The position numbers and the translations under genes are program-made. Shown piece by piece: positions 1 through 60,976 of a DNA stretch of 60,976 bases; within the stretch, counting starts at the first letter, position 1, and each line of letters starts with the position of its first letter. The notes beneath the pieces are model-generated. The model did no database searches. It was not told the origin of the DNA and saw only the letters and a list, made by a program, of their open reading frames with translations. Source of the stretch: a virus (lineage: Duplodnaviria > Caudoviricetes); IMG/VR virus record IMGVR_UViG_3300045999_003786, positions 1 to 60,976 of that record; one strand, given 5' to 3'.

Positions 1-30
1 CTAATACTGCGCCATAATAGGAGCTAACTC

Positions 31-939
31 ATGGCTATTTCTCGTTCCCAATTAGTCGCCGAACTTGAGCCGGGTCTTAACGCTCTGTTTGGTATGGAGT
101 ACGACAACTACGAAAATGAGCACACGGAGATTTATTCAATCGAATCTTCTGACCGCGCATTTGAAGAAGAAGTTATGCTCTCCGGTTTTGGCGAAGCACC
201 CGTGAAGTCTGAAGGCGCGGGTGTCGAGTACGACAACGCGCAAGAAGTCTACACCGCTCGCTACACCCACGAAACCATTGCTCTGGCGTTCAGCCTGACC
301 GAAGAAGCCGTAGAAGACAACCTCTACGACCGTCTGTCTGTGCGTTACACCAAGGCTCTGGCTCGCTCAATGGCTCAGACCAAGCAGATCAAAGCAGCTG
401 CTATTCTGAACGGTGCATTCACCACCTCTATCGGTGGCGACGGCAAGCCCCTGTGTGCGACAGATCACCCCGCGTTGAGCGGTCCGGATCTGCGTAACGA
501 GCTGACTGTATCGGCAGACCTCTCTGAAACCTCCTTGGAGCAGGCGTTGATCGACATCGCTGCCTTCACTGATGAGCGCGGCTTGAAGATTGCGATTCAG
601 GGTCTGAAGCTGATCATCCCGAAAGAGCTGCAGTTCACTGCGGACCGCATCATGAAGTCAACCCTGCGCGTAGGCACAGCGGATAACGACATTAACGCGA
701 TCCGCAACATGGGCATGGTTCCGCAGGGCTACACTGTTAACCACTTCCTCGTCGATCCAGATGCGTTCTTCATCAAGACCGATGCGCCTAACGGCATGAA
801 GATGTTTAACCGTGCTGCGATCAAAACCGGCTTTGAAGGTGACTTCGATACTGGTAACGTTCGCTACAAAGCAAGGGAGCGGTACAGCTTCGGCTTCTCT
901 GATCCTCGCGGAATATTCGGTTCACCCGGTACTCCGTAA
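31..939 (+). CDS. Major capsid protein (HK97 fold, Mu gpT-like family), allele A
   Basis: MAISRSQL..ELEPGLNALFG N-terminus and GDFDTGNVRYKARERYSFG..DPRG C-terminus are typical of this capsid family. SD AGGAG; strong terminator follows. Confidence 0.9.
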   Translation: MAISRSQLVAELEPGLNALFGMEYDNYENEHTEIYSIESSDRAFEEEVMLSGFGEAPVKSEGAGVEYDNAQEVYTARYTHETIALAFSLTEEAVEDNLYDRLSVRYTKALARSMAQTKQIKAAAILNGAFTTSIGGDGKPLCATDHPALSGPDLRNELTVSADLSETSLEQALIDIAAFTDERGLKIAIQGLKLIIPKELQFTADRIMKSTLRVGTADNDINAIRNMGMVPQGYTVNHFLVDPDAFFIKTDAPNGMKMFNRAAIKTGFEGDFDTGNVRYKARERYSFGFSDPRGIFGSPGTP

Positions 940-973
940 CTTCCAGAAAGGGTCAGGTGACTGGCGACCCACT

Positions 974-995
974 AGGGCCCTTCGGGGCCCTTTTT
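974..995 (+). terminator. Rho-independent terminator after capsid gene
   Basis: AGGGCCC-TTCG-GGGCCCT followed by a T run; UUCG tetraloop. Confidence 0.9.
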
Positions 996-1041
996 ATTGT
1001 AACGGGAAAACAACAATTTATGGGCTTGGTTTTCCGGTACA

Positions 1042-1070
1042 TTGACCCGCCACCCGTAACTTGGTATAAA
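1042..1070 (+). promoter_or_regulatory. sigma70-like promoter for the post-capsid operon
   Basis: TTGACC-17 nt-TATAAA; the predicted start site lies just upstream of the structured RNA at 1080. Confidence 0.65.
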
Positions 1071-1079
1071 TGTCGCATT

Positions 1080-1154
1080 CTCGGAACACTTTACGCGCTG
1101 CAGACCGACCGAGCGGACGACATGCAGACTGAAGCGCACTACTCGCATGTGAGG
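1080..1154 (+). ncRNA. Pseudoknotted structured RNA leader, probably the Mu-gpT-DE motif
   Basis: CTCGG(1080-84)/CCGAG(1109-13) crosses GCGCT(1095-99)/AGCGC(1133-37). Copy B shows a compensatory change (CCCGG/CCGGG). Position downstream of a gpT-like capsid gene matches the described Mu-gpT-DE context (recalled, not searched). Confidence 0.65.
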
Positions 1155-1162
1155 ATTTCATT

Positions 1163-1882
1163 ATGTCGGCTACTCATTACTCCGGTCCGTTACTCTATTC
1201 TGGCGCAAACACAAGCGCGCTCTTCGCTGGTATGACTGACATGCCCATTGGCATCGATCTGTCAGTATTTTCACTACTTGATGACTTTGTCGGTGTTGCG
1301 ATAGACACAACAAACAGCTGGACTGTGGTCAAGGACTCCAGCGCTGCCGTTGCTATCGTCGCTGACACGGTCGGCGGTGAAGTAGCACTGACCTCTGCTG
1401 CCACAACTGACAACGACGGCGCCTCGATTCAGGGCAACGAAATTTTCGCAGTTGCTGCAGACAAAAACATCTACTTTTCAACGCGTCTGAAGTGCAACGA
1501 CGCTGACCAGACTGACATTTGTGTTGGTTTGACGTTGAACTTTGCAACTAACCCAGAAGCAATGTTGACTGCAACTGACCGCATTGTGTTTCAAGTGGAC
1601 GACGGTGACGCATCAATCCTGTGCAAAACCGAGAAGAACGGCACGGAGACCAGTACCGACTCTGGTGTTGACTTGGCTGATGACACCTACGCTGTGCTGT
1701 CTTTTAACGTCGCCAGCACCGGCAGCGTGACGTTTTTTGTTAACGGGCGAAAAGTTGCGCAGCACACCACCAACATCCCTGATGACGAAAACTTAGCGTT
1801 GGCAGCGATGAGCTTGTCTGGTTCAGCCACCGGCACCCGCGCAACCACGTTGGACTACATCATCGGTGCGCAAACTCGCTAA
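1163..1882 (+). CDS. Putative virion structural/decoration protein (beta-rich)
   Basis: 239 aa, Thr/Asp/Ala rich, directly after the capsid gene, SD GAGG. Function inferred from position. Confidence 0.6.
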   Translation: MSATHYSGPLLYSGANTSALFAGMTDMPIGIDLSVFSLLDDFVGVAIDTTNSWTVVKDSSAAVAIVADTVGGEVALTSAATTDNDGASIQGNEIFAVAADKNIYFSTRLKCNDADQTDICVGLTLNFATNPEAMLTATDRIVFQVDDGDASILCKTEKNGTETSTDSGVDLADDTYAVLSFNVASTGSVTFFVNGRKVAQHTTNIPDDENLALAAMSLSGSATGTRATTLDYIIGAQTR

Positions 1883-1892
1883 GGAGTGATCC

Positions 1893-2027
1893 ATGAGTGA
1901 CGTTGAAAAGGCTAAAAAACCGGCCAAAAAGACCACCAAGGAACAAACACCTGCGCCTGTTGAGCTGCCTGCTGTGGGCTCAGCTGCGCGAAAAGCGATG
2001 ATCCTGCAGGGTCTCATTAAGGAGTAA
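1893..2027 (+). CDS. Small hypothetical protein (44 aa, not in ORF track)
   Basis: AAGGAG SD, then MSDVEKAKKPAKK...LQGLIKE*; fills the operon gap. Confidence 0.7.
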   Translation: MSDVEKAKKPAKKTTKEQTPAPVELPAVGSAARKAMILQGLIKE

Positions 2028-2032
2028 ATCGC

Positions 2033-2335
2033 ATGAGCTTCAGCAATATTCAATCGGTCACCAAGACTGCAGATGCCTCTGCGGTCGTTGGGAGGTGCAG
2101 ATTGGTGGGGGTTTACTTCACCAACACTGGCACGGCAGCTTCCTTTGCGCTTAAAGACGGCACGACTACCGCTGGCACAGCAAAGCTCACGATCTTCACG
2201 CCGGCAGCGGCGGGCGGCGCGGATGTGATCATTCCGGATATGGGTATCCTGTTTGAAACAGGCATATTCATTGACGTTGCAAGCGCAGAAGTGTTGAGTG
2301 TAACGCTGTTATTTGAAGGCGGAGCGGCTGCCTAA
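2033..2335 (+). CDS. Hypothetical virion protein
   Basis: 100 aa, SD AAGGAG, operon-coupled. Confidence 0.7.
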   Translation: MSFSNIQSVTKTADASAVVGRCRLVGVYFTNTGTAASFALKDGTTTAGTAKLTIFTPAAAGGADVIIPDMGILFETGIFIDVASAEVLSVTLLFEGGAAA

Positions 2336-2619
2336 TGGCTACCAAGGGCATGGGGATTAAAACCTCCGTGAAATCCGGCAACTTCCGCCCCACTAAAAAA
2401 GGGGCGGGAATGACGGAGAAGGGCGTTGCGGCGTACCGCAAGGCCAATCCGGGTAGCAAGCTCAAGACAGCGGTAACGGAAGACAAGCCCACCGGCAAGA
2501 GAGCGGAGAGACGAAAGTCCTACTGCGCGAGGTCTGCGGGGCAGATGCGTGACTTCCCAGAGGCCGCAAAAGATCCGAACAGTCGGCTAAGACAGGCCCG
2601 AAAACGGTGGAAGTGCTGA
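2335..2619 (+). CDS. Small basic conserved phage protein (DUF6321-like)
   Basis: K/R-rich, with NPGSKLKTAVT..RRKSYCARS..PNSRLRQARKRWKC; TAATG coupling. Confidence 0.65.
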   Translation: MATKGMGIKTSVKSGNFRPTKKGAGMTEKGVAAYRKANPGSKLKTAVTEDKPTGKRAERRKSYCARSAGQMRDFPEAAKDPNSRLRQARKRWKC

Positions 2620-2795
2620 TGGCAAAATCAACGGTAAACAAGGCTGGAAACTACACGAAGCCAACCCTTCGCAAGCGGCTTTTCGAAGAGATTAAGGCCG
2701 GCGGAAAGGGCGGCAGTCCGGGGCAGTGGTCCGCGCGCAAGGCACAAATGTTGGCGCTGAAGTACAAGGCTTCTGGTGGGGGTTATAAAGACTGA
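2619..2795 (+). CDS. Small basic conserved phage protein
   Basis: MAKSTVNKAGNYTKP...GQWSARKAQ..YKASGGGY; TGATG-coupled start at 2619. Confidence 0.7.
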   Translation: MAKSTVNKAGNYTKPTLRKRLFEEIKAGGKGGSPGQWSARKAQMLALKYKASGGGYKD

Positions 2796-3058
2796 TGGCC
2801 CTGAAAAAACCCCAACAATCCCTGAAGGCGTGGGGCGATCAGAAGTGGCGCACCAAGTCTGGCAAGCCCTCGACGCAGGGTCCCAAGGCAACGGGTGAGC
2901 GTTACTTGCCGGAGAAGGCGATTGGCGCTTTAAGCAGTGCCGAGTACGCAGCAACATCAAGAAAAAAACGTGCAGATACAGCAAAGGGTGTGCAGTTTAG
3001 CAAGCAACCCAAGAAGGTAGCTGCAAAAGTAAAATCGTATCGAAATCGAGGTAAGTAA
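2795..3058 (+). CDS. Small basic conserved phage protein (DUF5872-like)
   Basis: QQSLKAWGDQKWRTKSGKPS...GERYLP motif; translational coupling. Confidence 0.65.
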   Translation: MALKKPQQSLKAWGDQKWRTKSGKPSTQGPKATGERYLPEKAIGALSSAEYAATSRKKRADTAKGVQFSKQPKKVAAKVKSYRNRGK

Positions 3059-3059
3059 C

Positions 3060-3278
3060 ATGGCCGGACGTGGAATGGGTGCAGCAACAAGGGGCGGCGG
3101 AGCCGTTGAGCAAGGTCCAAAAAACAAGATGATCTCTGAGACCAGCAAGAAAACTGGCCCGGTCATGATGGCAAAGGGTGGTCTGGCTGACAAAAAAGGC
3201 CGTGCCATGAAGAAGAAAGGCAAAGACGCTATGGGCCGCGCGATGAAAATGCGCAAAGGCGGGATGGCGTGTGATTAA
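3060..3278 (+). CDS. Small Met/Lys/Gly-rich protein with MAKGG/MRKGG motifs
   Basis: SD GAGGT; 72 aa basic low-complexity protein in the structural operon. Confidence 0.7.
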   Translation: MAGRGMGAATRGGGAVEQGPKNKMISETSKKTGPVMMAKGGLADKKGRAMKKKGKDAMGRAMKMRKGGMACD

Positions 3279-3943
3279 TGGCTACCTCCGGAACAACAGA
3301 CTTTAACCTGCAGATCGACGACCTTATTGAAGAGGCGTTCGAGCGTTGCGGCATGCGGATGACGGCAGGTTACCAGCTATCGTCTGCGCGTCGCTCATTA
3401 AACCTGTTGTTCTTGGACTGGGCTAACCGTGGCCTGAACCTGTGGACCATTGAGGAGTCAACGATTGCACTGACGCAGGGCAGCCGGGTGTTGAACCTTC
3501 CGCTGGACACGGTCAACGTGCTGTCGGCGGTGATCCGGCAGACCACAACCGGGCAGCAGCAGGATGTCTCCATCGACCGCATCAGTCGCGAGGAGTACTT
3601 GGACCTGCCGAACAAGCTGACGCAGGCAAGACCTGCACAGTTCTACGTGGAACGCTCTAACACGCCGCAGGTGTTTTTGTACCCTTCTGCCGATCAGAAC
3701 TACACCTTCGTGTACTACCGGATTCGCCGCATTGAAGATGCTGGCGCTTACGGCAATACGTCGGACGTGAACTTCCGGTTTCTCCCCTGTCTGGCCTCGG
3801 GTCTCGCCTACATGCTGTCGCTGAAGTACAGTCCGGATCGAACCGGCGCACTGAAGCAGATGTATGAAGAAGACTTCCAAAGAGCGGCATTGGAGGATAG
3901 GGACACGGCCAGTTTCCACATAGTGCCTGACTTCGGGGTGTGA
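3278..3943 (+). CDS. Putative head-tail adaptor/connector protein
   Basis: IEEAFERCG..ARRSLNLLFLDWANRGLNLWT and LASGLAY.L..KY helical pattern typical of podovirus adaptor proteins; position after head genes. Confidence 0.6.
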   Translation: MATSGTTDFNLQIDDLIEEAFERCGMRMTAGYQLSSARRSLNLLFLDWANRGLNLWTIEESTIALTQGSRVLNLPLDTVNVLSAVIRQTTTGQQQDVSIDRISREEYLDLPNKLTQARPAQFYVERSNTPQVFLYPSADQNYTFVYYRIRRIEDAGAYGNTSDVNFRFLPCLASGLAYMLSLKYSPDRTGALKQMYEEDFQRAALEDRDTASFHIVPDFGV

Positions 3944-3944
3944 C

Positions 3945-4295
3945 ATGGCATTTGCGTCAGGTAAATATTCTTACGCGCTGTGCGACACTTGTGGGCAGCG
4001 ATACCCGTACAAAGTATTGCGTAAAAACTGGCGTGGCTTCATGGTTTGCCCCGACGACTATGAGCCTAAAGAGCCGCAGCTGCAGCCTTTACGGTATACT
4101 GGCGATGCAATTGCGCTGCGTGATCCAAGACCGGACAGGGTGGAGCCGCAGGTGATTTTCGTAGGCTTACCGGGTGACGCAGCCTTCCAGAGTATCGGTA
4201 GCGCAAATGGCGGCACAAACATGCAGCCTTTCCCTGAGCAGAACGCGGTTCAGGGCGTTGGTTCCATTGGCAAAGTGACTATAGTGATAACCTGA
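3945..4295 (+). CDS. Zn-finger-containing hypothetical protein
   Basis: CDTCG...VCPDDYEPKEPQL..ALRDPRPD. Confidence 0.7.
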   Translation: MAFASGKYSYALCDTCGQRYPYKVLRKNWRGFMVCPDDYEPKEPQLQPLRYTGDAIALRDPRPDRVEPQVIFVGLPGDAAFQSIGSANGGTNMQPFPEQNAVQGVGSIGKVTIVIT

Positions 4296-4951
4296 TGAAC
4301 TACAGCGAGCTGGTCACAAATATCCGAAACTACACCAACGTTGACGCCAACGTCTTCAGCAATTCCGTGATTGATACGTTTATCACGATGGCTGAGAACA
4401 GGATCTTGCGCGACATTGATTTGGACGTATTCAAGAAAGAATCCACCGGCACGATGACCACCGGCAACCGATTTCTGGCATCCCCCAGCGACATTCTGAC
4501 GCATCGGTACATGTTCATTACCGTTGGGACTGACAAAGTTTATTTGGATTTTCGCGACACTTCCTTCATGCGTGAGTTCTGGCCGAACCCCTCTTTGACG
4601 GGTGTGCCGAAGTACTATGCGGTGTGGGATCAAGATACCTTTAACATTGCGCCAACGCCCAACGCGAACTACGTGGTTGAGCTAGGGTACATCTTCCGTC
4701 CAGCGCAGCTCTCTGCGGCCAATCCAACGACGTGGATCAGCACGAACGCCCCCGAGGCGCTGCTGTACGCATGCCTGATTCAGGCATACAGTTACACCAA
4801 GGGTCCAGCTGAAATGCTTGGCTACTTCGACAACAGCTACAAGCTGGCAATACAGGGCTTGGGCATTGAGCAGCAGGGTCGCCGACGTCGTGACGAGTTC
4901 CGAGACGGCATGATTCGTATACCGATTAAATCTGAATCACCGGGACCATAA
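4295..4951 (+). CDS. Putative neck/adaptor protein
   Basis: MNYSEL...FITMAENRI..G.PKYYA...APTP...LLYACL pattern of phage adaptor proteins. Confidence 0.6.
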   Translation: MNYSELVTNIRNYTNVDANVFSNSVIDTFITMAENRILRDIDLDVFKKESTGTMTTGNRFLASPSDILTHRYMFITVGTDKVYLDFRDTSFMREFWPNPSLTGVPKYYAVWDQDTFNIAPTPNANYVVELGYIFRPAQLSAANPTTWISTNAPEALLYACLIQAYSYTKGPAEMLGYFDNSYKLAIQGLGIEQQGRRRRDEFRDGMIRIPIKSESPGP

Positions 4952-4953
4952 CC

Positions 4954-5241
4954 ATGTTCAGCACAACAGGCGGCGCAGCACTAGGCATTATCAAGGCATC
5001 ATCCGTCTCGGGTCGGGGCTTTACGCCTGAAGAGCTGGCCGAGGGTGCACTGGACAAGATCATCTACATCGGCAGAAGCTCAGACCCGGTCATCCGCGCG
5101 CAGGCTGAAGCCTACCGTGAACAGATCAGGGTTGTGCTGGTAGCGGCGATGCACCAAGCTATACGTTCCAACCACACCACTTTGATGAACCGCTTCCGCG
5201 CCGCTGGGCACCCGGAACTCGTAAAATTACTGGAGAGTTAA
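4954..5241 (+). CDS. Hypothetical protein
   Basis: 95 aa in-operon ORF. Confidence 0.7.
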   Translation: MFSTTGGAALGIIKASSVSGRGFTPEELAEGALDKIIYIGRSSDPVIRAQAEAYREQIRVVLVAAMHQAIRSNHTTLMNRFRAAGHPELVKLLES

Positions 5242-5242
5242 C

Positions 5243-5701
5243 ATGCCTATTAGCATAACAACCGCAATGCCCACCAGCTTTAAAGTTGAGCTGTTTAAAG
5301 CTGTACACAACTTTACTGCGTCCACTGGTAACACCTTTAAGATTGCGCTGCTCAAGGCAGCTGCTTCTGGTTCCGGCACGTATGGCGCTGCGACCACTAG
5401 CTACACCAACTTGAGTACGGACGAGCTGGCAAACGGCAGCGGTTACACCACGGGAGGCAATACATTGGTTTCCGTCACCCCAGTGGCAGACGGCACCACA
5501 GCTATTTGTGACTTTTCGGATACTACGTGGAGTTCATCCTCGTTTACTACCTCTGGCGCTCTGATCTATAACGACACCGCAACAGGTGATCCTGCGTGTG
5601 CGGTGTTGAGTTTTGGTGGTGACCAGACAGTGAGTTCAGGTGACTTCCAAATTCAATTTCCAGTTGCTGCAGCCGCGACCGCGATTATTCGAATAGCGTA
5701 A
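5243..5701 (+). CDS. Virion structural protein (tail-associated)
   Basis: TSFKVEL..HNF...FKIAL...GYTTGG..L motif; Thr/Ser rich; SD GGAG. Confidence 0.6.
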   Translation: MPISITTAMPTSFKVELFKAVHNFTASTGNTFKIALLKAAASGSGTYGAATTSYTNLSTDELANGSGYTTGGNTLVSVTPVADGTTAICDFSDTTWSSSSFTTSGALIYNDTATGDPACAVLSFGGDQTVSSGDFQIQFPVAAAATAIIRIA

Positions 5702-5711
5702 GGACTAACCC

Positions 5712-6518
5712 ATGTCGTACCAAGGGCCTGTTCGAGCATGGGGTGACCTAGAATGGGGCGAAGGGTCTTGGGGCGGCATTGGTGTAGTTGTTGACCTCGG
5801 GCCTACGTGGGGCAACGGTGGCTGGGGCGAGGGTGCTTGGGGCGACAATGTTCTGATTGCCGTTTCCGCAACAGGCGCAGTAGGATCAATAACAATAGCG
5901 GTCTCAGACAGCGTAGTGCTGACAGGGGTGGAAGGAACAGGTGCTGTAGGCACGGTTCTTGTTGTAGTTGGCGATGCCGTAATACCGGTGGGCGTTGCGG
6001 GCACGGGTGCGGTAGGAACTGTAGCTACAAACTACAGCAGCGTCCAAATCCCAACCGGCGTACAAGGCGTCGGAGAGATGGGCGGCTTTGACGTACAGGT
6101 CGATGACATCGTCATCCCTGTTGGTGTTGAAGGCACTGGGTCCGTCGGTGCGGTAACATTCAGTGTTGGCACCGTTCTTAATGTAACGGGTGTTGTTGGA
6201 ACCGGCCAAATTGGCACCGCAGTTCCGGCGTATGAAAGAATAGTTGTAGTCAGTGGTGTTTCGGGCACAGGAAGCGTAGGGGCTGTAGCACTAGCGGTCG
6301 CTCCTACAGTCGTTGGCGTGGCTGCGTCCGGTGCAATAGGTACAGTAACAAACACCAGAAGTGCTAATGTTTTTCCCACTGGTGTTGCTGGCACAGGAAC
6401 CGTAGGAACAGTTAGAATCATCGGATGGACAGTGGTCCCTGATACACAGACCCCGAACTGGACAGGCGTAAACGATAGTCAGACCCCGAATTGGGTTGAA
6501 GTAAACATAGCAGCTTGA
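5712..6518 (+). CDS. Gly/Val/Thr-repeat virion protein with WG.G.WG motifs
   Basis: Repeated (V/P)TGVxGTGxVGxV units; N-terminal WGEGSWG/WGEGAWG; C-terminal DTQTPNW/DSQTPNW duplication. Confidence 0.65.
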   Translation: MSYQGPVRAWGDLEWGEGSWGGIGVVVDLGPTWGNGGWGEGAWGDNVLIAVSATGAVGSITIAVSDSVVLTGVEGTGAVGTVLVVVGDAVIPVGVAGTGAVGTVATNYSSVQIPTGVQGVGEMGGFDVQVDDIVIPVGVEGTGSVGAVTFSVGTVLNVTGVVGTGQIGTAVPAYERIVVVSGVSGTGSVGAVALAVAPTVVGVAASGAIGTVTNTRSANVFPTGVAGTGTVGTVRIIGWTVVPDTQTPNWTGVNDSQTPNWVEVNIAA

Positions 6519-6528
6519 GGATTACGAG

Positions 6529-7269
6529 ATGGCGACATACGTTAATGATCTGCGTCTTAAAGAGATCACCACAGGTGATGAGTCAGGCACATGGGGCACC
6601 AGCACCAACACCAACCTGTCTCTAATCGCTGATGCGTTTAGCCTTGGCACCAAGCAGATGGCCGCTGACGCCAACGAAACCTTCACGATGCCGGATGCGA
6701 CGGCGGACGGTACTCGCTCGCTGTACCTGAAGATCACCTCTGCAGTGTCCTTGACTGTAACGCGTACCGTTACACTTGGGCCGAACACGGTATCCAAGGT
6801 CTGGATCATCGAGAACGCTACGAGCGGCAGTCAGTCAATCACTATTTCGCAGGGCTCAGGTGCTACGGTGACCATTGCCACCGGCACAAAGGCGATGATA
6901 GTTAGTGATGGCGCGGGCGCGGGCGCAGCGGTCACGCTGGCAAACCCCACGGTGAGTTTGGCTTCTGGCGTTACGGGCACATTGCCAATCGCCAACGGCG
7001 GTACAGGCACTACCTCTACAACCTTTGCCAACCTGACTACCAACGTCACGGGCACACTTCCTGTCGGCAACGGCGGTACAGGCGCGACAACGCTGACTCT
7101 GAACAACGTGATTTTGGGCAACGGCACATCAGCCCCGCTGTTTGTAGCACCCGGCTCAAACGGTAACGTCCTGACCAGTAACGGCACAACGTGGCAATCA
7201 ACAACCCCAGCAGCGAGTGGAGCCTCCGTAGGCCAAGCCATCGCTTTCTCGTTAATTTTTGGTTTGTAA
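6529..7269 (+). CDS. Tail fibre (proximal) protein
   Basis: TGDESGTWGTSTNTNL N-terminus; two VTGTLP.xNGGTG fibre repeats; GNVLTSNGTTW. Confidence 0.65.
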   Translation: MATYVNDLRLKEITTGDESGTWGTSTNTNLSLIADAFSLGTKQMAADANETFTMPDATADGTRSLYLKITSAVSLTVTRTVTLGPNTVSKVWIIENATSGSQSITISQGSGATVTIATGTKAMIVSDGAGAGAAVTLANPTVSLASGVTGTLPIANGGTGTTSTTFANLTTNVTGTLPVGNGGTGATTLTLNNVILGNGTSAPLFVAPGSNGNVLTSNGTTWQSTTPAASGASVGQAIAFSLIFGL

Positions 7270-7281
7270 GGAGAAACTCAA

Positions 7282-7665
7282 ATGGCAAATCCCAATATCG
7301 TTGCCGTCACCAACATTGTTGGTAACACAAGTACCAATTTAATCAGCTCAACGGCTGACCCGTTTGCGACTGCGCTGGCAAGTAATGCTGCCTCAAGTGG
7401 CAAGGTCTTTAAGATCAACTCCATTGTGGCGGCTAACGTCGATGGCTCCTCTGCCTGCGACATCACGATCAAGATATTTTCGCAGGACGATCTGGGCGGG
7501 ACGGGTACTGCAATTGCCTCGACGATCTCTGTCCCTGCGGACGCAACGCTGATTATCACTGACAAGACCACAAGCTTCTATCTTTTAGAGGACAGGTCTA
7601 TTGGTGCTACGGCCAGCGCAGCGAATGATGTCGTTGTTACAGTATCGTGGGAAGAAATTACGTAA
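7282..7665 (+). CDS. Tail-associated small beta protein
   Basis: MANPNIV..KINSIVAANVDG..ISVPADATL..SWEEI; SD AAGGAG; similar layout to 20292-20624. Confidence 0.65.
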   Translation: MANPNIVAVTNIVGNTSTNLISSTADPFATALASNAASSGKVFKINSIVAANVDGSSACDITIKIFSQDDLGGTGTAIASTISVPADATLIITDKTTSFYLLEDRSIGATASAANDVVVTVSWEEIT

Positions 7666-7675
7666 GGAGTGTTTC

Positions 7676-9070
7676 ATGTCTTTACGCCGACCCAATGGCT
7701 TTATCTCTGCGGGCTATGACCCGCTGGAAGTCCCTAACGCGCCTACGATTGGTACGGCGACTTATGCTTCTGCTACGTCTGTTTCAATAACCTTTACCGC
7801 GCCTGCTAACGTGGGCGGGTCTGCTATTACAGGGTACGTGGCTACTGCGAGAAAGACGTCAGACGGCACGACCATCAGCGGCACAGGCTCTTCTTCTCCG
7901 GTTACTATTTCAGGTCTGACTACAGGCGTTGCCTACACGGTGACGGTGGCGGCGGTTAACTCGTTTGGTCTTGGTGTGTCTAGCGCGGCGAGTAACTCGG
8001 TTACGCCGTTAGCGCAGCAGTTGTGGAGTTGGGGGAAAGGCAACAGTGGTCAGCTTGGCCTTGGAGATGCCCTATACAAATCAAGCCCCGTGCAAGTAGG
8101 CGCAATCACTACATGGTCTCAAATAGCTCTTGGTAACAGTGCTGCTCTTGCTGTTAAAACAGACGGTACTTTATGGAGCTGGGGTTTTAACAACAAGGGT
8201 CAACTTGGCCTTGGTGACATTGTAGCCCGTTCCAGCCCAGTTCAAGTGGGGGCACTAACTACATGGTATCAAGTAGCTGGTGGTTTTCGCCACTCAGTTG
8301 CCACTAAAACCGACGGTACTCTATGGAGTTGGGGCTATAATGTTTTTGGTCAACTTGGCCTTGGAAATGTTGTTTATCGTTCCAGCCCAGTTCAGGTAGG
8401 AGCGTTAACTACGTGGTATCAAATAGCGGGTGGGGATCAATTTACCCTCGCTACCAAAACAGATGGGACATTGTGGAGCTGGGGCCAAAACAACTTTGGT
8501 CAGTTAGGTCTTGGAGATGTTGTTTATCGCAGCAGCCCTGTACAAGTTGGCGCACTCACCACTTGGTCTCAGATTGCAAGTGGTGATTATCATAGCCTTG
8601 CCATTAAAACAGACGGTACTGTATGGAGCTTTGGGCGTAACAGCTCTGGCGATCTCGCTCTTGGTGACACTGTTAATCGCTCATCTCCTGTTCAAATAGG
8701 TGCGCTAACAACTTGGTATAAGATCGCAGGTGGAAGAACTTTTAGTCTCGCTATAAAAACTGACGGCACGGCGTGGAGTTGGGGGACCGGAGGAAGCGGA
8801 CAGCTTGGCCTTAACGATGTCGCTGAACGCTCAAGCCCAGTTCAAATAGGCGCACTTACTACATGGTCTCAGATTGCTGGTGGAAGTTCTTTTAGTCTTG
8901 CCATCAAAACCGATGGCACGATGTGGAGCTGGGGGGCTAATGGGGACGGCGCACTTGGCCTTAACAACACTGCTAATCGCTCTAGCCCAGTTCAAGTAGG
9001 GTTGCTAACTACGTGGTTAACATTACCTAAAATGCCAGCAGCAAACTCGTCTCTCGCCATCAAAGGATAA
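7676..9070 (+). CDS. FN3 domain plus 7 RCC1/BLIP-II-type repeats (beta-propeller), putative receptor-binding protein
   Basis: Start reassigned to 7676 (SD AAGGAG). PNAPT..ITFTAP..GGSAITGY..GLT.G.AYTVTVAAVN is FN3-like; then seven 50-aa repeats WSWGxNxxGQLGLGD...SSPVQVG...W..IA.G....AIKTDGTL. Confidence 0.85.
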   Translation: MSLRRPNGFISAGYDPLEVPNAPTIGTATYASATSVSITFTAPANVGGSAITGYVATARKTSDGTTISGTGSSSPVTISGLTTGVAYTVTVAAVNSFGLGVSSAASNSVTPLAQQLWSWGKGNSGQLGLGDALYKSSPVQVGAITTWSQIALGNSAALAVKTDGTLWSWGFNNKGQLGLGDIVARSSPVQVGALTTWYQVAGGFRHSVATKTDGTLWSWGYNVFGQLGLGNVVYRSSPVQVGALTTWYQIAGGDQFTLATKTDGTLWSWGQNNFGQLGLGDVVYRSSPVQVGALTTWSQIASGDYHSLAIKTDGTVWSFGRNSSGDLALGDTVNRSSPVQIGALTTWYKIAGGRTFSLAIKTDGTAWSWGTGGSGQLGLNDVAERSSPVQIGALTTWSQIAGGSSFSLAIKTDGTMWSWGANGDGALGLNNTANRSSPVQVGLLTTWLTLPKMPAANSSLAIKG

Positions 9071-9105
9071 CCATGAACATCAACCAATCAGGCTTGAGGT
9101 GCTAA

Positions 9106-10233
9106 ATGCCGAGTTACAGCGGAGTGTGGACGTTACAAGCTCAGATGCAGGCCGTGGCCGCTGGTACGTGGACTGGGTTGCCGCAGTTGTTTGCGTGGGG
9201 AAACAACGGCAGTGGTAGATTAGGTCTTAACGACACTGCTAATCGTTCAAGCCCAGTACAAGTAGCAGGTCAAAATTGGTCTCTAATAGCTGGTGGTCAA
9301 GGCTTTACTATTGCCACTAAAACTGACGGGACACTGTGGTCTTGGGGGTATAACAACAATGGTATGCTGGGGCAAAACGATACTGTTAGCCGTTCCAGCC
9401 CAGTACAAGTTGGGGCATTGACTACTTGGTATCAAGTGGCCGCTGGCACAGCTTTTAATCTTGCCACTAAAGCTGACGGAACGCTATGGAGCTGGGGGCG
9501 TAACCAATATGGACAGCTTGGTCTTAACGATACTGCTAACCGCTCTAGCCCTGTACAAGTCGGTGCTTTGGCTACTTGGTCTCAGGTTGCGGCTGGGGCG
9601 CTACACAGCCTTGCCGTTAAAACCGACGGAACCCTGTGGAGTTGGGGCTATAATGTTTTTGGTCAACTTGGCCTTGGAGACATAACCTATCGCTCTAGCC
9701 CTGTACAAGTAGGAGCGTTAACTACTTGGTCTCAAGTAGCTGCTGGCACTAACCATAGTCTGTCCATTAAAACTGACGGTACGTTGTGGTCTTGGGGGCG
9801 TAACGACTCCGGTCAACTCGGCCTTGGTGATATCGTCCACCGCTCCAGTCCTGTTCAAGTCGGAGCTTTAACAACTTGGTCTAGGATTTCAGGTGGACAG
9901 CAGTTTAGCCTTGCCGCTAAAACCGACGGCACGTTATGGAGTTGGGGACAAAACAACGCTGGTCAACTTGGTCTTGGTGACGTTGTCCTTCGTTCCAGCC
10001 CTGTGCAGGTTGGGGGGTTAACTACATGGTCTCAAGTTGCTGCTGCGCCATCACACAGCCTTGCCATCAAAACAGACGGGACACTGTGGAGCTGGGGGTA
10101 TAACGGCAGTGGTCAACTTGGCCTTGGAAATACTGCTGGCCGCTCTAGCCCTGTTCAAGTCGGGTTGTTAACGACTTGGTCAACACTACCAAAAATACCT
10201 TTGGCGCAAAATTCACTAGTCATTGGTTCATAA
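9106..10233 (+). CDS. RCC1-repeat beta-propeller protein (7 repeats)
   Basis: Same repeat consensus, with a short N-terminal SGVWTL..Q....GTW anchor motif. Confidence 0.85.
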   Translation: MPSYSGVWTLQAQMQAVAAGTWTGLPQLFAWGNNGSGRLGLNDTANRSSPVQVAGQNWSLIAGGQGFTIATKTDGTLWSWGYNNNGMLGQNDTVSRSSPVQVGALTTWYQVAAGTAFNLATKADGTLWSWGRNQYGQLGLNDTANRSSPVQVGALATWSQVAAGALHSLAVKTDGTLWSWGYNVFGQLGLGDITYRSSPVQVGALTTWSQVAAGTNHSLSIKTDGTLWSWGRNDSGQLGLGDIVHRSSPVQVGALTTWSRISGGQQFSLAAKTDGTLWSWGQNNAGQLGLGDVVLRSSPVQVGGLTTWSQVAAAPSHSLAIKTDGTLWSWGYNGSGQLGLGNTAGRSSPVQVGLLTTWSTLPKIPLAQNSLVIGS

Positions 10234-10243
10234 CAGGATAACA

Positions 10244-12013
10244 ATGAACAAACACCTACACTTCCTCTCAGGCGTACCTCGATCAGGCTCCACTGTGCTG
10301 GCGGCTATCCTGAATCAGAACCCAATGACGCACGTGTCAACAACCTCTGCTCTGGGCGCAGCTCTGGACGGTCTGGCTACGGCTTGGCATCGTGACAACC
10401 TTTTAGTTAACAACGATCCTGATCGCAGCAAACTGGCTCACACCATGCGCGGAGTGATTGACGCTTTCTACGAGGACGTTCCCAAGCCCGTAATCATCGA
10501 CAAGGCACGTAACTGGCCGATTCCCGTGATTATGCAGGCGATGGGTCAGGTGCTGGGTCACAAGCCCAAGATCATTGCCACAGTGCGTTCTATCCCTGAC
10601 TGCATGGCGTCCTTTGTCCGGGTAGCCAAGCCTGAGAACCTCGATGACTTCCTCGTTAACAGCTCACTCACGAATCACCTGAAAGGCTCCTACCAAACCC
10701 TACAACAAGGCTACGCCTACGATGCTGAGTCGTTCCTGTTTGTAGAGTACGAAGACCTGCTGGCCGACCCCAAAGCTCAGTTACAACGAATTCACGCATT
10801 CCTTGACCTGCCCGACTTTGACTACGACTACGCCAACATCGACGGCTCTACGGTCAAAGAGGACGACGAGAACCTGCACGGTTACTCGGGCCTGCACGAC
10901 ATCAAGCCTGTCCTTGAGAAGCAGCACCAACAAAGCCCCAAGGACGTACTCAAGCACCACTACGCGCAGTTCTGTCAGCCTGAGTTCTGGTTGGAAAGAC
11001 CTCGCACTGTCCCCGATATCCACGACCTTGATCTGCAACTGGTGGCCTCAAGAATGGGCGACTTTGCAGAGGGCTGGAGACTGTGCCAGAAGCTGGAGAA
11101 GGACGAGCCTGATAACCACCGAGCCGCCTACAACCGGGGCTGGTATCTTTTACGTCAGGGCCAGATTCAGAAGGGCTATCAACTGCTGGACCGTGGCCGC
11201 ATTGTGAACGTCTTTGGCAACGCCAAGCCTAACGTCCCAACTGTTGCGTGGGATGGTAAGAGCAAGGGCATTGTGATGCTGCACCTTGAAGGCGGTCTGG
11301 GAGATCAGATACACCAAGTCAGATACGCCAAACTGATTGCTGATCGTGGCTGTAAAGTCATTGTTTCTTGTACTGGCGCACTGGCCTCTCTATTCGTGGA
11401 CGTTGAGGGTGTGGCGGCTGTTATCCAGCACGAAGCGTCTTTCGGTATCTACCATGACTTCTACGTGCAGGGAATGTCCGCTGTTGTGCCTCTGGGCCTT
11501 GAACTAGACGATCTTAGTGGTAAGCCGTACATCACGAAGCCTAAGACCATCAAAGCCCGCAGGAAGCGCATAGGGCTACGCTGGCAGGGTCAGTCAGCCT
11601 TTGAGAACGACCACAACAAGAAGTTTCCGTATGAGCTGCTGTTCGATGCAGTCAAGGATGCAGATGCTGAGTTCATCTCCCTGCAACGTGACGAGGGTGC
11701 TGATTCGTGTCCGTCATGGGTTAAGCAGGTTCCTTTAGATTCATGGGAAGATACCCGTGCTGCTGCGGCATCGTGTGATCTGGTGATCTCTTCCTGTACT
11801 TCAGTGAGTCATTTGTCTGCGGCGATGGGCGTAGAGACTTGGGTTGTGACGCCGGTGATGCCGTACTTTCTATATGCCCTAGAAGGCGATACCTGTCCTT
11901 ATTACGATACAATGCGCCTGATGCGTCAGGAAGTATTCGGTGACTGGACTGCCAGCTTTGAGAAGATCAAAGAGCGTCTTGGTGAGAAACAAGCCTTGAG
12001 GAGAGTCAAGTGA
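10244..12013 (+). CDS. Sulfotransferase-TPR-glycosyltransferase (GT9-like) fusion
   Basis: SGVPRSGSTVL (PAPS-binding loop), IIDKAR, VEYEDL..P; central AAYNRGWYLLRQG TPR-like segment; EGGLGDQI and DLVISSCTSVSHLSAAMG GT-B/GT9-like motifs. Confidence 0.8.
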   Translation: MNKHLHFLSGVPRSGSTVLAAILNQNPMTHVSTTSALGAALDGLATAWHRDNLLVNNDPDRSKLAHTMRGVIDAFYEDVPKPVIIDKARNWPIPVIMQAMGQVLGHKPKIIATVRSIPDCMASFVRVAKPENLDDFLVNSSLTNHLKGSYQTLQQGYAYDAESFLFVEYEDLLADPKAQLQRIHAFLDLPDFDYDYANIDGSTVKEDDENLHGYSGLHDIKPVLEKQHQQSPKDVLKHHYAQFCQPEFWLERPRTVPDIHDLDLQLVASRMGDFAEGWRLCQKLEKDEPDNHRAAYNRGWYLLRQGQIQKGYQLLDRGRIVNVFGNAKPNVPTVAWDGKSKGIVMLHLEGGLGDQIHQVRYAKLIADRGCKVIVSCTGALASLFVDVEGVAAVIQHEASFGIYHDFYVQGMSAVVPLGLELDDLSGKPYITKPKTIKARRKRIGLRWQGQSAFENDHNKKFPYELLFDAVKDADAEFISLQRDEGADSCPSWVKQVPLDSWEDTRAAAASCDLVISSCTSVSHLSAAMGVETWVVTPVMPYFLYALEGDTCPYYDTMRLMRQEVFGDWTASFEKIKERLGEKQALRRVK

Positions 12014-13221
12014 GTCAAAAGTATCCCGGCGGCATAATCAGTAAAACGGCTCCTGTCACTGTCGGCCCTGTCGCTGGTGAGGGCGGCTCTGCGCCGGGTA
12101 TCTGGACACTGACTCAGGCACTGGAATTGAATAAGCAGAACTTGTGGCCGAAGCCTGTGTTGCCTAAAGAGTTGTATGCGTGGGGGACTGGCTCCTATGG
12201 TCAGCTTGGCCTTAACGACGTAACCAGCCGTTCTAGTCCAGTACAAATAGGCTCCTTAACTACGTGGTCTAAAATAGCTGGCGGTCAAAACTCTAAAGCT
12301 GCCATTAAAACAGACGGCACTTTGTGGAGCTGGGGGTACAATGCCTTGGGTCAACTTGGTCTCAACGATGCCGCTAGTCGCTCAAGCCCCGTACAAATTG
12401 GCGCATTAACAACTTGGTATCAAGTAGCTCCCGGCGGATACCAAGTAGCGGCAACCAAAACAGACGGCACACTGTGGGGCTGGGGGCGTAACAACGACGG
12501 TCAGTTAGGTCTGGGAGACACTGTTAACCGTTCCAGCCCCGTGCAAGTAGGGGCATTAACAACTTGGTATCAAGTAGCTGGTGGACAGTCCTTCACCCTT
12601 GCTATTAAAACTGACGGTACGATGTGGGGTTGGGGTGATAATGGCGGTGGTATGCTTGGCCTTAACGACACTATTAACAGATCAAGCCCAGTACAAATAG
12701 GCTCCTTAACTACTTGGTATCAAATGGCTGCTGGAAACAGCCACACTATCGCTACTAAAACAGACGGAACGCTTTGGAGTTGGGGGAGGAACGGCTTTGG
12801 TCAGCTTGGCCTCAACGACACAGTTTACCGATCAAGCCCAGTTCAAGTAGGCGCGTTAACAACATGGTCTCAAATAGCTGGCTGTAGCAACTTTACCGTT
12901 GCCACTAAAACCGACGGCACCCTGTGGAGCTGGGGGAATAACATTGACGGGCAACTTGGCCTCAACGACACAGTCATCCGTTCTAGTCCGGTTCAAGTGG
13001 GGGCGTTAACTACTTGGTATCAAGTAGCTGGTGGTCAATCTTTTACCATTGCCACTAAAACCGACGGCACGATGTGGAGCTGGGGTTCTGGTTCTAGCGG
13101 TAGGCTTGGCCTCAACGACACAGCGAACCGCTCAAGCCCAGTACAAATAGGAGCGTTGACAACGTGGTCGAAGCTACCAAAAATGCCAATGAGCACTTCA
13201 TCCTTAGCTCTTAAATCTTAA
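12010..13221 (+). CDS. RCC1-repeat beta-propeller protein (7 repeats)
   Basis: GTG start overlapping the upstream stop; YPGGII...GIWTL.Q...LWP anchor; seven repeats. Confidence 0.85.
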   Translation: MSQKYPGGIISKTAPVTVGPVAGEGGSAPGIWTLTQALELNKQNLWPKPVLPKELYAWGTGSYGQLGLNDVTSRSSPVQIGSLTTWSKIAGGQNSKAAIKTDGTLWSWGYNALGQLGLNDAASRSSPVQIGALTTWYQVAPGGYQVAATKTDGTLWGWGRNNDGQLGLGDTVNRSSPVQVGALTTWYQVAGGQSFTLAIKTDGTMWGWGDNGGGMLGLNDTINRSSPVQIGSLTTWYQMAAGNSHTIATKTDGTLWSWGRNGFGQLGLNDTVYRSSPVQVGALTTWSQIAGCSNFTVATKTDGTLWSWGNNIDGQLGLNDTVIRSSPVQVGALTTWYQVAGGQSFTIATKTDGTMWSWGSGSSGRLGLNDTANRSSPVQIGALTTWSKLPKMPMSTSSLALKS

Positions 13222-13235
13222 TCAGGAGATACACA

Positions 13236-13634
13236 ATGTTCTTTGTAAAAATAGTAAACGACGAAGTAACCCAGTGCTGGGACACACAACCTCCCAAAGG
13301 CGAGTCAGGCTGGAAGTCAGCCATCGAAGTACGCCCTGCTGTGACACCTAACCGTCAGCAGTACACCGGCCACAGCTTTGATATCACCAAAGACCCTGTT
13401 GAGATCGTCTGGGGTGTTCAAGACATCACTGCTGAAGACCGTAAAGGCGGACTGCGTTCACAGGCTGCTGCTGCGTTTCAGCAGGTTGTACAGGAAGAGA
13501 TGCGTAAAGAGGTCGATGAGTTCCCCACTACTCAGTACAACCCTGCTACTGTTGACGCTGCCCGTATTGCTTTCGAGACCAAGGTCACTGCAATCAACGC
13601 AGCCACTACGCACGAAGAGCTTGATGCGCTGTGA
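13236..13634 (+). CDS. Putative tail fibre assembly/chaperone-like protein
   Basis: C-terminal AINAATTHEELDAL resembles fibre-associated small proteins; SD AGGAG. Confidence 0.5.
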   Translation: MFFVKIVNDEVTQCWDTQPPKGESGWKSAIEVRPAVTPNRQQYTGHSFDITKDPVEIVWGVQDITAEDRKGGLRSQAAAAFQQVVQEEMRKEVDEFPTTQYNPATVDAARIAFETKVTAINAATTHEELDAL

Positions 13635-14326
13635 GACTGAACTACTCGTATGACATGACACCATCCAAAGCCTACATCATCCGTGTTGTGGGTAACGCTG
13701 CCTCTGAAGAGAAAGCCAAGCGGTGTGCAGTGTCATGCGAGAAAGTGGGCCAGCCCTACGAGTTCTGGGACGCTTATGATGGTTTAGCAGACGAGATCAA
13801 ACCTCCTGCTCACCACAATGCCATCATGGACTGCATTAAGGTCACAGATCACTACCTGACCCGTGGCGAAGTAGCGTGTGCGTTGTCCCACATAAGCCTG
13901 TGGGCAAAGTGCGTACTTGAAGACAAGCCTCTGGTGATTCTGGAGCATGACTCGTTGATGTTGCAGCCCTACACGCAACACGCTGTCTTTAACTCGATCT
14001 GCTACTTAGGCTCGCACGAGCAGGTCAAACTTAACTGGCAGGTGTCTGCTACGCCTCCCCACGCGACTGAAGGTGAGAACTACCACTTCCTGTGCCGTGC
14101 TCATGCGTATGCAATCGACCCGGCTGTTGCCAAGAACCTGTTGTCCTACGTTATCAAGATGGGTATTTGTACATCCTTAGATATGCTGGTTCGTGCTGAC
14201 CTGTTCCCCATTCACCAGATGGGTGTCTACGCCTATAATGTGTTTGAGAGCAGAGAAGAAACAACCATCAAAGGTCGAGCCTTAGAGGGCAGAGCCACTA
14301 AACGAAACGACGGGCTGCTGGTATGA
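13631..14326 (+). CDS. Glycosyltransferase family 25-like protein
   Basis: AYII..., F.DAYDG, LTRGEVACALSH..LW, VILEHD and AHAYAI.P motifs of GT25. Confidence 0.8.
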   Translation: MRLNYSYDMTPSKAYIIRVVGNAASEEKAKRCAVSCEKVGQPYEFWDAYDGLADEIKPPAHHNAIMDCIKVTDHYLTRGEVACALSHISLWAKCVLEDKPLVILEHDSLMLQPYTQHAVFNSICYLGSHEQVKLNWQVSATPPHATEGENYHFLCRAHAYAIDPAVAKNLLSYVIKMGICTSLDMLVRADLFPIHQMGVYAYNVFESREETTIKGRALEGRATKRNDGLLV

Positions 14327-14739
14327 AGATTCTCGTGATGGGCCTGCCGGGTAGCGGTAAGACCACACTAGCAAGGGCTGTAGCCCAAAAGCTACAGTGC
14401 GCTCACTTTAACGCCGATGAAGTACGGGCCACGTTGAGCAAAGACTTAGGGTTCAGCATCGCAGACAGGATAGAGCAGGCTAGGCGCATGGGGGCCTTGT
14501 GCGATCTGAGTACGAGTCAGCACGTGATTGCCGACTTTGTATGCCCTACGCCTGAGACGAGATTGGCGTTCAATGCTGACTTTGTAGTGTGGGTAGATCG
14601 CATCAAAGCAGGCAGGTTTGAAGATACCAATAGGCTCTTTGTCCCGCCTGAGCAGTGCGACGTGCGAGTGACGGCAGAGTGCGATTACCCTACGTACTAC
14701 GTAGATTTAATTACCAAGCTAGTTGAGGACTCTCAATGA
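14323..14739 (+). CDS. cysC: Adenylylsulfate (APS) kinase-like protein
   Basis: GLPGSGKTT P-loop, NADEVR..LSKDLGFS..DR.EQARR and ADFVCP..ETR match the CysC signature; shorter than cellular CysC. Confidence 0.7.
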   Translation: MKILVMGLPGSGKTTLARAVAQKLQCAHFNADEVRATLSKDLGFSIADRIEQARRMGALCDLSTSQHVIADFVCPTPETRLAFNADFVVWVDRIKAGRFEDTNRLFVPPEQCDVRVTAECDYPTYYVDLITKLVEDSQ

Positions 14740-14981
14740 ACATAGATGAGATAGCCCTACGCCAAATCATCCGCGAGGAAATGAAGTCTGTCCTCAAGGA
14801 AGTCGGCCTCCACGACGATGACGCGGGTAATGATGTACGCGATCTACGTTCTTTGATTACCGACTGGCGCGGCATGAAGAAAGTCGTCTGGCAGACTGTT
14901 GCCCGTGCAGGTACTGTTTTTGTTCTTGGTCTGCTGATGCTCGGTGCGTGGAGCAGATTTGGTGGAGGTAACGGGGAATGA
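14736..14981 (+). CDS. Small membrane protein (DUF6127-like)
   Basis: VGL.D.DAG.DVRDLRSL..W followed by a C-terminal hydrophobic segment. Confidence 0.55.
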   Translation: MNIDEIALRQIIREEMKSVLKEVGLHDDDAGNDVRDLRSLITDWRGMKKVVWQTVARAGTVFVLGLLMLGAWSRFGGGNGE

Positions 14982-15340
14982 GTGACGAAACTCCAGTTAG
15001 ATACGAGACAGCGAAAGAAGTCGCAGGCAAAGCCATAGGCCAGTACGGTCTGATGTACATCACGGCTATCGTGCTGATCGGCGTTGGCTCCAGCTATTTT
15101 CTGTCTGAGGGCGCTATCACTGCTGTGATGACAATGATCGGCGGTGCTCTCGTCGCATTGATTAACATGATGAACGGCATTGCGGGTACTCAAGAAAAGC
15201 CTGACCGTCCTGAGTTTGAAGTCATTCAGCACCTGATTGCTAAACTCGCTGAGAAAGAACCTCCGATGCGCGTTGATGTCGAAGACGGTAAAGTCACTGT
15301 CCGAAAGGGCGACGACGTTACGAGCATGAAAAATGATTGA
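14978..15340 (+). CDS. Two-TM membrane protein, holin candidate
   Basis: Two hydrophobic helices; located in the lysis cluster. Confidence 0.5.
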   Translation: MSDETPVRYETAKEVAGKAIGQYGLMYITAIVLIGVGSSYFLSEGAITAVMTMIGGALVALINMMNGIAGTQEKPDRPEFEVIQHLIAKLAEKEPPMRVDVEDGKVTVRKGDDVTSMKND

Positions 15341-15809
15341 TCCCGTCTCAGCCTTAGCCATAGCCACGTCTGCGTTTAATCTGCTAAAAAAGGGAATATC
15401 CGCAGGTCGAGAATTGGAAGACATGGCAGGCCAGCTGGGAACGTGGTTCTGCGCAGTCAGTGATGTCAAGTCCGCAGAGGAAGAAGCCAAAGACCCGCCG
15501 CTATTCAGAAAGCTGATCTCCAGCGGCAGCGTTGAACAGCAAGCCCTGCAGGCACTCTTGGCTCGCAAGAAGATTGAGCAGCAGGAGAAAGAGCTGCGCG
15601 AGTTGATTGTCTGGCGATGGGGCGTTGAGGAGTACACAGCCATGATGCGGGATCGAACCAAAATCAGAGACACGCGCACACGGGCGGTCCAGAACCAGCG
15701 GCGCAAGATGAGAAAGCTCATTGCTAACGTCCTAACAATTACTGTGATTCTTGGCCTCGTTGGGGCAATAGTCGCTTTCGGTATCGGCATTTTAATGAAT
15801 CTGGGGTAA
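15333..15809 (+). CDS. Coiled-coil membrane protein
   Basis: MIDPVSALA N-terminus, coiled coil, C-terminal TM helix. Confidence 0.6.
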   Translation: MIDPVSALAIATSAFNLLKKGISAGRELEDMAGQLGTWFCAVSDVKSAEEEAKDPPLFRKLISSGSVEQQALQALLARKKIEQQEKELRELIVWRWGVEEYTAMMRDRTKIRDTRTRAVQNQRRKMRKLIANVLTITVILGLVGAIVAFGIGILMNLG

Positions 15810-15814
15810 CAGCT

Positions 15815-16297
15815 ATGTTGAGTTTGATATCAAGTTTGATGGGATTTGCAAGCGCGGGAGTGCCTCGTTTGCTTGACATGTGGCAACAAACGAAAGACCA
15901 GAAGCACGAATTAGCCCTGATGGCGATGCAGCGTGAGCGCGAGGTTGCACTAGCTCGTGAGGGCTTTGTTGCACAAGCTAGAGTGGAAGAGATTCGGACT
16001 GATCAGATTGCAATGCAGACACAAGCGCAAGAGAAACTTGCAATCTGGAAACACGACTCTAAATTAGCAGAAGGGGGGTCAACTTGGGTGATCAACCTTA
16101 GAGCGTCAGTACGACCAGTCGTGACCTATATCTTCGTGGGCCTGCTGGTTGTCGTTGACATTGCCGGTATCTGGTATGCGTATAGCACTGGTGTGGCCTT
16201 TGCTGAAGCGATGTCGCTAGTGTTCTCATCTGAGGAAATGGCCATACTCAGTGCAATCATCTCCTTCCACTTTGGGGGGCGTGCCTTCTCAAAATGA
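15815..16297 (+). CDS. Putative holin (3TM/GTA-holin-like)
   Basis: WV..LRASVRPVVTY..., C-terminal II.FHFGGRAF; immediately upstream of the endolysin. Confidence 0.6.
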   Translation: MLSLISSLMGFASAGVPRLLDMWQQTKDQKHELALMAMQREREVALAREGFVAQARVEEIRTDQIAMQTQAQEKLAIWKHDSKLAEGGSTWVINLRASVRPVVTYIFVGLLVVVDIAGIWYAYSTGVAFAEAMSLVFSSEEMAILSAIISFHFGGRAFSK

Positions 16298-16779
16298 GCA
16301 TATCTGAGGCTGGCATCCAGCTAATCAAGTCTTTCGAGGGCTGTCATAGAAGCCCTTACCGGTGCCCTGCTGCGCTTTGGACGATAGGGTATGGTCATGT
16401 ACTGTACCCAGACCAAGCAAGGCTCAAAACAGACGAGAGAGCCTCTTATGCACTTAAACCAGAACACAATAGGCTTTGGGATGCTGACGAGATTGATTCG
16501 CTTCTTGAAAAAGATCTATTACGGCATTCTGTCGGAGTACGAAGATTATGTCCTGCTTCTGTTGATCGTCAGTGCAATCATGATGCGCTGGTGAGTTTCA
16601 GCTACAACTGTGGACTTGGGTCATTGCAGTCTTCCACCCTAAGAATGAAGTACAATCGTGAGGACTACGATGGCGCAGCAGATGAGTTCCTGAAGTGGAC
16701 TAAAGCTGGCGGCAAGGTACTCAATGGCTTAGTCAGGCGCAGGGAAGCTGAACGAGCGATGTTCTTGGCCGGGGGCTAA
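16294..16779 (+). CDS. Endolysin, GH24 lysozyme
   Basis: IKSFEG...Y.CPA..WTIGYGH, DALVSFSYNCG, SSTL and W.KAGGKVL.GLVRRREAE. Confidence 0.92.
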   Translation: MSISEAGIQLIKSFEGCHRSPYRCPAALWTIGYGHVLYPDQARLKTDERASYALKPEHNRLWDADEIDSLLEKDLLRHSVGVRRLCPASVDRQCNHDALVSFSYNCGLGSLQSSTLRMKYNREDYDGAADEFLKWTKAGGKVLNGLVRRREAERAMFLAGG

Positions 16780-17463
16780 ATGTATCTTATAAGCAACATT
16801 CCGTACTTTAAGTGCTGGGTACGAAAAGAATTTACCAACGGCCACCAGAACTACCACGGCGAGTACGTCCATGCGCTGGCTGTTGCGGTTACTACGATGC
16901 CGGATAGGTGCTTGTCGTTTCAACTGATCTTCACAGGGTGCGAGGCCGACGACGGTAGCCAGCCGAATGTGCATGGCGGTGCGATGTGGGCAAGAATGCC
17001 GATTACTGCGCTGGTTGGTGACATACCGCTGGAAGAGTGGCCCGAGCGCATGGAAACGCACTTTGTGCAGCCGTGGGACTGCAGCTCCTACCACCACAGC
17101 ATCATCTCCATCGACCGGGCTAAACCGTCCCAGTGGCTGTGCAAGATCGACAATCAGTTCTTCAAGGGCCGCTATCTGTTTACCGTTGACTACGCCGAGA
17201 GCGACGTGGCCGAAGACCCTGCGCAGCACAAGCAGACCCACGTCCTCATCCTGACCGATGCTGGCAAGTGGACCGGAAATATTGTAGCTTTACCAAACAA
17301 CCGGGTGCGTGTCACGAGCCCCGCGTACTGGGTTACGGGTGAAGGCGCACCGGACTTTAAACCCAGCCAGTGGATACACTGTGCAGAGCAGGATGATTCG
17401 TATCTGGACCCTAATGTAACCTTCAACAACTTGTATGCGGAGAACGAAAATGATGAAAGCTAA
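16780..17463 (+). CDS. Conserved hypothetical phage protein
   Basis: 227 aa, Trp/His/Cys rich (GGAMWARMP, QPWDC, YLFTVD, QHKQTH, ALPNNR); function unknown. Confidence 0.75.
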   Translation: MYLISNIPYFKCWVRKEFTNGHQNYHGEYVHALAVAVTTMPDRCLSFQLIFTGCEADDGSQPNVHGGAMWARMPITALVGDIPLEEWPERMETHFVQPWDCSSYHHSIISIDRAKPSQWLCKIDNQFFKGRYLFTVDYAESDVAEDPAQHKQTHVLILTDAGKWTGNIVALPNNRVRVTSPAYWVTGEGAPDFKPSQWIHCAEQDDSYLDPNVTFNNLYAENENDES

Positions 17464-17704
17464 AATGATGAAAGCGGGCGGAATGCCCATGACTACTAAA
17501 GACGGCAAGAAAGTTCCTGCGTTTGCTGCAGATGGCAAAGGCAAGATGGCCGCTGGTGGTATGGCTAAGAAAGGTTACGCAGCTGGTGGTATGGCTACCA
17601 AGGGCGGCGCAGCAGGTGGTGCAGCTGCAGCTAAAAAGCTTGGTGGCAAGGTGCGCGGTGCCGGCATTGCAATCAAAGGTACGCGACCTGCGAAGATGTC
17701 GTAA
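17450..17704 (+). CDS. Small basic protein with tandem (M/Y)-x-A/K-GG repeats
   Basis: MKAGG, MAAGG, YAAGG, ATKGG, ending RGAGIAIKGT; SD GGAG. Confidence 0.7.
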   Translation: MMKAKMMKAGGMPMTTKDGKKVPAFAADGKGKMAAGGMAKKGYAAGGMATKGGAAGGAAAAKKLGGKVRGAGIAIKGTRPAKMS

Positions 17705-17713
17705 AGGGTTTAG

Positions 17714-19579
17714 ATGGCGTACTTTCGACTTAATCTAGCCCCCGGCATCGACAAACAGAACACTGAATACGGTGCCGAGGGCGGCTGGACGAACTGCGAT
17801 AACGTGCGGTTTCGTTATGGCCTGCCCGAGAAAATAGGCGGCTGGATTAATTTTGAAGGTGTCGAAGTCTATCTGGTGGGCATGGTCAGTGAGGTGTTCA
17901 CTTGGACCAGCCTGTCCGGTATTCCTCACGTCATCGTGGGTACGACTCGCAAGTTATACGTGTGGGCTAACGGCGCGTGGAGCGACATTACTCCGATCCG
18001 TGAAACCACAGCCGCTGGCGCAGTGACCTTTGCCGCCGTTACCGGATCTGCCACGCTCACCGTCTCCGACAGCAGCCACGGCGCAATCGTGGGTGATTTT
18101 GTCACCTTCTCAGGTGCTACCAGTCTTGGCGGCAATATCACTGCTGCCATCCTCAACGCTCAGTACGAAGTAACCTCCGTTGTTAACGCAAACAGCTACA
18201 CGATCACTGCCCCTGTCGCGGCCAATTCCTCGGACTCGGCTAACGGCGGTGCGAGTGTCGTGGGTGCCTACCAGATCAACATTGGCTCTGACGTGGACTT
18301 CTTCGACTTCGGCTGGGGCGTCGGAACGTGGGGCTTGAGCACATGGGGCACACCACGAACCTCGAGCACGGGTGTGGCACTGACCTCACGCGTGTGGCAG
18401 TTCGACAACTTCGGCGAAGACGCCATCTGTCAGCTGGTTAACGGTCAGACGTTCCTGTGGGACTTGAGTGCCGGTGTCGCGACCCGTGCGACCGTGCTCT
18501 CCGGTGCCCCTACCAAAAGCACCTATGCTCTGGTCTCCACGCCGGATCGGCATCTTGTCTGCTTTGGTACAGAGACCTCGATAGGCTCGCCCTCAACGCA
18601 AGATCCCATGTTTGTGCGATTCTCCAATCAAGAGGAGATCACGCAGTTTGTCGAGAGCGCGACGAACACGGCTGGCGGCCAACGGCTCACGGACGGTAAC
18701 CGTATCGTTACGGCGATCAGATCGCGCGGTCAGATTCTAATCTTTACCGACACGGCGCTTCACGGGCAGCAGTTCATTGGGCCACCCTTCACCTTCGGCT
18801 TCCAGCAGCTGGGCGCCAACTGCGGGTGCATCGGCCCTCACGCTGCGGTGGACGTGAATGGTCTTGCCTTCTGGATGGGCACCGAGGCTTTCTACATCTT
18901 CGACGGTACGGTCAAAAAGCTCCCCTGCACCGTGCAGGATTACGTCTTTAAAGACCTCAATCAAGTGCAGAAGACCAAGGTCCACGTTGGCCTGAACAGC
19001 CAGTTCAACGAGGTAACGTGGTGGTACTGCTCGATCACCAGCGACTTTATTGATCGCTGCGTGACGTACAACTACCTCGAAAACACATGGGCAATCGGCA
19101 CGATGGCACGCACGTCGTGGGTAGATCTGAGCGCGTTCCCCAAGCCGCTGGGCGCGAAGTATGAGCCTGACGCAACCGACGCTACTATCAGCACGATCTA
19201 CGGCCTGACCGCTGGGCGGGCGTTGATCTATCAACAGGAGACCGGCACAGACGACGTGAATCTGCCGCTGGAGTCGCTACTGACCTCTGGCTATTTTGAC
19301 ATCGGCGACGGGGACAACATGCTGTTGATGTCGCGCTTTATCCCCGACTTTAAAAACCAAGTGGGGGATCTGACAATCAGGCTTCTGCTGCGTGCATTCC
19401 CGCAGGCACTGGCAAGCCCCAGCTCTCTTGATCCGTACATCATCACGCCAACGACCACCAAAGTGGACACCCGTGCGCGTGGCCGACAGATCTCGATTAC
19501 AATTGAGAACGACGAGCTGGGGGCCACATGGCGCTACGGTACGCTGCGTGTTGACCTGCAACCGGACGGTTTGCGATGA
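17714..19579 (+). CDS. Tail hub/nozzle protein (P22 gp10-like DNA stabilisation protein)
   Basis: 621 aa beta-propeller-like; NVRFR.GLPEKIGGW, RFSNQE, GCIGPHA and RARGRQ; lies before the ejection genes. Confidence 0.7.
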   Translation: MAYFRLNLAPGIDKQNTEYGAEGGWTNCDNVRFRYGLPEKIGGWINFEGVEVYLVGMVSEVFTWTSLSGIPHVIVGTTRKLYVWANGAWSDITPIRETTAAGAVTFAAVTGSATLTVSDSSHGAIVGDFVTFSGATSLGGNITAAILNAQYEVTSVVNANSYTITAPVAANSSDSANGGASVVGAYQINIGSDVDFFDFGWGVGTWGLSTWGTPRTSSTGVALTSRVWQFDNFGEDAICQLVNGQTFLWDLSAGVATRATVLSGAPTKSTYALVSTPDRHLVCFGTETSIGSPSTQDPMFVRFSNQEEITQFVESATNTAGGQRLTDGNRIVTAIRSRGQILIFTDTALHGQQFIGPPFTFGFQQLGANCGCIGPHAAVDVNGLAFWMGTEAFYIFDGTVKKLPCTVQDYVFKDLNQVQKTKVHVGLNSQFNEVTWWYCSITSDFIDRCVTYNYLENTWAIGTMARTSWVDLSAFPKPLGAKYEPDATDATISTIYGLTAGRALIYQQETGTDDVNLPLESLLTSGYFDIGDGDNMLLMSRFIPDFKNQVGDLTIRLLLRAFPQALASPSSLDPYIITPTTTKVDTRARGRQISITIENDELGATWRYGTLRVDLQPDGLR

Positions 19580-20286
19580 GTAAGATCACCAGCGTCCGTC
19601 TGCCCAACGCCTCGGCAGAGTACACGCCGGAGCAGTTCAACCAACTGGTGCGCTCGCTTGAGCAGATTATTCTGCAGCTGAACACAACCTACACCCCGAT
19701 CACCAGCGAGAACATTGCCGGTGCAGCAACGTGGATGAGCGCGGGCAGCGGAGCGGGCGGCGGGTTTGCTGGTGGAATACGCGGGTTTCAGTTATCCAAC
19801 GGCATGCTGCAGCCCCATGCAATGCTGCTGTCCGACGTTGATCAGACAAGCGCCGGCATCACCAGCGAGAATCTGCTCACCTATAACACTGTCGCGTTGA
19901 CCAACGGCATTCGTGTGGTGGATAACACCAAGATATACGTGCCCTGCAGCGGCCAGTACTTGGTGACCTTTACTCTGCAGATGACCAACCGCAGTAACTC
20001 TGCAGCAGAGCTTGAGATTTGGGCCAAGGACACTGGGGTAAACTACCCACTCAGTAATACCAGATTTGATATACCGGCAAGAAAAAGCGGCTCCATCTGG
20101 GCGCACATCGTTCCGGCAATTACGGGGATTTTCACGGTCACCGACCCAGCGGTTAACTATCTGGAGATCGCGTGGTGGTCTGACAATGCAGACGTGTATA
20201 TTGAGCATTACGCTGCCGGCACAAGCCCCACACGGCCAGCGATACCGTCTGTGATCCTCACCATCAACTTTGTGTCAGCCGGGTAA
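19576..20286 (+). CDS. Tail-associated protein (C1q-like C-terminal region possible)
   Basis: LP.A..EY.P.QFNQLVR.L N-terminus; SGQYLVTFTLQ and YLEIAW. Confidence 0.55.
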   Translation: MSKITSVRLPNASAEYTPEQFNQLVRSLEQIILQLNTTYTPITSENIAGAATWMSAGSGAGGGFAGGIRGFQLSNGMLQPHAMLLSDVDQTSAGITSENLLTYNTVALTNGIRVVDNTKIYVPCSGQYLVTFTLQMTNRSNSAAELEIWAKDTGVNYPLSNTRFDIPARKSGSIWAHIVPAITGIFTVTDPAVNYLEIAWWSDNADVYIEHYAAGTSPTRPAIPSVILTINFVSAG

Positions 20287-20291
20287 TCAGC

Positions 20292-20624
20292 ATGTCCAAC
20301 AAGTACCTTAGAAAGCCACTTATACCCGACGCGACGACAGAAACGATCATTTACACGGTGCCAGCGGCCAATACGGCAGTGCTGTCATCGCTGCGAGTGA
20401 CCAACGGTAACGCCGCAGTTGCAGCGATTTCAGTCAACCTGTACCCGGCTGGAGGCGCCACGGCACACCGGCTCCTGAAGACCTATCAGCTGCCCACGAA
20501 TCAGACGATGGACGTGTTCAGCGGCGTCCCCTGTATCCTAGAAGCTACAGACGTGCTCAAGGTGCTATCGAGCGTGGCGACGGTGACGTTTGTGCTGTCG
20601 TATCTGGAAACGGATCGGTCGTAG
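20292..20624 (+). CDS. Small virion beta protein
   Basis: YTVPAANTAVLSSLRVTN...ILEATDVLKV...SYLE. Confidence 0.65.
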   Translation: MSNKYLRKPLIPDATTETIIYTVPAANTAVLSSLRVTNGNAAVAAISVNLYPAGGATAHRLLKTYQLPTNQTMDVFSGVPCILEATDVLKVLSSVATVTFVLSYLETDRS

Positions 20625-20627
20625 CAA

Positions 20628-20656
20628 TGGACAACGAAGGCGTCTTCGTTGATAAT
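20628..20656 (+). promoter_or_regulatory. Possible sigma70 promoter for the ejection-protein operon
   Basis: TGGACA-17 nt-GATAAT in the only intergenic gap of this region. Confidence 0.45.
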
Positions 20657-20727
20657 TTTAGGTATTCTCGCGACCTTCCCCGGCGCGCGGCCCTATGCGG
20701 CCTTTTCTCTTTTACAGGATTGGTGCT

Positions 20728-22839
20728 ATGGCTATGTCTATGTCTGAAGATATGCAAGGGATCATGTCCCTTCCGGATCAGTCCGCTATGGAGCAGGCTG
20801 CTGCGCCTACTGCAGAGCAAAGCGCGGCGGTTGAGCAAATGCGCTCCCAATTGTCCCCCCGCGAAGTCAATACAGAGATGCTGGGCGCAGCCGAAGAAGC
20901 TGATCCTGCCACTGTCGCTGAGTTCAGAGCGGAACTACAAGGGCTTGAGTTGCCTCCCGAAGTGCTGGATATGCTCAACACGATGGTTGAGGAAATTCTT
21001 GATGCGCCGCAGGACTACGAGTCCATCCGCGCCAAGTACATGGCCCAAGGTCTTGAGGACCTGCTCCCCCCTGAGTTCGATGCCACCTTCTTCGGTGCGC
21101 TCAACATGGCTATCGACCAGATCCGTGGGGCGAGCCCTGCTCCGATGGGCCTAGAGGGTTTTGCACAGGGTGGCATTGCGTCTCTAGGCCGTAACGGCGA
21201 CACGATGCTGGCCCATATCACGCCGCAAGAGGCGGCCCTGCTACGCAGCAGAGGCGGCAGCGGATCAATAAACCCGCGCACAGGATTACCAGAGTTCTTC
21301 TCCCTGAAGGGTGCTTTCAAAAAAATCGGTAGAGCCGTTAAAAAATTCGCCAGTAGTACTGTTGGCAAAATCGTTATCGGCGCTGCGTTGTTCATGGTTG
21401 CCGGTCCTGCTGCAGCTTCCATGCTGAACATAACTGCGCCAGCAGCAGTTTCTGCTGTCAGCGGCTTTGTCGCTGGGGCGGGTGGCAACCTCCTCGCCGG
21501 TGGAAACTTGAAAGACTCGCTGAAGATGGGAGTAAAGGGTGCGTTGACCGCAGGGGCGCTGACTGGTATTACGCAGGGCGCGTCTGCGTTTAAAGCCCCA
21601 CCTGCTGGCACTGGGCCGCAGGTAGTCACTTCTCAGCCCTCGTTTGATGCGGCGGACGCTACACGTCCTATGCAGACCCCTGCCCCAAGCAGTCCTATGG
21701 GGGCTTCCGTTGCTGGACCCCAGCCCACCCCGATAGTCGCTGCTTTTGACCCTTTAAAGCAGGGTCTTGGCTCTACCACCATTCCACAGACCGATTTCCG
21801 GTTCTACCAAGATGCAGGCATGAGCGCAGCAGGCACGGGCGCAGCGGCACCAAGCAGCGGAGTTCTTAACCTAAACACTGCTTATGGAGACGCACGTCCC
21901 GGATTCAAAGTAGGCAACATATCTGCTCCGGTATATCGACCGACCGGAACCCCGATGATGGCTGGTGGTTTTGATCCGAGCCAAGCGGCTAGGTTGCAGG
22001 CAGCACCCCCAGTGGGGGCGGCGCCAAGTGGCGGCATTATGAACTTGGGGAAACCGGGTCCACAATCGTCAAATCAATTTAGAATTAATCTTCCTACTGC
22101 CCAAAGTCTTCCCGATTCGATGAGCCTGCCTTCTCCGGAACCCAGAGGCTTCTTTGGAAACATCAAAGGGGCATTAACACCCGGTGACGACGGCATTGGC
22201 TTTAAAGAAGGGCTTAAAGAGGCTTATTTCCCGTCTAACACTGCGATGTCGCGCGCTGACGCGCTGGCTCAGATTTCGGCTGAGCGCGGCATACCCTTGG
22301 AGCAGCTGCAGTCGCTCCCAACAAACACTATTGGTGGTCAAGAAGTCGCAGCACGGCTAGCAGAGCTCACCAAAACCCCTAACATGTTCAGACAGTTAGC
22401 TCCCCTCGCCATAACCGGCCTTGGGATCGCGGCACTGGGTGGCGGTTTTGAAGAAGAAGAGGTCAAGCCGCCAGAGGGCTTTGAAGATTTCATGTCTGGC
22501 ACTGCTGGGCAGCGGCTGCTGGAGAAAGATCCGAGCTACAATATAAACTACGGCGGGGTTAACACAGTAGCAACTGCGCCGCAGTACAGCCCCTATGTGT
22601 TCACGCCTCCGCGAGCCGCTGCCAAGGGCGGCAGCATGGACAAGCAGTTCCCCCGCAAAACAGGTCCCATCAACGGCCCCGGCACCGGCACCAGTGACGA
22701 CATCCCAGCGATGCTATCGGACGGCGAGTTCGTATTTACTGCCAAGGCCGTGCGCGGCATGGGCAACGGCTCTCGACGAGCAGGAGCGAAAAAAATGTAT
22801 GCTCTCATGAGAAAGTTGGAGGGTCGAAAAAATGGCTGA
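20728..22839 (+). CDS. Internal virion/ejection protein
   Basis: FAQGGIASLGRNGDTMLAHITP.EA..L..GGSGSINP.TGLPEF; hydrophobic helices; C-terminal GPGTGTSDDIPAMLSDGEFV (tape-measure-C-like motif). Confidence 0.7.
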   Translation: MAMSMSEDMQGIMSLPDQSAMEQAAAPTAEQSAAVEQMRSQLSPREVNTEMLGAAEEADPATVAEFRAELQGLELPPEVLDMLNTMVEEILDAPQDYESIRAKYMAQGLEDLLPPEFDATFFGALNMAIDQIRGASPAPMGLEGFAQGGIASLGRNGDTMLAHITPQEAALLRSRGGSGSINPRTGLPEFFSLKGAFKKIGRAVKKFASSTVGKIVIGAALFMVAGPAAASMLNITAPAAVSAVSGFVAGAGGNLLAGGNLKDSLKMGVKGALTAGALTGITQGASAFKAPPAGTGPQVVTSQPSFDAADATRPMQTPAPSSPMGASVAGPQPTPIVAAFDPLKQGLGSTTIPQTDFRFYQDAGMSAAGTGAAAPSSGVLNLNTAYGDARPGFKVGNISAPVYRPTGTPMMAGGFDPSQAARLQAAPPVGAAPSGGIMNLGKPGPQSSNQFRINLPTAQSLPDSMSLPSPEPRGFFGNIKGALTPGDDGIGFKEGLKEAYFPSNTAMSRADALAQISAERGIPLEQLQSLPTNTIGGQEVAARLAELTKTPNMFRQLAPLAITGLGIAALGGGFEEEEVKPPEGFEDFMSGTAGQRLLEKDPSYNINYGGVNTVATAPQYSPYVFTPPRAAAKGGSMDKQFPRKTGPINGPGTGTSDDIPAMLSDGEFVFTAKAVRGMGNGSRRAGAKKMYALMRKLEGRKNG

Positions 22840-23962
22840 TCAAACCTATGTAACCCAGATACAGGCGGAATCGCCGGCCATTGAAGCACGAAAGATTGCT
22901 TTGATGAACGAGGCAAAGCGTTTGTATGAGCAGCCGTTCAGTTTGCCGGCAATTGAAGCGGCGGGTCTGTCCGTCGGTGAGCAGCAGGCGATGGATCTGG
23001 CGCGTCAGGGCATCGGTTCGTTCGAGCCCTACATCCAAGCTGGCGCACAGGGCCTCACCCAAGGCATGGACCTCACGCAGCGCGGCGCGCTGGCGGCGGG
23101 GTCTGTCCAAACCGCGCCTCAGTTCCAAAGTGCGCAGGACATGCTGGGCCGAGCAGTGCCGGTCATCGGTCAGGGGATCGGTGGAATTCTCGGGTCTGCG
23201 CAAGCCTATGATCCGGGTTCTGCGCAGGCTTACATGAACCCCTATCAGAAGGAGGTGACGCTGCAGGGGCTGCAGGAGATGCGCCGGCAGGCAGATATCG
23301 CCCGTCAGGGTCAGGCTGCTCAGGCCGTGGGCGCAGGAGCTTTTGGGGGCACCCGTGAAGGTGTTCAGCGCTCCGAGTTTGAGCGCAACGTGCAGGATCA
23401 GATGCAGCAGCGCATCATGCAGGACTACGCTCAGAACTACCTACAGGCACAGCAAGCCGCGATGCAGGGCTTTGAGTCTCAGCAGGGGCGGCAGTTGGCC
23501 GGCGGGCAGGCGCTGGGTCAGGCAGGTATGCAGTTTGCCAATCTGGGGCAAGGGATCGGTGGGCTGACTGCTCAACAGGCCGGCATTGACCTGTCCAAGG
23601 CTCAGGCACTGGGGTCTCTCGGTGGTCAGATGGGCGGATTAGGCGTGCAGTACGGCGCGCTGGGCGAGGCCACTCAACAGCTTGGTTCAGCCGATGTTGG
23701 CATGCTCGCAGGATTGGGTGGCCTAGAGCGTCAGGTCGAACAGTCGCAGCTTGATGCGATGCGGGGCACACAGATGCAAGAGCTCATGGACCCCTATCAG
23801 CGACTAGGCTTTATGAGTGACATCTACCGTGGCGCACCGACAACTCAAATGTCCATGACTTCGCAGACGGCCCCCTCGGCAAGCCCACTGCAGACCGCAG
23901 CAGGGCTAGGTATAGCCGGTTTGTCCACAGCCGCAGCTGGAAAAACAGCAGGACTCTTCTAA
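22832..23962 (+). CDS. Internal virion/DNA transfer protein (Gln/Gly/Ala-rich)
   Basis: YMNPY, GAFGGTR and PYQRL.F motifs; low-complexity helical sequence typical of podovirus pilot proteins. Confidence 0.65.
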   Translation: MADQTYVTQIQAESPAIEARKIALMNEAKRLYEQPFSLPAIEAAGLSVGEQQAMDLARQGIGSFEPYIQAGAQGLTQGMDLTQRGALAAGSVQTAPQFQSAQDMLGRAVPVIGQGIGGILGSAQAYDPGSAQAYMNPYQKEVTLQGLQEMRRQADIARQGQAAQAVGAGAFGGTREGVQRSEFERNVQDQMQQRIMQDYAQNYLQAQQAAMQGFESQQGRQLAGGQALGQAGMQFANLGQGIGGLTAQQAGIDLSKAQALGSLGGQMGGLGVQYGALGEATQQLGSADVGMLAGLGGLERQVEQSQLDAMRGTQMQELMDPYQRLGFMSDIYRGAPTTQMSMTSQTAPSASPLQTAAGLGIAGLSTAAAGKTAGLF

Positions 23963-23972
23963 GGTGATTAAG

Positions 23973-25664
23973 ATGGCAAAAGAGAAAATGCAGATGGTCG
24001 ATGACGACGAGATCGAGAACGTCGGCATCATGTCCGGATTCTTGGACGACATCGACGAGCTGATGGAAGAGATCGAGAAAGAGGGACAGGTCGAAGAGGG
24101 TGACGATGCCGACATGGCGCGAATCCTTGACCGGCGCCCAGACTCGCCTGAGATCCTGATGAACAACTTGCGCGGTGACTACCGCTCTATCGATGCCCGC
24201 CGAGAAGAGCTGGCGGACAGGGTTGGCTACAACGCAGCCCAGCAGACCCCCGACGAAGTGCTGGCAATGCTGCAGCCTGTTTTTGCACAGCAGGGCATTG
24301 CTGCACTGCCGATGGGCGGCGCTGATGTTGGCGCGCTGCCGATGGATGCGATGACGGGTATGCAGCCCTCAGCCGGTGGTCAGCAGATGATGCCTCCAGA
24401 GATGATGGGCATGCCGCCAGAGGGCATCGCCTCGCTCCCGGCTGAGATGCCTATGCAGATGGCGCGCGGTGGGGTGGTCCAACGTTTTCAGCTAGGTAGC
24501 GGCCCAGCGGGCGTTACCAGAGCATCTTCGCCGCTGGATGACTTTTTAGCTCTACGAGGTCAGTCTCCGGAAGATACGATGGCCCGGACCCGCGAGCTGA
24601 CTCCAGAATATCAGCAGCTGCTGGGTCTCTCGGACAATCGCTCGAATCAGTCACAGATGCTGTTTGATATCGCTCAGGCGGCTCTTGGCTACGCGGCCAA
24701 CGTCGGGCCGGACGGACAGCCGCTGCGGGGCTCAGGAGCTGCTCGGCTGGCTGGTGCCACGCGGGCATTACCCGCACAGCTTGGCGCGCGTGCCGCCGCC
24801 ATGAAGGATGACGAGACGCGAGCTCGTCTGGCAGCACTGCAGCAGGCTCAGTCCGAGAGAGAGGCTATTCTGGCGTCCAATACAGCCCTGTCTGCTGATC
24901 AGCGCGCGATCTTGTTGGCGCGTGAGGCGCAGGCAAATGAGCTGGCGAATAGGGCTAAGTTCCGGATGGCTACGCCTGAGGAATTGGCGGAGCTTGGAGC
25001 CCCCCCAGAGTCCATTGTTCAGGTCGATGAGACGACCGGAAAGTTTGATATAACGCGCCCGAATCCGGCGACCAATATCAATGTCGGCGGTGGCAAGCTG
25101 AGCGACGTTTTGAGCACCAATGCAGCCAACCAGCTCGATGCATCCTACACGCAAGCCACTGCTGCATTGGGCACGCTTAACACGGTGAATAACGTCCGTC
25201 CTTTGCTGGAACAAGAGTTGTTTAATGGTCCGCTCAGCTCGGCGGCAATGGTAGTGTCCAGACTAGGCCAGTCCCTCGGGGTTGGCGGGGAAAACAGTCA
25301 GGAGATGTTGCAAAACACGGTTATGGCAATGCAGGGTCTTGCAGAGTTCGAGCTTCTGGCTGCGCAGGCTATGCGTGGACAAGGCGCTATTACTGAAAAC
25401 GAACGCGCACTGATTCGCAGAGCATCTGCTGGTGATCTTGGAACGATGACACAAGGCGAAGTTAAAGAACTGATGGGTGCGCTCGAAAAGACGGCAAAAT
25501 ATCGCATTCAGTCGCACGAAAACAGGCTTGCTCAATATCAAAGCGTGCTCAAAGACGACCCTGCCTCAACGCAACTCTTGGGGCTTTATCAGCTTGGCAA
25601 TGCGCCAACCATGCCAGCGCCGACCGTTATCAGCCTTGACTCGCAGGGGAACCGTATCCAATGA
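23973..25664 (+). CDS. Internal virion/ejection protein
   Basis: Acidic N-terminal segment ending in MARGG; C-terminal GQGAITENE motif. Confidence 0.65.
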   Translation: MAKEKMQMVDDDEIENVGIMSGFLDDIDELMEEIEKEGQVEEGDDADMARILDRRPDSPEILMNNLRGDYRSIDARREELADRVGYNAAQQTPDEVLAMLQPVFAQQGIAALPMGGADVGALPMDAMTGMQPSAGGQQMMPPEMMGMPPEGIASLPAEMPMQMARGGVVQRFQLGSGPAGVTRASSPLDDFLALRGQSPEDTMARTRELTPEYQQLLGLSDNRSNQSQMLFDIAQAALGYAANVGPDGQPLRGSGAARLAGATRALPAQLGARAAAMKDDETRARLAALQQAQSEREAILASNTALSADQRAILLAREAQANELANRAKFRMATPEELAELGAPPESIVQVDETTGKFDITRPNPATNINVGGGKLSDVLSTNAANQLDASYTQATAALGTLNTVNNVRPLLEQELFNGPLSSAAMVVSRLGQSLGVGGENSQEMLQNTVMAMQGLAEFELLAAQAMRGQGAITENERALIRRASAGDLGTMTQGEVKELMGALEKTAKYRIQSHENRLAQYQSVLKDDPASTQLLGLYQLGNAPTMPAPTVISLDSQGNRIQ

Positions 25665-28066
25665 ACGAAATTGAGCTTTTTGATGGAACTATTTTACGGT
25701 TTCCGGCAGATACTTCTCAAGAAGTCATTGACCGTACAGTGCGCCGTGAAACAGCTGCTCGCCAGCAATCCTCTGAGCAACCAACAGGGCTGCAGGTCAT
25801 TTACACCACGCCTGACGGTGGGCGCATTTATCAAATGCCGGACGGTTCAAGGGCCTTTGCGTCTGCCGGCTACTCCACAACAGATCCTGAAGAGATAGAT
25901 CGGCTCATGGAAGGCGCCACGCCTGAACAGCTGGTTAGAAGCAGCATCAGCGAGCAAATAATCAGGGAGCGCCCTGTCGCGTCGCGGGTGGCTACAGCAG
26001 CGCAGGGAATTCCGTTTCTTGGGTCATATACTGATGAGCTGGCTGCTGCAATAAGTCCAGAAGCTGTAGATCGTACTCGTAGGGCTGTTGAGGCCGTGCG
26101 CGAAGAAAGGCCGGGTCAGGCGCTTGGGCTTGAAGTCGCAGGCGCAGTAGCTTCTATACCCGCGATCCTCGCTGCCACCCCTGCATCGGTGCCGACCTTT
26201 GTTGCCGCCGCGCCTGCGCTTGGCGGACAGACCTTGCGCGCCGGATTGGTTGGAGGTTTGGCGGGCGTCACTGAGGGGCTTATTGGCGGGTTTGGTAGAG
26301 GCGAAGAGGGCAGTCGAACAGAATCGGCTATTGAGGGTGGCACATATGGGCTGCTAGGTGCTCCAATCAGCATGGCGATTCCACTTGCTGGGGCTGGTAT
26401 TAAATACGCATGGCAAAACTTTAAAGGTCGGGCAGTGCCAGAAATAGCCCGCATGTTGGGTATCTCAAATGACGCCGCAAAAGTTGTGCGCACGGCTCTG
26501 AAGAACGATGATCTTGAAGCAGCTTCGCGGGCTTTAGAGCGCGCCGGGTCCACATCCATGCTGGCGGATGCTGGACCAGCCACACAACAACTTTTGGATG
26601 TGAGCATAACAGCTGGGGGCACTGCGCCCAGAATCGCTAGAGAAGCTGTAGACGCTCGCGCAGTAGAGTCTGGGGCTCGCATGAATCAAGTGCTTGACGA
26701 TACGCTGGGATCGCCAGAGGGCACTGATGCGCTGCGCAGGAACATCCGTGAAGAAACTTCTTTGTCGCGAGATCTTACCTATAAGGATGCCTATAGTCAG
26801 CCCATTAACTACGCTGGTCGCAGAGGTAGGCACCTTGAAAACCTTATGGGGCGTGTACCTAAGTCTGCTATAGATCAAGCGAATAATTTGATGCGCATCG
26901 AGGGTGTTCAAAGCGAACAGATTCTTGCAGACATAGCTGCTGATGGGTCAATTACGTTTAGTCGCCTGCCAGACGTTCGTCAGCTTGATTACATTACCCG
27001 AGCATTGGGGGATGTTGCCGACGCACAAAATGCCGCTGGCAAACTCGGTGGCACAACGCAGCTTGGTCGCGCAACTCAAAACCTAGCTCGCGATATCAGA
27101 CAGACGTTGCGTAATGAAGTTCCAGCATATGGCGTTGCATTAGACACTGCTGCCGATGCCATTAATCGCTCTAATGCTGTCCTTTTGGGATCATCCATAT
27201 TAGCTCCGTCAACCACTCGAGAAATGGTCAGAGATGGACTTAAGGGTGCAAGCAAAGCCGAGAGGGACGCGGCAAAAGCTGGTTTACGCTCAGCCATTGA
27301 TGAAAGGTTGGCAAATGTTAACGCTGTGGCGTCAGACTCAAACATTGAAATTAGAGAATTTCAAAAAATGGCAAACGAGCTTCGCAGTCGTGCGATGCGC
27401 GAAAACATGGAGGTTTTGCTTGGAAAATCCGCTGCCGACAATCTTTACAAGCAGCTTGATGAGCAGGTTGTTGCGTTAGAGCTACGAGCTGCTGTTGCCA
27501 GAAACTCCGCTACTGCGCGCAGGCAGGCTATTGAGGGGCAAGTTGACGATATACTTGCACCGGGTATTCTAGAAACATTTGTTACTCAGGGGACTGAAGC
27601 TGGGCCAATCAACGCCATTAAACGGCTTACCGCTGTCATGACCGGAACTACTGCAGAGGCTAGGGCCCTTCGCCGAATGGGAATCTACGATGAGATTGCT
27701 AGGGTGCTGGTGACAACTCGCGGACCGCAGGCTGGCTTGGCGATAAAACTTGTTGAAAGGGCGATGGCTGGTGAAGCTCTTAATGATGCACAAGCAAAAA
27801 TAATCGCTCGCGCAATAACCACGCCTGCTGCAATGGCGACATACGCCGCTACTGCGCGACCAGAACCCGAAGTGGGGGAGTCGCAAACTTATTCCACACC
27901 AGCTCCCACACCAGCTCCCGTAGCCCCCCCACAGGCTCGCGTACAGCCCCAAACGGCGCCAACCCGAGGCGTACCGGCGCTGAGCCGGCAGGCTAGTCCA
28001 GCTGCTGCACCACCTCCCCAGCTCGCTGCAGCTGAGATGTTTCGGCAGCTGTTCCCGTTAGGCTAA
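25661..28066 (+). CDS. Large internal virion/ejection protein
   Basis: 801 aa, Ala/Gly-rich helical, with hydrophobic segments; last gene of the structural operon. Confidence 0.65.
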   Translation: MNEIELFDGTILRFPADTSQEVIDRTVRRETAARQQSSEQPTGLQVIYTTPDGGRIYQMPDGSRAFASAGYSTTDPEEIDRLMEGATPEQLVRSSISEQIIRERPVASRVATAAQGIPFLGSYTDELAAAISPEAVDRTRRAVEAVREERPGQALGLEVAGAVASIPAILAATPASVPTFVAAAPALGGQTLRAGLVGGLAGVTEGLIGGFGRGEEGSRTESAIEGGTYGLLGAPISMAIPLAGAGIKYAWQNFKGRAVPEIARMLGISNDAAKVVRTALKNDDLEAASRALERAGSTSMLADAGPATQQLLDVSITAGGTAPRIAREAVDARAVESGARMNQVLDDTLGSPEGTDALRRNIREETSLSRDLTYKDAYSQPINYAGRRGRHLENLMGRVPKSAIDQANNLMRIEGVQSEQILADIAADGSITFSRLPDVRQLDYITRALGDVADAQNAAGKLGGTTQLGRATQNLARDIRQTLRNEVPAYGVALDTAADAINRSNAVLLGSSILAPSTTREMVRDGLKGASKAERDAAKAGLRSAIDERLANVNAVASDSNIEIREFQKMANELRSRAMRENMEVLLGKSAADNLYKQLDEQVVALELRAAVARNSATARRQAIEGQVDDILAPGILETFVTQGTEAGPINAIKRLTAVMTGTTAEARALRRMGIYDEIARVLVTTRGPQAGLAIKLVERAMAGEALNDAQAKIIARAITTPAAMATYAATARPEPEVGESQTYSTPAPTPAPVAPPQARVQPQTAPTRGVPALSRQASPAAAPPPQLAAAEMFRQLFPLG

Positions 28067-28246
28067 TCAAACCGTCTCAAGCCGCATGAGCTCATCACTC
28101 AGCTTCTTGACGACGGCGTAAGACACGCTCTTATTATCCCCAGCCGCCAACTTGCGCACCGTGCCGTAACTGAGCCCGGTGGCCTTGGCTATTTCCGGCA
28201 GCCGCCTGTGCTGCAACTTCTCGCGTACTTCTTCTAGCGTATACAT
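28067..28246 (-). CDS. Cro/XRE-like HTH regulator
   Basis: MYTLEEVREKLQHRRLPEIAKATGLSYGTVRKLAAG; start at 28246 with AGGAG SD. Confidence 0.8.
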   Translation of the reverse strand: MYTLEEVREKLQHRRLPEIAKATGLSYGTVRKLAAGDNKSVSYAVVKKLSDELMRLETV

Positions 28247-28277
28247 CGCATTTCTCCTGTGTGTTTGATCGTGTGCA

Positions 28278-28306
28278 ATTCTATAGTCACTGGCAACGGG
28301 TGTCAA
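28278..28306 (-). promoter_or_regulatory. sigma70 promoter for the HTH gene
   Basis: Minus strand TTGACA-17 nt-TAGAAT. Confidence 0.75.
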
Positions 28307-28349
28307 ACCGACCCATCTCAAATATATATGCAATCACTAATATAAAGTG

Positions 28350-28390
28350 TTGCGTTCGCGTATGTGATCGATTATATTACTCACATCGGC
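28350..28390 (+). promoter_or_regulatory. Early promoter repeat 1
   Basis: TTGCGT-17-TATATT, then ACTCACATCGGC. Confidence 0.7.
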
Positions 28391-28418
28391 GGCATGGTGC
28401 GGCCAAGTGGAGAAGAAC

Positions 28419-29060
28419 ATGAACAAAGCTAACATTCAAATTCGCGGTAACTGCCAGTGCTGCGGTAACGACCAAGCGGTTGTGCGCGGTTATGCTAGCA
28501 AGCACGGCTACACCGTGAACAACGGCTGGTTCAACGGCGTCTGCTCTGGCCAACACTACGAGCCAGTCCAAGTAAGCCGAGTGCAGACTGACCGGATTGT
28601 CGAGTCGGTTCGTGAATCGGTTGCAGCGTTGCGAGTTGAGCTTGAGGCTGTAGCGTCTGGCAAGGTAACGCCAAAGACAGTCGTCAAGGGATACGGCAAG
28701 AATCAAACTGAGATTAAGTTTTCCGATGCCACCTTGTGCGACCAAGCACAAGCGGTAGAAAATCTGAAGCGTGCCATTGCCCACCGCATCAATGCTGGTG
28801 AGGACTTTGCCAAGCACTTGGAAGCGGTAGCTAACAAGTACCACGGCAAGCCCCTGACTGAAATCAAGCTGGACGAAGTCGGGGTAACTGTCGGCTCTAT
28901 TGTTAAAGTATACGGCTCTGCGGTAACAGTAACTAAAATCGAATATCGGGTGGCGCGAGGCGTCGGTTCAAGCGTCAACGGACAGCATATCTTGCACGTC
29001 GTCTTTGAGCGCGATGGAAAAGAATTTGCATACCCAAAGCGTTTTGCGAAATTAGTCTAA
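28419..29060 (+). CDS. Early hypothetical protein with Zn-finger
   Basis: GNCQCCG...KHGY...F.GVCSG; SD GGAG; start at 28419. Confidence 0.75.
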   Translation: MNKANIQIRGNCQCCGNDQAVVRGYASKHGYTVNNGWFNGVCSGQHYEPVQVSRVQTDRIVESVRESVAALRVELEAVASGKVTPKTVVKGYGKNQTEIKFSDATLCDQAQAVENLKRAIAHRINAGEDFAKHLEAVANKYHGKPLTEIKLDEVGVTVGSIVKVYGSAVTVTKIEYRVARGVGSSVNGQHILHVVFERDGKEFAYPKRFAKLV

Positions 29061-29103
29061 CCAACCATCAGCAGCCCCCTACGGGGGGCAGAGGAGCACG
29101 ACC

Positions 29104-29334
29104 ATGATCAAGACATCAAACAAGGCAGCACGCAAGCTTGGCGCGGATCTAGCGACAGAGCTGCATGCTCAGACCACCATAGCGGCGCGTGGCGGCGTTC
29201 TGGCAGCGCGGTTCGTAATACTATCTCAGCTCGACTACGAGGCCCAGACGGAGTTCTACGTAGGGTTCGACGCACAGCTGGACGTGTTGGAGCCGCTGAC
29301 GGCACCGCGTGTAAGCTACGGGTTCAGGATATAA
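29104..29334 (+). CDS. Early hypothetical protein
   Basis: SD GAGGAG; 76 aa. Confidence 0.65.
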   Translation: MIKTSNKAARKLGADLATELHAQTTIAARGGVLAARFVILSQLDYEAQTEFYVGFDAQLDVLEPLTAPRVSYGFRI

Positions 29335-29340
29335 TATATT

Positions 29341-29402
29341 CTCGATTGCATACAAAAAGTGTTGCAATCGAGTATGTACTGCTTTAATATTCTCATATCG
29401 GC
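29341..29402 (+). promoter_or_regulatory. Early promoter repeat 2 with inverted-repeat operator
   Basis: CTCGATTGCA-12-TGCAATCGAG inverted repeat overlapping TTGCAA-17-TAATAT, then TCTCATATCGGC. Confidence 0.75.
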
Positions 29403-29435
29403 AGCACAAAGCGGCCATCAACTGAGGACAAAAAA

Positions 29436-29669
29436 ATGAAAGCAACAATTAGCCGGCTCAACTGCTTCTTGATCGACCGATTGCCACAGTACAGGATCGT
29501 AAAGGGTCACGGGTATTTTTACTTCACTTGGGCTGATGACGCGCCAGAAGACACGCCAGAGCCGCCGGAATCAATTTATCTTAACTCCTTGGATCAAATG
29601 AATTTTAAAAGCTGGAAAATTGCAATCGAAAGCCAAGTACAGCGGTGGGAGCGCAAAAACGCACAGTGA
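29436..29669 (+). CDS. Early hypothetical protein
   Basis: SD GAGGA; KGHGYFYF motif. Confidence 0.7.
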   Translation: MKATISRLNCFLIDRLPQYRIVKGHGYFYFTWADDAPEDTPEPPESIYLNSLDQMNFKSWKIAIESQVQRWERKNAQ

Positions 29670-29681
29670 TGAATATATTTG

Positions 29682-29741
29682 CGATTGAGTGCTAATGTAG
29701 TTGCAATCGTATACATAGTGCCTTATTATTCTCACATCGGC
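29682..29741 (+). promoter_or_regulatory. Early promoter repeat 3
   Basis: CGATTG-16-CAATCG; TTGCAA-17-TATTAT, then TCTCACATCGGC. Confidence 0.75.
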
Positions 29742-29770
29742 TGCGGTTGTCGCGGCCTTCAGGGGGTAAC

Positions 29771-30469
29771 ATGAACACAGTCATCCACAAGAACTTCCAG
29801 TTTGGCACAGCTCCTTTTCGCTTCGTTGCTATCTGGTCAGCGCCTTCTAAGGCTCTGGCTGAAGCCAACCCAGAGGCGTACAACGCCCAGCTGCGCAGCA
29901 AGCCAGCGTGCTGCCACTTCAGCTGCGACCATTGCGGCACAAGCATCAACAACCACTGCATCATCGTGGATGCGACTGGCAAGAGTTTTTCTGTTGGCTG
30001 CGACTGTGTTGAGAAGACACACCACACTGAGATCATCAGCAAGGTAAAACTGGCACTGAGAAAGAAAGCCAAAGCCGCCCGTGATGCAAAGCGTCAGGCA
30101 GAGCAGGCTGCTCGCAAGGCTGCATACGATGCAGAGCTGCAAGCGCAGCGTGATGCCAACGGCGGCCTGACTGACTCTGAGGTCGCCCACAAAAACGCAT
30201 ACGCAGCACGTAAGGAGCAGTTGGCGCGTACCAATGCCATCGTTGCCCCGGTAGTCAGCGTTCTGGATGCTGCTGGTGGCGACTTCTGCTACAGCATTGC
30301 TCAGAACTACCGCAACGGCTTGTTACCACAAGGTCGCGCCAAGGACATCGTGATTGAGATCGTTGCCAAGCAATCTGGTCGCAAGGGTTCAGCGGCTTAT
30401 GACGCTGCTCTGGCTGGCGCTCAAAAGCTGGTGGAATCAATCGAGACGGCAATTAAACAGAACTATTAA
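29771..30469 (+). CDS. Early Zn-finger/coiled-coil protein
   Basis: CDHCGT.I...VGCDCV; start at 29771. Confidence 0.75.
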   Translation: MNTVIHKNFQFGTAPFRFVAIWSAPSKALAEANPEAYNAQLRSKPACCHFSCDHCGTSINNHCIIVDATGKSFSVGCDCVEKTHHTEIISKVKLALRKKAKAARDAKRQAEQAARKAAYDAELQAQRDANGGLTDSEVAHKNAYAARKEQLARTNAIVAPVVSVLDAAGGDFCYSIAQNYRNGLLPQGRAKDIVIEIVAKQSGRKGSAAYDAALAGAQKLVESIETAIKQNY

Positions 30470-30510
30470 CAACCAACCTGCCCACGGACGGGCATCATCA
30501 GGAGACCAGC

Positions 30511-30681
30511 ATGAACAACTACAAAGCAGTAGCCCTCGCAGAGGGCTTTGAAGAAGGCACAGAAGAAGAGGTGCTCAGCGCATGGCAGCACCTGCACGAC
30601 ACCGGGCTCGCCTACCAGCTTCAGGGCTCGTTTGGGCGCACGGCGGCGTCACTGATTGAGCAGGGGCTGATTTCAGGATAA
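30511..30681 (+). CDS. Small conserved phage protein (56 aa, not in ORF track)
   Basis: AGGAG SD; MNNYKAVALAEG...WQHLHDTGLAYQLQGSFGRTAASLIEQGLISG*. Confidence 0.8.
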   Translation: MNNYKAVALAEGFEEGTEEEVLSAWQHLHDTGLAYQLQGSFGRTAASLIEQGLISG

Positions 30682-30701
30682 TCATAATCTGAGGAAAAAA
30701 A

Positions 30702-31229
30702 ATGCAATATCATACCGTAAGAAGGGATGTCGTCGGCGAGTGCGACGTGGTCACCGAAAAAGTTGAGATCCATAAAAAATGGGTCAACGTCAGAGTTGAA
30801 AAAATTACTAGAACTTTTGAAAAGCACCTTGTATTGAGCTGCGGGCATGTTCTTCCGAGAGCAAGATTTAAAAAAGTGAAGAACCCTCGTTGCGAAGAGT
30901 GCAGTTGTGCTTTAGAAGACGCCTCAGTGGACCCGTGCGACATGAGCCAATGGCAAAACTGGCGAGTTGGGGATGTTCTTTTATGCACATGGGAGGGCTT
31001 TGGCTATAGTCAGGGGACGCTTTACAGAATTCAAAGCACTTGTGATAAACGCGGTTATATAGGCTTTGTCAAAAAGAATGGATTTCCTGACTACCAGTCC
31101 CACGATGATTTTAGCTTCCACAGCCGGCCTGAGAGTGCCGTTGAGGCGCCCTACGCCGTTGTTAGAGTAGAGCGACCACAGCTTCCTCTGCCGTATACAG
31201 AATACGTTAACTTTGTGGCGAAAGAGTAG
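30702..31229 (+). CDS. Hypothetical protein with Cys/His motif
   Basis: SD GAGG; LSCGH...RCEEC; visibly AT-richer than its neighbours. Confidence 0.6.
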   Translation: MQYHTVRRDVVGECDVVTEKVEIHKKWVNVRVEKITRTFEKHLVLSCGHVLPRARFKKVKNPRCEECSCALEDASVDPCDMSQWQNWRVGDVLLCTWEGFGYSQGTLYRIQSTCDKRGYIGFVKKNGFPDYQSHDDFSFHSRPESAVEAPYAVVRVERPQLPLPYTEYVNFVAKE

Positions 31230-31464
31230 CTTCATCCTCCACCGGGTCATGCACCGTGATCTCTGCATCGGTTTCGATCCAGACCTTGGCCCCGCAGGCG
31301 AGCGGCTTATCTGGCGAGTAGACCACGGTGCTTGGGCCGTGGATCTCGACCCGGTTGCACTTGACGTTGCCTTTGCTGCTTTTGATTGTGAGCACGGGGA
31401 GATCCGCGCCTTTGGCGTTGGCCTTAATGTGGTGCTGATTGACGTGGATGCGGCGCTTCATCAT
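31207..31464 (-). CDS. Conserved hypothetical phage protein
   Basis: IHVNQH.I..N...PV.TIK...GPS.VVYSPDKPL.CGA.VWIET motif. Confidence 0.8.
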   Translation of the reverse strand: MMKRRIHVNQHHIKANAKGADLPVLTIKSSKGNVKCNRVEIHGPSTVVYSPDKPLACGAKVWIETDAEITVHDPVEDEATLSPQS

Positions 31465-31670
31465 TCCTCCCCGAAGGCCTTTAGTTTGTCCAATTTCCTA
31501 TGTGCTTCGTGTTCCGTGATCGGCCTTGCCGCGCTGGACCCTCTGGGCACGGCAGTTACCTTACCGCCTTTTGCGAGATACTCTTTGATCTGAGCCTCCA
31601 GCTTCTCGCGCTCAGGGTTCTGCTTGTCCGGTGCACGGCTCAGGTTGTGGTAGTAGGTGTTGCTTCTCAT
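31461..31670 (-). CDS. SutA-like RNA polymerase-binding protein
   Basis: EREKLEAQIKEYLAKGGKVTAVP resembles the SutA core (ER..L...M.EFL..GG.V). Confidence 0.6.
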   Translation of the reverse strand: MRSNTYYHNLSRAPDKQNPEREKLEAQIKEYLAKGGKVTAVPRGSSAARPITEHEAHRKLDKLKAFGEE

Positions 31671-32068
31671 CGTCCAGTGCTCCCAAATCCACCCTCGCCT
31701 CGCTCCTGTGCTGCGCTCTCACCGGCAAGCGCGAAGTACGCTGCGCCGTCCTCATAGCTGTCGGCACGATAGCCGCCCTGCTGGGCACGAACCATCTTCA
31801 GACAGGCCATGAACAACCAGCCCTGCTCCTCGGTGAGTTTGCCCTCCGTCAGCGTGTTGAACATGGCCACCGTCTTGCCCATGCTGCGCTCGCCCTGCGG
31901 CTGGTCGTATGTCGCTGCGCGTTCTTCCAAGTGACCGATTGCGGTCTTGAGTATTTGCGGGGCAGTGGGTATTGCTGGCTCCTGCTTAGGCGAGTGCTCT
32001 TCGCAGTAGCCTGATGCGTCTGTCCTTGAATTCAGACATCCTCCTACTTGGCAATAAACGAAGTGCAT
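31667..32068 (-). CDS. DUF6378-like protein ending in a dUTPase motif V-like tail
   Basis: ERAATYD...GW.FM..LKMVR...DSY.D.AAY.AL; C-terminal RGEGGFGSTG. Confidence 0.6.
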   Translation of the reverse strand: MHFVYCQVGGCLNSRTDASGYCEEHSPKQEPAIPTAPQILKTAIGHLEERAATYDQPQGERSMGKTVAMFNTLTEGKLTEEQGWLFMACLKMVRAQQGGYRADSYEDGAAYFALAGESAAQERGEGGFGSTGR

Positions 32069-32286
32069 TATGTGTTCTCCTTGTTGTCGATGATGGCGCG
32101 GATTTGGTTTGATAGTCGGTTGCTGCTCAAGTAGACCTGCATCTCTTTCAGCAACTCCACCGGCACCAGCACCTTACCATCGAACAGGGCGATCAGCTTA
32201 TAGGATGGCACGACTGAGAGGCCGCTCGAAAACTCTCCCGCTAGAGCTTCATTTTTATCAATCCACTTCTCAAGTTCAGGGTTCAT
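32068..32286 (-). CDS. Hypothetical protein
   Basis: Coupled 72-aa ORF in the leftward operon. Confidence 0.6.
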   Translation of the reverse strand: MNPELEKWIDKNEALAGEFSSGLSVVPSYKLIALFDGKVLVPVELLKEMQVYLSSNRLSNQIRAIIDNKENT

Positions 32287-32609
32287 TGTAGAACCTCCAC
32301 CCTAGCTATCAGATACAACTTATCGCCAGCTGCGTCCGGTGCTAGCACCCAGTGAGGGACCGCCCTCCATACAATAGTTTTGTGCCCCTTTGCCAAGGCT
32401 TTAAACTCAGCGAGAAACATAAGCACGAGTGCGGCAACGTCCACAACCTCGTTAAGCTCATAGTCCAAAAGCAAGCCCATCTTAACCGACATCGGCGGCA
32501 CACCAGACTGCGATGGTGTATCTCTAAAGGACGCGGCGTCAAACATCGCGCTTACCGCCACGAATACCGCCTTGGCGTAAGTCTCCTCTGCATGAAAGTC
32601 TCGTATCAT
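32283..32609 (-). CDS. Hypothetical protein
   Basis: Start MIRDFHAEE at 32609 with GGAGGT SD. Confidence 0.6.
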   Translation of the reverse strand: MIRDFHAEETYAKAVFVAVSAMFDAASFRDTPSQSGVPPMSVKMGLLLDYELNEVVDVAALVLMFLAEFKALAKGHKTIVWRAVPHWVLAPDAAGDKLYLIARVEVLQ

Positions 32610-32776
32610 GGCAAGTACCTCCACGCCAGCACAACCACGCCAGCGACAACCAGCACCGCGCCGAGCAGTGTCGCCCAGCCGTACACTGTGCTGTAGTTTT
32701 CCGGGAACGTGTCTGCGTCCCACAGGCAGTCCAGCGCCCACGATATAAACAGAATCGCTATTCCAATTGCGATCAT
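32606..32776 (-). CDS. Small two-TM membrane protein (56 aa, not in ORF track)
   Basis: MIAIGIAILFISWAL...WATLLGAVLVVAGVVVLAWRYLP*; ATGA overlaps on both sides. Confidence 0.65.
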   Translation of the reverse strand: MIAIGIAILFISWALDCLWDADTFPENYSTVYGWATLLGAVLVVAGVVVLAWRYLP

Positions 32777-33168
32777 TTCACACCTCGATAAAACACATGG
32801 TCATTAACTCGCCCGACAACCTGCCCGGTACTCGCCCAGTCAGGATGCACTCGTCGTGCGTGGTAGTGCGTTGCTTCGCCAACTACCGGAGCTGCTTTAC
32901 CTTCGTACACAGCCTTTGCAATCAACTGGGCCACGCGCCACGGCACATCGTCGGTGGGCTGGTCGGACTTGCCGTCACAGTAGAAGGAGAACTGGCACTC
33001 ATGCCGTGTCTCGCCGCCCTCGTAGACAACCGAGCACGCATCGCTTGGGTACCGTGGATCGTGGACCCGGTTCATGACCACCTGAGCCACTGCGTACTGG
33101 CCTTCAAGTGGCTCGCCACGGGCTTCGTGGTAGATCGCCATCGCCAGACACATTATTTCGTAGAGCAT
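32773..33168 (-). CDS. Cell wall hydrolase, SleB/Hydrolase_2 family
   Basis: CLA.AIYHEARGE...AVAQVVMNRV..P...C.VVY...CQFSFYCDG...ATHYHA..V.P.W...HVFY. Confidence 0.9.
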   Translation of the reverse strand: MLYEIMCLAMAIYHEARGEPLEGQYAVAQVVMNRVHDPRYPSDACSVVYEGGETRHECQFSFYCDGKSDQPTDDVPWRVAQLIAKAVYEGKAAPVVGEATHYHARRVHPDWASTGQVVGRVNDHVFYRGVK

Positions 33169-33195
33169 TCCACCACCTCCTCGGCAACGCCGCGC

Positions 33196-33351
33196 TCATT
33201 TTGCATAGCCGCGCTCCTTTAGCATGGCGTCGGCTATTCGGTATGCTCTGATCGCAAACTCGGAATACTCCGCCTGCAAGTTGCTGTCAGACAGCATCCC
33301 TTGCAGTGCTTTCGCCGCAAAGTAGTCTCTTAAAGTAAGTTCGTCTTTCAT
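33196..33351 (-). CDS. Small phage protein of the LRDYFAAKA(L/M)QG family (not in ORF track)
   Basis: MKDELTLRDYFAAKALQGML...AYRIADAMLKER. Confidence 0.8.
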   Translation of the reverse strand: MKDELTLRDYFAAKALQGMLSDSNLQAEYSEFAIRAYRIADAMLKERGYAK

Positions 33352-33467
33352 CGTGTAGCCCTCAGTCGCCGCCACAGGCGGGCGATTTCTTTTCGTTGTT
33401 GTTGATCTTGCGTGTATTCAAGCTGGCGATACTTCTCTTTTATGGCGTACTTCAGGAATTCTTTCAT
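33348..33467 (-). CDS. Small hypothetical protein (39 aa)
   Basis: ATGA-coupled on both sides. Confidence 0.5.
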   Translation of the reverse strand: MKEFLKYAIKEKYRQLEYTQDQQQRKEIARLWRRLRATR

Positions 33468-33601
33468 CGCTTGCTCCGTAGGTCGTACTCACGCAACCAT
33501 GCGTGAAATTTATGGCGCACCTCGTCACGGGTGTACCCGAAAAAGACTAGCCCGTCGGCATCCAAACGGAACCAGCCCGGCTTTATCTGTCTAATCACCA
33601 T
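33464..33601 (-). CDS. Small hypothetical protein
   Basis: MVIRQIKPGWF...FFGYTRDEV; overlaps upstream gene end. Confidence 0.55.
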   Translation of the reverse strand: MVIRQIKPGWFRLDADGLVFFGYTRDEVRHKFHAWLREYDLRSKR

Positions 33602-33734
33602 CGCTTTCTTCCTCTGGTGGGCTGCAGTGGATGCAGCCGGGGTGGTCGGGGTCGCGGCAGTCTGGGTGCCGCGCAAGGTCTTGCCAGTACCATCGCTGGC
33701 GAAGGGTGGGGCGCTCGTCGTCGTAGTCACACAT
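33591..33734 (-). CDS. Small Cys/His protein
   Basis: HPDCRDPDHPGC..C motif. Confidence 0.6.
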   Translation of the reverse strand: MCDYDDERPTLRQRWYWQDLARHPDCRDPDHPGCIHCSPPEEESDGD

Positions 33735-33912
33735 ACTGCACACAGCCGCACTGCGGCAAATAACGATGCGGCCTGCCGAGCTTGCGTTCCAGTTCGCGGA
33801 TCCGCTTCGCAAGGCGGGCGCGTTCTCTGTTCATCAGGGTCATGATAAACGAGCGGTCAAAGGCGCTGTCGCTCAGTGGGCGGGCGCGTTTCCAGAATCC
33901 GTATGCGCTCAT
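33727..33912 (-). CDS. Small hypothetical protein
   Basis: Short coiled coil and C-terminal CxC. Confidence 0.5.
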   Translation of the reverse strand: MSAYGFWKRARPLSDSAFDRSFIMTLMNRERARLAKRIRELERKLGRPHRYLPQCGCVQYV

Positions 33913-33976
33913 AGGATCACCATCGCGCCTATCACGAAGGCGCAGAGAAGGGTTAGTATCATCGCTTTGGTTTCAC

Positions 33977-34105
33977 TCACTTCTGCGCTCCTTCGGTTAG
34001 CATAAGAATGTATGCTGACACTGTAAGGCCCAGCTTGCGGGCCTCTTTCATGATGGCCGCGTGTTGGGCCGGGGTGACGCGGATGTGGATGTTTTTGTCT
34101 TTCAT
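33977..34105 (-). CDS. Ribbon-helix-helix DNA-binding protein (42 aa, not in ORF track)
   Basis: MKDKNIHIRVTPAQHAAIMKEARKLGLTVSAYI fits the Arc/MobC-like RHH pattern. Confidence 0.7.
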   Translation of the reverse strand: MKDKNIHIRVTPAQHAAIMKEARKLGLTVSAYILMLTEGAQK

Positions 34106-34302
34106 GCTGACACCCCGGCAAGCTCGTCAAGGAGTGAGTCGGCGTGTTCTATGGCAGCAAATGCAACAGCTTCGTACCATTCGTTTCCCGTCTCAAACTT
34201 ACTAGCATCAAATGATTTACTCCCTAAAAGCCCCTGCATAGCCGCCATTGCAAACATCTCCCGCTTGGTAAGGCCGGAGCTTGTCATATCTGCTTTTTTC
34301 AT
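34102..34302 (-). CDS. Small phage protein of the GLTKRE.FA..AMQGL family
   Basis: GLTKREMFAMAAMQGLL...A...ADSLLDEL. Confidence 0.75.
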   Translation of the reverse strand: MKKADMTSSGLTKREMFAMAAMQGLLGSKSFDASKFETGNEWYEAVAFAAIEHADSLLDELAGVSA

Positions 34303-34347
34303 TTTTTAATTTCCTTGGTTGATGGCCGTCCTTGGCCGGGGGTGTAT

Positions 34348-34716
34348 TTACGCTGCGAAACGCTCTTCGTACTTGCGGATCTCTTCGATCCCATCTGCTT
34401 GATAAGCGCGAGAGCCGTAAGCAGGATCAATCTGATACCAATCCTCCAGTGACAGCTTACCGCCTGATGCCAGCACTTCCTTAGTAGCGGCTGCCAGTGC
34501 CTCGGCTGCGGCTGATGCCGCTTCGCGCACATCAGGGAAGAACACAAAACCCTCTTCGTCTACCACGACCTCTGCGCCCTTGAAGTATTCGTAAGAGGCC
34601 CATCGACGACCAGCGCCATTCTCCACAACCACATAAAAGCCTTCTGCCGAAAACTGTGTGCCGTCGTTGGTACGACCGGCTTCGTACAAATCGCTGACTG
34701 CTGCTACCGTAAACAT
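34348..34716 (-). CDS. Hypothetical protein
   Basis: Start MFTVAAV at 34716; W...DPAYGS.AY motif; upstream TATTAT -10 element. Confidence 0.7.
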   Translation of the reverse strand: MFTVAAVSDLYEAGRTNDGTQFSAEGFYVVVENGAGRRWASYEYFKGAEVVVDEEGFVFFPDVREAASAAAEALAAATKEVLASGGKLSLEDWYQIDPAYGSRAYQADGIEEIRKYEERFAA

Positions 34717-34857
34717 CTTGCCACCCCTTTTCGCTGCCCGCCCGATTGCGGAACTGGAATGTATAATACTCAAGACTGTGTTATATGTACACACAATTTG
34801 CACAATCGTTTCTATAAATAGCCGCGTTCTGATTTGTTTTGTGTATCGCATAGCAGG

Positions 34858-35169
34858 CTAATCAGCCAGCTTGATGATGTACCGAGCGTGCTCTTCTACG
34901 GTCGCGTAGGAGCTCTTAATCTTGTCCGCCCGCTCCGGGTCCGAAAAGGACAGCACCCTGCAGTACTCCTGCACGATCAGCGCGCCGACAATTTTCGTTA
35001 GCGGCGCATCGTAAAAGTCGGCCATTTCGCGCAGCATATAGTAATGGTCCGGTCGTGTAGCCACGGCGGTCACGTGTTTTTTGACAAAATTCACTCCGAG
35101 CTTCGGGCCCGTCCGGAGAGACAGTCGCGACCTGACGGTTTTTTTTCTCGGTCTATTTTGCTCTGTCAT
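34858..35169 (-). CDS. Hypothetical protein (possible RHH-like)
   Basis: Coupled to the TerS-like gene. Confidence 0.6.
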   Translation of the reverse strand: MTEQNRPRKKTVRSRLSLRTGPKLGVNFVKKHVTAVATRPDHYYMLREMADFYDAPLTKIVGALIVQEYCRVLSFSDPERADKIKSSYATVEEHARYIIKLAD

Positions 35170-35921
35170 GAACTCTGCCCCCTTCGTCTCTCAGCCCGCT
35201 CTTCCTCGGCTCGCTTGCGCTGATCCTCCGCCATCTGCCTAATAATGATGGAGCCCTCGTCTTCGTCGTCGCCCTCGTCATCATCTATTATGTCCTGATC
35301 GGAGGCGTCGTCCTCGCCAACCGCGCCGTCCTCATCGTCTTCTGCAAGCTCGTCCGCAATCGGCGTGACATCGATGATTTTCGCAGGGTCTCCGTACATG
35401 GCCTTGATCTCCTCCAACTTCCTGCGCACCTCCTCCGCGCTCATAGTGTCGATAGTGCCGTGGCGGATCTCCTTGCGCTCGACGTAGATCGTGCCCAGTG
35501 CCTGCCCCCGGCGGTACTCCGCCTGCACGGCTGCACTGTAGTTGCCGGCCTCCAGAGCGCGGTCCCGAATGTCCTGCATGTCCCGCATGTGCCGTTCAAA
35601 TGTCGTGCCGTATCTTTCCGCAAGGTCCTGCCGGTAGCGCTGGATTGCCGCAACGACGTGCGGACTTTGCCGAGGATCTGTCAGTCGATAAGACATCTCG
35701 GCGGCGCTCGATTCAGCATAGCCGGCAGCAAGAGCCGCCTGTACCAAGGTTTTTTTCCCGTCGCCATCACAGAGTTCCTGAATGAATTTCCAGTGCTGAG
35801 GCGTGACAGTTCTGGTCTGCTCTGCCAACGGCTTTACCGGCGTGTTAAGCCTTTCTGCCAGTTTTTTAATTTTAATTGGCGATTTATTAAAAATCTTTTT
35901 CATGGATCGTTCTTTTGTCAC
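35166..35921 (-). CDS. terS: Terminase small subunit-like protein
   Basis: TPQH.KF...QAALAAGYAE.SA.....L..P.V..AI HTH, then RD.AL..GNYSAAV.AE..RG...G.YVERKE; acidic tail. Confidence 0.65.
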   Translation of the reverse strand: MTKERSMKKIFNKSPIKIKKLAERLNTPVKPLAEQTRTVTPQHWKFIQELCDGDGKKTLVQAALAAGYAESSAAEMSYRLTDPRQSPHVVAAIQRYRQDLAERYGTTFERHMRDMQDIRDRALEAGNYSAAVQAEYRRGQALGTIYVERKEIRHGTIDTMSAEEVRRKLEEIKAMYGDPAKIIDVTPIADELAEDDEDGAVGEDDASDQDIIDDDEGDDEDEGSIIIRQMAEDQRKRAEEERAERRRGQSS

Positions 35922-36358
35922 GAAAATTCTCCTTTCACTGACATGATATAATTTTTGCCAGCTTCAGCGCCTTTGGCAACAAACGTCCGATGACCAATGC
36001 TCTCCAGATATTCCATCCAGTCGCGCTGCTCAGCAGAGACGCTGCCGCCCTTTTGCCGCTTAAACTCTATCCACACCAGCCACGCTGGCACAAAAAGATC
36101 TGGTACGCCGGGAGATACTCCCTCAAGTTTAAACCGGCCACCCTCTCGCTGGGATCTGGCGCCGCCGTTTGGAATGGCAAATATGCGGACATCCGCAAAG
36201 CTTTGGCGGAACCACCTGACAAACTCCCGCTGCTCCTCGTGCTCAGTAGGCAGCCTATCTGTGGGCGGTCTTACGCCTACCGCTGCCGCCAGACTCTTCT
36301 TGCTTTTTTTAACAACGCGCCTTAAAACGGCACTCGCAACTCTACCCACTCTGGGCAT
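35918..36358 (-). CDS. VRR-NUC domain nuclease (Holliday junction resolvase candidate)
   Basis: EHEEQ...FAIPNGG.R...K.EGV.PGVPDL...IEFK...G.VS.EQ..W. Confidence 0.88.
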   Translation of the reverse strand: MPRVGRVASAVLRRVVKKSKKSLAAAVGVRPPTDRLPTEHEEQREFVRWFRQSFADVRIFAIPNGGARSQREGGRFKLEGVSPGVPDLFVPAWLVWIEFKRQKGGSVSAEQRDWMEYLESIGHRTFVAKGAEAGKNYIMSVKGEFS

Positions 36359-36507
36359 TTTCCCATCTCCCTTGCAAAGATTTCCGGAACCACCTGCTCA
36401 AACTTTGTGCAAGTGGCGGTAAAAAGCAAAAAATATTCGCATGTAAAGCAACACCTCGGCGGCCTACGCTGATAATATTCGGTGACTTCTTTTGGTTCGC
36501 GATACAT
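36322..36507 (-). CDS. Small Cys-rich protein
   Basis: CCFTC..C..C.EW...VPF; SD AGGAG. Confidence 0.65.
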   Translation of the reverse strand: MYREPKEVTEYYQRRPPRCCFTCEYFLLFTATCTKFEQVVPEIFAREMGKCPEWVELRVPF

Positions 36508-36523
36508 CGATCATCTCCTTGTA

Positions 36524-38128
36524 TTAATCGTCCATCACATCAAAGTCTAAGCTTAAAATCCGATAAAACTTTCCGTCTTTCTTGTAGTGCACATGCGACG
36601 GTTTCCGGCCTCTTTGCATAGCAGCACAGATAGCGCCCATGTCATCATGCTGCATCGCGTCAACAGCGCCAGCATGATTGGCAATAACAGCAAGGCGCTG
36701 AGCTGCTGCCGCGCCAGCATATCCCTCGTGCGACAATGGATAGTAGTCAGTGACAACCGGGTCGGACAGGGCGCCGTAATAGTCAACGGCAATCATCAGC
36801 TTGCCAGAGGTTCGGCTAACATGCTGACGCCAGCGCCAGCTGGTCACAACAAGCTCGGTTGGTCTGAAGCCCATTATATCCACATCACGCAGCTCCAGCT
36901 TTGGCTTGGCCGGTGGAGGGAACGGGGCACCGCAAGCTGGGCAGGTGGTCGCTGATATGTGCACGAGCTCATTGCAGGCGGGGCATGTTTTAACTGGCGC
37001 CTCGCCATCACCCGGCTTCTTTTTATTCGGCGGCACCACCGCAGTGATCGGTCCGTGAGTCTCGACCACACCAGCAAAGTCCAGCACGAGGCAATGATCG
37101 GTGTGGCTTTTGGGTCGCAGTCCACGTCCCGCCATCTGCACGTACAACACCGGCGACATAGTGGCGCGCAGCATTGCAATCAAATCGATGTCCGGGTAAT
37201 CAAAGCCGGTTGTTAACACGTTCACGTTCGTCAGCGCGCGGATGGCTCCTGATTTAAAATCCTCTATGATTTGGTCGCGCTCAACCTTCGGGGTGTCACC
37301 TGTCAGGCATGCAGCAACAATCCCACGATCATTGAGTTCGTCTGCAATGTGCTGAGCATGGTTCACACCAGCGCAAAAAAACAACCACGCCTTGCGGTCT
37401 CCTGCTAAGCTTATGACCTCATCCACAACGGCCATGTTGTGCGTTTCCGTGTCAAAAGCCGCCTGCATCTCGCTCTCAACGTAGTCGCCGGCTCGTTTTT
37501 TAATCCCCTCTGTACTAAGCTTTTCCTTTGTAATCTTCGATCTAAGGGGCATCAAGTACCCCTTGTGGATCAGCTCCTGAATTGTTACGGGCTCAAGCAA
37601 CGCATCAAAAAGCGCGGGCTTGTCAGTGATCATTCCGTGACCGAGCCGGTACGGGGTGGCAGTTAGTCCGATGACGCGCAGGGCTGGATTTACAGCCAAC
37701 AGCGCGCCAATTAACTTTCTGTACCCACCGGCATCTTCGTGCCCGATGAGGTGGCACTCGTCCACAATAATCAGGTCCACGTGCCCAATCTGCTTAGCCT
37801 TATTTCTCACGGACTGAATGCCAGCAAAAGTGATAGGTTCAGTCAGGGTGTTTTTACGTAGCCCGGACGAACAGATACCCAGCGGCGCACCCGGCCAGTG
37901 CTGCAGCATCTTTTCGGCGTTCTGGACAATCAGCTCGCGCACATGCGTCAGCATCAACACGCGAGTCTCAGGCCAGCTCTGGAGCACGTCCTTGCACAAG
38001 GCTGCAACGATATGACTCTTGCCTGACCCTGTTGGCAGCACCATGCAGGGATTGCCGGTGCCGCCGTCGTCAAACCATTGGTAAAGTTGATTGATCGCTC
38101 GCTGTTGATACTCCCGCAGCTCAGTCAT
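36524..38128 (-). CDS. SF2 DEAD/H helicase (RadD/YejH-like) with Zn ribbon
   Basis: LREYQ, PTGSGKS, DECH, TATP, LTTGFD, QMAGRG and CPAC..CPACG. Confidence 0.92.
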   Translation of the reverse strand: MTELREYQQRAINQLYQWFDDGGTGNPCMVLPTGSGKSHIVAALCKDVLQSWPETRVLMLTHVRELIVQNAEKMLQHWPGAPLGICSSGLRKNTLTEPITFAGIQSVRNKAKQIGHVDLIIVDECHLIGHEDAGGYRKLIGALLAVNPALRVIGLTATPYRLGHGMITDKPALFDALLEPVTIQELIHKGYLMPLRSKITKEKLSTEGIKKRAGDYVESEMQAAFDTETHNMAVVDEVISLAGDRKAWLFFCAGVNHAQHIADELNDRGIVAACLTGDTPKVERDQIIEDFKSGAIRALTNVNVLTTGFDYPDIDLIAMLRATMSPVLYVQMAGRGLRPKSHTDHCLVLDFAGVVETHGPITAVVPPNKKKPGDGEAPVKTCPACNELVHISATTCPACGAPFPPPAKPKLELRDVDIMGFRPTELVVTSWRWRQHVSRTSGKLMIAVDYYGALSDPVVTDYYPLSHEGYAGAAAAQRLAVIANHAGAVDAMQHDDMGAICAAMQRGRKPSHVHYKKDGKFYRILSLDFDVMDD

Positions 38129-39156
38129 CCCGTCACCCTCGCATCAAAATTATTTCTCAGATCCGCCAGCACAGGGTCATCAGACAGACACAGACTCAGG
38201 TTAGACAGTAGCTCTGTGCTGTAATAACCGTCCTCGCCGTTGATCACCTGTTTTCCGTCAATCTCATAAATGGCCGACCAGTCGCCAGATCCTCGTACCA
38301 TCCTCCAAGGCACCAGATCCGGATGGACCACATGGCTCGTGCAGCCGTCGTGCTGAGCATCCGTGGGGATGGTTGTATCCCATCGTGCGCAGTGCCAAGT
38401 ACTGTCGTCGCGTGGCGTTGAATGCGCACAGGTTCGGCAGTTGGCCTGCTTTGTTGTCTGTGTCTGGTGGCAAAAACTATGCGCGGGGCAAAATTTGCAG
38501 ATGTACCAAGCTGGAGATGCGCCGGTAATCGGCTCAGGCATACGCTCAGTCAGCGCAATGCGCTGGCCGCGATCCACGTATGCCTTTGCTGATTCTTGGC
38601 ACAGGCGCACCCTCTCGGTATAGATGCGGTCATCGTCCTTGCACACGGCGTAGTACAGCGCCCGGTCCACCTTTGCGCCCAGCATGTAGACTTGCATCTG
38701 AGCCCAATGCAAGGGTTTGGATAGCTGCACACCTTTAGCGGTCAGGTCATTAAAACTTTTCAGGCTGTGTGTCTTGGCCTCAAGGATATGCTTTTTGGCC
38801 GGCGCCTCTGGCACACCTAATTTGATGACACCATCAATGCTGCCGGATACGTGGCAGCCAAAATCAACCCGGCTCTGCTTTTCCCCGGTATCTGTTACAT
38901 GGCAACCAGCCGCTCGGAGGTCGGATACAATGAGATCCTCCTCCAGCTGGCCGCGACGAAACAGTCGCAAGATGCGACCGGGAAACGGCTCAATAACGGC
39001 CCAACGAAACGCCAGCCAGAGCTTGCGCTCGCAGGGCTCTCCAAGCATTGAGCACCCCATGTGGGGCCTTGGGCGCTCTTGTCTTGCCTCGTGCGACGCA
39101 TCAATTAAGCTGGCCAGTGATATCGCTGATTCTGGAATCGCAGTCATCGTAATCAT
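38125..39156 (-). CDS. Cas4-like/PD-(D/E)XK exonuclease
   Basis: S.LG..C.RKLW, G.IDG, LEAKT, QMQVYM and C.FC...C Fe-S-type cysteines. Confidence 0.85.
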   Translation of the reverse strand: MITMTAIPESAISLASLIDASHEARQERPRPHMGCSMLGEPCERKLWLAFRWAVIEPFPGRILRLFRRGQLEEDLIVSDLRAAGCHVTDTGEKQSRVDFGCHVSGSIDGVIKLGVPEAPAKKHILEAKTHSLKSFNDLTAKGVQLSKPLHWAQMQVYMLGAKVDRALYYAVCKDDDRIYTERVRLCQESAKAYVDRGQRIALTERMPEPITGASPAWYICKFCPAHSFCHQTQTTKQANCRTCAHSTPRDDSTWHCARWDTTIPTDAQHDGCTSHVVHPDLVPWRMVRGSGDWSAIYEIDGKQVINGEDGYYSTELLSNLSLCLSDDPVLADLRNNFDARVTG

Positions 39157-39188
39157 GGGGCGGTTGCCCGCCCCCTCCTTTGTTGTTG

Positions 39189-39689
39189 TTACTTTTTAGC
39201 CCAAGGCGGTGAGCCAGCTGGGCTCGGCGCAGGGCGTTGCGCTGGTGCAGGAGCCGGGGGCGCGGCAGGCCGGGGCATTGATCCGCCCTCAATCGCCTTC
39301 CAGCCCTTGACCTCATTGGATGGCTCGTATCCCTCCTGATGGCGGGTCGCCAGCTTAATCTGGCAGTTGTGCCCAACCAGCTGATCCGTGTCAGTCACAC
39401 GGGCCAGTCCAATCGCGCGGCAAAGATCAGCCAGCTGCTGGCGCCCAATCTCCTCGGCCTTGACGTTGGGGTTGTGGACGTTAAAGTTTCCAAACACAAC
39501 GCGCCCTTGATGCGTTGGCCCGGTGATGTCGTAGCGGACCTTGATGTAGTGCCCGGTTCCGGCCTTCGTGGTGCAAAGTTCAGCCTTTGCAATGTGCCCC
39601 GAATACCAGCCATCTGGCAGCGGCGTGTAATCACCGCCGTTGCCTTGAGGTACTTCGGAAACTTCAAACGCTTCGTTCAGTAGTGCCAT
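39189..39689 (-). CDS. DUF669 family ssDNA-binding protein
   Basis: Y.PLP.GWY...GR.VF.N.N...EIG..QL..LC.AIG; Pro-rich tail ending PPWAK. Confidence 0.8.
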   Translation of the reverse strand: MALLNEAFEVSEVPQGNGGDYTPLPDGWYSGHIAKAELCTTKAGTGHYIKVRYDITGPTHQGRVVFGNFNVHNPNVKAEEIGRQQLADLCRAIGLARVTDTDQLVGHNCQIKLATRHQEGYEPSNEVKGWKAIEGGSMPRPAAPPAPAPAQRPAPSPAGSPPWAKK

Positions 39690-39690
39690 T

Positions 39691-40104
39691 TTACTTCTCC
39701 TCTTTCATTGATATTGAAAAGCTGGGTCTCCCCGGCGTTGTGGTAATTGCCTCAAGCAGAGGCTTGGTGATGCTGGCCTCTGCTGATTTCCAGTGCTTTG
39801 CACTGATCTCTGGCTTCCAGCGAAACAGGCTGCCCAGATACTCGGACAGGCCATGCTCTGCAGCAACTTCCTGCAGTCTTGCTGCATCTATCTTGTAGTT
39901 GATGCGACCCACTGTAGAGATCTTGTAAAATCCCGCATCAGTGTTTTTTGTGCCCTCAAAATCGTCTGGCAATTTGATGATGGCGGACATGGCGTCTTCG
40001 ATTTGACGACGCTTATCCTGAGCCGCCTGCTCAGCTGACTTGGCTTCAATCCATTGCTGGCTGAGTTCGTGCAGCTCAAAGGTTTTTTCAGGGTCTCGGT
40101 TCAT
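39691..40104 (-). CDS. Conserved recombination-module protein
   Basis: Start MNRDPE at 40104 (ATGA overlap); W..AK..E...RR.IED, FRWKPEI and PGRPSF. Confidence 0.7.
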   Translation of the reverse strand: MNRDPEKTFELHELSQQWIEAKSAEQAAQDKRRQIEDAMSAIIKLPDDFEGTKNTDAGFYKISTVGRINYKIDAARLQEVAAEHGLSEYLGSLFRWKPEISAKHWKSAEASITKPLLEAITTTPGRPSFSISMKEEK

Positions 40105-40769
40105 GCTGACATCTTCTCTATGATGGCGCCCATGTCCGGTGCTTCCCAAGCGTCGAGCTTTCCTGAGCGATCTTTCGCCAGCCAGATGCCATCCGAGTCG
40201 CACATCAAGGCGCGCTGAGCCTTGCCGTCACCGTCTTTCTCAACCCGCAGCGCCAGCACTTCATCAAAAAAGTAAGGCAGCGACTGCCCCACTTTATTGC
40301 CCGGCATTGATGGGCTGTAGAGAATGCGGCCAGATTCGTCCTGAGCTTTTTCTACCTTGGCGGTCATGAGAACGTGCTTGCCGCCGAGATCGCGAAAGGC
40401 TCGCACAATGGAGGTCATCTGGACCGCCATCTCGCCATAAGCAGCGCGACCATCTTTGTTAACCGCCTTCTCGTGGACCAGCACGACCTCAGCAATCTCG
40501 CTGATGCTGTCCAGCACAACAGACTGGTACTTCTGGCCGTCAGGACCGGAGACATACTCAAACGCCTCCATAAGAGTGTCCATCGAATTGACTTCGATGT
40601 AGTCCAGCCCGGCATCCTTGATGGACAGCAGGCCGCCCTCCGCAGATATAATAATGGGCGCCGGCATCGTCGCGCCCAGCGTGGTTTTGCCCGCACCGGC
40701 ATGACCGTAGACCAGCACTTTAATACCGTTCGACGACACGTCGAGCGTGTTTTTTAATTGTATTGCCAT
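40101..40769 (-). CDS. Sak4-like AAA_24 ATPase / ssDNA annealing recombinase
   Basis: VLVYGHAGAGKTTL, SAEGGL, LDSISE, YFFDEV and AKDRSG. Confidence 0.85.
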   Translation of the reverse strand: MAIQLKNTLDVSSNGIKVLVYGHAGAGKTTLGATMPAPIIISAEGGLLSIKDAGLDYIEVNSMDTLMEAFEYVSGPDGQKYQSVVLDSISEIAEVVLVHEKAVNKDGRAAYGEMAVQMTSIVRAFRDLGGKHVLMTAKVEKAQDESGRILYSPSMPGNKVGQSLPYFFDEVLALRVEKDGDGKAQRALMCDSDGIWLAKDRSGKLDAWEAPDMGAIIEKMSA

Positions 40770-40814
40770 GTAGTTTCTCCCCACCTGCGTTCGGCCAATC
40801 CGGTTGCAGGCGTG

Positions 40815-40848
40815 TTTACATCGTAGTGAGGTTCATTTATATTGTCAA
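40815..40848. promoter_or_regulatory. Overlapping divergent sigma70 promoters
   Basis: Plus strand TTTACA(40815)-17-TATATT; minus strand TTGACA(40848)-17-TACGAT. Confidence 0.75.
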
Positions 40849-40885
40849 CACCCAAAGGTTTAGGAAGTAACAGTGGAACATAATT

Positions 40886-41104
40886 ATGATGACAATTGAT
40901 GAAATAAGGCTGGCCCTTCAGGACCGGCGACTAACGGCAATCGCACAGGCAACCGGCCTGCACTACAACACGGTTATCGCTATCAAGCGCGGCGAACAAC
41001 TCAACCCCTCCTACGACACACTGAGCCGGCTGAGCACCTACCTTTCCACTCCGGCACAAGGCGCCAGCGCGCACACGGGAGCGGACAATGGCCGATCTTA
41101 CTGA
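40886..41104 (+). CDS. Cro-like HTH regulator
   Basis: LQDRRLTAIAQATGLHYNTV..I..G...NPSY.TL..L. Confidence 0.85.
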   Translation: MMTIDEIRLALQDRRLTAIAQATGLHYNTVIAIKRGEQLNPSYDTLSRLSTYLSTPAQGASAHTGADNGRSY

Positions 41105-43136
41105 TATCTTCGGCGGTCCGTGGACGCCCCCGCAGCCCAGCGGCTTTATCATGCCCGAGCCTCCAGAGCTGCAGATGGCAAGCGCCATGCTGGCATCTGG
41201 CATCACGCCACCAGAGAATATTATATTTGACGGTCGCATCCATCGATTCAACAGCGGCACCAAGGGCAAGGCCGGCTTTGACAAGCCCGGATTCTACGTG
41301 GGCTTCTTGGACGGCGTACCGGCGGGCCACTTTGGCTGCTGGAGGGCTGGCATCGAGAGACCGTTTCGCGCAGACGTGGGCCGTAAGCTCACCGTTGCAG
41401 AGGAGATGGCAAACTCCAAGCGCATGTCGGAGGCCAAAAAGCTGCGCGATGCGGAGCTGGTCAAAAGTCGCGAGGTGGCCGCTGATACGGTAGCCGTGAT
41501 CTGGCGCGACGCGGCCACTGCAAGCGCTGACCATCCATACCTAAGCCGCAAGGGCATAGGCTCGCACGGCGCAAGGGTCACGGGTGATGGGCGCCTGATC
41601 GTGCCACTGTTCAACGCCAACGGCGAGCTCTCGTCCCTGCAGTACGTCAGCGCCGACGGGGAGAAGAAGTACCACCCCGGAGCTGCCACCGGCAACTGCT
41701 TCTGGTCCATCGGCACCACCGACTATCTGAGCCTGCCGGGTAAGGGCACCGCCGTCTATCTTGCCGAGGGCTTTGCAACAGCGGCCACCATCCACGAGGT
41801 GACGGGCGCAGCGGTCTTCGTAGCCTACAGCGCAAGCAATCTGGTGCCGGTTGCGGGTATCCTGCGCGAGCGGTACAACGATCTTGTCATCGTGGCCGAC
41901 AATGATGCGTCCGGCGTTGGTCAGCGCTACGCAGAGCAGGCGGCGGCGAAGTATGGTGCGCGGGTCATCATTCCTCCGATTGCGGGTGATGCCAACGACT
42001 ACGCACAGGCTGGGCACGATTTATCTGCCCTGCTGCTCCCCAAGGCAGACGGCTGGCTTATCCCTGCCGACTCCTTCTGCGCCCAGCCCTCCCCCATCGG
42101 CTGGCTGGTCAAGCACTGGCTTCAGCAGAACGCGCTGATAATGGTTCACGGTCCGTCAGGCGGGGGCAAGACCTTTGTGGTGCTGGATATGTGCCTGCGC
42201 ATCGCGACAACCGACCTCGAATCATGGCACGGCAACAAAGTCCGTCCCGGCACAGTCGTCTATCTTGCCGGCGAGGGCCACCACGGCCTGCGAGGCCGCA
42301 TCGCCGCGTGGAAACAGCACCACGGCGCTGGATCCATCGACATGTATCTGTCCAAGGACGGCTGCGACCTCAACACCCCCGAGGGCTACCAGCGCGTGCG
42401 CGACGCCATCCGAGGCGGCGGCAGAAACGGCCAGACCATATCCCCCAGCATCATCGTGGTCGATACCCTGCACCGCTTCCTCTCCGGGGACGAGAACTCC
42501 GCGTCAGACGCCAAAACAATGCTAGACGCCTGCGCAGGGCTCATGAATGAGTTCGCCTGCTCCGTCCTGCTCGTTCACCACACCGGCGTTGCCGACGAGG
42601 CCCAGCACCGCGCCAGAGGATCAAGCGCATGGCGTGGCGCGCTCGACATCGAGATCAGCGTCGTGCCGCCAAGTGTCGATGACGCCCCCATCCAGATCGT
42701 CCAGCGCAAGAGCAAGGACGCCGAGCTCGCTGAGCCGATATTCGTTAACTTACAAAGCGTCCCCATCACCGGCTGGCTGGACGAGGATGGCGAGCAGGTC
42801 ACGTCCGCCGTTATCGTGGCGGCAGAGGCGCCGGCTAAAGCTGAGAAAAAGGACAAGCTCTCGAAGCACAAAAAGCTCTTTGAGTCAGCGTGGTGGCATG
42901 GCGGCGCAGAGGTTCGTGAGGACAAGCCATACGTCAGCAGGTCGGCTTTCTTGGACCACCTGATGGTTAATCAGGGCGTAAGTGAGAGCAGCGCAAAGAT
43001 GTATATAAAACCCTCCGCCGACGGAAAGCCCGTCAACGAGTTGCTGCTTGGAGAGGTTATCGCCGCGCATGAGCATGGCTGGATTATGCTGGATGAGATC
43101 GCTTCTGGCGCTATGTTGATTCGCAAGAATGCCTGA
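41088..43136 (+). CDS. Primase-helicase (TOPRIM + RepA/AAA_25 helicase)
   Basis: HPYL.RKGI, LQY, EGFATA and ADND TOPRIM motifs; GPSGGGKT, YLAGEG, VVDTL, DEN, LVHH.G and RGSSA helicase motifs. Confidence 0.9.
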   Translation: MADLTDIFGGPWTPPQPSGFIMPEPPELQMASAMLASGITPPENIIFDGRIHRFNSGTKGKAGFDKPGFYVGFLDGVPAGHFGCWRAGIERPFRADVGRKLTVAEEMANSKRMSEAKKLRDAELVKSREVAADTVAVIWRDAATASADHPYLSRKGIGSHGARVTGDGRLIVPLFNANGELSSLQYVSADGEKKYHPGAATGNCFWSIGTTDYLSLPGKGTAVYLAEGFATAATIHEVTGAAVFVAYSASNLVPVAGILRERYNDLVIVADNDASGVGQRYAEQAAAKYGARVIIPPIAGDANDYAQAGHDLSALLLPKADGWLIPADSFCAQPSPIGWLVKHWLQQNALIMVHGPSGGGKTFVVLDMCLRIATTDLESWHGNKVRPGTVVYLAGEGHHGLRGRIAAWKQHHGAGSIDMYLSKDGCDLNTPEGYQRVRDAIRGGGRNGQTISPSIIVVDTLHRFLSGDENSASDAKTMLDACAGLMNEFACSVLLVHHTGVADEAQHRARGSSAWRGALDIEISVVPPSVDDAPIQIVQRKSKDAELAEPIFVNLQSVPITGWLDEDGEQVTSAVIVAAEAPAKAEKKDKLSKHKKLFESAWWHGGAEVREDKPYVSRSAFLDHLMVNQGVSESSAKMYIKPSADGKPVNELLLGEVIAAHEHGWIMLDEIASGAMLIRKNA

Positions 43137-43179
43137 GATTACCTAAAGGCGGCTCATAAAAGCACTGTATAAATATTCA

Positions 43180-43296
43180 GGTAACTAAGGTAACTTTTTG
43201 TCGGTAACTATAGTTACCGAAGGGGGGGCAAAACAGCCGTAAACGGTAACTGGTAACTACCCCCTTTCTATAGAAGGGGGAGTTACCTTAGTTACC
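43180..43296. repeat. Putative replication origin: GGTAACT iterons and palindromes
   Basis: Five GGTAACT and three AGTTACC copies; perfect 20-bp palindrome 43201-43220; immediately downstream of the primase. Confidence 0.75.
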
Positions 43297-43321
43297 GTAC
43301 GGATGCGGGGGGTGAGTTTAT

Positions 43322-43403
43322 GGCAAGGACTATTTGGTAAGGACTATTTGACAAGAACCGTTCGGCAAGGCAAAGACCATTCAGTAAGGCAAAGATTGTT
43401 TAG
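43322..43403 (+). repeat. Degenerate direct repeats (AAGGACTATTTG x2, AAGGCAAAGA x2)
   Basis: Seen directly in the sequence. Confidence 0.6.
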
Positions 43404-43750
43404 TGAACACACTATCAAAAAACCCTATGGGGATAACAATGAGAACTTATCGCGGAAATCATCCTGACATCGAGGCGCAATGGTTGCAGCTCAATTACGA
43501 CATCCATGCAGACGGGTGTGACTGGTCAGTTTATGAAAAAGAGCAAGAGCACTCCCAGCAATGGCGATACTATAAAATTGTGGCGGCTGACAAAGCTCCG
43601 CTGAAGGCTAATTATTGGTTTGCCAAAAACTTGGTTACTGGTCAGATTGGATATAACAGAGACATGGCGATGATGCGCAAAACTCGGCCAAGCCTCCATG
43701 CCAAGGTTGAGCAGGCACTGGCGGACAGAGCAGCTAAGCTCAAAGGTTAA
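43403..43750 (+). CDS. Hypothetical protein (start may be 43439)
   Basis: KANYW motif; isolated ORF. Confidence 0.6.
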   Translation: MNTLSKNPMGITMRTYRGNHPDIEAQWLQLNYDIHADGCDWSVYEKEQEHSQQWRYYKIVAADKAPLKANYWFAKNLVTGQIGYNRDMAMMRKTRPSLHAKVEQALADRAAKLKG

Positions 43751-44177
43751 ACGCCAAAGACCACCAAGGAAGCCGCTGAAGACAACCAAGGGAAAAAGGC
43801 TTCCATTAAAGCACCACAGGCACTTGAATAATGATCGGAAAAGCAGTTGGATTTGGCTCAAAAGAGGCCGGATTCATCGAAAAAGTTGAACGATAAAACT
43901 CGCGGGCGGCGTTCATAAATATAAGTGACTGATCCCAATGGATTATACTGCAATCTACTGGATGAAACGGCGCTGCGGGAGGGATGGGGGAGTGTGGGGG
44001 GAACTGGGAATAGGCCAGATAGCCAGTGTCGGTGGCCAAAACGCCCGCATTGCTGTGCCCCCCCCTTGCGTCCCGAGGGGGCCGGAATCGATGGGAACGG
44101 ATGGGAATCGGTGGGAACGGATGGGTGCCGACCACAAGATGTAGTGTTTCGGGTATGGAGAGTGTGATGAAAACACG

Positions 44178-44190
44178 TAAGTCATTGATA
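44178..44190 (-). promoter_or_regulatory. IHF consensus site
   Basis: Minus strand TATCAATGACTTA matches WATCAANNNNTTR. Confidence 0.5.
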
Positions 44191-44488
44191 TCATTGACAT
44201 CACTAATTCCGGTAATTGTTATTACCGGAAATAGCAAAAACGAACGAGAAGCATTCTCATTTGCAAGGTACCCTAGCGCCGATTCGTTTGGCGGGCTGGC
44301 CGGGATCGAGCCGCGACCCGCCGCTGGGCCGCCGTGCGCGAGCCCGCCGCTTTAGCCGGCTTTCGCACAGTAAATTACCCCCCGGAAAGTATTTTGGCTT
44401 TTGTGGTTTGACTGGTATGTGGCTAAATGGCCCCCATGTGTTGTGGAAGTGAGTGGGCTGAAAATTTTTTGCAAATTTTGAAAAGGTA

Positions 44489-45970
44489 TTGCGAATGCAT
44501 ATGGACGCGAAGGAGGTTGAGGCGCAGCGGTTGAGGCTGGAGTTGAGGCTGGCGTTGTTGGACCGGAGGGAGAGGAGCAAGGCGAGCTTTATTGACTTTG
44601 CGCGCTATGCGTGGCCGGAGGCTATTTTCTCGGCGCATCACAGCAAGATGGCGAATGCGTTTGACCGGATCATCAGTGGTGACCTGAAGCGGCTGGTTAT
44701 CAACATGCCGCCGCGTCACACGAAGAGTGAGTTTGGCTCGTACTTGTTGCCGGCGTATGCGATGGGTCGAAAGCCGGACTTGAAGATTATTCAGGCGACG
44801 CACACGGGTGAGCTTGCGGTTCGCTTTGGTCGCAAGGTGCGTAACCTGATGGACACGCAGAACTACAAGGATTTGTTTGAGGGGGTTGAGCTGCAGGCTG
44901 ACAGCAAGGCGGCGGGGCGCTGGGAGACGAGTAAGGGTGGTGAGTACTTTGCGGTGGGTGTGGGTGGTGCGATGACGGGACGGGGCGCTGACCTGTTGAT
45001 CATTGATGACCCGCACAGCGAGCAGGACGCGATGTCGTCGCTGGCGCTTGATAACGCGTGGGAGTGGTACAGCGCGGGTCCTCGCTCGCGGTTGCAGCCG
45101 GGCGGGGCTGTTGTTGTGATCATGACGCGCTGGGGGACGAAGGATCTGACTGCTCGGCTGATCAAGAGTCAGAACTCGTTTGGCTCGGACAAGTGGGAGG
45201 TGATTGAGTTTCCGGCGATCTTTGATGAGGGTACGCCCAAGGAGCGTCCGCTGTGGCCGTCGTTTTGGAAACTTGAGGAGCTTCAGGCGGTGCGAGCTCA
45301 GCTTGGGGTGCAGCGTTGGAATGCGATGTACCAGCAGAGGCCGACGGCGGATGAGGGTGCGATTCTCAAGCGGGAGTGGTGGCGGATCTGGGAGCGGGAT
45401 GTGTTGCCGCCGGTTGAGTATATTATTCAGTCGTATGACACGGCGTACTCGAAGAAGGAGACGGCGGATTATTCGGTGATCACGACGTGGGGGGTGTTTT
45501 ACCCGACGGAGGATGCGGGTCCGAATTTAATTCTGATGGACATGCGCAAGGGTCGGTGGGACTTTCCGGAGCTCAAGCGTGTGGCGAAGGATCAGTACGC
45601 ATACTGGCAGCCGGACAATGTGTTGATTGAGGCGAAGGCGACGGGGACGACGTTGCAGCAGGAGCTTCGCCGGATGGGCATTCCGGTGACGATGTACTCG
45701 CCCGGTGGGCGTCGGGCTGGGCAGGACAAGGTGTCTCGGGCGAATGCGATTGCGCCGTTGTTTGAGTCGGGCATGGTGTGGGCGACGCAGGACCACTGGG
45801 CACAGGAGGTGATTGAGGAGTGTGCGGCGTTCCCCAACGGTGACAACGATGACATCGTTGACAGTACGACGCAGGCGTTGATGAGGTTCCGAGCGGGGAA
45901 CTTTATTGCGTTGAACACGGACGAGGAGGATGAGGTGGGTGACGAATCGCTTGTGCCGGAGTACTATTGA
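44489..45970 (+). CDS. terL: Terminase large subunit
   Basis: INMPPRHTKSE Walker A-like motif, GRGADLLIIDDPH, MTRW, YQQ.P, SYDTA, IEAKA.G, DK..R and FPNG..DD.VD. The true start is probably 44495 or 44501. Confidence 0.95.
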   Translation: MRMHMDAKEVEAQRLRLELRLALLDRRERSKASFIDFARYAWPEAIFSAHHSKMANAFDRIISGDLKRLVINMPPRHTKSEFGSYLLPAYAMGRKPDLKIIQATHTGELAVRFGRKVRNLMDTQNYKDLFEGVELQADSKAAGRWETSKGGEYFAVGVGGAMTGRGADLLIIDDPHSEQDAMSSLALDNAWEWYSAGPRSRLQPGGAVVVIMTRWGTKDLTARLIKSQNSFGSDKWEVIEFPAIFDEGTPKERPLWPSFWKLEELQAVRAQLGVQRWNAMYQQRPTADEGAILKREWWRIWERDVLPPVEYIIQSYDTAYSKKETADYSVITTWGVFYPTEDAGPNLILMDMRKGRWDFPELKRVAKDQYAYWQPDNVLIEAKATGTTLQQELRRMGIPVTMYSPGGRRAGQDKVSRANAIAPLFESGMVWATQDHWAQEVIEECAAFPNGDNDDIVDSTTQALMRFRAGNFIALNTDEEDEVGDESLVPEYY

Positions 45971-46032
45971 GGTAAAATGCTCCCAGTGCCTGCGATTCGG
46001 GGCGAGACGTTTATTTCTGAGGCTGTGTTGAT

Positions 46033-49000
46033 ATGCCAAATTTGACTTCACGAGAGATGCTGGCACGACTTCCTGTGCGGATGGCTGATGGTGGTGATGC
46101 GGCGGGCGTATCTGCGGCCTACCGAGAGGCGATGGCAAAGGGCGGCCAGCAGACTGTTAACGACTACTACGCTAATCTGCGGGCAGAGGGCGAGAAGTAT
46201 CTAGCCAACCCCAACGCGCCGACCGGCCCTGAAGCGTACAACGTGTTGTTGCAGTCTGGCATTAGCACCTCTGATCTGATCAATGCGGGTGTTAATCGGG
46301 CCGTGTTGGACAAGATCTTCACGGTGCAGCAGCCGGCTGGGCAGCTCACGGCGACGGGGCAGGTTATTCCGGCACAGGCTCCGGCGATGCAGTTTACGAC
46401 CCCCGCAGGCTTGACCTCTGCGTATGAGCGCAGTCCGGATTTGATGAACGAGATGGCGAGGCTTGGGCAGCTTGGGCAGGATGGGCGAGCGGCGTTGGAT
46501 GCGCAGGGCCGGGACTATCTTGCCAACTTACAAAAGGATGGCATTAGCGATCAAGAACGTGCGCAGGCGCGGGAGTACGGCACCGAGCGTGGCTACACGT
46601 TTGATGACCTGCGCAAGGCTGGTGTTGACCCGAGCTTTTTATTTAACATAGTGACGCCACCGCCAAAGGCTTACGTGCCGCCTGTGACTGCATCCTCTGC
46701 GTTCCCGCAGACGCAGACGACGTACACCGCGCCAACCGTGTACCAGCCGCTGGCAACACAGCCTGACATCTACACGGCTGGGCAGCCTGCACTTGACACG
46801 GCTTTCCGGAACAGCGCCCCGCGCACCGCGATTGCGGACATGCCGGGCTATTTTAACTACACCCCTGCTGCCAAGCTTCGCCCGGCAACAGGCGCCGGCT
46901 ACACCTTTACGCCGCCAAGCGTGACCTCCCGTCCGCGCTCCCTGTTGAGTCCGAGCGACATTAAGGCCTACGGCGGCATGACATCCAAGTCTCAGCAGTT
47001 TGCACAGAACCGCGCGGCTATTGACCGCAACTTGCGTGCCTTGTTGTCTGCGACGCCTGCGCTCCAGAACGCCAGCACCTACAACATGCTGCGCAACCGA
47101 GTAATGTCCGGTGAGTTTGGTGATGCGCAGCGCGCGTTTGACCCCGCGACGACAGAGGGGCAGCGATTACAAGCTTTGGTGAGTGGGCTTGGCACGGTTA
47201 CGGGCGGGCCTGCTCCGGGCACTACTGGCATCACTGGCGGCACCACTGGCACTATTGCCGACAGCACGACTGCGGGCGGATACGCGGCATCGATTGAGCC
47301 TCTGACTTACGGCGGCTACAGGGAGTTCAACCAAGGTGGTGCGGTAAAAAAGCCTGAAGGGTTTGCGGAAGGAGGGATTGCCACTTCAGGGCGAATCCCT
47401 CTTGATCCCAGCGACCCGAGGTACATCACAGAGGATCCGCGCGTAAGTCCTGATGTTCAGGTGCCGTTGGACGAGCTTCTTCGTCGGCAGATGGCGGCAT
47501 CTCCACGGCCCACGGCGCCGTCTCCTCGCATGGCCCGAGCAGCGCAGCAGGCCGCGCAGCCGCAGACAGAAAGTGCGTCGATGCTTAGCAACCTGCTGGC
47601 TGGCGCGGCGCAGATCCCCGGCACAGTGTACGATTACGGCAAGGGCATTGCGCAGAGCGAGCGCCCGCTGGCAGCGTTTGGCGAGGATGTGAGCACGCTG
47701 GCCGGTGGTATGTACGAAGGGCTTAAGCAGGATCCGATTGGGTTTGGCTTGGACATGACACCGATTATCGGCGAGATACGCTCAGGGATGGACGCGAAGA
47801 AGTACTCGGACATGGCCAACGAGGCGCAAGCTGCTGGCGACACGGCGCTTGCTGACACCTACCGGCAGGTTGCCACGATGGCAGCTGCAGGTGCGGTTCC
47901 TTTTGGCGGCATCGGCGCTCGCGGCGCTAGGCGCGCGGCAATAAGTGATATGGACGATGTGCCTCCGGACGATGTGCCTCCGGACAGTGCGCGGGGGATG
48001 ATGGATGCTCTGACGCCTGAGACGGGCATTGATGGCCCGAGAACACTAGGCGAAGACGTTGACGCCTTGACCGCACTGGACCAGCCGCCGGCAGGCAGTG
48101 CTGCGGCGATGTTGGATGATCTGGAAGATGCGGCTGATGTGTCTGTGGCCAGACTGGCCAGAAATGAGACGCAGGCGATAGATGCTGCGGTGAAAAGCAG
48201 AGGTCGTCGAAGAACTTTAAAAACCGAAGCACGCAGAATTAAAAACAATTATTTGCAAGAAGATGGCTGGGCACCCCTTGAAGTTGCAGGGGTAAAAGAG
48301 AACAAGCCTAGATTTAAAAAAATCGCTTATGGTTTTGAAAACGCACCAGAAGGTGTTGACCCGCTAACATGGTCAAGTCGTCTTTCTGACAATATAGTCT
48401 CAGAAGTTGACGGTGTAGTAGAGCGCGCGCGAGCTGGGGATGAGGCGGCAATCGGCATACTTAGACAGGCCAACTGGTATCGCAGCATGCGCAACCAGCT
48501 TCGTTCTGAGTTTGGAGGCATCGGGGATGTCTTTGCCGACGTGCTTGGCACAACAAGCGCCCAAACAAACGTGGAGCAAAATTTTAGGAATGCGGTCCAG
48601 ATATTGCGACGATATAGTCGCGGCGAGTTTGATGCGGAGCTGCAGGCTTATGAAAACAGAATTAAACAAGGCCTGCCTGTAGATGGAAAAACGCTGACTG
48701 CTTTGCACAATAACGGAGAGTTCCCTTTAATTACCAGTTCATCTGGCAAGCTTTTCAATACAAACAGCCCATCCTCGATGGGTGCGTTGTTGAATATGTT
48801 CAGGTCGGTAAAGACCGGAAGCGCACCAAAAACACCAAACTTTACCGGCAATCTTATTGGCCTTACTAATGAGGCAACAATAGATGTTTGGGCGGCACGT
48901 ATGTTGCGCAGGCTTTCTGGCCAGTCACGCATACCCCCTGTCGCTGAGCAGGGTGTGAAAGGCGACCATTTGGCCGGATCAACCCTTGAAAACCCCCTTG

Positions 49001-52000
49001 TTGGGAGCGAGTTTGGTTTTGGTCAAGAAGTGTTCCGCAACGCTGCAGACAGGATTAATGCATCTGGCGGTGTAAGGTCTATTGTTCCTGAAATGGGTGA
49101 TCTTGGGCCAGACGACCTGCAGGCGGTTGCTTGGTTTATGGAAAAGGAAAGATGGACTGATGCCGGCTGGACCACAAAAGCAGGGGAAGGCGGATCTCTT
49201 GACTACGAAATGTCCTTGGCAGGAAGCCCTGAGCAAGTGCAGATCAATAGCCTGCGACGAGAGCTCAATACTGGATTCAAAGCGCCAAAGAAAAGAAAAC
49301 GAGAAACAGAAGCGGAGCACGCCGAACGGGTAGCGCAGGCAAGGCGTGTTTATGACAATAGGCAGGAGTTTGCAGGCATCGAGCTTAGGGCTCTTCAGGC
49401 CCCGCTTCAACGCTACACAATAGGCGTCTCTGGCGAGATACGAAACCGCAAGGGAGTGCCAGACAAGCTGATGAGCAACTACGAACAGGCAGAATTTGCC
49501 GCTGAGTACGATGACGTGGTTCGTAATGATCCAGCTGTGCTTGGATACAACCTTGCCAATACCTACGGCTCTTTCATGGGCGCCACTGAACGGTCGTTGA
49601 ATGGGGAGTTTGTAGTTCGAGAAAACTTTGACCCAAGCGCCTTGATCAGAAGAATGGTTGAGCAGGGTAAATTTTACGATCAGGATGCTGTGTTCATATC
49701 CAAGTCGGTTCCGGCAGGAGCGCCAAACGCAAGGCCGGGGGTTGAGATATTTTATAAAAAAGAGGTGACCCCAGAGGCTCTTGCTAAAGTTACCGAGAGC
49801 TTGAGAGCGCATGGGATAGACGGGTTTACTTACATAACCGACATGCGGTTTGATGACAAAGTGAACCGTCAGGCTCGATCAGGCGCACGCGAGACAGCGT
49901 CCCTGACCGGATTGCGTTTTCAGTACATACCTGAGTTTGATGAAAATTTTGATCCTGCTCGCGCTGCTGAGATTTATAAGGAAAAAGAAGATTTGTTTGC
50001 AAGAGTGCTTGCAGATACAATGGCGGATGAAAATGTATCTGATGTAAGATATAACTTTTACGATACGCAAGTCTTTTTTAGGGATGGATACGATGAGTAC
50101 CTTACGAGAAATACTCCAGCGGGTGGAAGCCAATCAGGGGGAGAAATCTCCACTGGCGCAGGCCCTGCGCAATCAAATAATGGCGGAAGAGCGGGGACAG
50201 AGCTTCGGCAACCTGTACCTGACGGGCTCGGTCAAGCGCCCGGTAGCGGCATCCCCCAGCTCAAAAAAGGCGGAGCAGTAACCTCCTCCCGCCGCATGTT
50301 GGATGCCCTCATCGGAAAAAAGCCTGAAGGCCAGCGCGTTGATGCGTCTGGCCTGCAGCGCTTTGCCAAAGGTGGAGAAGCAGCCTCTGCGCCCACCTCC
50401 CAAGAACTCCTTGCGCAAATTGATCGCAGCACGGCCAACTCCCCTGCTCCTGCCTACGGCACGGCCAGCAGCGCCCCCGACCGCGAAGTGACTGAAAGCC
50501 GCAACATGCTGATGCGCATCAGTGATGCGTTTGGCAAGAACGTGACGGCTCCGGTGGTTGGGTCAGCGCTGGACATGACGGCTGGCGTCGGCGATCTACT
50601 GCAGATGGGCGCGAAGGCCGGCGCAAAAAGGTTGGGCATTGAGACCAAGCCGTTCACTCCTGTGTCTTCTGCTATTCAAGAATCCCTTGGCGTTGCCGGC
50701 TATGACCCGTACTCGCCCGCAGCGCTTGCAGCCAGTGTTCTGCTACCAGCCGCAGGGCCGTTGCGCGCCGCTGGTGCCGCAACACGCCCCATGATGAGCA
50801 TGGCGGCCCCCGGCAGCGCGAAGGAGACGCTCTCGCGGCTTGCGCCTATTCTGGACAGGGAAGCATCGGTGGCTGCCAGCGCTGAACTGGCGGCGATGGG
50901 CGCGCGCGAACTGGCTCCTGACAATGTCACCGCAGAAATAGCAGCAGCAATTGCCGGTGGCGGTGCGTACAACACCTTGGACAACATCTTAGGTAGCGCC
51001 TCAAGGGGGCCGACTACCAGCGGCATTATCAAAGAGCGTGGTGGTAACTGGCTTGCTGGATCGATTGAGGATGATTTAGCAATGTTGCGCAATGCTAATC
51101 AAGGACTGCTTTCAGATACGCCAGCAGCTAAACTCGCTGAGATGGAAGCAAGGTATACACCAGAGGCAATGGCATCTCTTAGTCCAGACTTAAGATCGCA
51201 CGTTCAAAGCAGTCTTGATAGTCTTCGATCCAGAGCATATATCGACAACTGGATTGACTCGAAACTGGGCAAGTACATTCGTAATGAAATGGCTACTGAG
51301 TCAGATCCTATACGACTGCAGGCCGATGCGTTTGAAGGTCTTCAAGCAGATCGCCTAGCACAAAAAAACGCGCAAATTGCCAGAGCAATGGAGAACATGG
51401 AGCGAGCGCGGCTTGATCGGGGCGTTACGCTTAATGAAATGACTGCGTCTCAGGCGCAGATCAGGGAGCTTGAGCGTGAGAGAGCCTTGATTGCAGCGCA
51501 GACTGGGTTGCATGCTGATATTGCATTACTCGGAGACGATGGTCTTGCGGCTCACTGGGCGAGACGGGAATCTGGATACCCTATGTTTGGATCAGGACTG
51601 TCTACTATGGGTAAGGCGTGGGAAGACGCAGCGGACTTGTCTATCAGGAGAGATAAGGCAGGAGATTTATTAACTGAAGGTGAGAGCGAATGGGTGACTC
51701 CTGCAGCTCTTGCAAGGATGCAAACTGATTTTATTAATAAAAACCCGTGGCTGTCTAAAATACCTCCAGAGTCAAATGTCTACAGTCCTCGACAAAGCGG
51801 CTATCCATTTGGCGGCCTCGGGCTTGACCACTTAATCGACGAACTGGGAAATGCCACAGCGCCAAACTCTGACTTGCCAGCGTCCCTGCGCATTGACCCT
51901 ACTAATTTAAATAGGATGTCTGTTGCGGACGTTTCCAAGAAGGTTGACGAGATAAACGCATGGAGAAAAGTTAACCGTGCAGAGGCGGATGCGGTAAAAG

Positions 52001-52836
52001 CCAACAACGCCGCCACGGTTCCTTACAGGCAATACGATACTGTCCCGTACCAGAACAAGCCAAACGTCAAAGAGTTTAAGTGGGTTCAGCTTGCGAGAAG
52101 CCAAGAAACGCCAGAGGCCAACGCTGCGCTAAATGACGCGCTGGAGTATGAGGGCAGTGCAATGGGGCACTCGGTTGGCGGGTACAGAACTCGGGAGCGC
52201 GGCGGCTCTGATACTTACGGACTCGGCGGGTGGGATGCCATAACCAATGATCGTGCGCGCATCTATTCTCTGAGAGATGAAAGCGGAAAACCTTTTGCAA
52301 CAATTGAAATGGAGAACGAACCTCCGTGGATTTCAGGTGAAATACTTAATGAGATTGAGCCGGGAATCTGGAACCAGATTGTTGCCGACCGTGGTCAGTA
52401 TGACGCTAGCGCATGGCTTCAGCGAAACAGACCTGACATTTTGGAAAAGTTTAACGCTCGGCCATATCTTGGCATTAATCAGATTAAAGGTCCCGGCAAC
52501 GGCATGCCGGATGCAGATGCTTTGCCGTTTATCCAAGACTTTATTATGTCTGGGAAATGGTCTTATGTTAATGATCTGCAGAACACAGGGCTTGCAACAC
52601 GAGACCGACGGACCGGCCGCACCCCAAGATCACTTCAAAGTTTAAGCACCAAAGAAATTGACCAAATTTGGGATAGAATTGATGGTGATTACACGACTGA
52701 AAGCGAGATGCTGAGTAAGGCTAGAGAGCTATTTCCAGATAAAATTCCTTCAGATAAAAAAGGTTTTACTAAAGGCGGCCTAGCATCCAAAAGCAACGTA
52801 GAGCGCGTGCGCAACGATAATCGAAAGTATCTTTAG
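46033..52836 (+). CDS. Giant modular (polyvalent) virion-associated protein, 2267 aa
   Basis: Lies between terL and portal. Contains a glycosylase-like HhH domain (WY...PKT.NF..NL..TIDVWAAR...LQAVAW) and a PcfJ-like domain (EG..MGHSVGGY..IYSLRD..TIE..QIKG..N), with modules separated by xxxGG motifs. Confidence 0.75.
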   Translation: MPNLTSREMLARLPVRMADGGDAAGVSAAYREAMAKGGQQTVNDYYANLRAEGEKYLANPNAPTGPEAYNVLLQSGISTSDLINAGVNRAVLDKIFTVQQPAGQLTATGQVIPAQAPAMQFTTPAGLTSAYERSPDLMNEMARLGQLGQDGRAALDAQGRDYLANLQKDGISDQERAQAREYGTERGYTFDDLRKAGVDPSFLFNIVTPPPKAYVPPVTASSAFPQTQTTYTAPTVYQPLATQPDIYTAGQPALDTAFRNSAPRTAIADMPGYFNYTPAAKLRPATGAGYTFTPPSVTSRPRSLLSPSDIKAYGGMTSKSQQFAQNRAAIDRNLRALLSATPALQNASTYNMLRNRVMSGEFGDAQRAFDPATTEGQRLQALVSGLGTVTGGPAPGTTGITGGTTGTIADSTTAGGYAASIEPLTYGGYREFNQGGAVKKPEGFAEGGIATSGRIPLDPSDPRYITEDPRVSPDVQVPLDELLRRQMAASPRPTAPSPRMARAAQQAAQPQTESASMLSNLLAGAAQIPGTVYDYGKGIAQSERPLAAFGEDVSTLAGGMYEGLKQDPIGFGLDMTPIIGEIRSGMDAKKYSDMANEAQAAGDTALADTYRQVATMAAAGAVPFGGIGARGARRAAISDMDDVPPDDVPPDSARGMMDALTPETGIDGPRTLGEDVDALTALDQPPAGSAAAMLDDLEDAADVSVARLARNETQAIDAAVKSRGRRRTLKTEARRIKNNYLQEDGWAPLEVAGVKENKPRFKKIAYGFENAPEGVDPLTWSSRLSDNIVSEVDGVVERARAGDEAAIGILRQANWYRSMRNQLRSEFGGIGDVFADVLGTTSAQTNVEQNFRNAVQILRRYSRGEFDAELQAYENRIKQGLPVDGKTLTALHNNGEFPLITSSSGKLFNTNSPSSMGALLNMFRSVKTGSAPKTPNFTGNLIGLTNEATIDVWAARMLRRLSGQSRIPPVAEQGVKGDHLAGSTLENPLVGSEFGFGQEVFRNAADRINASGGVRSIVPEMGDLGPDDLQAVAWFMEKERWTDAGWTTKAGEGGSLDYEMSLAGSPEQVQINSLRRELNTGFKAPKKRKRETEAEHAERVAQARRVYDNRQEFAGIELRALQAPLQRYTIGVSGEIRNRKGVPDKLMSNYEQAEFAAEYDDVVRNDPAVLGYNLANTYGSFMGATERSLNGEFVVRENFDPSALIRRMVEQGKFYDQDAVFISKSVPAGAPNARPGVEIFYKKEVTPEALAKVTESLRAHGIDGFTYITDMRFDDKVNRQARSGARETASLTGLRFQYIPEFDENFDPARAAEIYKEKEDLFARVLADTMADENVSDVRYNFYDTQVFFRDGYDEYLTRNTPAGGSQSGGEISTGAGPAQSNNGGRAGTELRQPVPDGLGQAPGSGIPQLKKGGAVTSSRRMLDALIGKKPEGQRVDASGLQRFAKGGEAASAPTSQELLAQIDRSTANSPAPAYGTASSAPDREVTESRNMLMRISDAFGKNVTAPVVGSALDMTAGVGDLLQMGAKAGAKRLGIETKPFTPVSSAIQESLGVAGYDPYSPAALAASVLLPAAGPLRAAGAATRPMMSMAAPGSAKETLSRLAPILDREASVAASAELAAMGARELAPDNVTAEIAAAIAGGGAYNTLDNILGSASRGPTTSGIIKERGGNWLAGSIEDDLAMLRNANQGLLSDTPAAKLAEMEARYTPEAMASLSPDLRSHVQSSLDSLRSRAYIDNWIDSKLGKYIRNEMATESDPIRLQADAFEGLQADRLAQKNAQIARAMENMERARLDRGVTLNEMTASQAQIRELERERALIAAQTGLHADIALLGDDGLAAHWARRESGYPMFGSGLSTMGKAWEDAADLSIRRDKAGDLLTEGESEWVTPAALARMQTDFINKNPWLSKIPPESNVYSPRQSGYPFGGLGLDHLIDELGNATAPNSDLPASLRIDPTNLNRMSVADVSKKVDEINAWRKVNRAEADAVKANNAATVPYRQYDTVPYQNKPNVKEFKWVQLARSQETPEANAALNDALEYEGSAMGHSVGGYRTRERGGSDTYGLGGWDAITNDRARIYSLRDESGKPFATIEMENEPPWISGEILNEIEPGIWNQIVADRGQYDASAWLQRNRPDILEKFNARPYLGINQIKGPGNGMPDADALPFIQDFIMSGKWSYVNDLQNTGLATRDRRTGRTPRSLQSLSTKEIDQIWDRIDGDYTTESEMLSKARELFPDKIPSDKKGFTKGGLASKSNVERVRNDNRKYL
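50093..50281 (+). CDS. Candidate overprinted small gene nested in the polyvalent protein (alternative frame)
   Basis: MSTLREILQRVEANQGEKSPLAQALRNQIMAEERGQSFGNLYLTGSVKR is amphipathic and protein-like, while the host frame here is a G/S/P/A linker; weak SD GGATGG. Confidence 0.5.
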   Translation: MSTLREILQRVEANQGEKSPLAQALRNQIMAEERGQSFGNLYLTGSVKRPVAASPSSKKAEQ

Positions 52837-52845
52837 GACACCGAC

Positions 52846-55221
52846 ATGCCCATAGACAAGGTAGTAAATCTGGCCCCGAACTCCGACCTCATTGAATTTG
52901 ATGAAGACGACAATCAGGACATTGAGATCATCATTGAGGATGACGGCAGTGCCTTGATTGAGATTGGCATGGGCGATGAGGGGCAGGATTTTTACGACAA
53001 CCTTGCGGACAGCATCGATCCGCAGGATCTTGGGCACATCTCCATCGACCTACAGGCTCTGTTCGACGCGGACAAGAGCTCTCGCGGCCAGTGGGAGGAG
53101 ATGTACGCCAAAGGACTAGACCTGCTGGGTCTGAAGATGGAGGATCGCACGCAGCCGTTCCGTGGCGCGTCGGGCGTTGTGCATCCAATGCTGACCGAGG
53201 CCATCATCCAGTTCCAAGCGCAGTCGTTCAAGGAGCTGATGCCAGCCGGTGGACCCGTGCGCACCCAGACGCTGGGCAAGGAAACGCTGGATAAGGTCCA
53301 GCAGGCTGCCCGTGTACAGGATTTCATGAACTACCAGATCACCGCCGTGATGAAAGAGTACACGCCGGAGTTCGACCAGCTGCTTTTCTACACCGGATAT
53401 GGCGGATCTACCTTCAAAAAGGTGTACTACGACTCGCAACTTGGCAGGATGGTCAGTCGTCTGGTGCTTGCCGACGACCTTTACATCCCCTACCACGGCT
53501 CGAGCGTGATTTCTGAGTGCCGGCGCATCACGCACCGCATTGCGATGGACTCAAACGAGTTCAAAAAGCGTGTTTACGCGGGTGAATACATCGATATCGA
53601 GGTCTCTCCTGACGGTTCTGGCATCACACAAGACCAGATTGGCGCAACTATCGACCGAATTACCGGCATGCAGTCTGCTGGCGAGCCAGAAGAGATCGCT
53701 TTGCTGGAGTTTCACGTTGATTTGGACATCCCCGGCTACGAAGACGTGGACGAGGACGGCGAACCGACCGGGATCAAGCTTCCATACGTGGTCACAACCG
53801 ACGAAACAAGCGGTCGAGTGATCAGTGTGCGTCGCAACTGGGCAGAGGAAGACCCTCTGCACCTGCGAATTGAGTATTTTGTGCATTACATGCTCGTCAG
53901 CGGCCTTGGTGCCTACGGTTTGGGCTTTGTGCACCTGATTGGTGGCCTTTCCAAGACCGCAACCTCTGCACTTCGTCAATTGTTGGACTCTGGCACGCTT
54001 TCCAACCTGCCTGCGGGCTTTAAGGCGAAGGGCGCGCGGATTGCAGACGACGATAAGCCGATTCAGCCGGGTGAATGGCGTGATATTGACGCGGGCGGGG
54101 CGGAATTGGCCTCATCCCTGCTGCCTTTGCCCTATAAAGAGCCCAGCCAGACCCTGTTTGCGCTGCTCAGCTTCACCGTAGACGCCGGCAGGCGCCTTGC
54201 CAGCATTGCAGACATGCAGGTGGGCGACGCCAACCAGCAGGCGGCAGTGGGTACGACTCTTGCGCTGCTTGAACGTGGCTCAATGGTGATGAGTGCTATC
54301 CATAAGCGCCTGTACTACGCACAGACGCAAGAGTTTGAGATGTTGTTTCGGGGTTTTGGGCAGTACTTGCCGCCGGAGTACCCCTACGATGTCCCCGGCG
54401 CATCTCGTTTTATCAAGCAGTCGGATTTCGACAACAAGGTTGCTGTATTGCCCGTTGCCGACCCCAATATCTTCTCCGCTGCGCAGCGCATTACCTTAGC
54501 TCAGACCCAGCTGCAGTTGGCGCAGAGCGCTCCGAACATGCACAACATGTACGAGGCGTACTACCGCGTTTACCAAGCAATGAACGTGCGCGACATCGAC
54601 GGTATCCTGAAGACCCAGACCAACCAGATGCCAAAGGATTCAGCCAGTGAGAACATTGATGCAATCGACGGCAAGCAGCTCAAGGCGTTTGCCGGCCAGC
54701 AGCACGATTCGCACATCGCCTCTCACCTGATCATGGGGCTTTCCCCATTGGTGCAGGGCAACCCCTTAGCGGCAGTAGAGCTGCAGAAGCACGTCATGGA
54801 GCACGTCAAGCTCAAGGCGGAAGAGGATGCAGAGGCCCAGTTGTTCCGCGAATACGGCAGCGACCCCGACCGCATGGTCTCCGACATGCAGCGCGAAGCA
54901 ATGGTTTCTTTGAACATTGCCCAGTATCTCATGGACGTAAGGACGACGCAGAGTCAGTTGGCAGGCGAAGGCGTAGGCCCTGACCCAGTGATTGCGCTCA
55001 AGGAGCAGGAGCTTCAACAGCGTGCGGCGAAGGATCAGGCCGAGATACAGCTCAAGCAGGCAGGCTTGCAGAACGAGCAGATGCGTATACAGGAGAGCTC
55101 TCAGGCCAACGATGAGCGCATTGCCTCTCAAGAGAAGATTGCGCTGGGCCGCTTTGACGTTGCCAGAGAGCGCATTAATACGCCCAAACCAACGCCAACA
55201 TCACCAACAGGAGGCCGATAA
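52846..55221 (+). CDS. Portal protein (P22-like)
   Basis: 791 aa; PF.GASGV.HP.L.EA..QFQA, GSTFKKVY, LRQL.D.GTLSNLP.GFK and PLPYKEPS; coiled-coil barrel at the C-terminus. Confidence 0.9.
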   Translation: MPIDKVVNLAPNSDLIEFDEDDNQDIEIIIEDDGSALIEIGMGDEGQDFYDNLADSIDPQDLGHISIDLQALFDADKSSRGQWEEMYAKGLDLLGLKMEDRTQPFRGASGVVHPMLTEAIIQFQAQSFKELMPAGGPVRTQTLGKETLDKVQQAARVQDFMNYQITAVMKEYTPEFDQLLFYTGYGGSTFKKVYYDSQLGRMVSRLVLADDLYIPYHGSSVISECRRITHRIAMDSNEFKKRVYAGEYIDIEVSPDGSGITQDQIGATIDRITGMQSAGEPEEIALLEFHVDLDIPGYEDVDEDGEPTGIKLPYVVTTDETSGRVISVRRNWAEEDPLHLRIEYFVHYMLVSGLGAYGLGFVHLIGGLSKTATSALRQLLDSGTLSNLPAGFKAKGARIADDDKPIQPGEWRDIDAGGAELASSLLPLPYKEPSQTLFALLSFTVDAGRRLASIADMQVGDANQQAAVGTTLALLERGSMVMSAIHKRLYYAQTQEFEMLFRGFGQYLPPEYPYDVPGASRFIKQSDFDNKVAVLPVADPNIFSAAQRITLAQTQLQLAQSAPNMHNMYEAYYRVYQAMNVRDIDGILKTQTNQMPKDSASENIDAIDGKQLKAFAGQQHDSHIASHLIMGLSPLVQGNPLAAVELQKHVMEHVKLKAEEDAEAQLFREYGSDPDRMVSDMQREAMVSLNIAQYLMDVRTTQSQLAGEGVGPDPVIALKEQELQQRAAKDQAEIQLKQAGLQNEQMRIQESSQANDERIASQEKIALGRFDVARERINTPKPTPTSPTGGR

Positions 55222-55466
55222 TGCCGCTAAAAAAGGGTAAAAGCCGCAAGGCTATCAGCGAAAACATAGGGGAGACGATGCGATCATACGAAAAGAAGGG
55301 TACGATCGGCACATCTAAACCCAAAAGCAAAGCCGCTGCGAATAAACAGGCAGTTGCAATAGCTTTGTCTGAGGCGGGTAAATCACGCAAGATGAAGGAA
55401 GGAGGGATGGTAAAACCCCGAATAGTGAAGAAAAGAGATGGCAACCAAGACGTAAAGATTTACTAA
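55221..55466 (+). CDS. Small basic protein
   Basis: MPLKKGKS.KAIS.NI...KQAVAIALS.AG..MKEGG. Confidence 0.75.
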   Translation: MPLKKGKSRKAISENIGETMRSYEKKGTIGTSKPKSKAAANKQAVAIALSEAGKSRKMKEGGMVKPRIVKKRDGNQDVKIY

Positions 55467-55512
55467 AAACAGCTAAACGCCTTTCAGACGGTGGCGATTA
55501 CCTTCTGCTTAC

Positions 55513-55710
55513 ATGGAAATAACCATGCTCACTTTTGCTGAAAAAGTTTTAAAAGATATCCGACGCATAGAGCAGGACACGCAACAGCTTGTGCTAAGCG
55601 GCGGCGTCAACGACATGGAGCGGTATCGTTATCTGATGGGGCGGTTAGAAGGTATTCGGCTTTCAGAAGGCATTGTGAAAGGCGAACTTGATAAACACTC
55701 AGAGGACTAA
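55513..55710 (+). CDS. Small conserved hypothetical protein
   Basis: L.SGGV.DMERYR.L.G..EG helical protein upstream of GroES. Confidence 0.7.
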   Translation: MEITMLTFAEKVLKDIRRIEQDTQQLVLSGGVNDMERYRYLMGRLEGIRLSEGIVKGELDKHSED

Positions 55711-55713
55711 CCG

Positions 55714-56172
55714 ATGCAACCAAAGTTGACAACGCTTGAACAAAAATGGGCGGACGAAAAATCCAACTCCAAACCCTCGCTAAACGATGCCTACAACGAT
55801 GACGGCAAGGTCCCAGAAGAGGGGCTTTCGCAAAGCGTCTTGGACCTGATACCCCAGCCAACCGGGTGGCGCCTTGCGCTGCTGCCCTATCGCGGCGCTG
55901 GCACATCAAAGGGCGGCATTGTGCTGACCAAAGAAACCACTGAACGTACTCAACTGGCAACCAACGTGGGCTACGTGCTCAAGCTGGGGCCGCTCGCCTA
56001 CGCGGACGAAAGCAAGTTCCCCGACGGCGCGTGGTGCAAGGCTGGGGATTGGGTGGTGTTTGGACGTTACGCGGGCTCCCGCATCCAGATTGAGGGCGGG
56101 GAGATTCGCCTCCTGAACGATGATGAGATTTTGGGAATTGTGTCCGATCCTGCAAGTATATTGCACAAGTGA
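55714..56172 (+). CDS. groES: GroES-like co-chaperonin
   Basis: P.PTGWR.., T.GGIVL, G.V.KLGP, GDWV.F.RYAG and RLLNDDEILG. Confidence 0.88.
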   Translation: MQPKLTTLEQKWADEKSNSKPSLNDAYNDDGKVPEEGLSQSVLDLIPQPTGWRLALLPYRGAGTSKGGIVLTKETTERTQLATNVGYVLKLGPLAYADESKFPDGAWCKAGDWVVFGRYAGSRIQIEGGEIRLLNDDEILGIVSDPASILHK

Positions 56173-56182
56173 TGAGGAGATT

Positions 56183-57079
56183 ATGATGATTGATTCAGAT
56201 GAAAAGTTGGAATTTGATATCGGGGAAGGTGAGCAGGAAGCGACGGTAACCATCTCCGAGGACACGCAGGGTAAGACCACTAGCGTTGTGGAAACCGGAC
56301 CGAACGCAGAGGAGCTGGACCAGTACTCTGACAAGGTCAAGAAGCGCATCGACAAGTTGACGGCCCGCCTGCGCGAGACTGAGCGCCGGGAGCAGTCGGC
56401 ACTGGAGTACGCCAAGAGCGTGCAGTCCCGCAACGAGGAGCTGCAGAGGCAGTACGAGCAGACTGCGGTTGCGCGGGTTGGTGAGGCCAAGGGGCGTGTT
56501 GAAACACAGATCACGGCTCTGAAGAACGTCATTCGCCATGCGCGTGAAGAGGGTGACATCGACACCGAGACCGAAGCGCAGCAGCGCCTGACGTCAACCA
56601 TCATGGAGCAGCATCAGCTGGCGAACCATGAGGCGCAGGTTAACCGCATACGCCAGCAGCAGGTGCAAGCGCCGGCCCAACAGCAGGCACCCGCCCCGCA
56701 GGCACCCAGAAGGAACGATCCGCGTGCAGAAGAATGGGCAGAAAAGAACACATGGTTTGGCTCGGACGTGGTAATGACCAACACGGCTCGTGGCATTCAT
56801 GTGGATCTTGTTAAAAATGAAGGATTTGACCCGCAGTCAGATGAGTACTATGATGAGATCGATCGCAGAATGCAGGACATCTTCCCAAAGAAGTTTTCTG
56901 ACTCTGCGCCCCAACAAACCAGAAGCAGCCGACCCGTGCAAACCGTTGCCTCTGCGACCCGATCATCGGGACTAAACAATTCAGCACGCCGTTCAATCCG
57001 GCTTAAACCTAGTGAAGTTGCGATGGCAAAGAAACTAGGGGTACCGCTTGAAAAATACGCCCAATACGTGAAAAGGTAA
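56183..57079 (+). CDS. Putative scaffolding protein
   Basis: Acidic N-terminus, long coiled coil, W...N.WFG and C-terminal AKKLGV..EKYA; position before the capsid genes. Confidence 0.7.
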   Translation: MMIDSDEKLEFDIGEGEQEATVTISEDTQGKTTSVVETGPNAEELDQYSDKVKKRIDKLTARLRETERREQSALEYAKSVQSRNEELQRQYEQTAVARVGEAKGRVETQITALKNVIRHAREEGDIDTETEAQQRLTSTIMEQHQLANHEAQVNRIRQQQVQAPAQQQAPAPQAPRRNDPRAEEWAEKNTWFGSDVVMTNTARGIHVDLVKNEGFDPQSDEYYDEIDRRMQDIFPKKFSDSAPQQTRSSRPVQTVASATRSSGLNNSARRSIRLKPSEVAMAKKLGVPLEKYAQYVKR

Positions 57080-57570
57080 TGACTATGGAAAACGACATTG
57101 TTGTACCAAAATTAAATCGCAGCGCCCGAGGATCTGAAACTCGAGAAATCGCCGCGCGTCGCAAGCCTTGGGCACCCCCTTCACGACTCGATGCTCCTCC
57201 TGCGCCAGACGGTTATAAACACCGATGGATCAGACGAGAGGCTGGTGGGGTTGACGACAGAATGAATATTTCATCAAAAATGAGAGAAGGCTACGAGTTA
57301 GTGCGCGCCGACGAATACCCTGAATTTTCGGGGCAGGGCTTGGATGACGGACGACACGCTGGCGTGATCTCGGTTGGTGACGTTGTTCTGGCACGGATCC
57401 CAGAGGAAACAGCAGACGAGCGACGGGCGTTTTATAAAAGCCGTACACACGATCAAATTAAGGCTGCAGACAACGACCTGCTGAAGAGCAACGCACACTC
57501 AAGTATGCGTATTTCTAAGCCGGAGCGGCAGTCAAAAGTAAGCGTCGGCGGGTCTCGATCCTCCGAATAA
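57079..57570 (+). CDS. Conserved head-module protein
   Basis: W.PPS.LDAPPAP.GY.HRWIR...REGYELVR. Confidence 0.7.
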   Translation: MTMENDIVVPKLNRSARGSETREIAARRKPWAPPSRLDAPPAPDGYKHRWIRREAGGVDDRMNISSKMREGYELVRADEYPEFSGQGLDDGRHAGVISVGDVVLARIPEETADERRAFYKSRTHDQIKAADNDLLKSNAHSSMRISKPERQSKVSVGGSRSSE

Positions 57571-57594
57571 CCTATATTTTAAGGAACTTTCACT

Positions 57595-58179
57595 ATGGCA
57601 AACGTAGACAAAGCTTTTGGCCTGCGCCCGCTTGGTAACTTGTCCGCCACTGGAGCTCAGAAGCAGTTCGCTTATGAGATCAACGACAACCAGTCTGGCG
57701 CAATTTATCAAGGGGATTTGGTCACACTCTCTAGCGGTTATGTCGTAAAGTACGATTCCACGCTGCACACTGTAGCGTTGGGCGTATTCAACGGCTGTAA
57801 CTACATTGATCCTACAAGCGGCAAGCCCACTTGGAAGAACTACTACCCGGGTTCGGTTAACATCACTACCGGCGTTATCAGCGCAGAAGTGGTAGACGAT
57901 CCCAGTCAGTTGTTCCTGATTCAGGCGGATGAAGACGTTGTGCAGGCAGATATCGGCTTGAACGCTAACATCGCCTACACCGCCGGCAGCACTACTACTG
58001 GCCTGTCTGCGACCGAGCTTGACTCATCTACCATTGCTAACACAGCAGGCTTGGTGTTGAAGGTTGTGGGCTTCTATAACAGTCCCAGCAACGAACGTGC
58101 TACAAATCACGTTGATGTTGTGGTTAAAATTAACGCACACATGTATGGCAGCGCTGGCGTTGCTAATACTGCGCCATAA
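57595..58179 (+). CDS. Capsid cement/decoration protein
   Basis: MANVDKAFGLRP..IYQGDLV..GVF.GC.Y..DDP..F.IQ; directly upstream of the capsid gene. Confidence 0.65.
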   Translation: MANVDKAFGLRPLGNLSATGAQKQFAYEINDNQSGAIYQGDLVTLSSGYVVKYDSTLHTVALGVFNGCNYIDPTSGKPTWKNYYPGSVNITTGVISAEVVDDPSQLFLIQADEDVVQADIGLNANIAYTAGSTTTGLSATELDSSTIANTAGLVLKVVGFYNSPSNERATNHVDVVVKINAHMYGSAGVANTAP

Positions 58180-58192
58180 TAGGAGCTAACTC

Positions 58193-59101
58193 ATGGCTAT
58201 TTCTCGTTCCCAATTAGTCGCCGAACTTGAGCCGGGTCTTAACGCTCTGTTCGGTATGGAGTACGACAACTACGAAAATGAGCACACGGAGATTTATTCA
58301 ATCGAATCTTCTGACCGCGCATTTGAAGAAGAAGTTATGCTCTCCGGTTTTGGCGAAGCACCCGTGAAGTCTGAAGGCGCAGGTGTCGAGTACGACAACG
58401 CGCAAGAAGTCTACACCGCTCGCTACACCCACGAAACCATTGCTCTGGCGTTCAGCCTGACCGAAGAAGCCGTAGAAGACAACCTCTACGACCGTCTGTC
58501 TGTGCGTTACACCAAGGCTCTGGCTCGTTCAATGGCGCAGACCAAGCAGATCAAAGCTGCTGCCATTCTGAACGGCGCATTCACCACCTCAATCGGTGGC
58601 GACGGCGTTGCGCTTTGCGCAACAGATCACCCTACGCTGAGTGGTCCAAATCTGCGTAACGAGCTGTCTGTATCTGCAGACCTCTCTGAAACCTCACTGG
58701 AGCAGGCGCTGATCGACATCGCTGCCTTCACTGATGAGCGCGGTCTGAAGATCGCGATTCAGGGCCTGAAGCTGATCATCCCGAAAGAGCTGCAGTTCAC
58801 TGCTGACCGTATCATGAAGTCAACCCTGCGCGTAGGCACAGCGGATAACGACATTAACGCTATCCGCAACATGGGCATGGTTCCGCAGGGCTACACTGTT
58901 AACCACTTCCTCGTCGATCCAGATGCGTTCTTCATCAAGACCGACGCGCCTAACGGCATGAAGATGTTCAACCGTGCTGCGATCAAAACCGGCTTTGAAG
59001 GCGACTTTGATACGGGCAACGTTCGTTATAAAGCAAGAGAGCGATATTCGTTCGGCTTCTCTGATCCTCGCGGAATATTCGGTTCACCCGGCACTCCGTA
59101 A
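58193..59101 (+). CDS. Major capsid protein, allele B
   Basis: 302 aa, identical to 31-939 except GVALCATDHPTLSGPNLRNELS versus GKPLCATDHPALSGPDLRNELT. Confidence 0.9.
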   Translation: MAISRSQLVAELEPGLNALFGMEYDNYENEHTEIYSIESSDRAFEEEVMLSGFGEAPVKSEGAGVEYDNAQEVYTARYTHETIALAFSLTEEAVEDNLYDRLSVRYTKALARSMAQTKQIKAAAILNGAFTTSIGGDGVALCATDHPTLSGPNLRNELSVSADLSETSLEQALIDIAAFTDERGLKIAIQGLKLIIPKELQFTADRIMKSTLRVGTADNDINAIRNMGMVPQGYTVNHFLVDPDAFFIKTDAPNGMKMFNRAAIKTGFEGDFDTGNVRYKARERYSFGFSDPRGIFGSPGTP

Positions 59102-59128
59102 GCAAAATCAACGACTTACGTCGTTACT

Positions 59129-59152
59129 AAGGGCCCTTCGGGGCCCTTTTTT
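59129..59152 (+). terminator. Rho-independent terminator
   Basis: AAGGGCCC-TTCG-GGGCCCTTTTTT. Confidence 0.9.
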
Positions 59153-59181
59153 ATTGTAATGGTAAAATAGCGATACAAGGC

Positions 59182-59210
59182 TTGACAACACTCTTTAGCG
59201 GGATTACTAT
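59182..59210 (+). promoter_or_regulatory. sigma70 promoter of the homing endonuclease
   Basis: TTGACA-17 nt-TACTAT, with AAGGAG SD downstream. Confidence 0.75.
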
Positions 59211-59238
59211 CTAAAATACCCAGTAAGGAGAAGCTAAA

Positions 59239-60198
59239 ATGGCTGTTATCTACCGCATTACAAACATGATTAACAACAAGTACTACATCGGCAGCACAGA
59301 GTCTTTTGCTCGCCGCGAGTGGCAGCACAAGAACGATTTAAAAAGAGGGGCGCATAAGAACCCGCACCTTCAAGCTTCTTGGAATAAATACGGCGCGGAC
59401 GCGTTTGTTTTTGAAATACTATCGGAGGTTCCAACAGGTGAGTCTCAACTTGTTTGGGAGGACAGGTACTTGGCCGTGCATGTTGGACTACCTGAGTGTT
59501 ATAACATTAACACCGGGGCTGAGGCTCCACGGCTAGGGATACCCATGTCTGAGGTTAGCAAACAAAAGATGAGCCTTAGCCGTACAGGCAAACACGCCGG
59601 CACCGAGCACTACCGCTACGGTCAGGCGGTAAGCCCCGATGTCCGACAAAAGATAGGGGACACACAGCGAGGGGTGGCTAAACCGGAACGAACCGAAGAA
59701 CACCGCCGAAGTCTTTCTATCGCCAATGCGGGCAACCAGAACTGGTTGGGCAAAACGCATACTGAAGAGACTAAAAATAAGCTTCGCAGAGCTGTTTTCG
59801 CAAGGCTCCCCGATGGGCAGACGCGTATTTTCGCAGGGTTATCCGTTATGCGGGACGAGCTGGGGGTTTCTATCGCTACCACCATTAGAGCCTGCGGATC
59901 AGGAAAGCCGGTAAAATGTGGTGTGTTGGCAGGATGGGTGTTGTCTTATGCAGACGCGGCGCCTAACCAAGGTCCTAGCATATCTGAGGAGTACGCAAGC
60001 TACCCCCGTACCCGACAGGCTGCTAAAGCTGCGGGAAGCAAAGAGTATTTTACGGGGATGCCTTGTGTCCGAGGGCATATATCCCCCCGGAAAGTCAAAG
60101 GCAGTTGCACAGCATGCATGAGGGAGGATTGGAAAACAGAAAACGCAAGGCGGGCATTAAAGGGCGAGACCATTGACACCTTCCCCCAAAAAGCGTAA
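59239..60198 (+). mobile_element. Free-standing GIY-YIG homing endonuclease gene (Seg/I-TevI-like, NUMOD3 repeats, C-terminal Zn module)
   Basis: VIYRITN..N.KYYIGS..R..H..L....H.N..LQ.SWNKYG..F.FEIL; GKTHTEETKNK NUMOD3; YFTG.PC.RGH...C..C. Absent from allele A. Confidence 0.9.
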
Positions 60199-60201
60199 AA
60201 A
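60173..60201 (+). promoter_or_regulatory. Replacement promoter embedded in the endonuclease 3' end
   Basis: TTGACA-17-TAAAAA; the -10 starts at the TAA stop codon and has the same spacing to the RNA as in allele A. Confidence 0.55.
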
Positions 60202-60210
60202 GTACGTAAC

Positions 60211-60285
60211 CCCGGAACATTTTACGCGCTGCAGACCGACCGGGCGGACGACATGCAGACTGAAGCGCAACACTCGCATGTGAGG
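60211..60285 (+). ncRNA. Structured RNA leader (Mu-gpT-DE-like), allele B
   Basis: CCCGG(60211-15)/CCGGG(60240-44), compensatory relative to allele A. Confidence 0.65.
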
Positions 60286-60293
60286 ATTTCATT

Positions 60294-60976
60294 ATGTCGG
60301 CTACTCATTACTCCGGTCCGTTACTCTATTCTGGTGCAAACACAAGCGCGCTCTTCGCTGGTATGACTGACATGCCCATTGGCATCGATCTGTCAGTATT
60401 TTCACTGCTTGATGACTTTGTCGGTGTTGCGATAGACACAACAAACAGCTGGACTGTGGTCAAGGACTCCAGTGCTACCGTTGCTATCGTCGCTGACACG
60501 GTCGGCGGTGAAGTAGCACTGACCTCTGCTGCCACAACTGACAACGATGGTGCTTCTATTCAGGGCAACGAAATTTTCGCAGTTGCTGCAGACAAAAACA
60601 TCTACTTTTCAACGCGCCTGAAGTGCAACGACGCTGACCAGACTGACATTTGCGCTGGTTTGACGTTGAACTTTGCAACTAACCCAGAAGCAATGTTGAC
60701 TGCAACTGACCGCATTGTGTTTCAAGTGGACGACGGTAACGCATCAATCCTGTGCAAAACCGAGAAGAACGGCACGGAGACCAGTACCGACTCTGGCGTT
60801 GACTTGGCTGATGACACCTACGCTGTGCTGTCGTTTAACGTCGCCAGCACTGGCAGCGTGACGTTTTTTGTTAACGGGCGAAAAGTTGCGCAGCATACCA
60901 CCAACATCCCTGATGACGAAAACTTAGCGTTGGCAGCAATGAGCTTGTCTGGTTCAGCCAGCGGCACCCGCGCAAC
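60294..60976 (+). CDS. Partial second copy of the 1163-1882 gene (truncated by window end)
   Basis: ATGTCGGCTACTCATTAC... near-identical to 1163 onward. Confidence 0.85.
   Translation, partial: MSATHYSGPLLYSGANTSALFAGMTDMPIGIDLSVFSLLDDFVGVAIDTTNSWTVVKDSSATVAIVADTVGGEVALTSAATTDNDGASIQGNEIFAVAADKNIYFSTRLKCNDADQTDICAGLTLNFATNPEAMLTATDRIVFQVDDGNASILCKTEKNGTETSTDSGVDLADDTYAVLSFNVASTGSVTFFVNGRKVAQHTTNIPDDENLALAAMSLSGSASGTRA

Follow-up and report, generated by a model that had tools for sequence, protein, structure and literature searches.

Three genes encoding seven-bladed RCC1 propellers (i.e. g1, g2 and g3) were found in the window, which is the whole stretch of 60,976 nucleotides that was analysed. 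Similar phage genes are already known. The products of these genes are probably modular virion adhesins whose receptor-binding heads have been diversified by ordinary recombination; in this reading, incorporation into the virion and binding to the host are the steps that we infer.

All three genes lie on the + strand and have intact reading frames with exactly seven blades each. An Fn3 domain (7676-8020; Pfam fn3, 1.3e-10) opens g1 (7676..9070) and is followed by the propeller at 8021-9067 (Pfam RCC1, 1e-79, 7 stretches); the N-terminal 115 aa match two PHROG families named 'minor tail protein' (phrog_6977 and phrog_23968). In g2 (9106..10233), 27 N-terminal aa precede the propeller at 9187-10230 (RCC1, 1.1e-84, 7 stretches; RCC1-like domain, 3.4e-84), whilst g3 (12010..13221) carries 54 N-terminal aa and a propeller at 12172-13218 (RCC1, 1.8e-78, 7 stretches). 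A Pfam scan of the entire record returned 21 RCC1 matches, every one within these genes. Repeats anchored on SSPVQ number seven in each of the three + strand ORFs, as a preliminary description of this DNA had stated, but the uniform length of 150 nt that it gave applies to 17 of the 18 anchor spacings, the interval from blade 1 to blade 2 of g2 being 147 nt. Blade 7 of each gene is divergent in its C-terminal half. An AlphaFold2 model of g2 (pLDDT 87.3, pTM 0.84) matched UVR8 in Foldseek with a TM of 0.85-0.87, an rmsd of ~1.5 A and 35% identity. UVR8 was also matched by phmmer (E = 1e-68), and the closest solved structures were UVR8, HERC and RCC1, with RPGR also among the PDB relatives.

The blades had been described as near-identical, which is true only of the protein scaffold. 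Pairwise comparison of the 21 blades gave nucleotide identities of 46-78% (mean 63%) and amino acid identities of 39-86% (mean 63%), with a synonymous difference proportion averaging 0.67, i.e. silent sites are near saturation. Thus, the scaffold is kept by purifying selection and not by recent homogenisation. The nonsynonymous and synonymous proportions were 0.14 vs 0.68 in the 33 framework columns and 0.53 vs 0.65 in the 17 variable columns. At the protein level, a fixed framework with loops that vary in nearly every blade was borne out, and all eight loops listed previously (KGNS, FNNK, YNVF, QNNF, RNSS, RNQY, DNGG and NNID) were found at blade positions 6-9. Variability was highest at positions 6, 8, 9, 19, 39, 40, 41 and 43 in a set of 247 distinct interior blades taken from 97 ORFs, with a composition at these positions of 15% N, 14% Y and 11% S. 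Strands in the model occupy blade positions 1-5, 20-25, 32-37 and 41-46, indicating that positions 6-19 form the C-D loop and positions 38-40 the A-B loop. In an alignment to UVR8, positions 39-40 fall on W-R of its GWRHT motif and position 6 falls on the second W of WGWG; the tryptophans of these motifs reportedly line the dimer and partner-binding face of UVR8. Strand topology and these residue roles place the variable positions in loops that would share one propeller face, in agreement with the earlier prediction. For blades that are still orthologous, nonsynonymous/synonymous changes were 19/32 in variable columns and 39/153 in framework columns (Fisher p = 0.016), counts that point to relaxed constraint in the variable columns and not to demonstrable positive selection.

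In 13 related phage contigs, backbone identity was 86-93% as compared to 61-76% for the propellers. The comparison against L012 and L013 gave these same ranges for backbone and blades, the latter aligned without gaps; the propellers therefore form three sharp islands of divergence, which start and stop at or within the repeat arrays. Only blades 1-2 of g1 (83-93%) and blade 7 of g3 (83-84%) were at or near the backbone level, and propeller identity between relatives was otherwise at the level found between paralogous blades. Repeated intragenomic conversion could also produce divergence of this degree. In four relatives, synonymous proportions were mostly 0.15-0.46 for the anchors (two short g2 anchors were higher) vs 0.57-0.76 for the propellers, and in close relatives the N-terminal segment of g3 was 80-96% identical at the amino acid level vs 58-69% for its propeller. 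The repeat number was always seven.

Ten members of a near-clonal sister clade were compared against a reference (i.e. L033). Propeller A was covered in eight members, with 0 mismatches in six, 7 in one and 272/1023 in L034, in which the flanks of the divergent propeller are near-identical to those of L033. Propeller B exhibited 0-2 mismatches in 10/10 members. L034 is thus a case of whole-propeller replacement in an otherwise near-clonal genome. The new allele is ~76% identical to each sibling propeller and shares no exact run of at least 30 nt with them. Smaller changes were also observed, with a ~100-nt patch differing between L012 and L013 in g3 blade 6, and partial propeller mosaics occur too. 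A donor for the imported alleles or the patch was not found among 74 loci, and hence a pool of old alleles is postulated from the levels of divergence. Parts of the window propellers match, letter for letter, contig pieces in four lake runs, each belonging to a different study.

Exchange between blades of one genome was detected as short identical tracts. A 42-nt tract in g1 blade 3 (8324..8365, + strand, encoding WSWGYNVFGQLGLG), the likely donor copy, is exactly identical to the likely recipient copy in g2 blade 4 (9637..9678, + strand), with identity stopping at both ends. The second-longest in-register identical run among 210 blade pairs was 27 nt, and a run of 42 nt was reached in 0/1000 nucleotide-column shuffles and 1/1000 codon-column shuffles; the identity between paralogues that had been noted around the YNVF loop is hence exact and above chance. 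The orthologous g1 blade 3 of L012 also reads YNVF at the loop, and the g2 blade 4 loop is RNSY in both L012 and L013. The tract is best read as a probable conversion in which g2 blade 4 received the YNVF loop of g1 blade 3. Other shared tracts were present in L013 (41, 34 and 31 nt) and L016 (41 nt), of which the 34-nt tract in L013 is a clean conversion from g3 to g2 when seen against its sibling L012 and, from this comparison, postdates the L012/L013 split. Recombination breakpoints fall in conserved scaffold motifs. These conversions, together with the lack of any RVT_1 match in the record, uphold the proposal that blades are exchanged without a reverse transcriptase.

The same tracts favour an alternative, that of the preliminary description, in which intragenomic shuffling is the principal source of variation, i.e. 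the 21 blades keep converting one another and this process alone scrambles the propellers to the paralogue level. Also consistent with this alternative are the positions of the island borders, the paralogue-like divergence of 'orthologous' propellers and the differences between L012 and L013 in g2, which are largely clusters of silent changes. On a tree, blades of the same gene failed to cluster together (11 gene-label changes vs a shuffled mean of 10.3), as had been anticipated, but none of the 18 inner branches was well supported and the mixing is therefore weak evidence. Several observations argue against a dominant role for shuffling. The low identity of the blades and the near-saturation of their silent sites indicate that conversion is rare relative to mutation, and the 42-nt tract is the only one of the window that exceeds the shuffle null. 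No exact run of at least 24 nt was shared between blades in three of eight genomes examined. Neither the L034 propeller nor the L012/L013 patch had a donor among the blades of its own genome or its siblings, near-clonal genomes other than L034 differ at 0-7 sites per ~1 kb propeller, and the window alleles recur unchanged in the four lake runs. Intragenomic shuffling as the principal and continuing generator is thus unlikely, the blades being old and unhomogenised; the large changes that were seen are imports of foreign propeller DNA and not rearrangements of the phage's own blades. Overall, the pattern reported in the preliminary description is real but overstated, and its interpretation is supported in part.

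The carrier is a lake phage of ~58 kb related to DSL-LC04, its nearest cultured relative (TerL, 77.6%), and to HTVC023P-type pelagiphages. The record, rated complete by CheckV, wraps at both ends onto a second strain. The propeller genes are positioned between tail-like genes and lysis genes. RCC1 was absent from the two nearest cultured relatives, DSL-LC04 among them, and the same slot in DSL-LC04 is occupied by a gene for a 1365-aa ConA-like lectin/glucanase protein together with further genes. A conserved neighbour upstream of g1 (7282..7665, + strand; 89-90% nucleotide identity in L012 and L013) encodes a 127-aa protein that is 75% identical to a DSL-LC04 homologue annotated 'putative lectin'. 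Between g2 and g3, and overlapping both, lies a gene for a 596-aa enzyme (10223..12013, + strand), which is 90-93% identical in nucleotides in L012 and L013 and hence conserved where the propellers diverge. Its product begins with a TPST-like sulfotransferase domain, continues with a TPR segment and ends in a predicted GT9-like glycosyltransferase domain. Evidence for the first two came from Pfam (Sulfotransfer_3, 4.1e-16; a weak TPR match) and a PDB profile search (olefin-synthase sulfotransferase, 8e-7; TPST2, 6e-5). In Foldseek, using a model with a pLDDT of only 66, the top 10 matches were tyrosylprotein sulfotransferases, and WaaC, SPY and OGT were matched at 6e-4 to 7e-4; an Atlas assignment of Glyco_transf_9 to residues 325-595 is a lead only. 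Two accessory enzymes are encoded downstream on the + strand: a GT25 glycosyltransferase (13631-14326; Pfam Glyco_transf_25, 2.8e-15) and an APS-kinase-like P-loop kinase (14323-14739; Pfam APS_kinase, 5.6e-13).

In the adhesin model, a short conserved N-terminal anchor (the Fn3 domain of g1, the 27 residues of g2 or the 54 residues of g3) would fix each head to the tail, and the Asn/Tyr/Ser-rich, blade-specific C-D and A-B loops on one face would contact the host surface, the propeller scaffold being held under strong purifying selection. No dedicated mutator would be needed for diversity. Old propeller alleles would circulate as a large pool among related lake phages, and ordinary homologous recombination would swap an entire head, a portion of one (through breakpoints in conserved motifs) or a ~100-nt patch; now and then, a 30-40-nt tract would be copied from blade to blade inside one genome.

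A second alternative, that the propellers are intracellular binders or regulators (e.g. inhibitors of host enzymes or defence proteins, or DNA organisers as suggested for phAPEC6) diversified by an arms race inside the cell, has a small probability. RCC1-like domains such as those of the PDB relatives are general protein-binding scaffolds, the neighbouring genes encode enzymes (sulfotransferase, GT25 and kinase) and not classic fibres, and the PHROGs category of the family is 'DNA, RNA and nucleotide metabolism', which, although assigned by name only, counts against an adhesin. A published account gives the function of phage RCC1 proteins as unknown and offers a role in DNA ordering as speculation (PMC7247149). 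An intracellular role is opposed by the Fn3 and 'minor tail protein' matches at the g1 N-terminus, the genomic slot with its lectin-like proteins in DSL-LC04, the presence of RCC1 propellers in cultured Pseudomonas phages as parts of proteins named tail fibre and the architecture of a conserved anchor with a swapped head.

It is very improbable that the repeat arrays are assembly chimeras of co-occurring strains. This is a metagenome assembly with ends that wrap onto a second strain, and Logan contigs break within the 42-nt tract; however, overlapping identical contig pieces of run X1 tile g1 and g2 together with a portion of g3, identical pieces cover parts of g1-g3 in three further runs, g1 blade 3 is orthologous in both arms to its L012 counterpart, and frames and blade number are intact throughout. 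Targeted hypermutation of loops, by a DGR-like or other mutator, would fit the focus of variation on a few codons per blade but is close to refuted by the absence of a reverse transcriptase from a CheckV-complete record and of any template-like repeat longer than 42 nt, by scaffold silent sites that have diverged as much as the loops and by loops that are identical between close alleles (L012/L013 g2) and in near-clonal genomes.

Other phage RCC1 proteins, which occur in several copies per genome as here, belong to the same repeat family, including phrog_7220, phrog_4219 and phrog_16766 ('regulator of chromosome condensation'; PHROG E-values 1e-37 to 1e-61), the eleven RCC1-like proteins of phAPEC6 and gp335, gp337 and gp344 of Synechococcus phage S-SRM01 (49% identity). 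In S-SRM01, as here, the RCC1 genes are interleaved with genes for a sulfotransferase, a TPR protein and glycosyltransferases. An 866-aa protein of Pseudomonas phage Ppr_SeaP2 that ends in RCC1 is encoded after the lytic transglycosylase gene, in the tail-fibre position; T7-like Pseudomonas phages have their propeller at the C-terminus of the protein encoded after this gene. Fold matches in BFVD included a 'Tail fiber protein' of phage Littlefix and a 'T7 tail fibre protein-like N-terminal domain-containing protein' of phage PollyC. Unlike the other RCC1-bearing phages compared, the carrier is neither T4-like nor T7-like.

Eukaryotic RCC1-like domains (UVR8, HERC1/2 RLDs, RPGR and RCC1) likewise have seven blades of ~50-residue repeats, and the tryptophan positions of UVR8 are those that vary in the phage propellers. 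The phage proteins exhibit no photoreceptor or GEF sign and differ in being phage-borne, in three copies, with small N-terminal anchors. Diversity-generating retroelements (DGRs) diversify phage tail-fibre tips and similarly focus diversity on the ligand-binding surface, putative here, of a tail-associated protein, but the window lacks their reverse transcriptase and template repeat, and its changes come as recombined tracts that bring silent differences along. The WD40 repeats of Podospora HNWD proteins (het-d and het-e) combine 'high internal conservation' with hypervariable binding positions and share with the phage genes a propeller scaffold, hypervariability confined to a few positions of each blade on a single face and tract exchange between repeats; the near-identity of repeat DNA that defines HNWD is absent here (46-78%) and the repeat number is fixed. 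Modular phage receptor-binding proteins (e.g. T-even gp37/gp38-type adhesins and T7 gp17-type fibres) combine a conserved anchor at the N-terminus with distal domains that can be exchanged. The likeness to these proteins lies in the conserved anchors and hyperdivergent heads, the replacement of a whole head in the otherwise near-identical L034 genome and the breakpoints in conserved motifs. The phage propellers differ in that the head is an RCC1 propeller and not a fibre tip or beta-helix, with a presumed virion attachment, and in the tandem arrangement of three heads with a modifying-enzyme gene between them.

Three plus-strand genes, designated g1 (7676-9070), g2 (9106-10233) and g3 (12010-13221), each encoded seven SSPVQ-anchored repeats. 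Pfam RCC1 models (PF00415 / PF25390) matched seven stretches in each protein (E = 1e-79, 1e-84 and 2e-78) and all 21 RCC1 matches of the whole record fell within these genes, in agreement with the three seven-bladed RCC1 propellers of a preliminary description made from the sequence alone. The signature of an RCC1-like domain (i.e. seven tandem repeats of ~50 residues with G-x-N-x-x-G-Q-L-G) was found in the proteins, which scored 258-284 bits with the RCC1-like domain model as compared to a cut-off of 150 bits. Every loop sequence quoted in that description was present in the blades; the number of repeats was also as described but their length was not exactly 150 nt throughout, as 17 of the 18 spacings were 150 nt and one was 147 nt. 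An AlphaFold2 model of g2 (15 sequences; pLDDT 87.3, pTM 0.84) contained four strands per repeat and its closest solved folds in a Foldseek search were UVR8 (TM 0.85-0.87, 35% identity) and RCC1 (TM 0.85), with HERC RLDs and RPGR also among the closest. On this model, g2 is predicted to adopt a seven-bladed beta-propeller fold.

These genes are carried by an IMG/VR virus record that spans 60,976 bases and is complete by CheckV (100%). The large terminase shared 77.6% identity with that of the lake phage DSL-LC04, the nearest cultured relative, and 57-60% with the terminases of Pelagibacter phages HTVC027P and HTVC023P; newly recovered HTVC023P-type genomes are described as Podoviridae in the available text of PMC9599517. 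The first 1.8 kb of the record recurs within its last 2.8 kb with 93-97% identity (58163-59167 matched 1-1010 at 93% and 60213-60976 matched 1082-1845 at 97%), the two copies of the major head protein (31-939 and 58193-59101) being identical at 297 of 302 residues. The end copy alone has an extra gene, a GIY-YIG-type homing endonuclease ORF (59239-60198) that follows the head gene and precedes the next one. Probably, a circular or permuted genome was joined in the record to a second strain with an endonuclease insertion; as the end of the record repeats its start, the real genome unit is ~58 kb. Immediately following the large terminase gene was a 2267-aa ORF (46033-52836) with no PHROG match; the gene following the terminase in DSL-LC04 is annotated as a 'PcfJ-like protein'. 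Upstream of the RCC1 genes, a 268-aa Gly/Val-rich protein (5712-6518) with GTGAVGTV-like repeats had a fibre-like look, matched no family and ended in a 33-nt tandem repeat (two copies, 6447-6510) encoding (Q)TPNW.

The blades had been described as near-identical but their nucleotide identity was only 46-78% (mean 63%; amino-acid mean 63%). Blade pairs exhibited a mean proportion of synonymous differences of 0.67, which is near saturation. Nonsynonymous and synonymous proportions were 0.14 and 0.68, respectively, for the 33 framework columns as compared to 0.53 and 0.65 for the 17 variable columns. Near-saturated silent sites combined with low nonsynonymous change in the framework indicate that purifying selection acting on old repeats, and not recent copying, maintains the scaffold. 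Variability was counted for 247 distinct interior blades, which came from 97 RCC1 ORFs of the window and related loci, with blade positions 21-25 fixed by the selection rule. The most variable positions were 6, 8, 9, 19, 39, 40, 41 and 43, whose residue composition included 15% Asn, 14% Tyr and 11% Ser. In the g2 model, the strands of each repeat spanned positions 1-5, 20-25, 32-37 and 41-46, usually named C, D, A and B; the C-D loop spanned positions 6-19 and the A-B loop positions 38-40. From the strand topology, these two loops would share one face of the four-stranded antiparallel blade. Positions 39-40 aligned with W-R of the UVR8 GWRHT motif and position 6 aligned with the latter tryptophan of its WGWG motif; these tryptophans line the dimer and partner-binding face of UVR8. 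In still-orthologous blades, nonsynonymous/synonymous differences were 19/32 in variable columns vs 39/153 in the framework (p = 0.016), an excess that reflects relaxed constraint and not measurable positive selection.

Diversification of the propellers as targets of a diversity-generating retroelement is very improbable, as there were no RVT_1 matches in this complete record while control genomes matched, no template repeat was present (exact repeats shared by the three genes did not exceed 42 nt) and silent scaffold sites differed as much as the loops. The preliminary description had proposed that exchange or gene conversion between blades generates the variation without a reverse transcriptase, and had expected blades to mix across genes in a phylogeny. 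No clustering by gene was observed (11 changes vs 10.3 in shuffled data) but the tree was star-like and none of its 18 inner branches had good support. The only supported groups were the three seventh blades (93/95), the fifth blades of g1 and g2 (88/90) and g1 blade 6 with g2 blade 3 (83/82), and clustering by position was weak (13 changes vs 15.2 shuffled; no higher in 9 of 200 shuffles). The 42-nt identity reported between g1 blade 3 (8324-8365) and g2 blade 4 (9637-9678) was exact; the next-longest in-register run between blades was 27 nt and shuffled columns reached 42 nt in 0/1000 and 1/1000 trials. The YNVF loop within this tract also occurs in the orthologue of g1 blade 3 in the related locus L012 and is therefore native to that blade. 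In a second related locus, L013, g2 contained 34 nt copied from blade 7 of g3 in the same genome and absent from L012, a dated within-genome conversion; the 42-nt tract is probably the same kind of event, with YNVF copied into g2 blade 4. Exact inter-blade runs of at least 30 nt were found in four of the eight genomes examined. Short inter-blade 'joints' (sides of 20-31 nt) in contigs of lake runs are expected of repeats in an assembly graph and no inference was drawn from them.

Comparisons with relatives pointed to exchange of larger units. An IMG/VR scan detected 491 stretches encoding relatives, the best of which was only 69% identical to g2, and 13 loci that have the backbone of the window in common. 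Amino-acid identities across these 13 loci were 96-99% for the sulfotransferase gene, 88-96% for a 127-aa upstream gene and mostly 97-99% for GT25 (84-89% in L016 and L022). Against L012 and L013, all backbone segments were 86-93% nucleotide-identical and the conserved N-terminal anchors of the propeller genes were 86-92% identical vs 61-76%, gap-free, for the blades. Only g1 blades 1-2 (83-93%) and g3 blade 7 (83-84%) were at or near the backbone level, and the divergence of g1 from L013 began inside the conserved WSWG-x-N motif. Synonymous proportions were mostly 0.15-0.46 in the anchors (higher in two short g2 anchors) vs 0.57-0.76 in the propellers, indicating that propeller divergence is much older than that of the surroundings. 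When the 21 blades were matched against 25 genes from 12 relatives (~175 blades), orthologous matches (80-93%) were obtained only for blades 1, 2 and 3 of g1 and blade 7 of g3; best matches of the remaining blades were 62-79% at scattered positions, as by chance among so many blades. Across pairs of relatives, propellers were either close (L012/L013 g2, 94%, and g3, 88%; L013/L018 g3, 99.9%) or at background (56-76%). The APS-kinase-like gene (14323-14739) was a fourth divergence island, being 59-60% nucleotide-identical, with gaps, to L012/L013 and 56-69% identical in amino acids to close relatives; GT25, located just upstream, was 91-93% nucleotide-identical to L012/L013.

Replacement of an entire head (i.e. 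the C-terminal seven-bladed propeller) was examined in a sister clade (L029-L046), which has two RCC1 genes, not three, flanking the sulfotransferase gene; ten members were compared with L033. For propeller A, six of the eight covering members had 0 mismatches and one had 7, while L034 had 272/1023 between flanks near-identical to those of L033. Propeller B exhibited 0-2 mismatches in 10/10 members. The new L034 allele was ~76% identical to both sibling propellers and had no exact run of at least 30 nt in common with them, indicating that it was imported and not reshuffled. Smaller replacements were observed between L012 and L013: a ~100-nt patch in blade 6 of g3 swapped both loops together with adjoining silent sites, and the g2 genes differed at 64/1128 sites, most of them silent and clustered, with the same loops. 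Donors for the L034 propeller and the blade-6 patch were not found among 74 loci and the window (best matches 74-78%). Difference-free contig pieces covered parts of the window propellers in four lake runs from four studies, indicating that the alleles are stable. In runs X1-X3, the sulfotransferase gene had a summed contig depth several-fold above that of the propellers, but contig depth cannot rank gene parts and this was not taken as evidence. On this evidence, which we consider clean, the heads appear to be replaced by recombination, with inter-blade conversion as a minor contributor. The earlier proposal was upheld as to the occurrence of conversions and the lack of a reverse transcriptase but not as to the dominant process.

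The propeller genes sit between tail-like genes and holin/endolysin genes, an apparent tail/host-recognition module in which receptor-binding proteins would be encoded. The N-terminus of g1 is an Fn3 domain (Pfam) matching 'minor tail protein' PHROGs; the short g2 and g3 anchors and neighbouring small proteins had no PHROG or NCBIfam match. RCC1 was not found in DSL-LC04 or HTVC027P. The DSL-LC04 homologue of the conserved 127-aa gene is annotated as 'putative lectin' and the slot after it is occupied by other genes, including one for a 1365-aa ConA-like lectin/glucanase protein. Pseudomonas phage Ppr_SeaP2 encodes an 866-aa protein with a terminal RCC1 propeller after the lytic transglycosylase gene, a place that we take to be the tail-fibre position by T7-like genome order. 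Fold matches in BFVD included proteins of phages Littlefix and PollyC that bear tail-fibre names. A conserved N-terminal anchor joined to a hyperdivergent, exchangeable distal domain is likewise an arrangement suggestive of receptor-binding proteins. Taken together, the tail slot, anchor, lectin-like occupants of this slot in DSL-LC04, tail-fibre names and swapped heads fit a role of the propellers as exchangeable host-binding heads, with virion incorporation and binding being putative. Of 53 loci in which one or more RCC1 ORFs were found, many of them on contigs incomplete at their ends, 22 had one such ORF, 19 had two, 11 had three and 1 had four. The one text found on phage RCC1 proteins (PMC7247149) calls their function unknown. 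Literature searches on phage RCC1 proteins as tail-fibre/receptor-binding or hypervariable proteins, and on cyanophage RCC1 (by listed titles and abstracts), yielded no virion or receptor-binding data; two apparent matches for RCC1, phage and tail fiber were strain or locus-tag numbers. Neither RCC1 nor sulfotransferase occurred as a term in the available text of the HTVC023P-type genome paper (PMC9599517).

A 596-aa sulfotransferase/TPR/GT9-like fusion (Pfam, profile and Foldseek) is encoded at 10223-12013, with its 5' end overlapping g2 and its 3' end overlapping g3, and was 90-93% nucleotide-identical to L012 and L013 where the heads diverge. The N-terminal domain is a sulfotransferase (Pfam). 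In a PDB profile search, olefin-synthase sulfotransferase (8e-7), SULT1C3 and tyrosylprotein sulfotransferase 2 (6e-5, whole domain) ranked well above heparan-sulfate enzymes (0.22). The ten best Foldseek matches of the protein, obtained with a model of moderate confidence (pLDDT 66), were all tyrosylprotein sulfotransferases, and the C-terminal part of this model matched WaaC heptosyltransferase, SPY and bacterial O-GlcNAc transferase (E = 6e-4 to 7e-4); residues 325-595 are Glyco_transf_9 according to Atlas, which was treated as a lead only. A sulfotransferase homologue adjoined an RCC1 gene in 58 of 74 loci, these loci having been chosen by RCC1 similarity. It is conceivable, if rather unlikely, that the propellers and the 596-aa enzyme gene constitute one mobile 'modified adhesin' cassette and that, with the GT25 and APS-kinase-like genes, the heads are modified post-translationally. 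The Tyr-rich variable loops would then be candidate sulfation sites, and the Ser-Ser-Pro that all blades have, unchanged, on their outer strand would be a candidate for O-glycosylation, with binding specificity set by loop sequence plus modification. No description of phage-encoded sulfation of a virion protein was found in the literature searched, as judged from titles and abstracts. A conserved gene with protein-modifying-type domains wedged between heads is a lead to a possible virion modification that is not known to have been described.

The finding is real and biologically sensible, yet a further case of a known kind, as many phages have annotated RCC1 propeller genes. Its distinctive features are the carrier lineage, the lack of DNA-level homogenisation, the recombinational replacement of heads and the fused protein-modifying-like enzyme. 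To our knowledge, there are no known receptor-binding proteins for the uncultured lake phages of this lineage, which are kin of abundant pelagiphages. The three sharp islands in a ~90%-identical backbone mark the parts most likely to set host range and provide a natural head-swap series. The comparison indicates that plain recombination, drawing on a pool of old alleles, can diversify a library-like repeat protein with neither DNA-level homogenisation nor a mutator. In the cultured T4-like Synechococcus phage S-SRM01, RCC1 genes are interleaved with genes for a sulfotransferase, a TPR protein, a 2OG-Fe(II) oxygenase and glycosyltransferases. HNWD-type arrays of high internal conservation have repeats that are near-identical in DNA and vary in number by unequal exchange, whereas the window blades are 46-78% identical and the propeller genes are constant at seven, with SSPVQ spacing consistent with seven blades in the window and in all 25 genes of 12 relatives.
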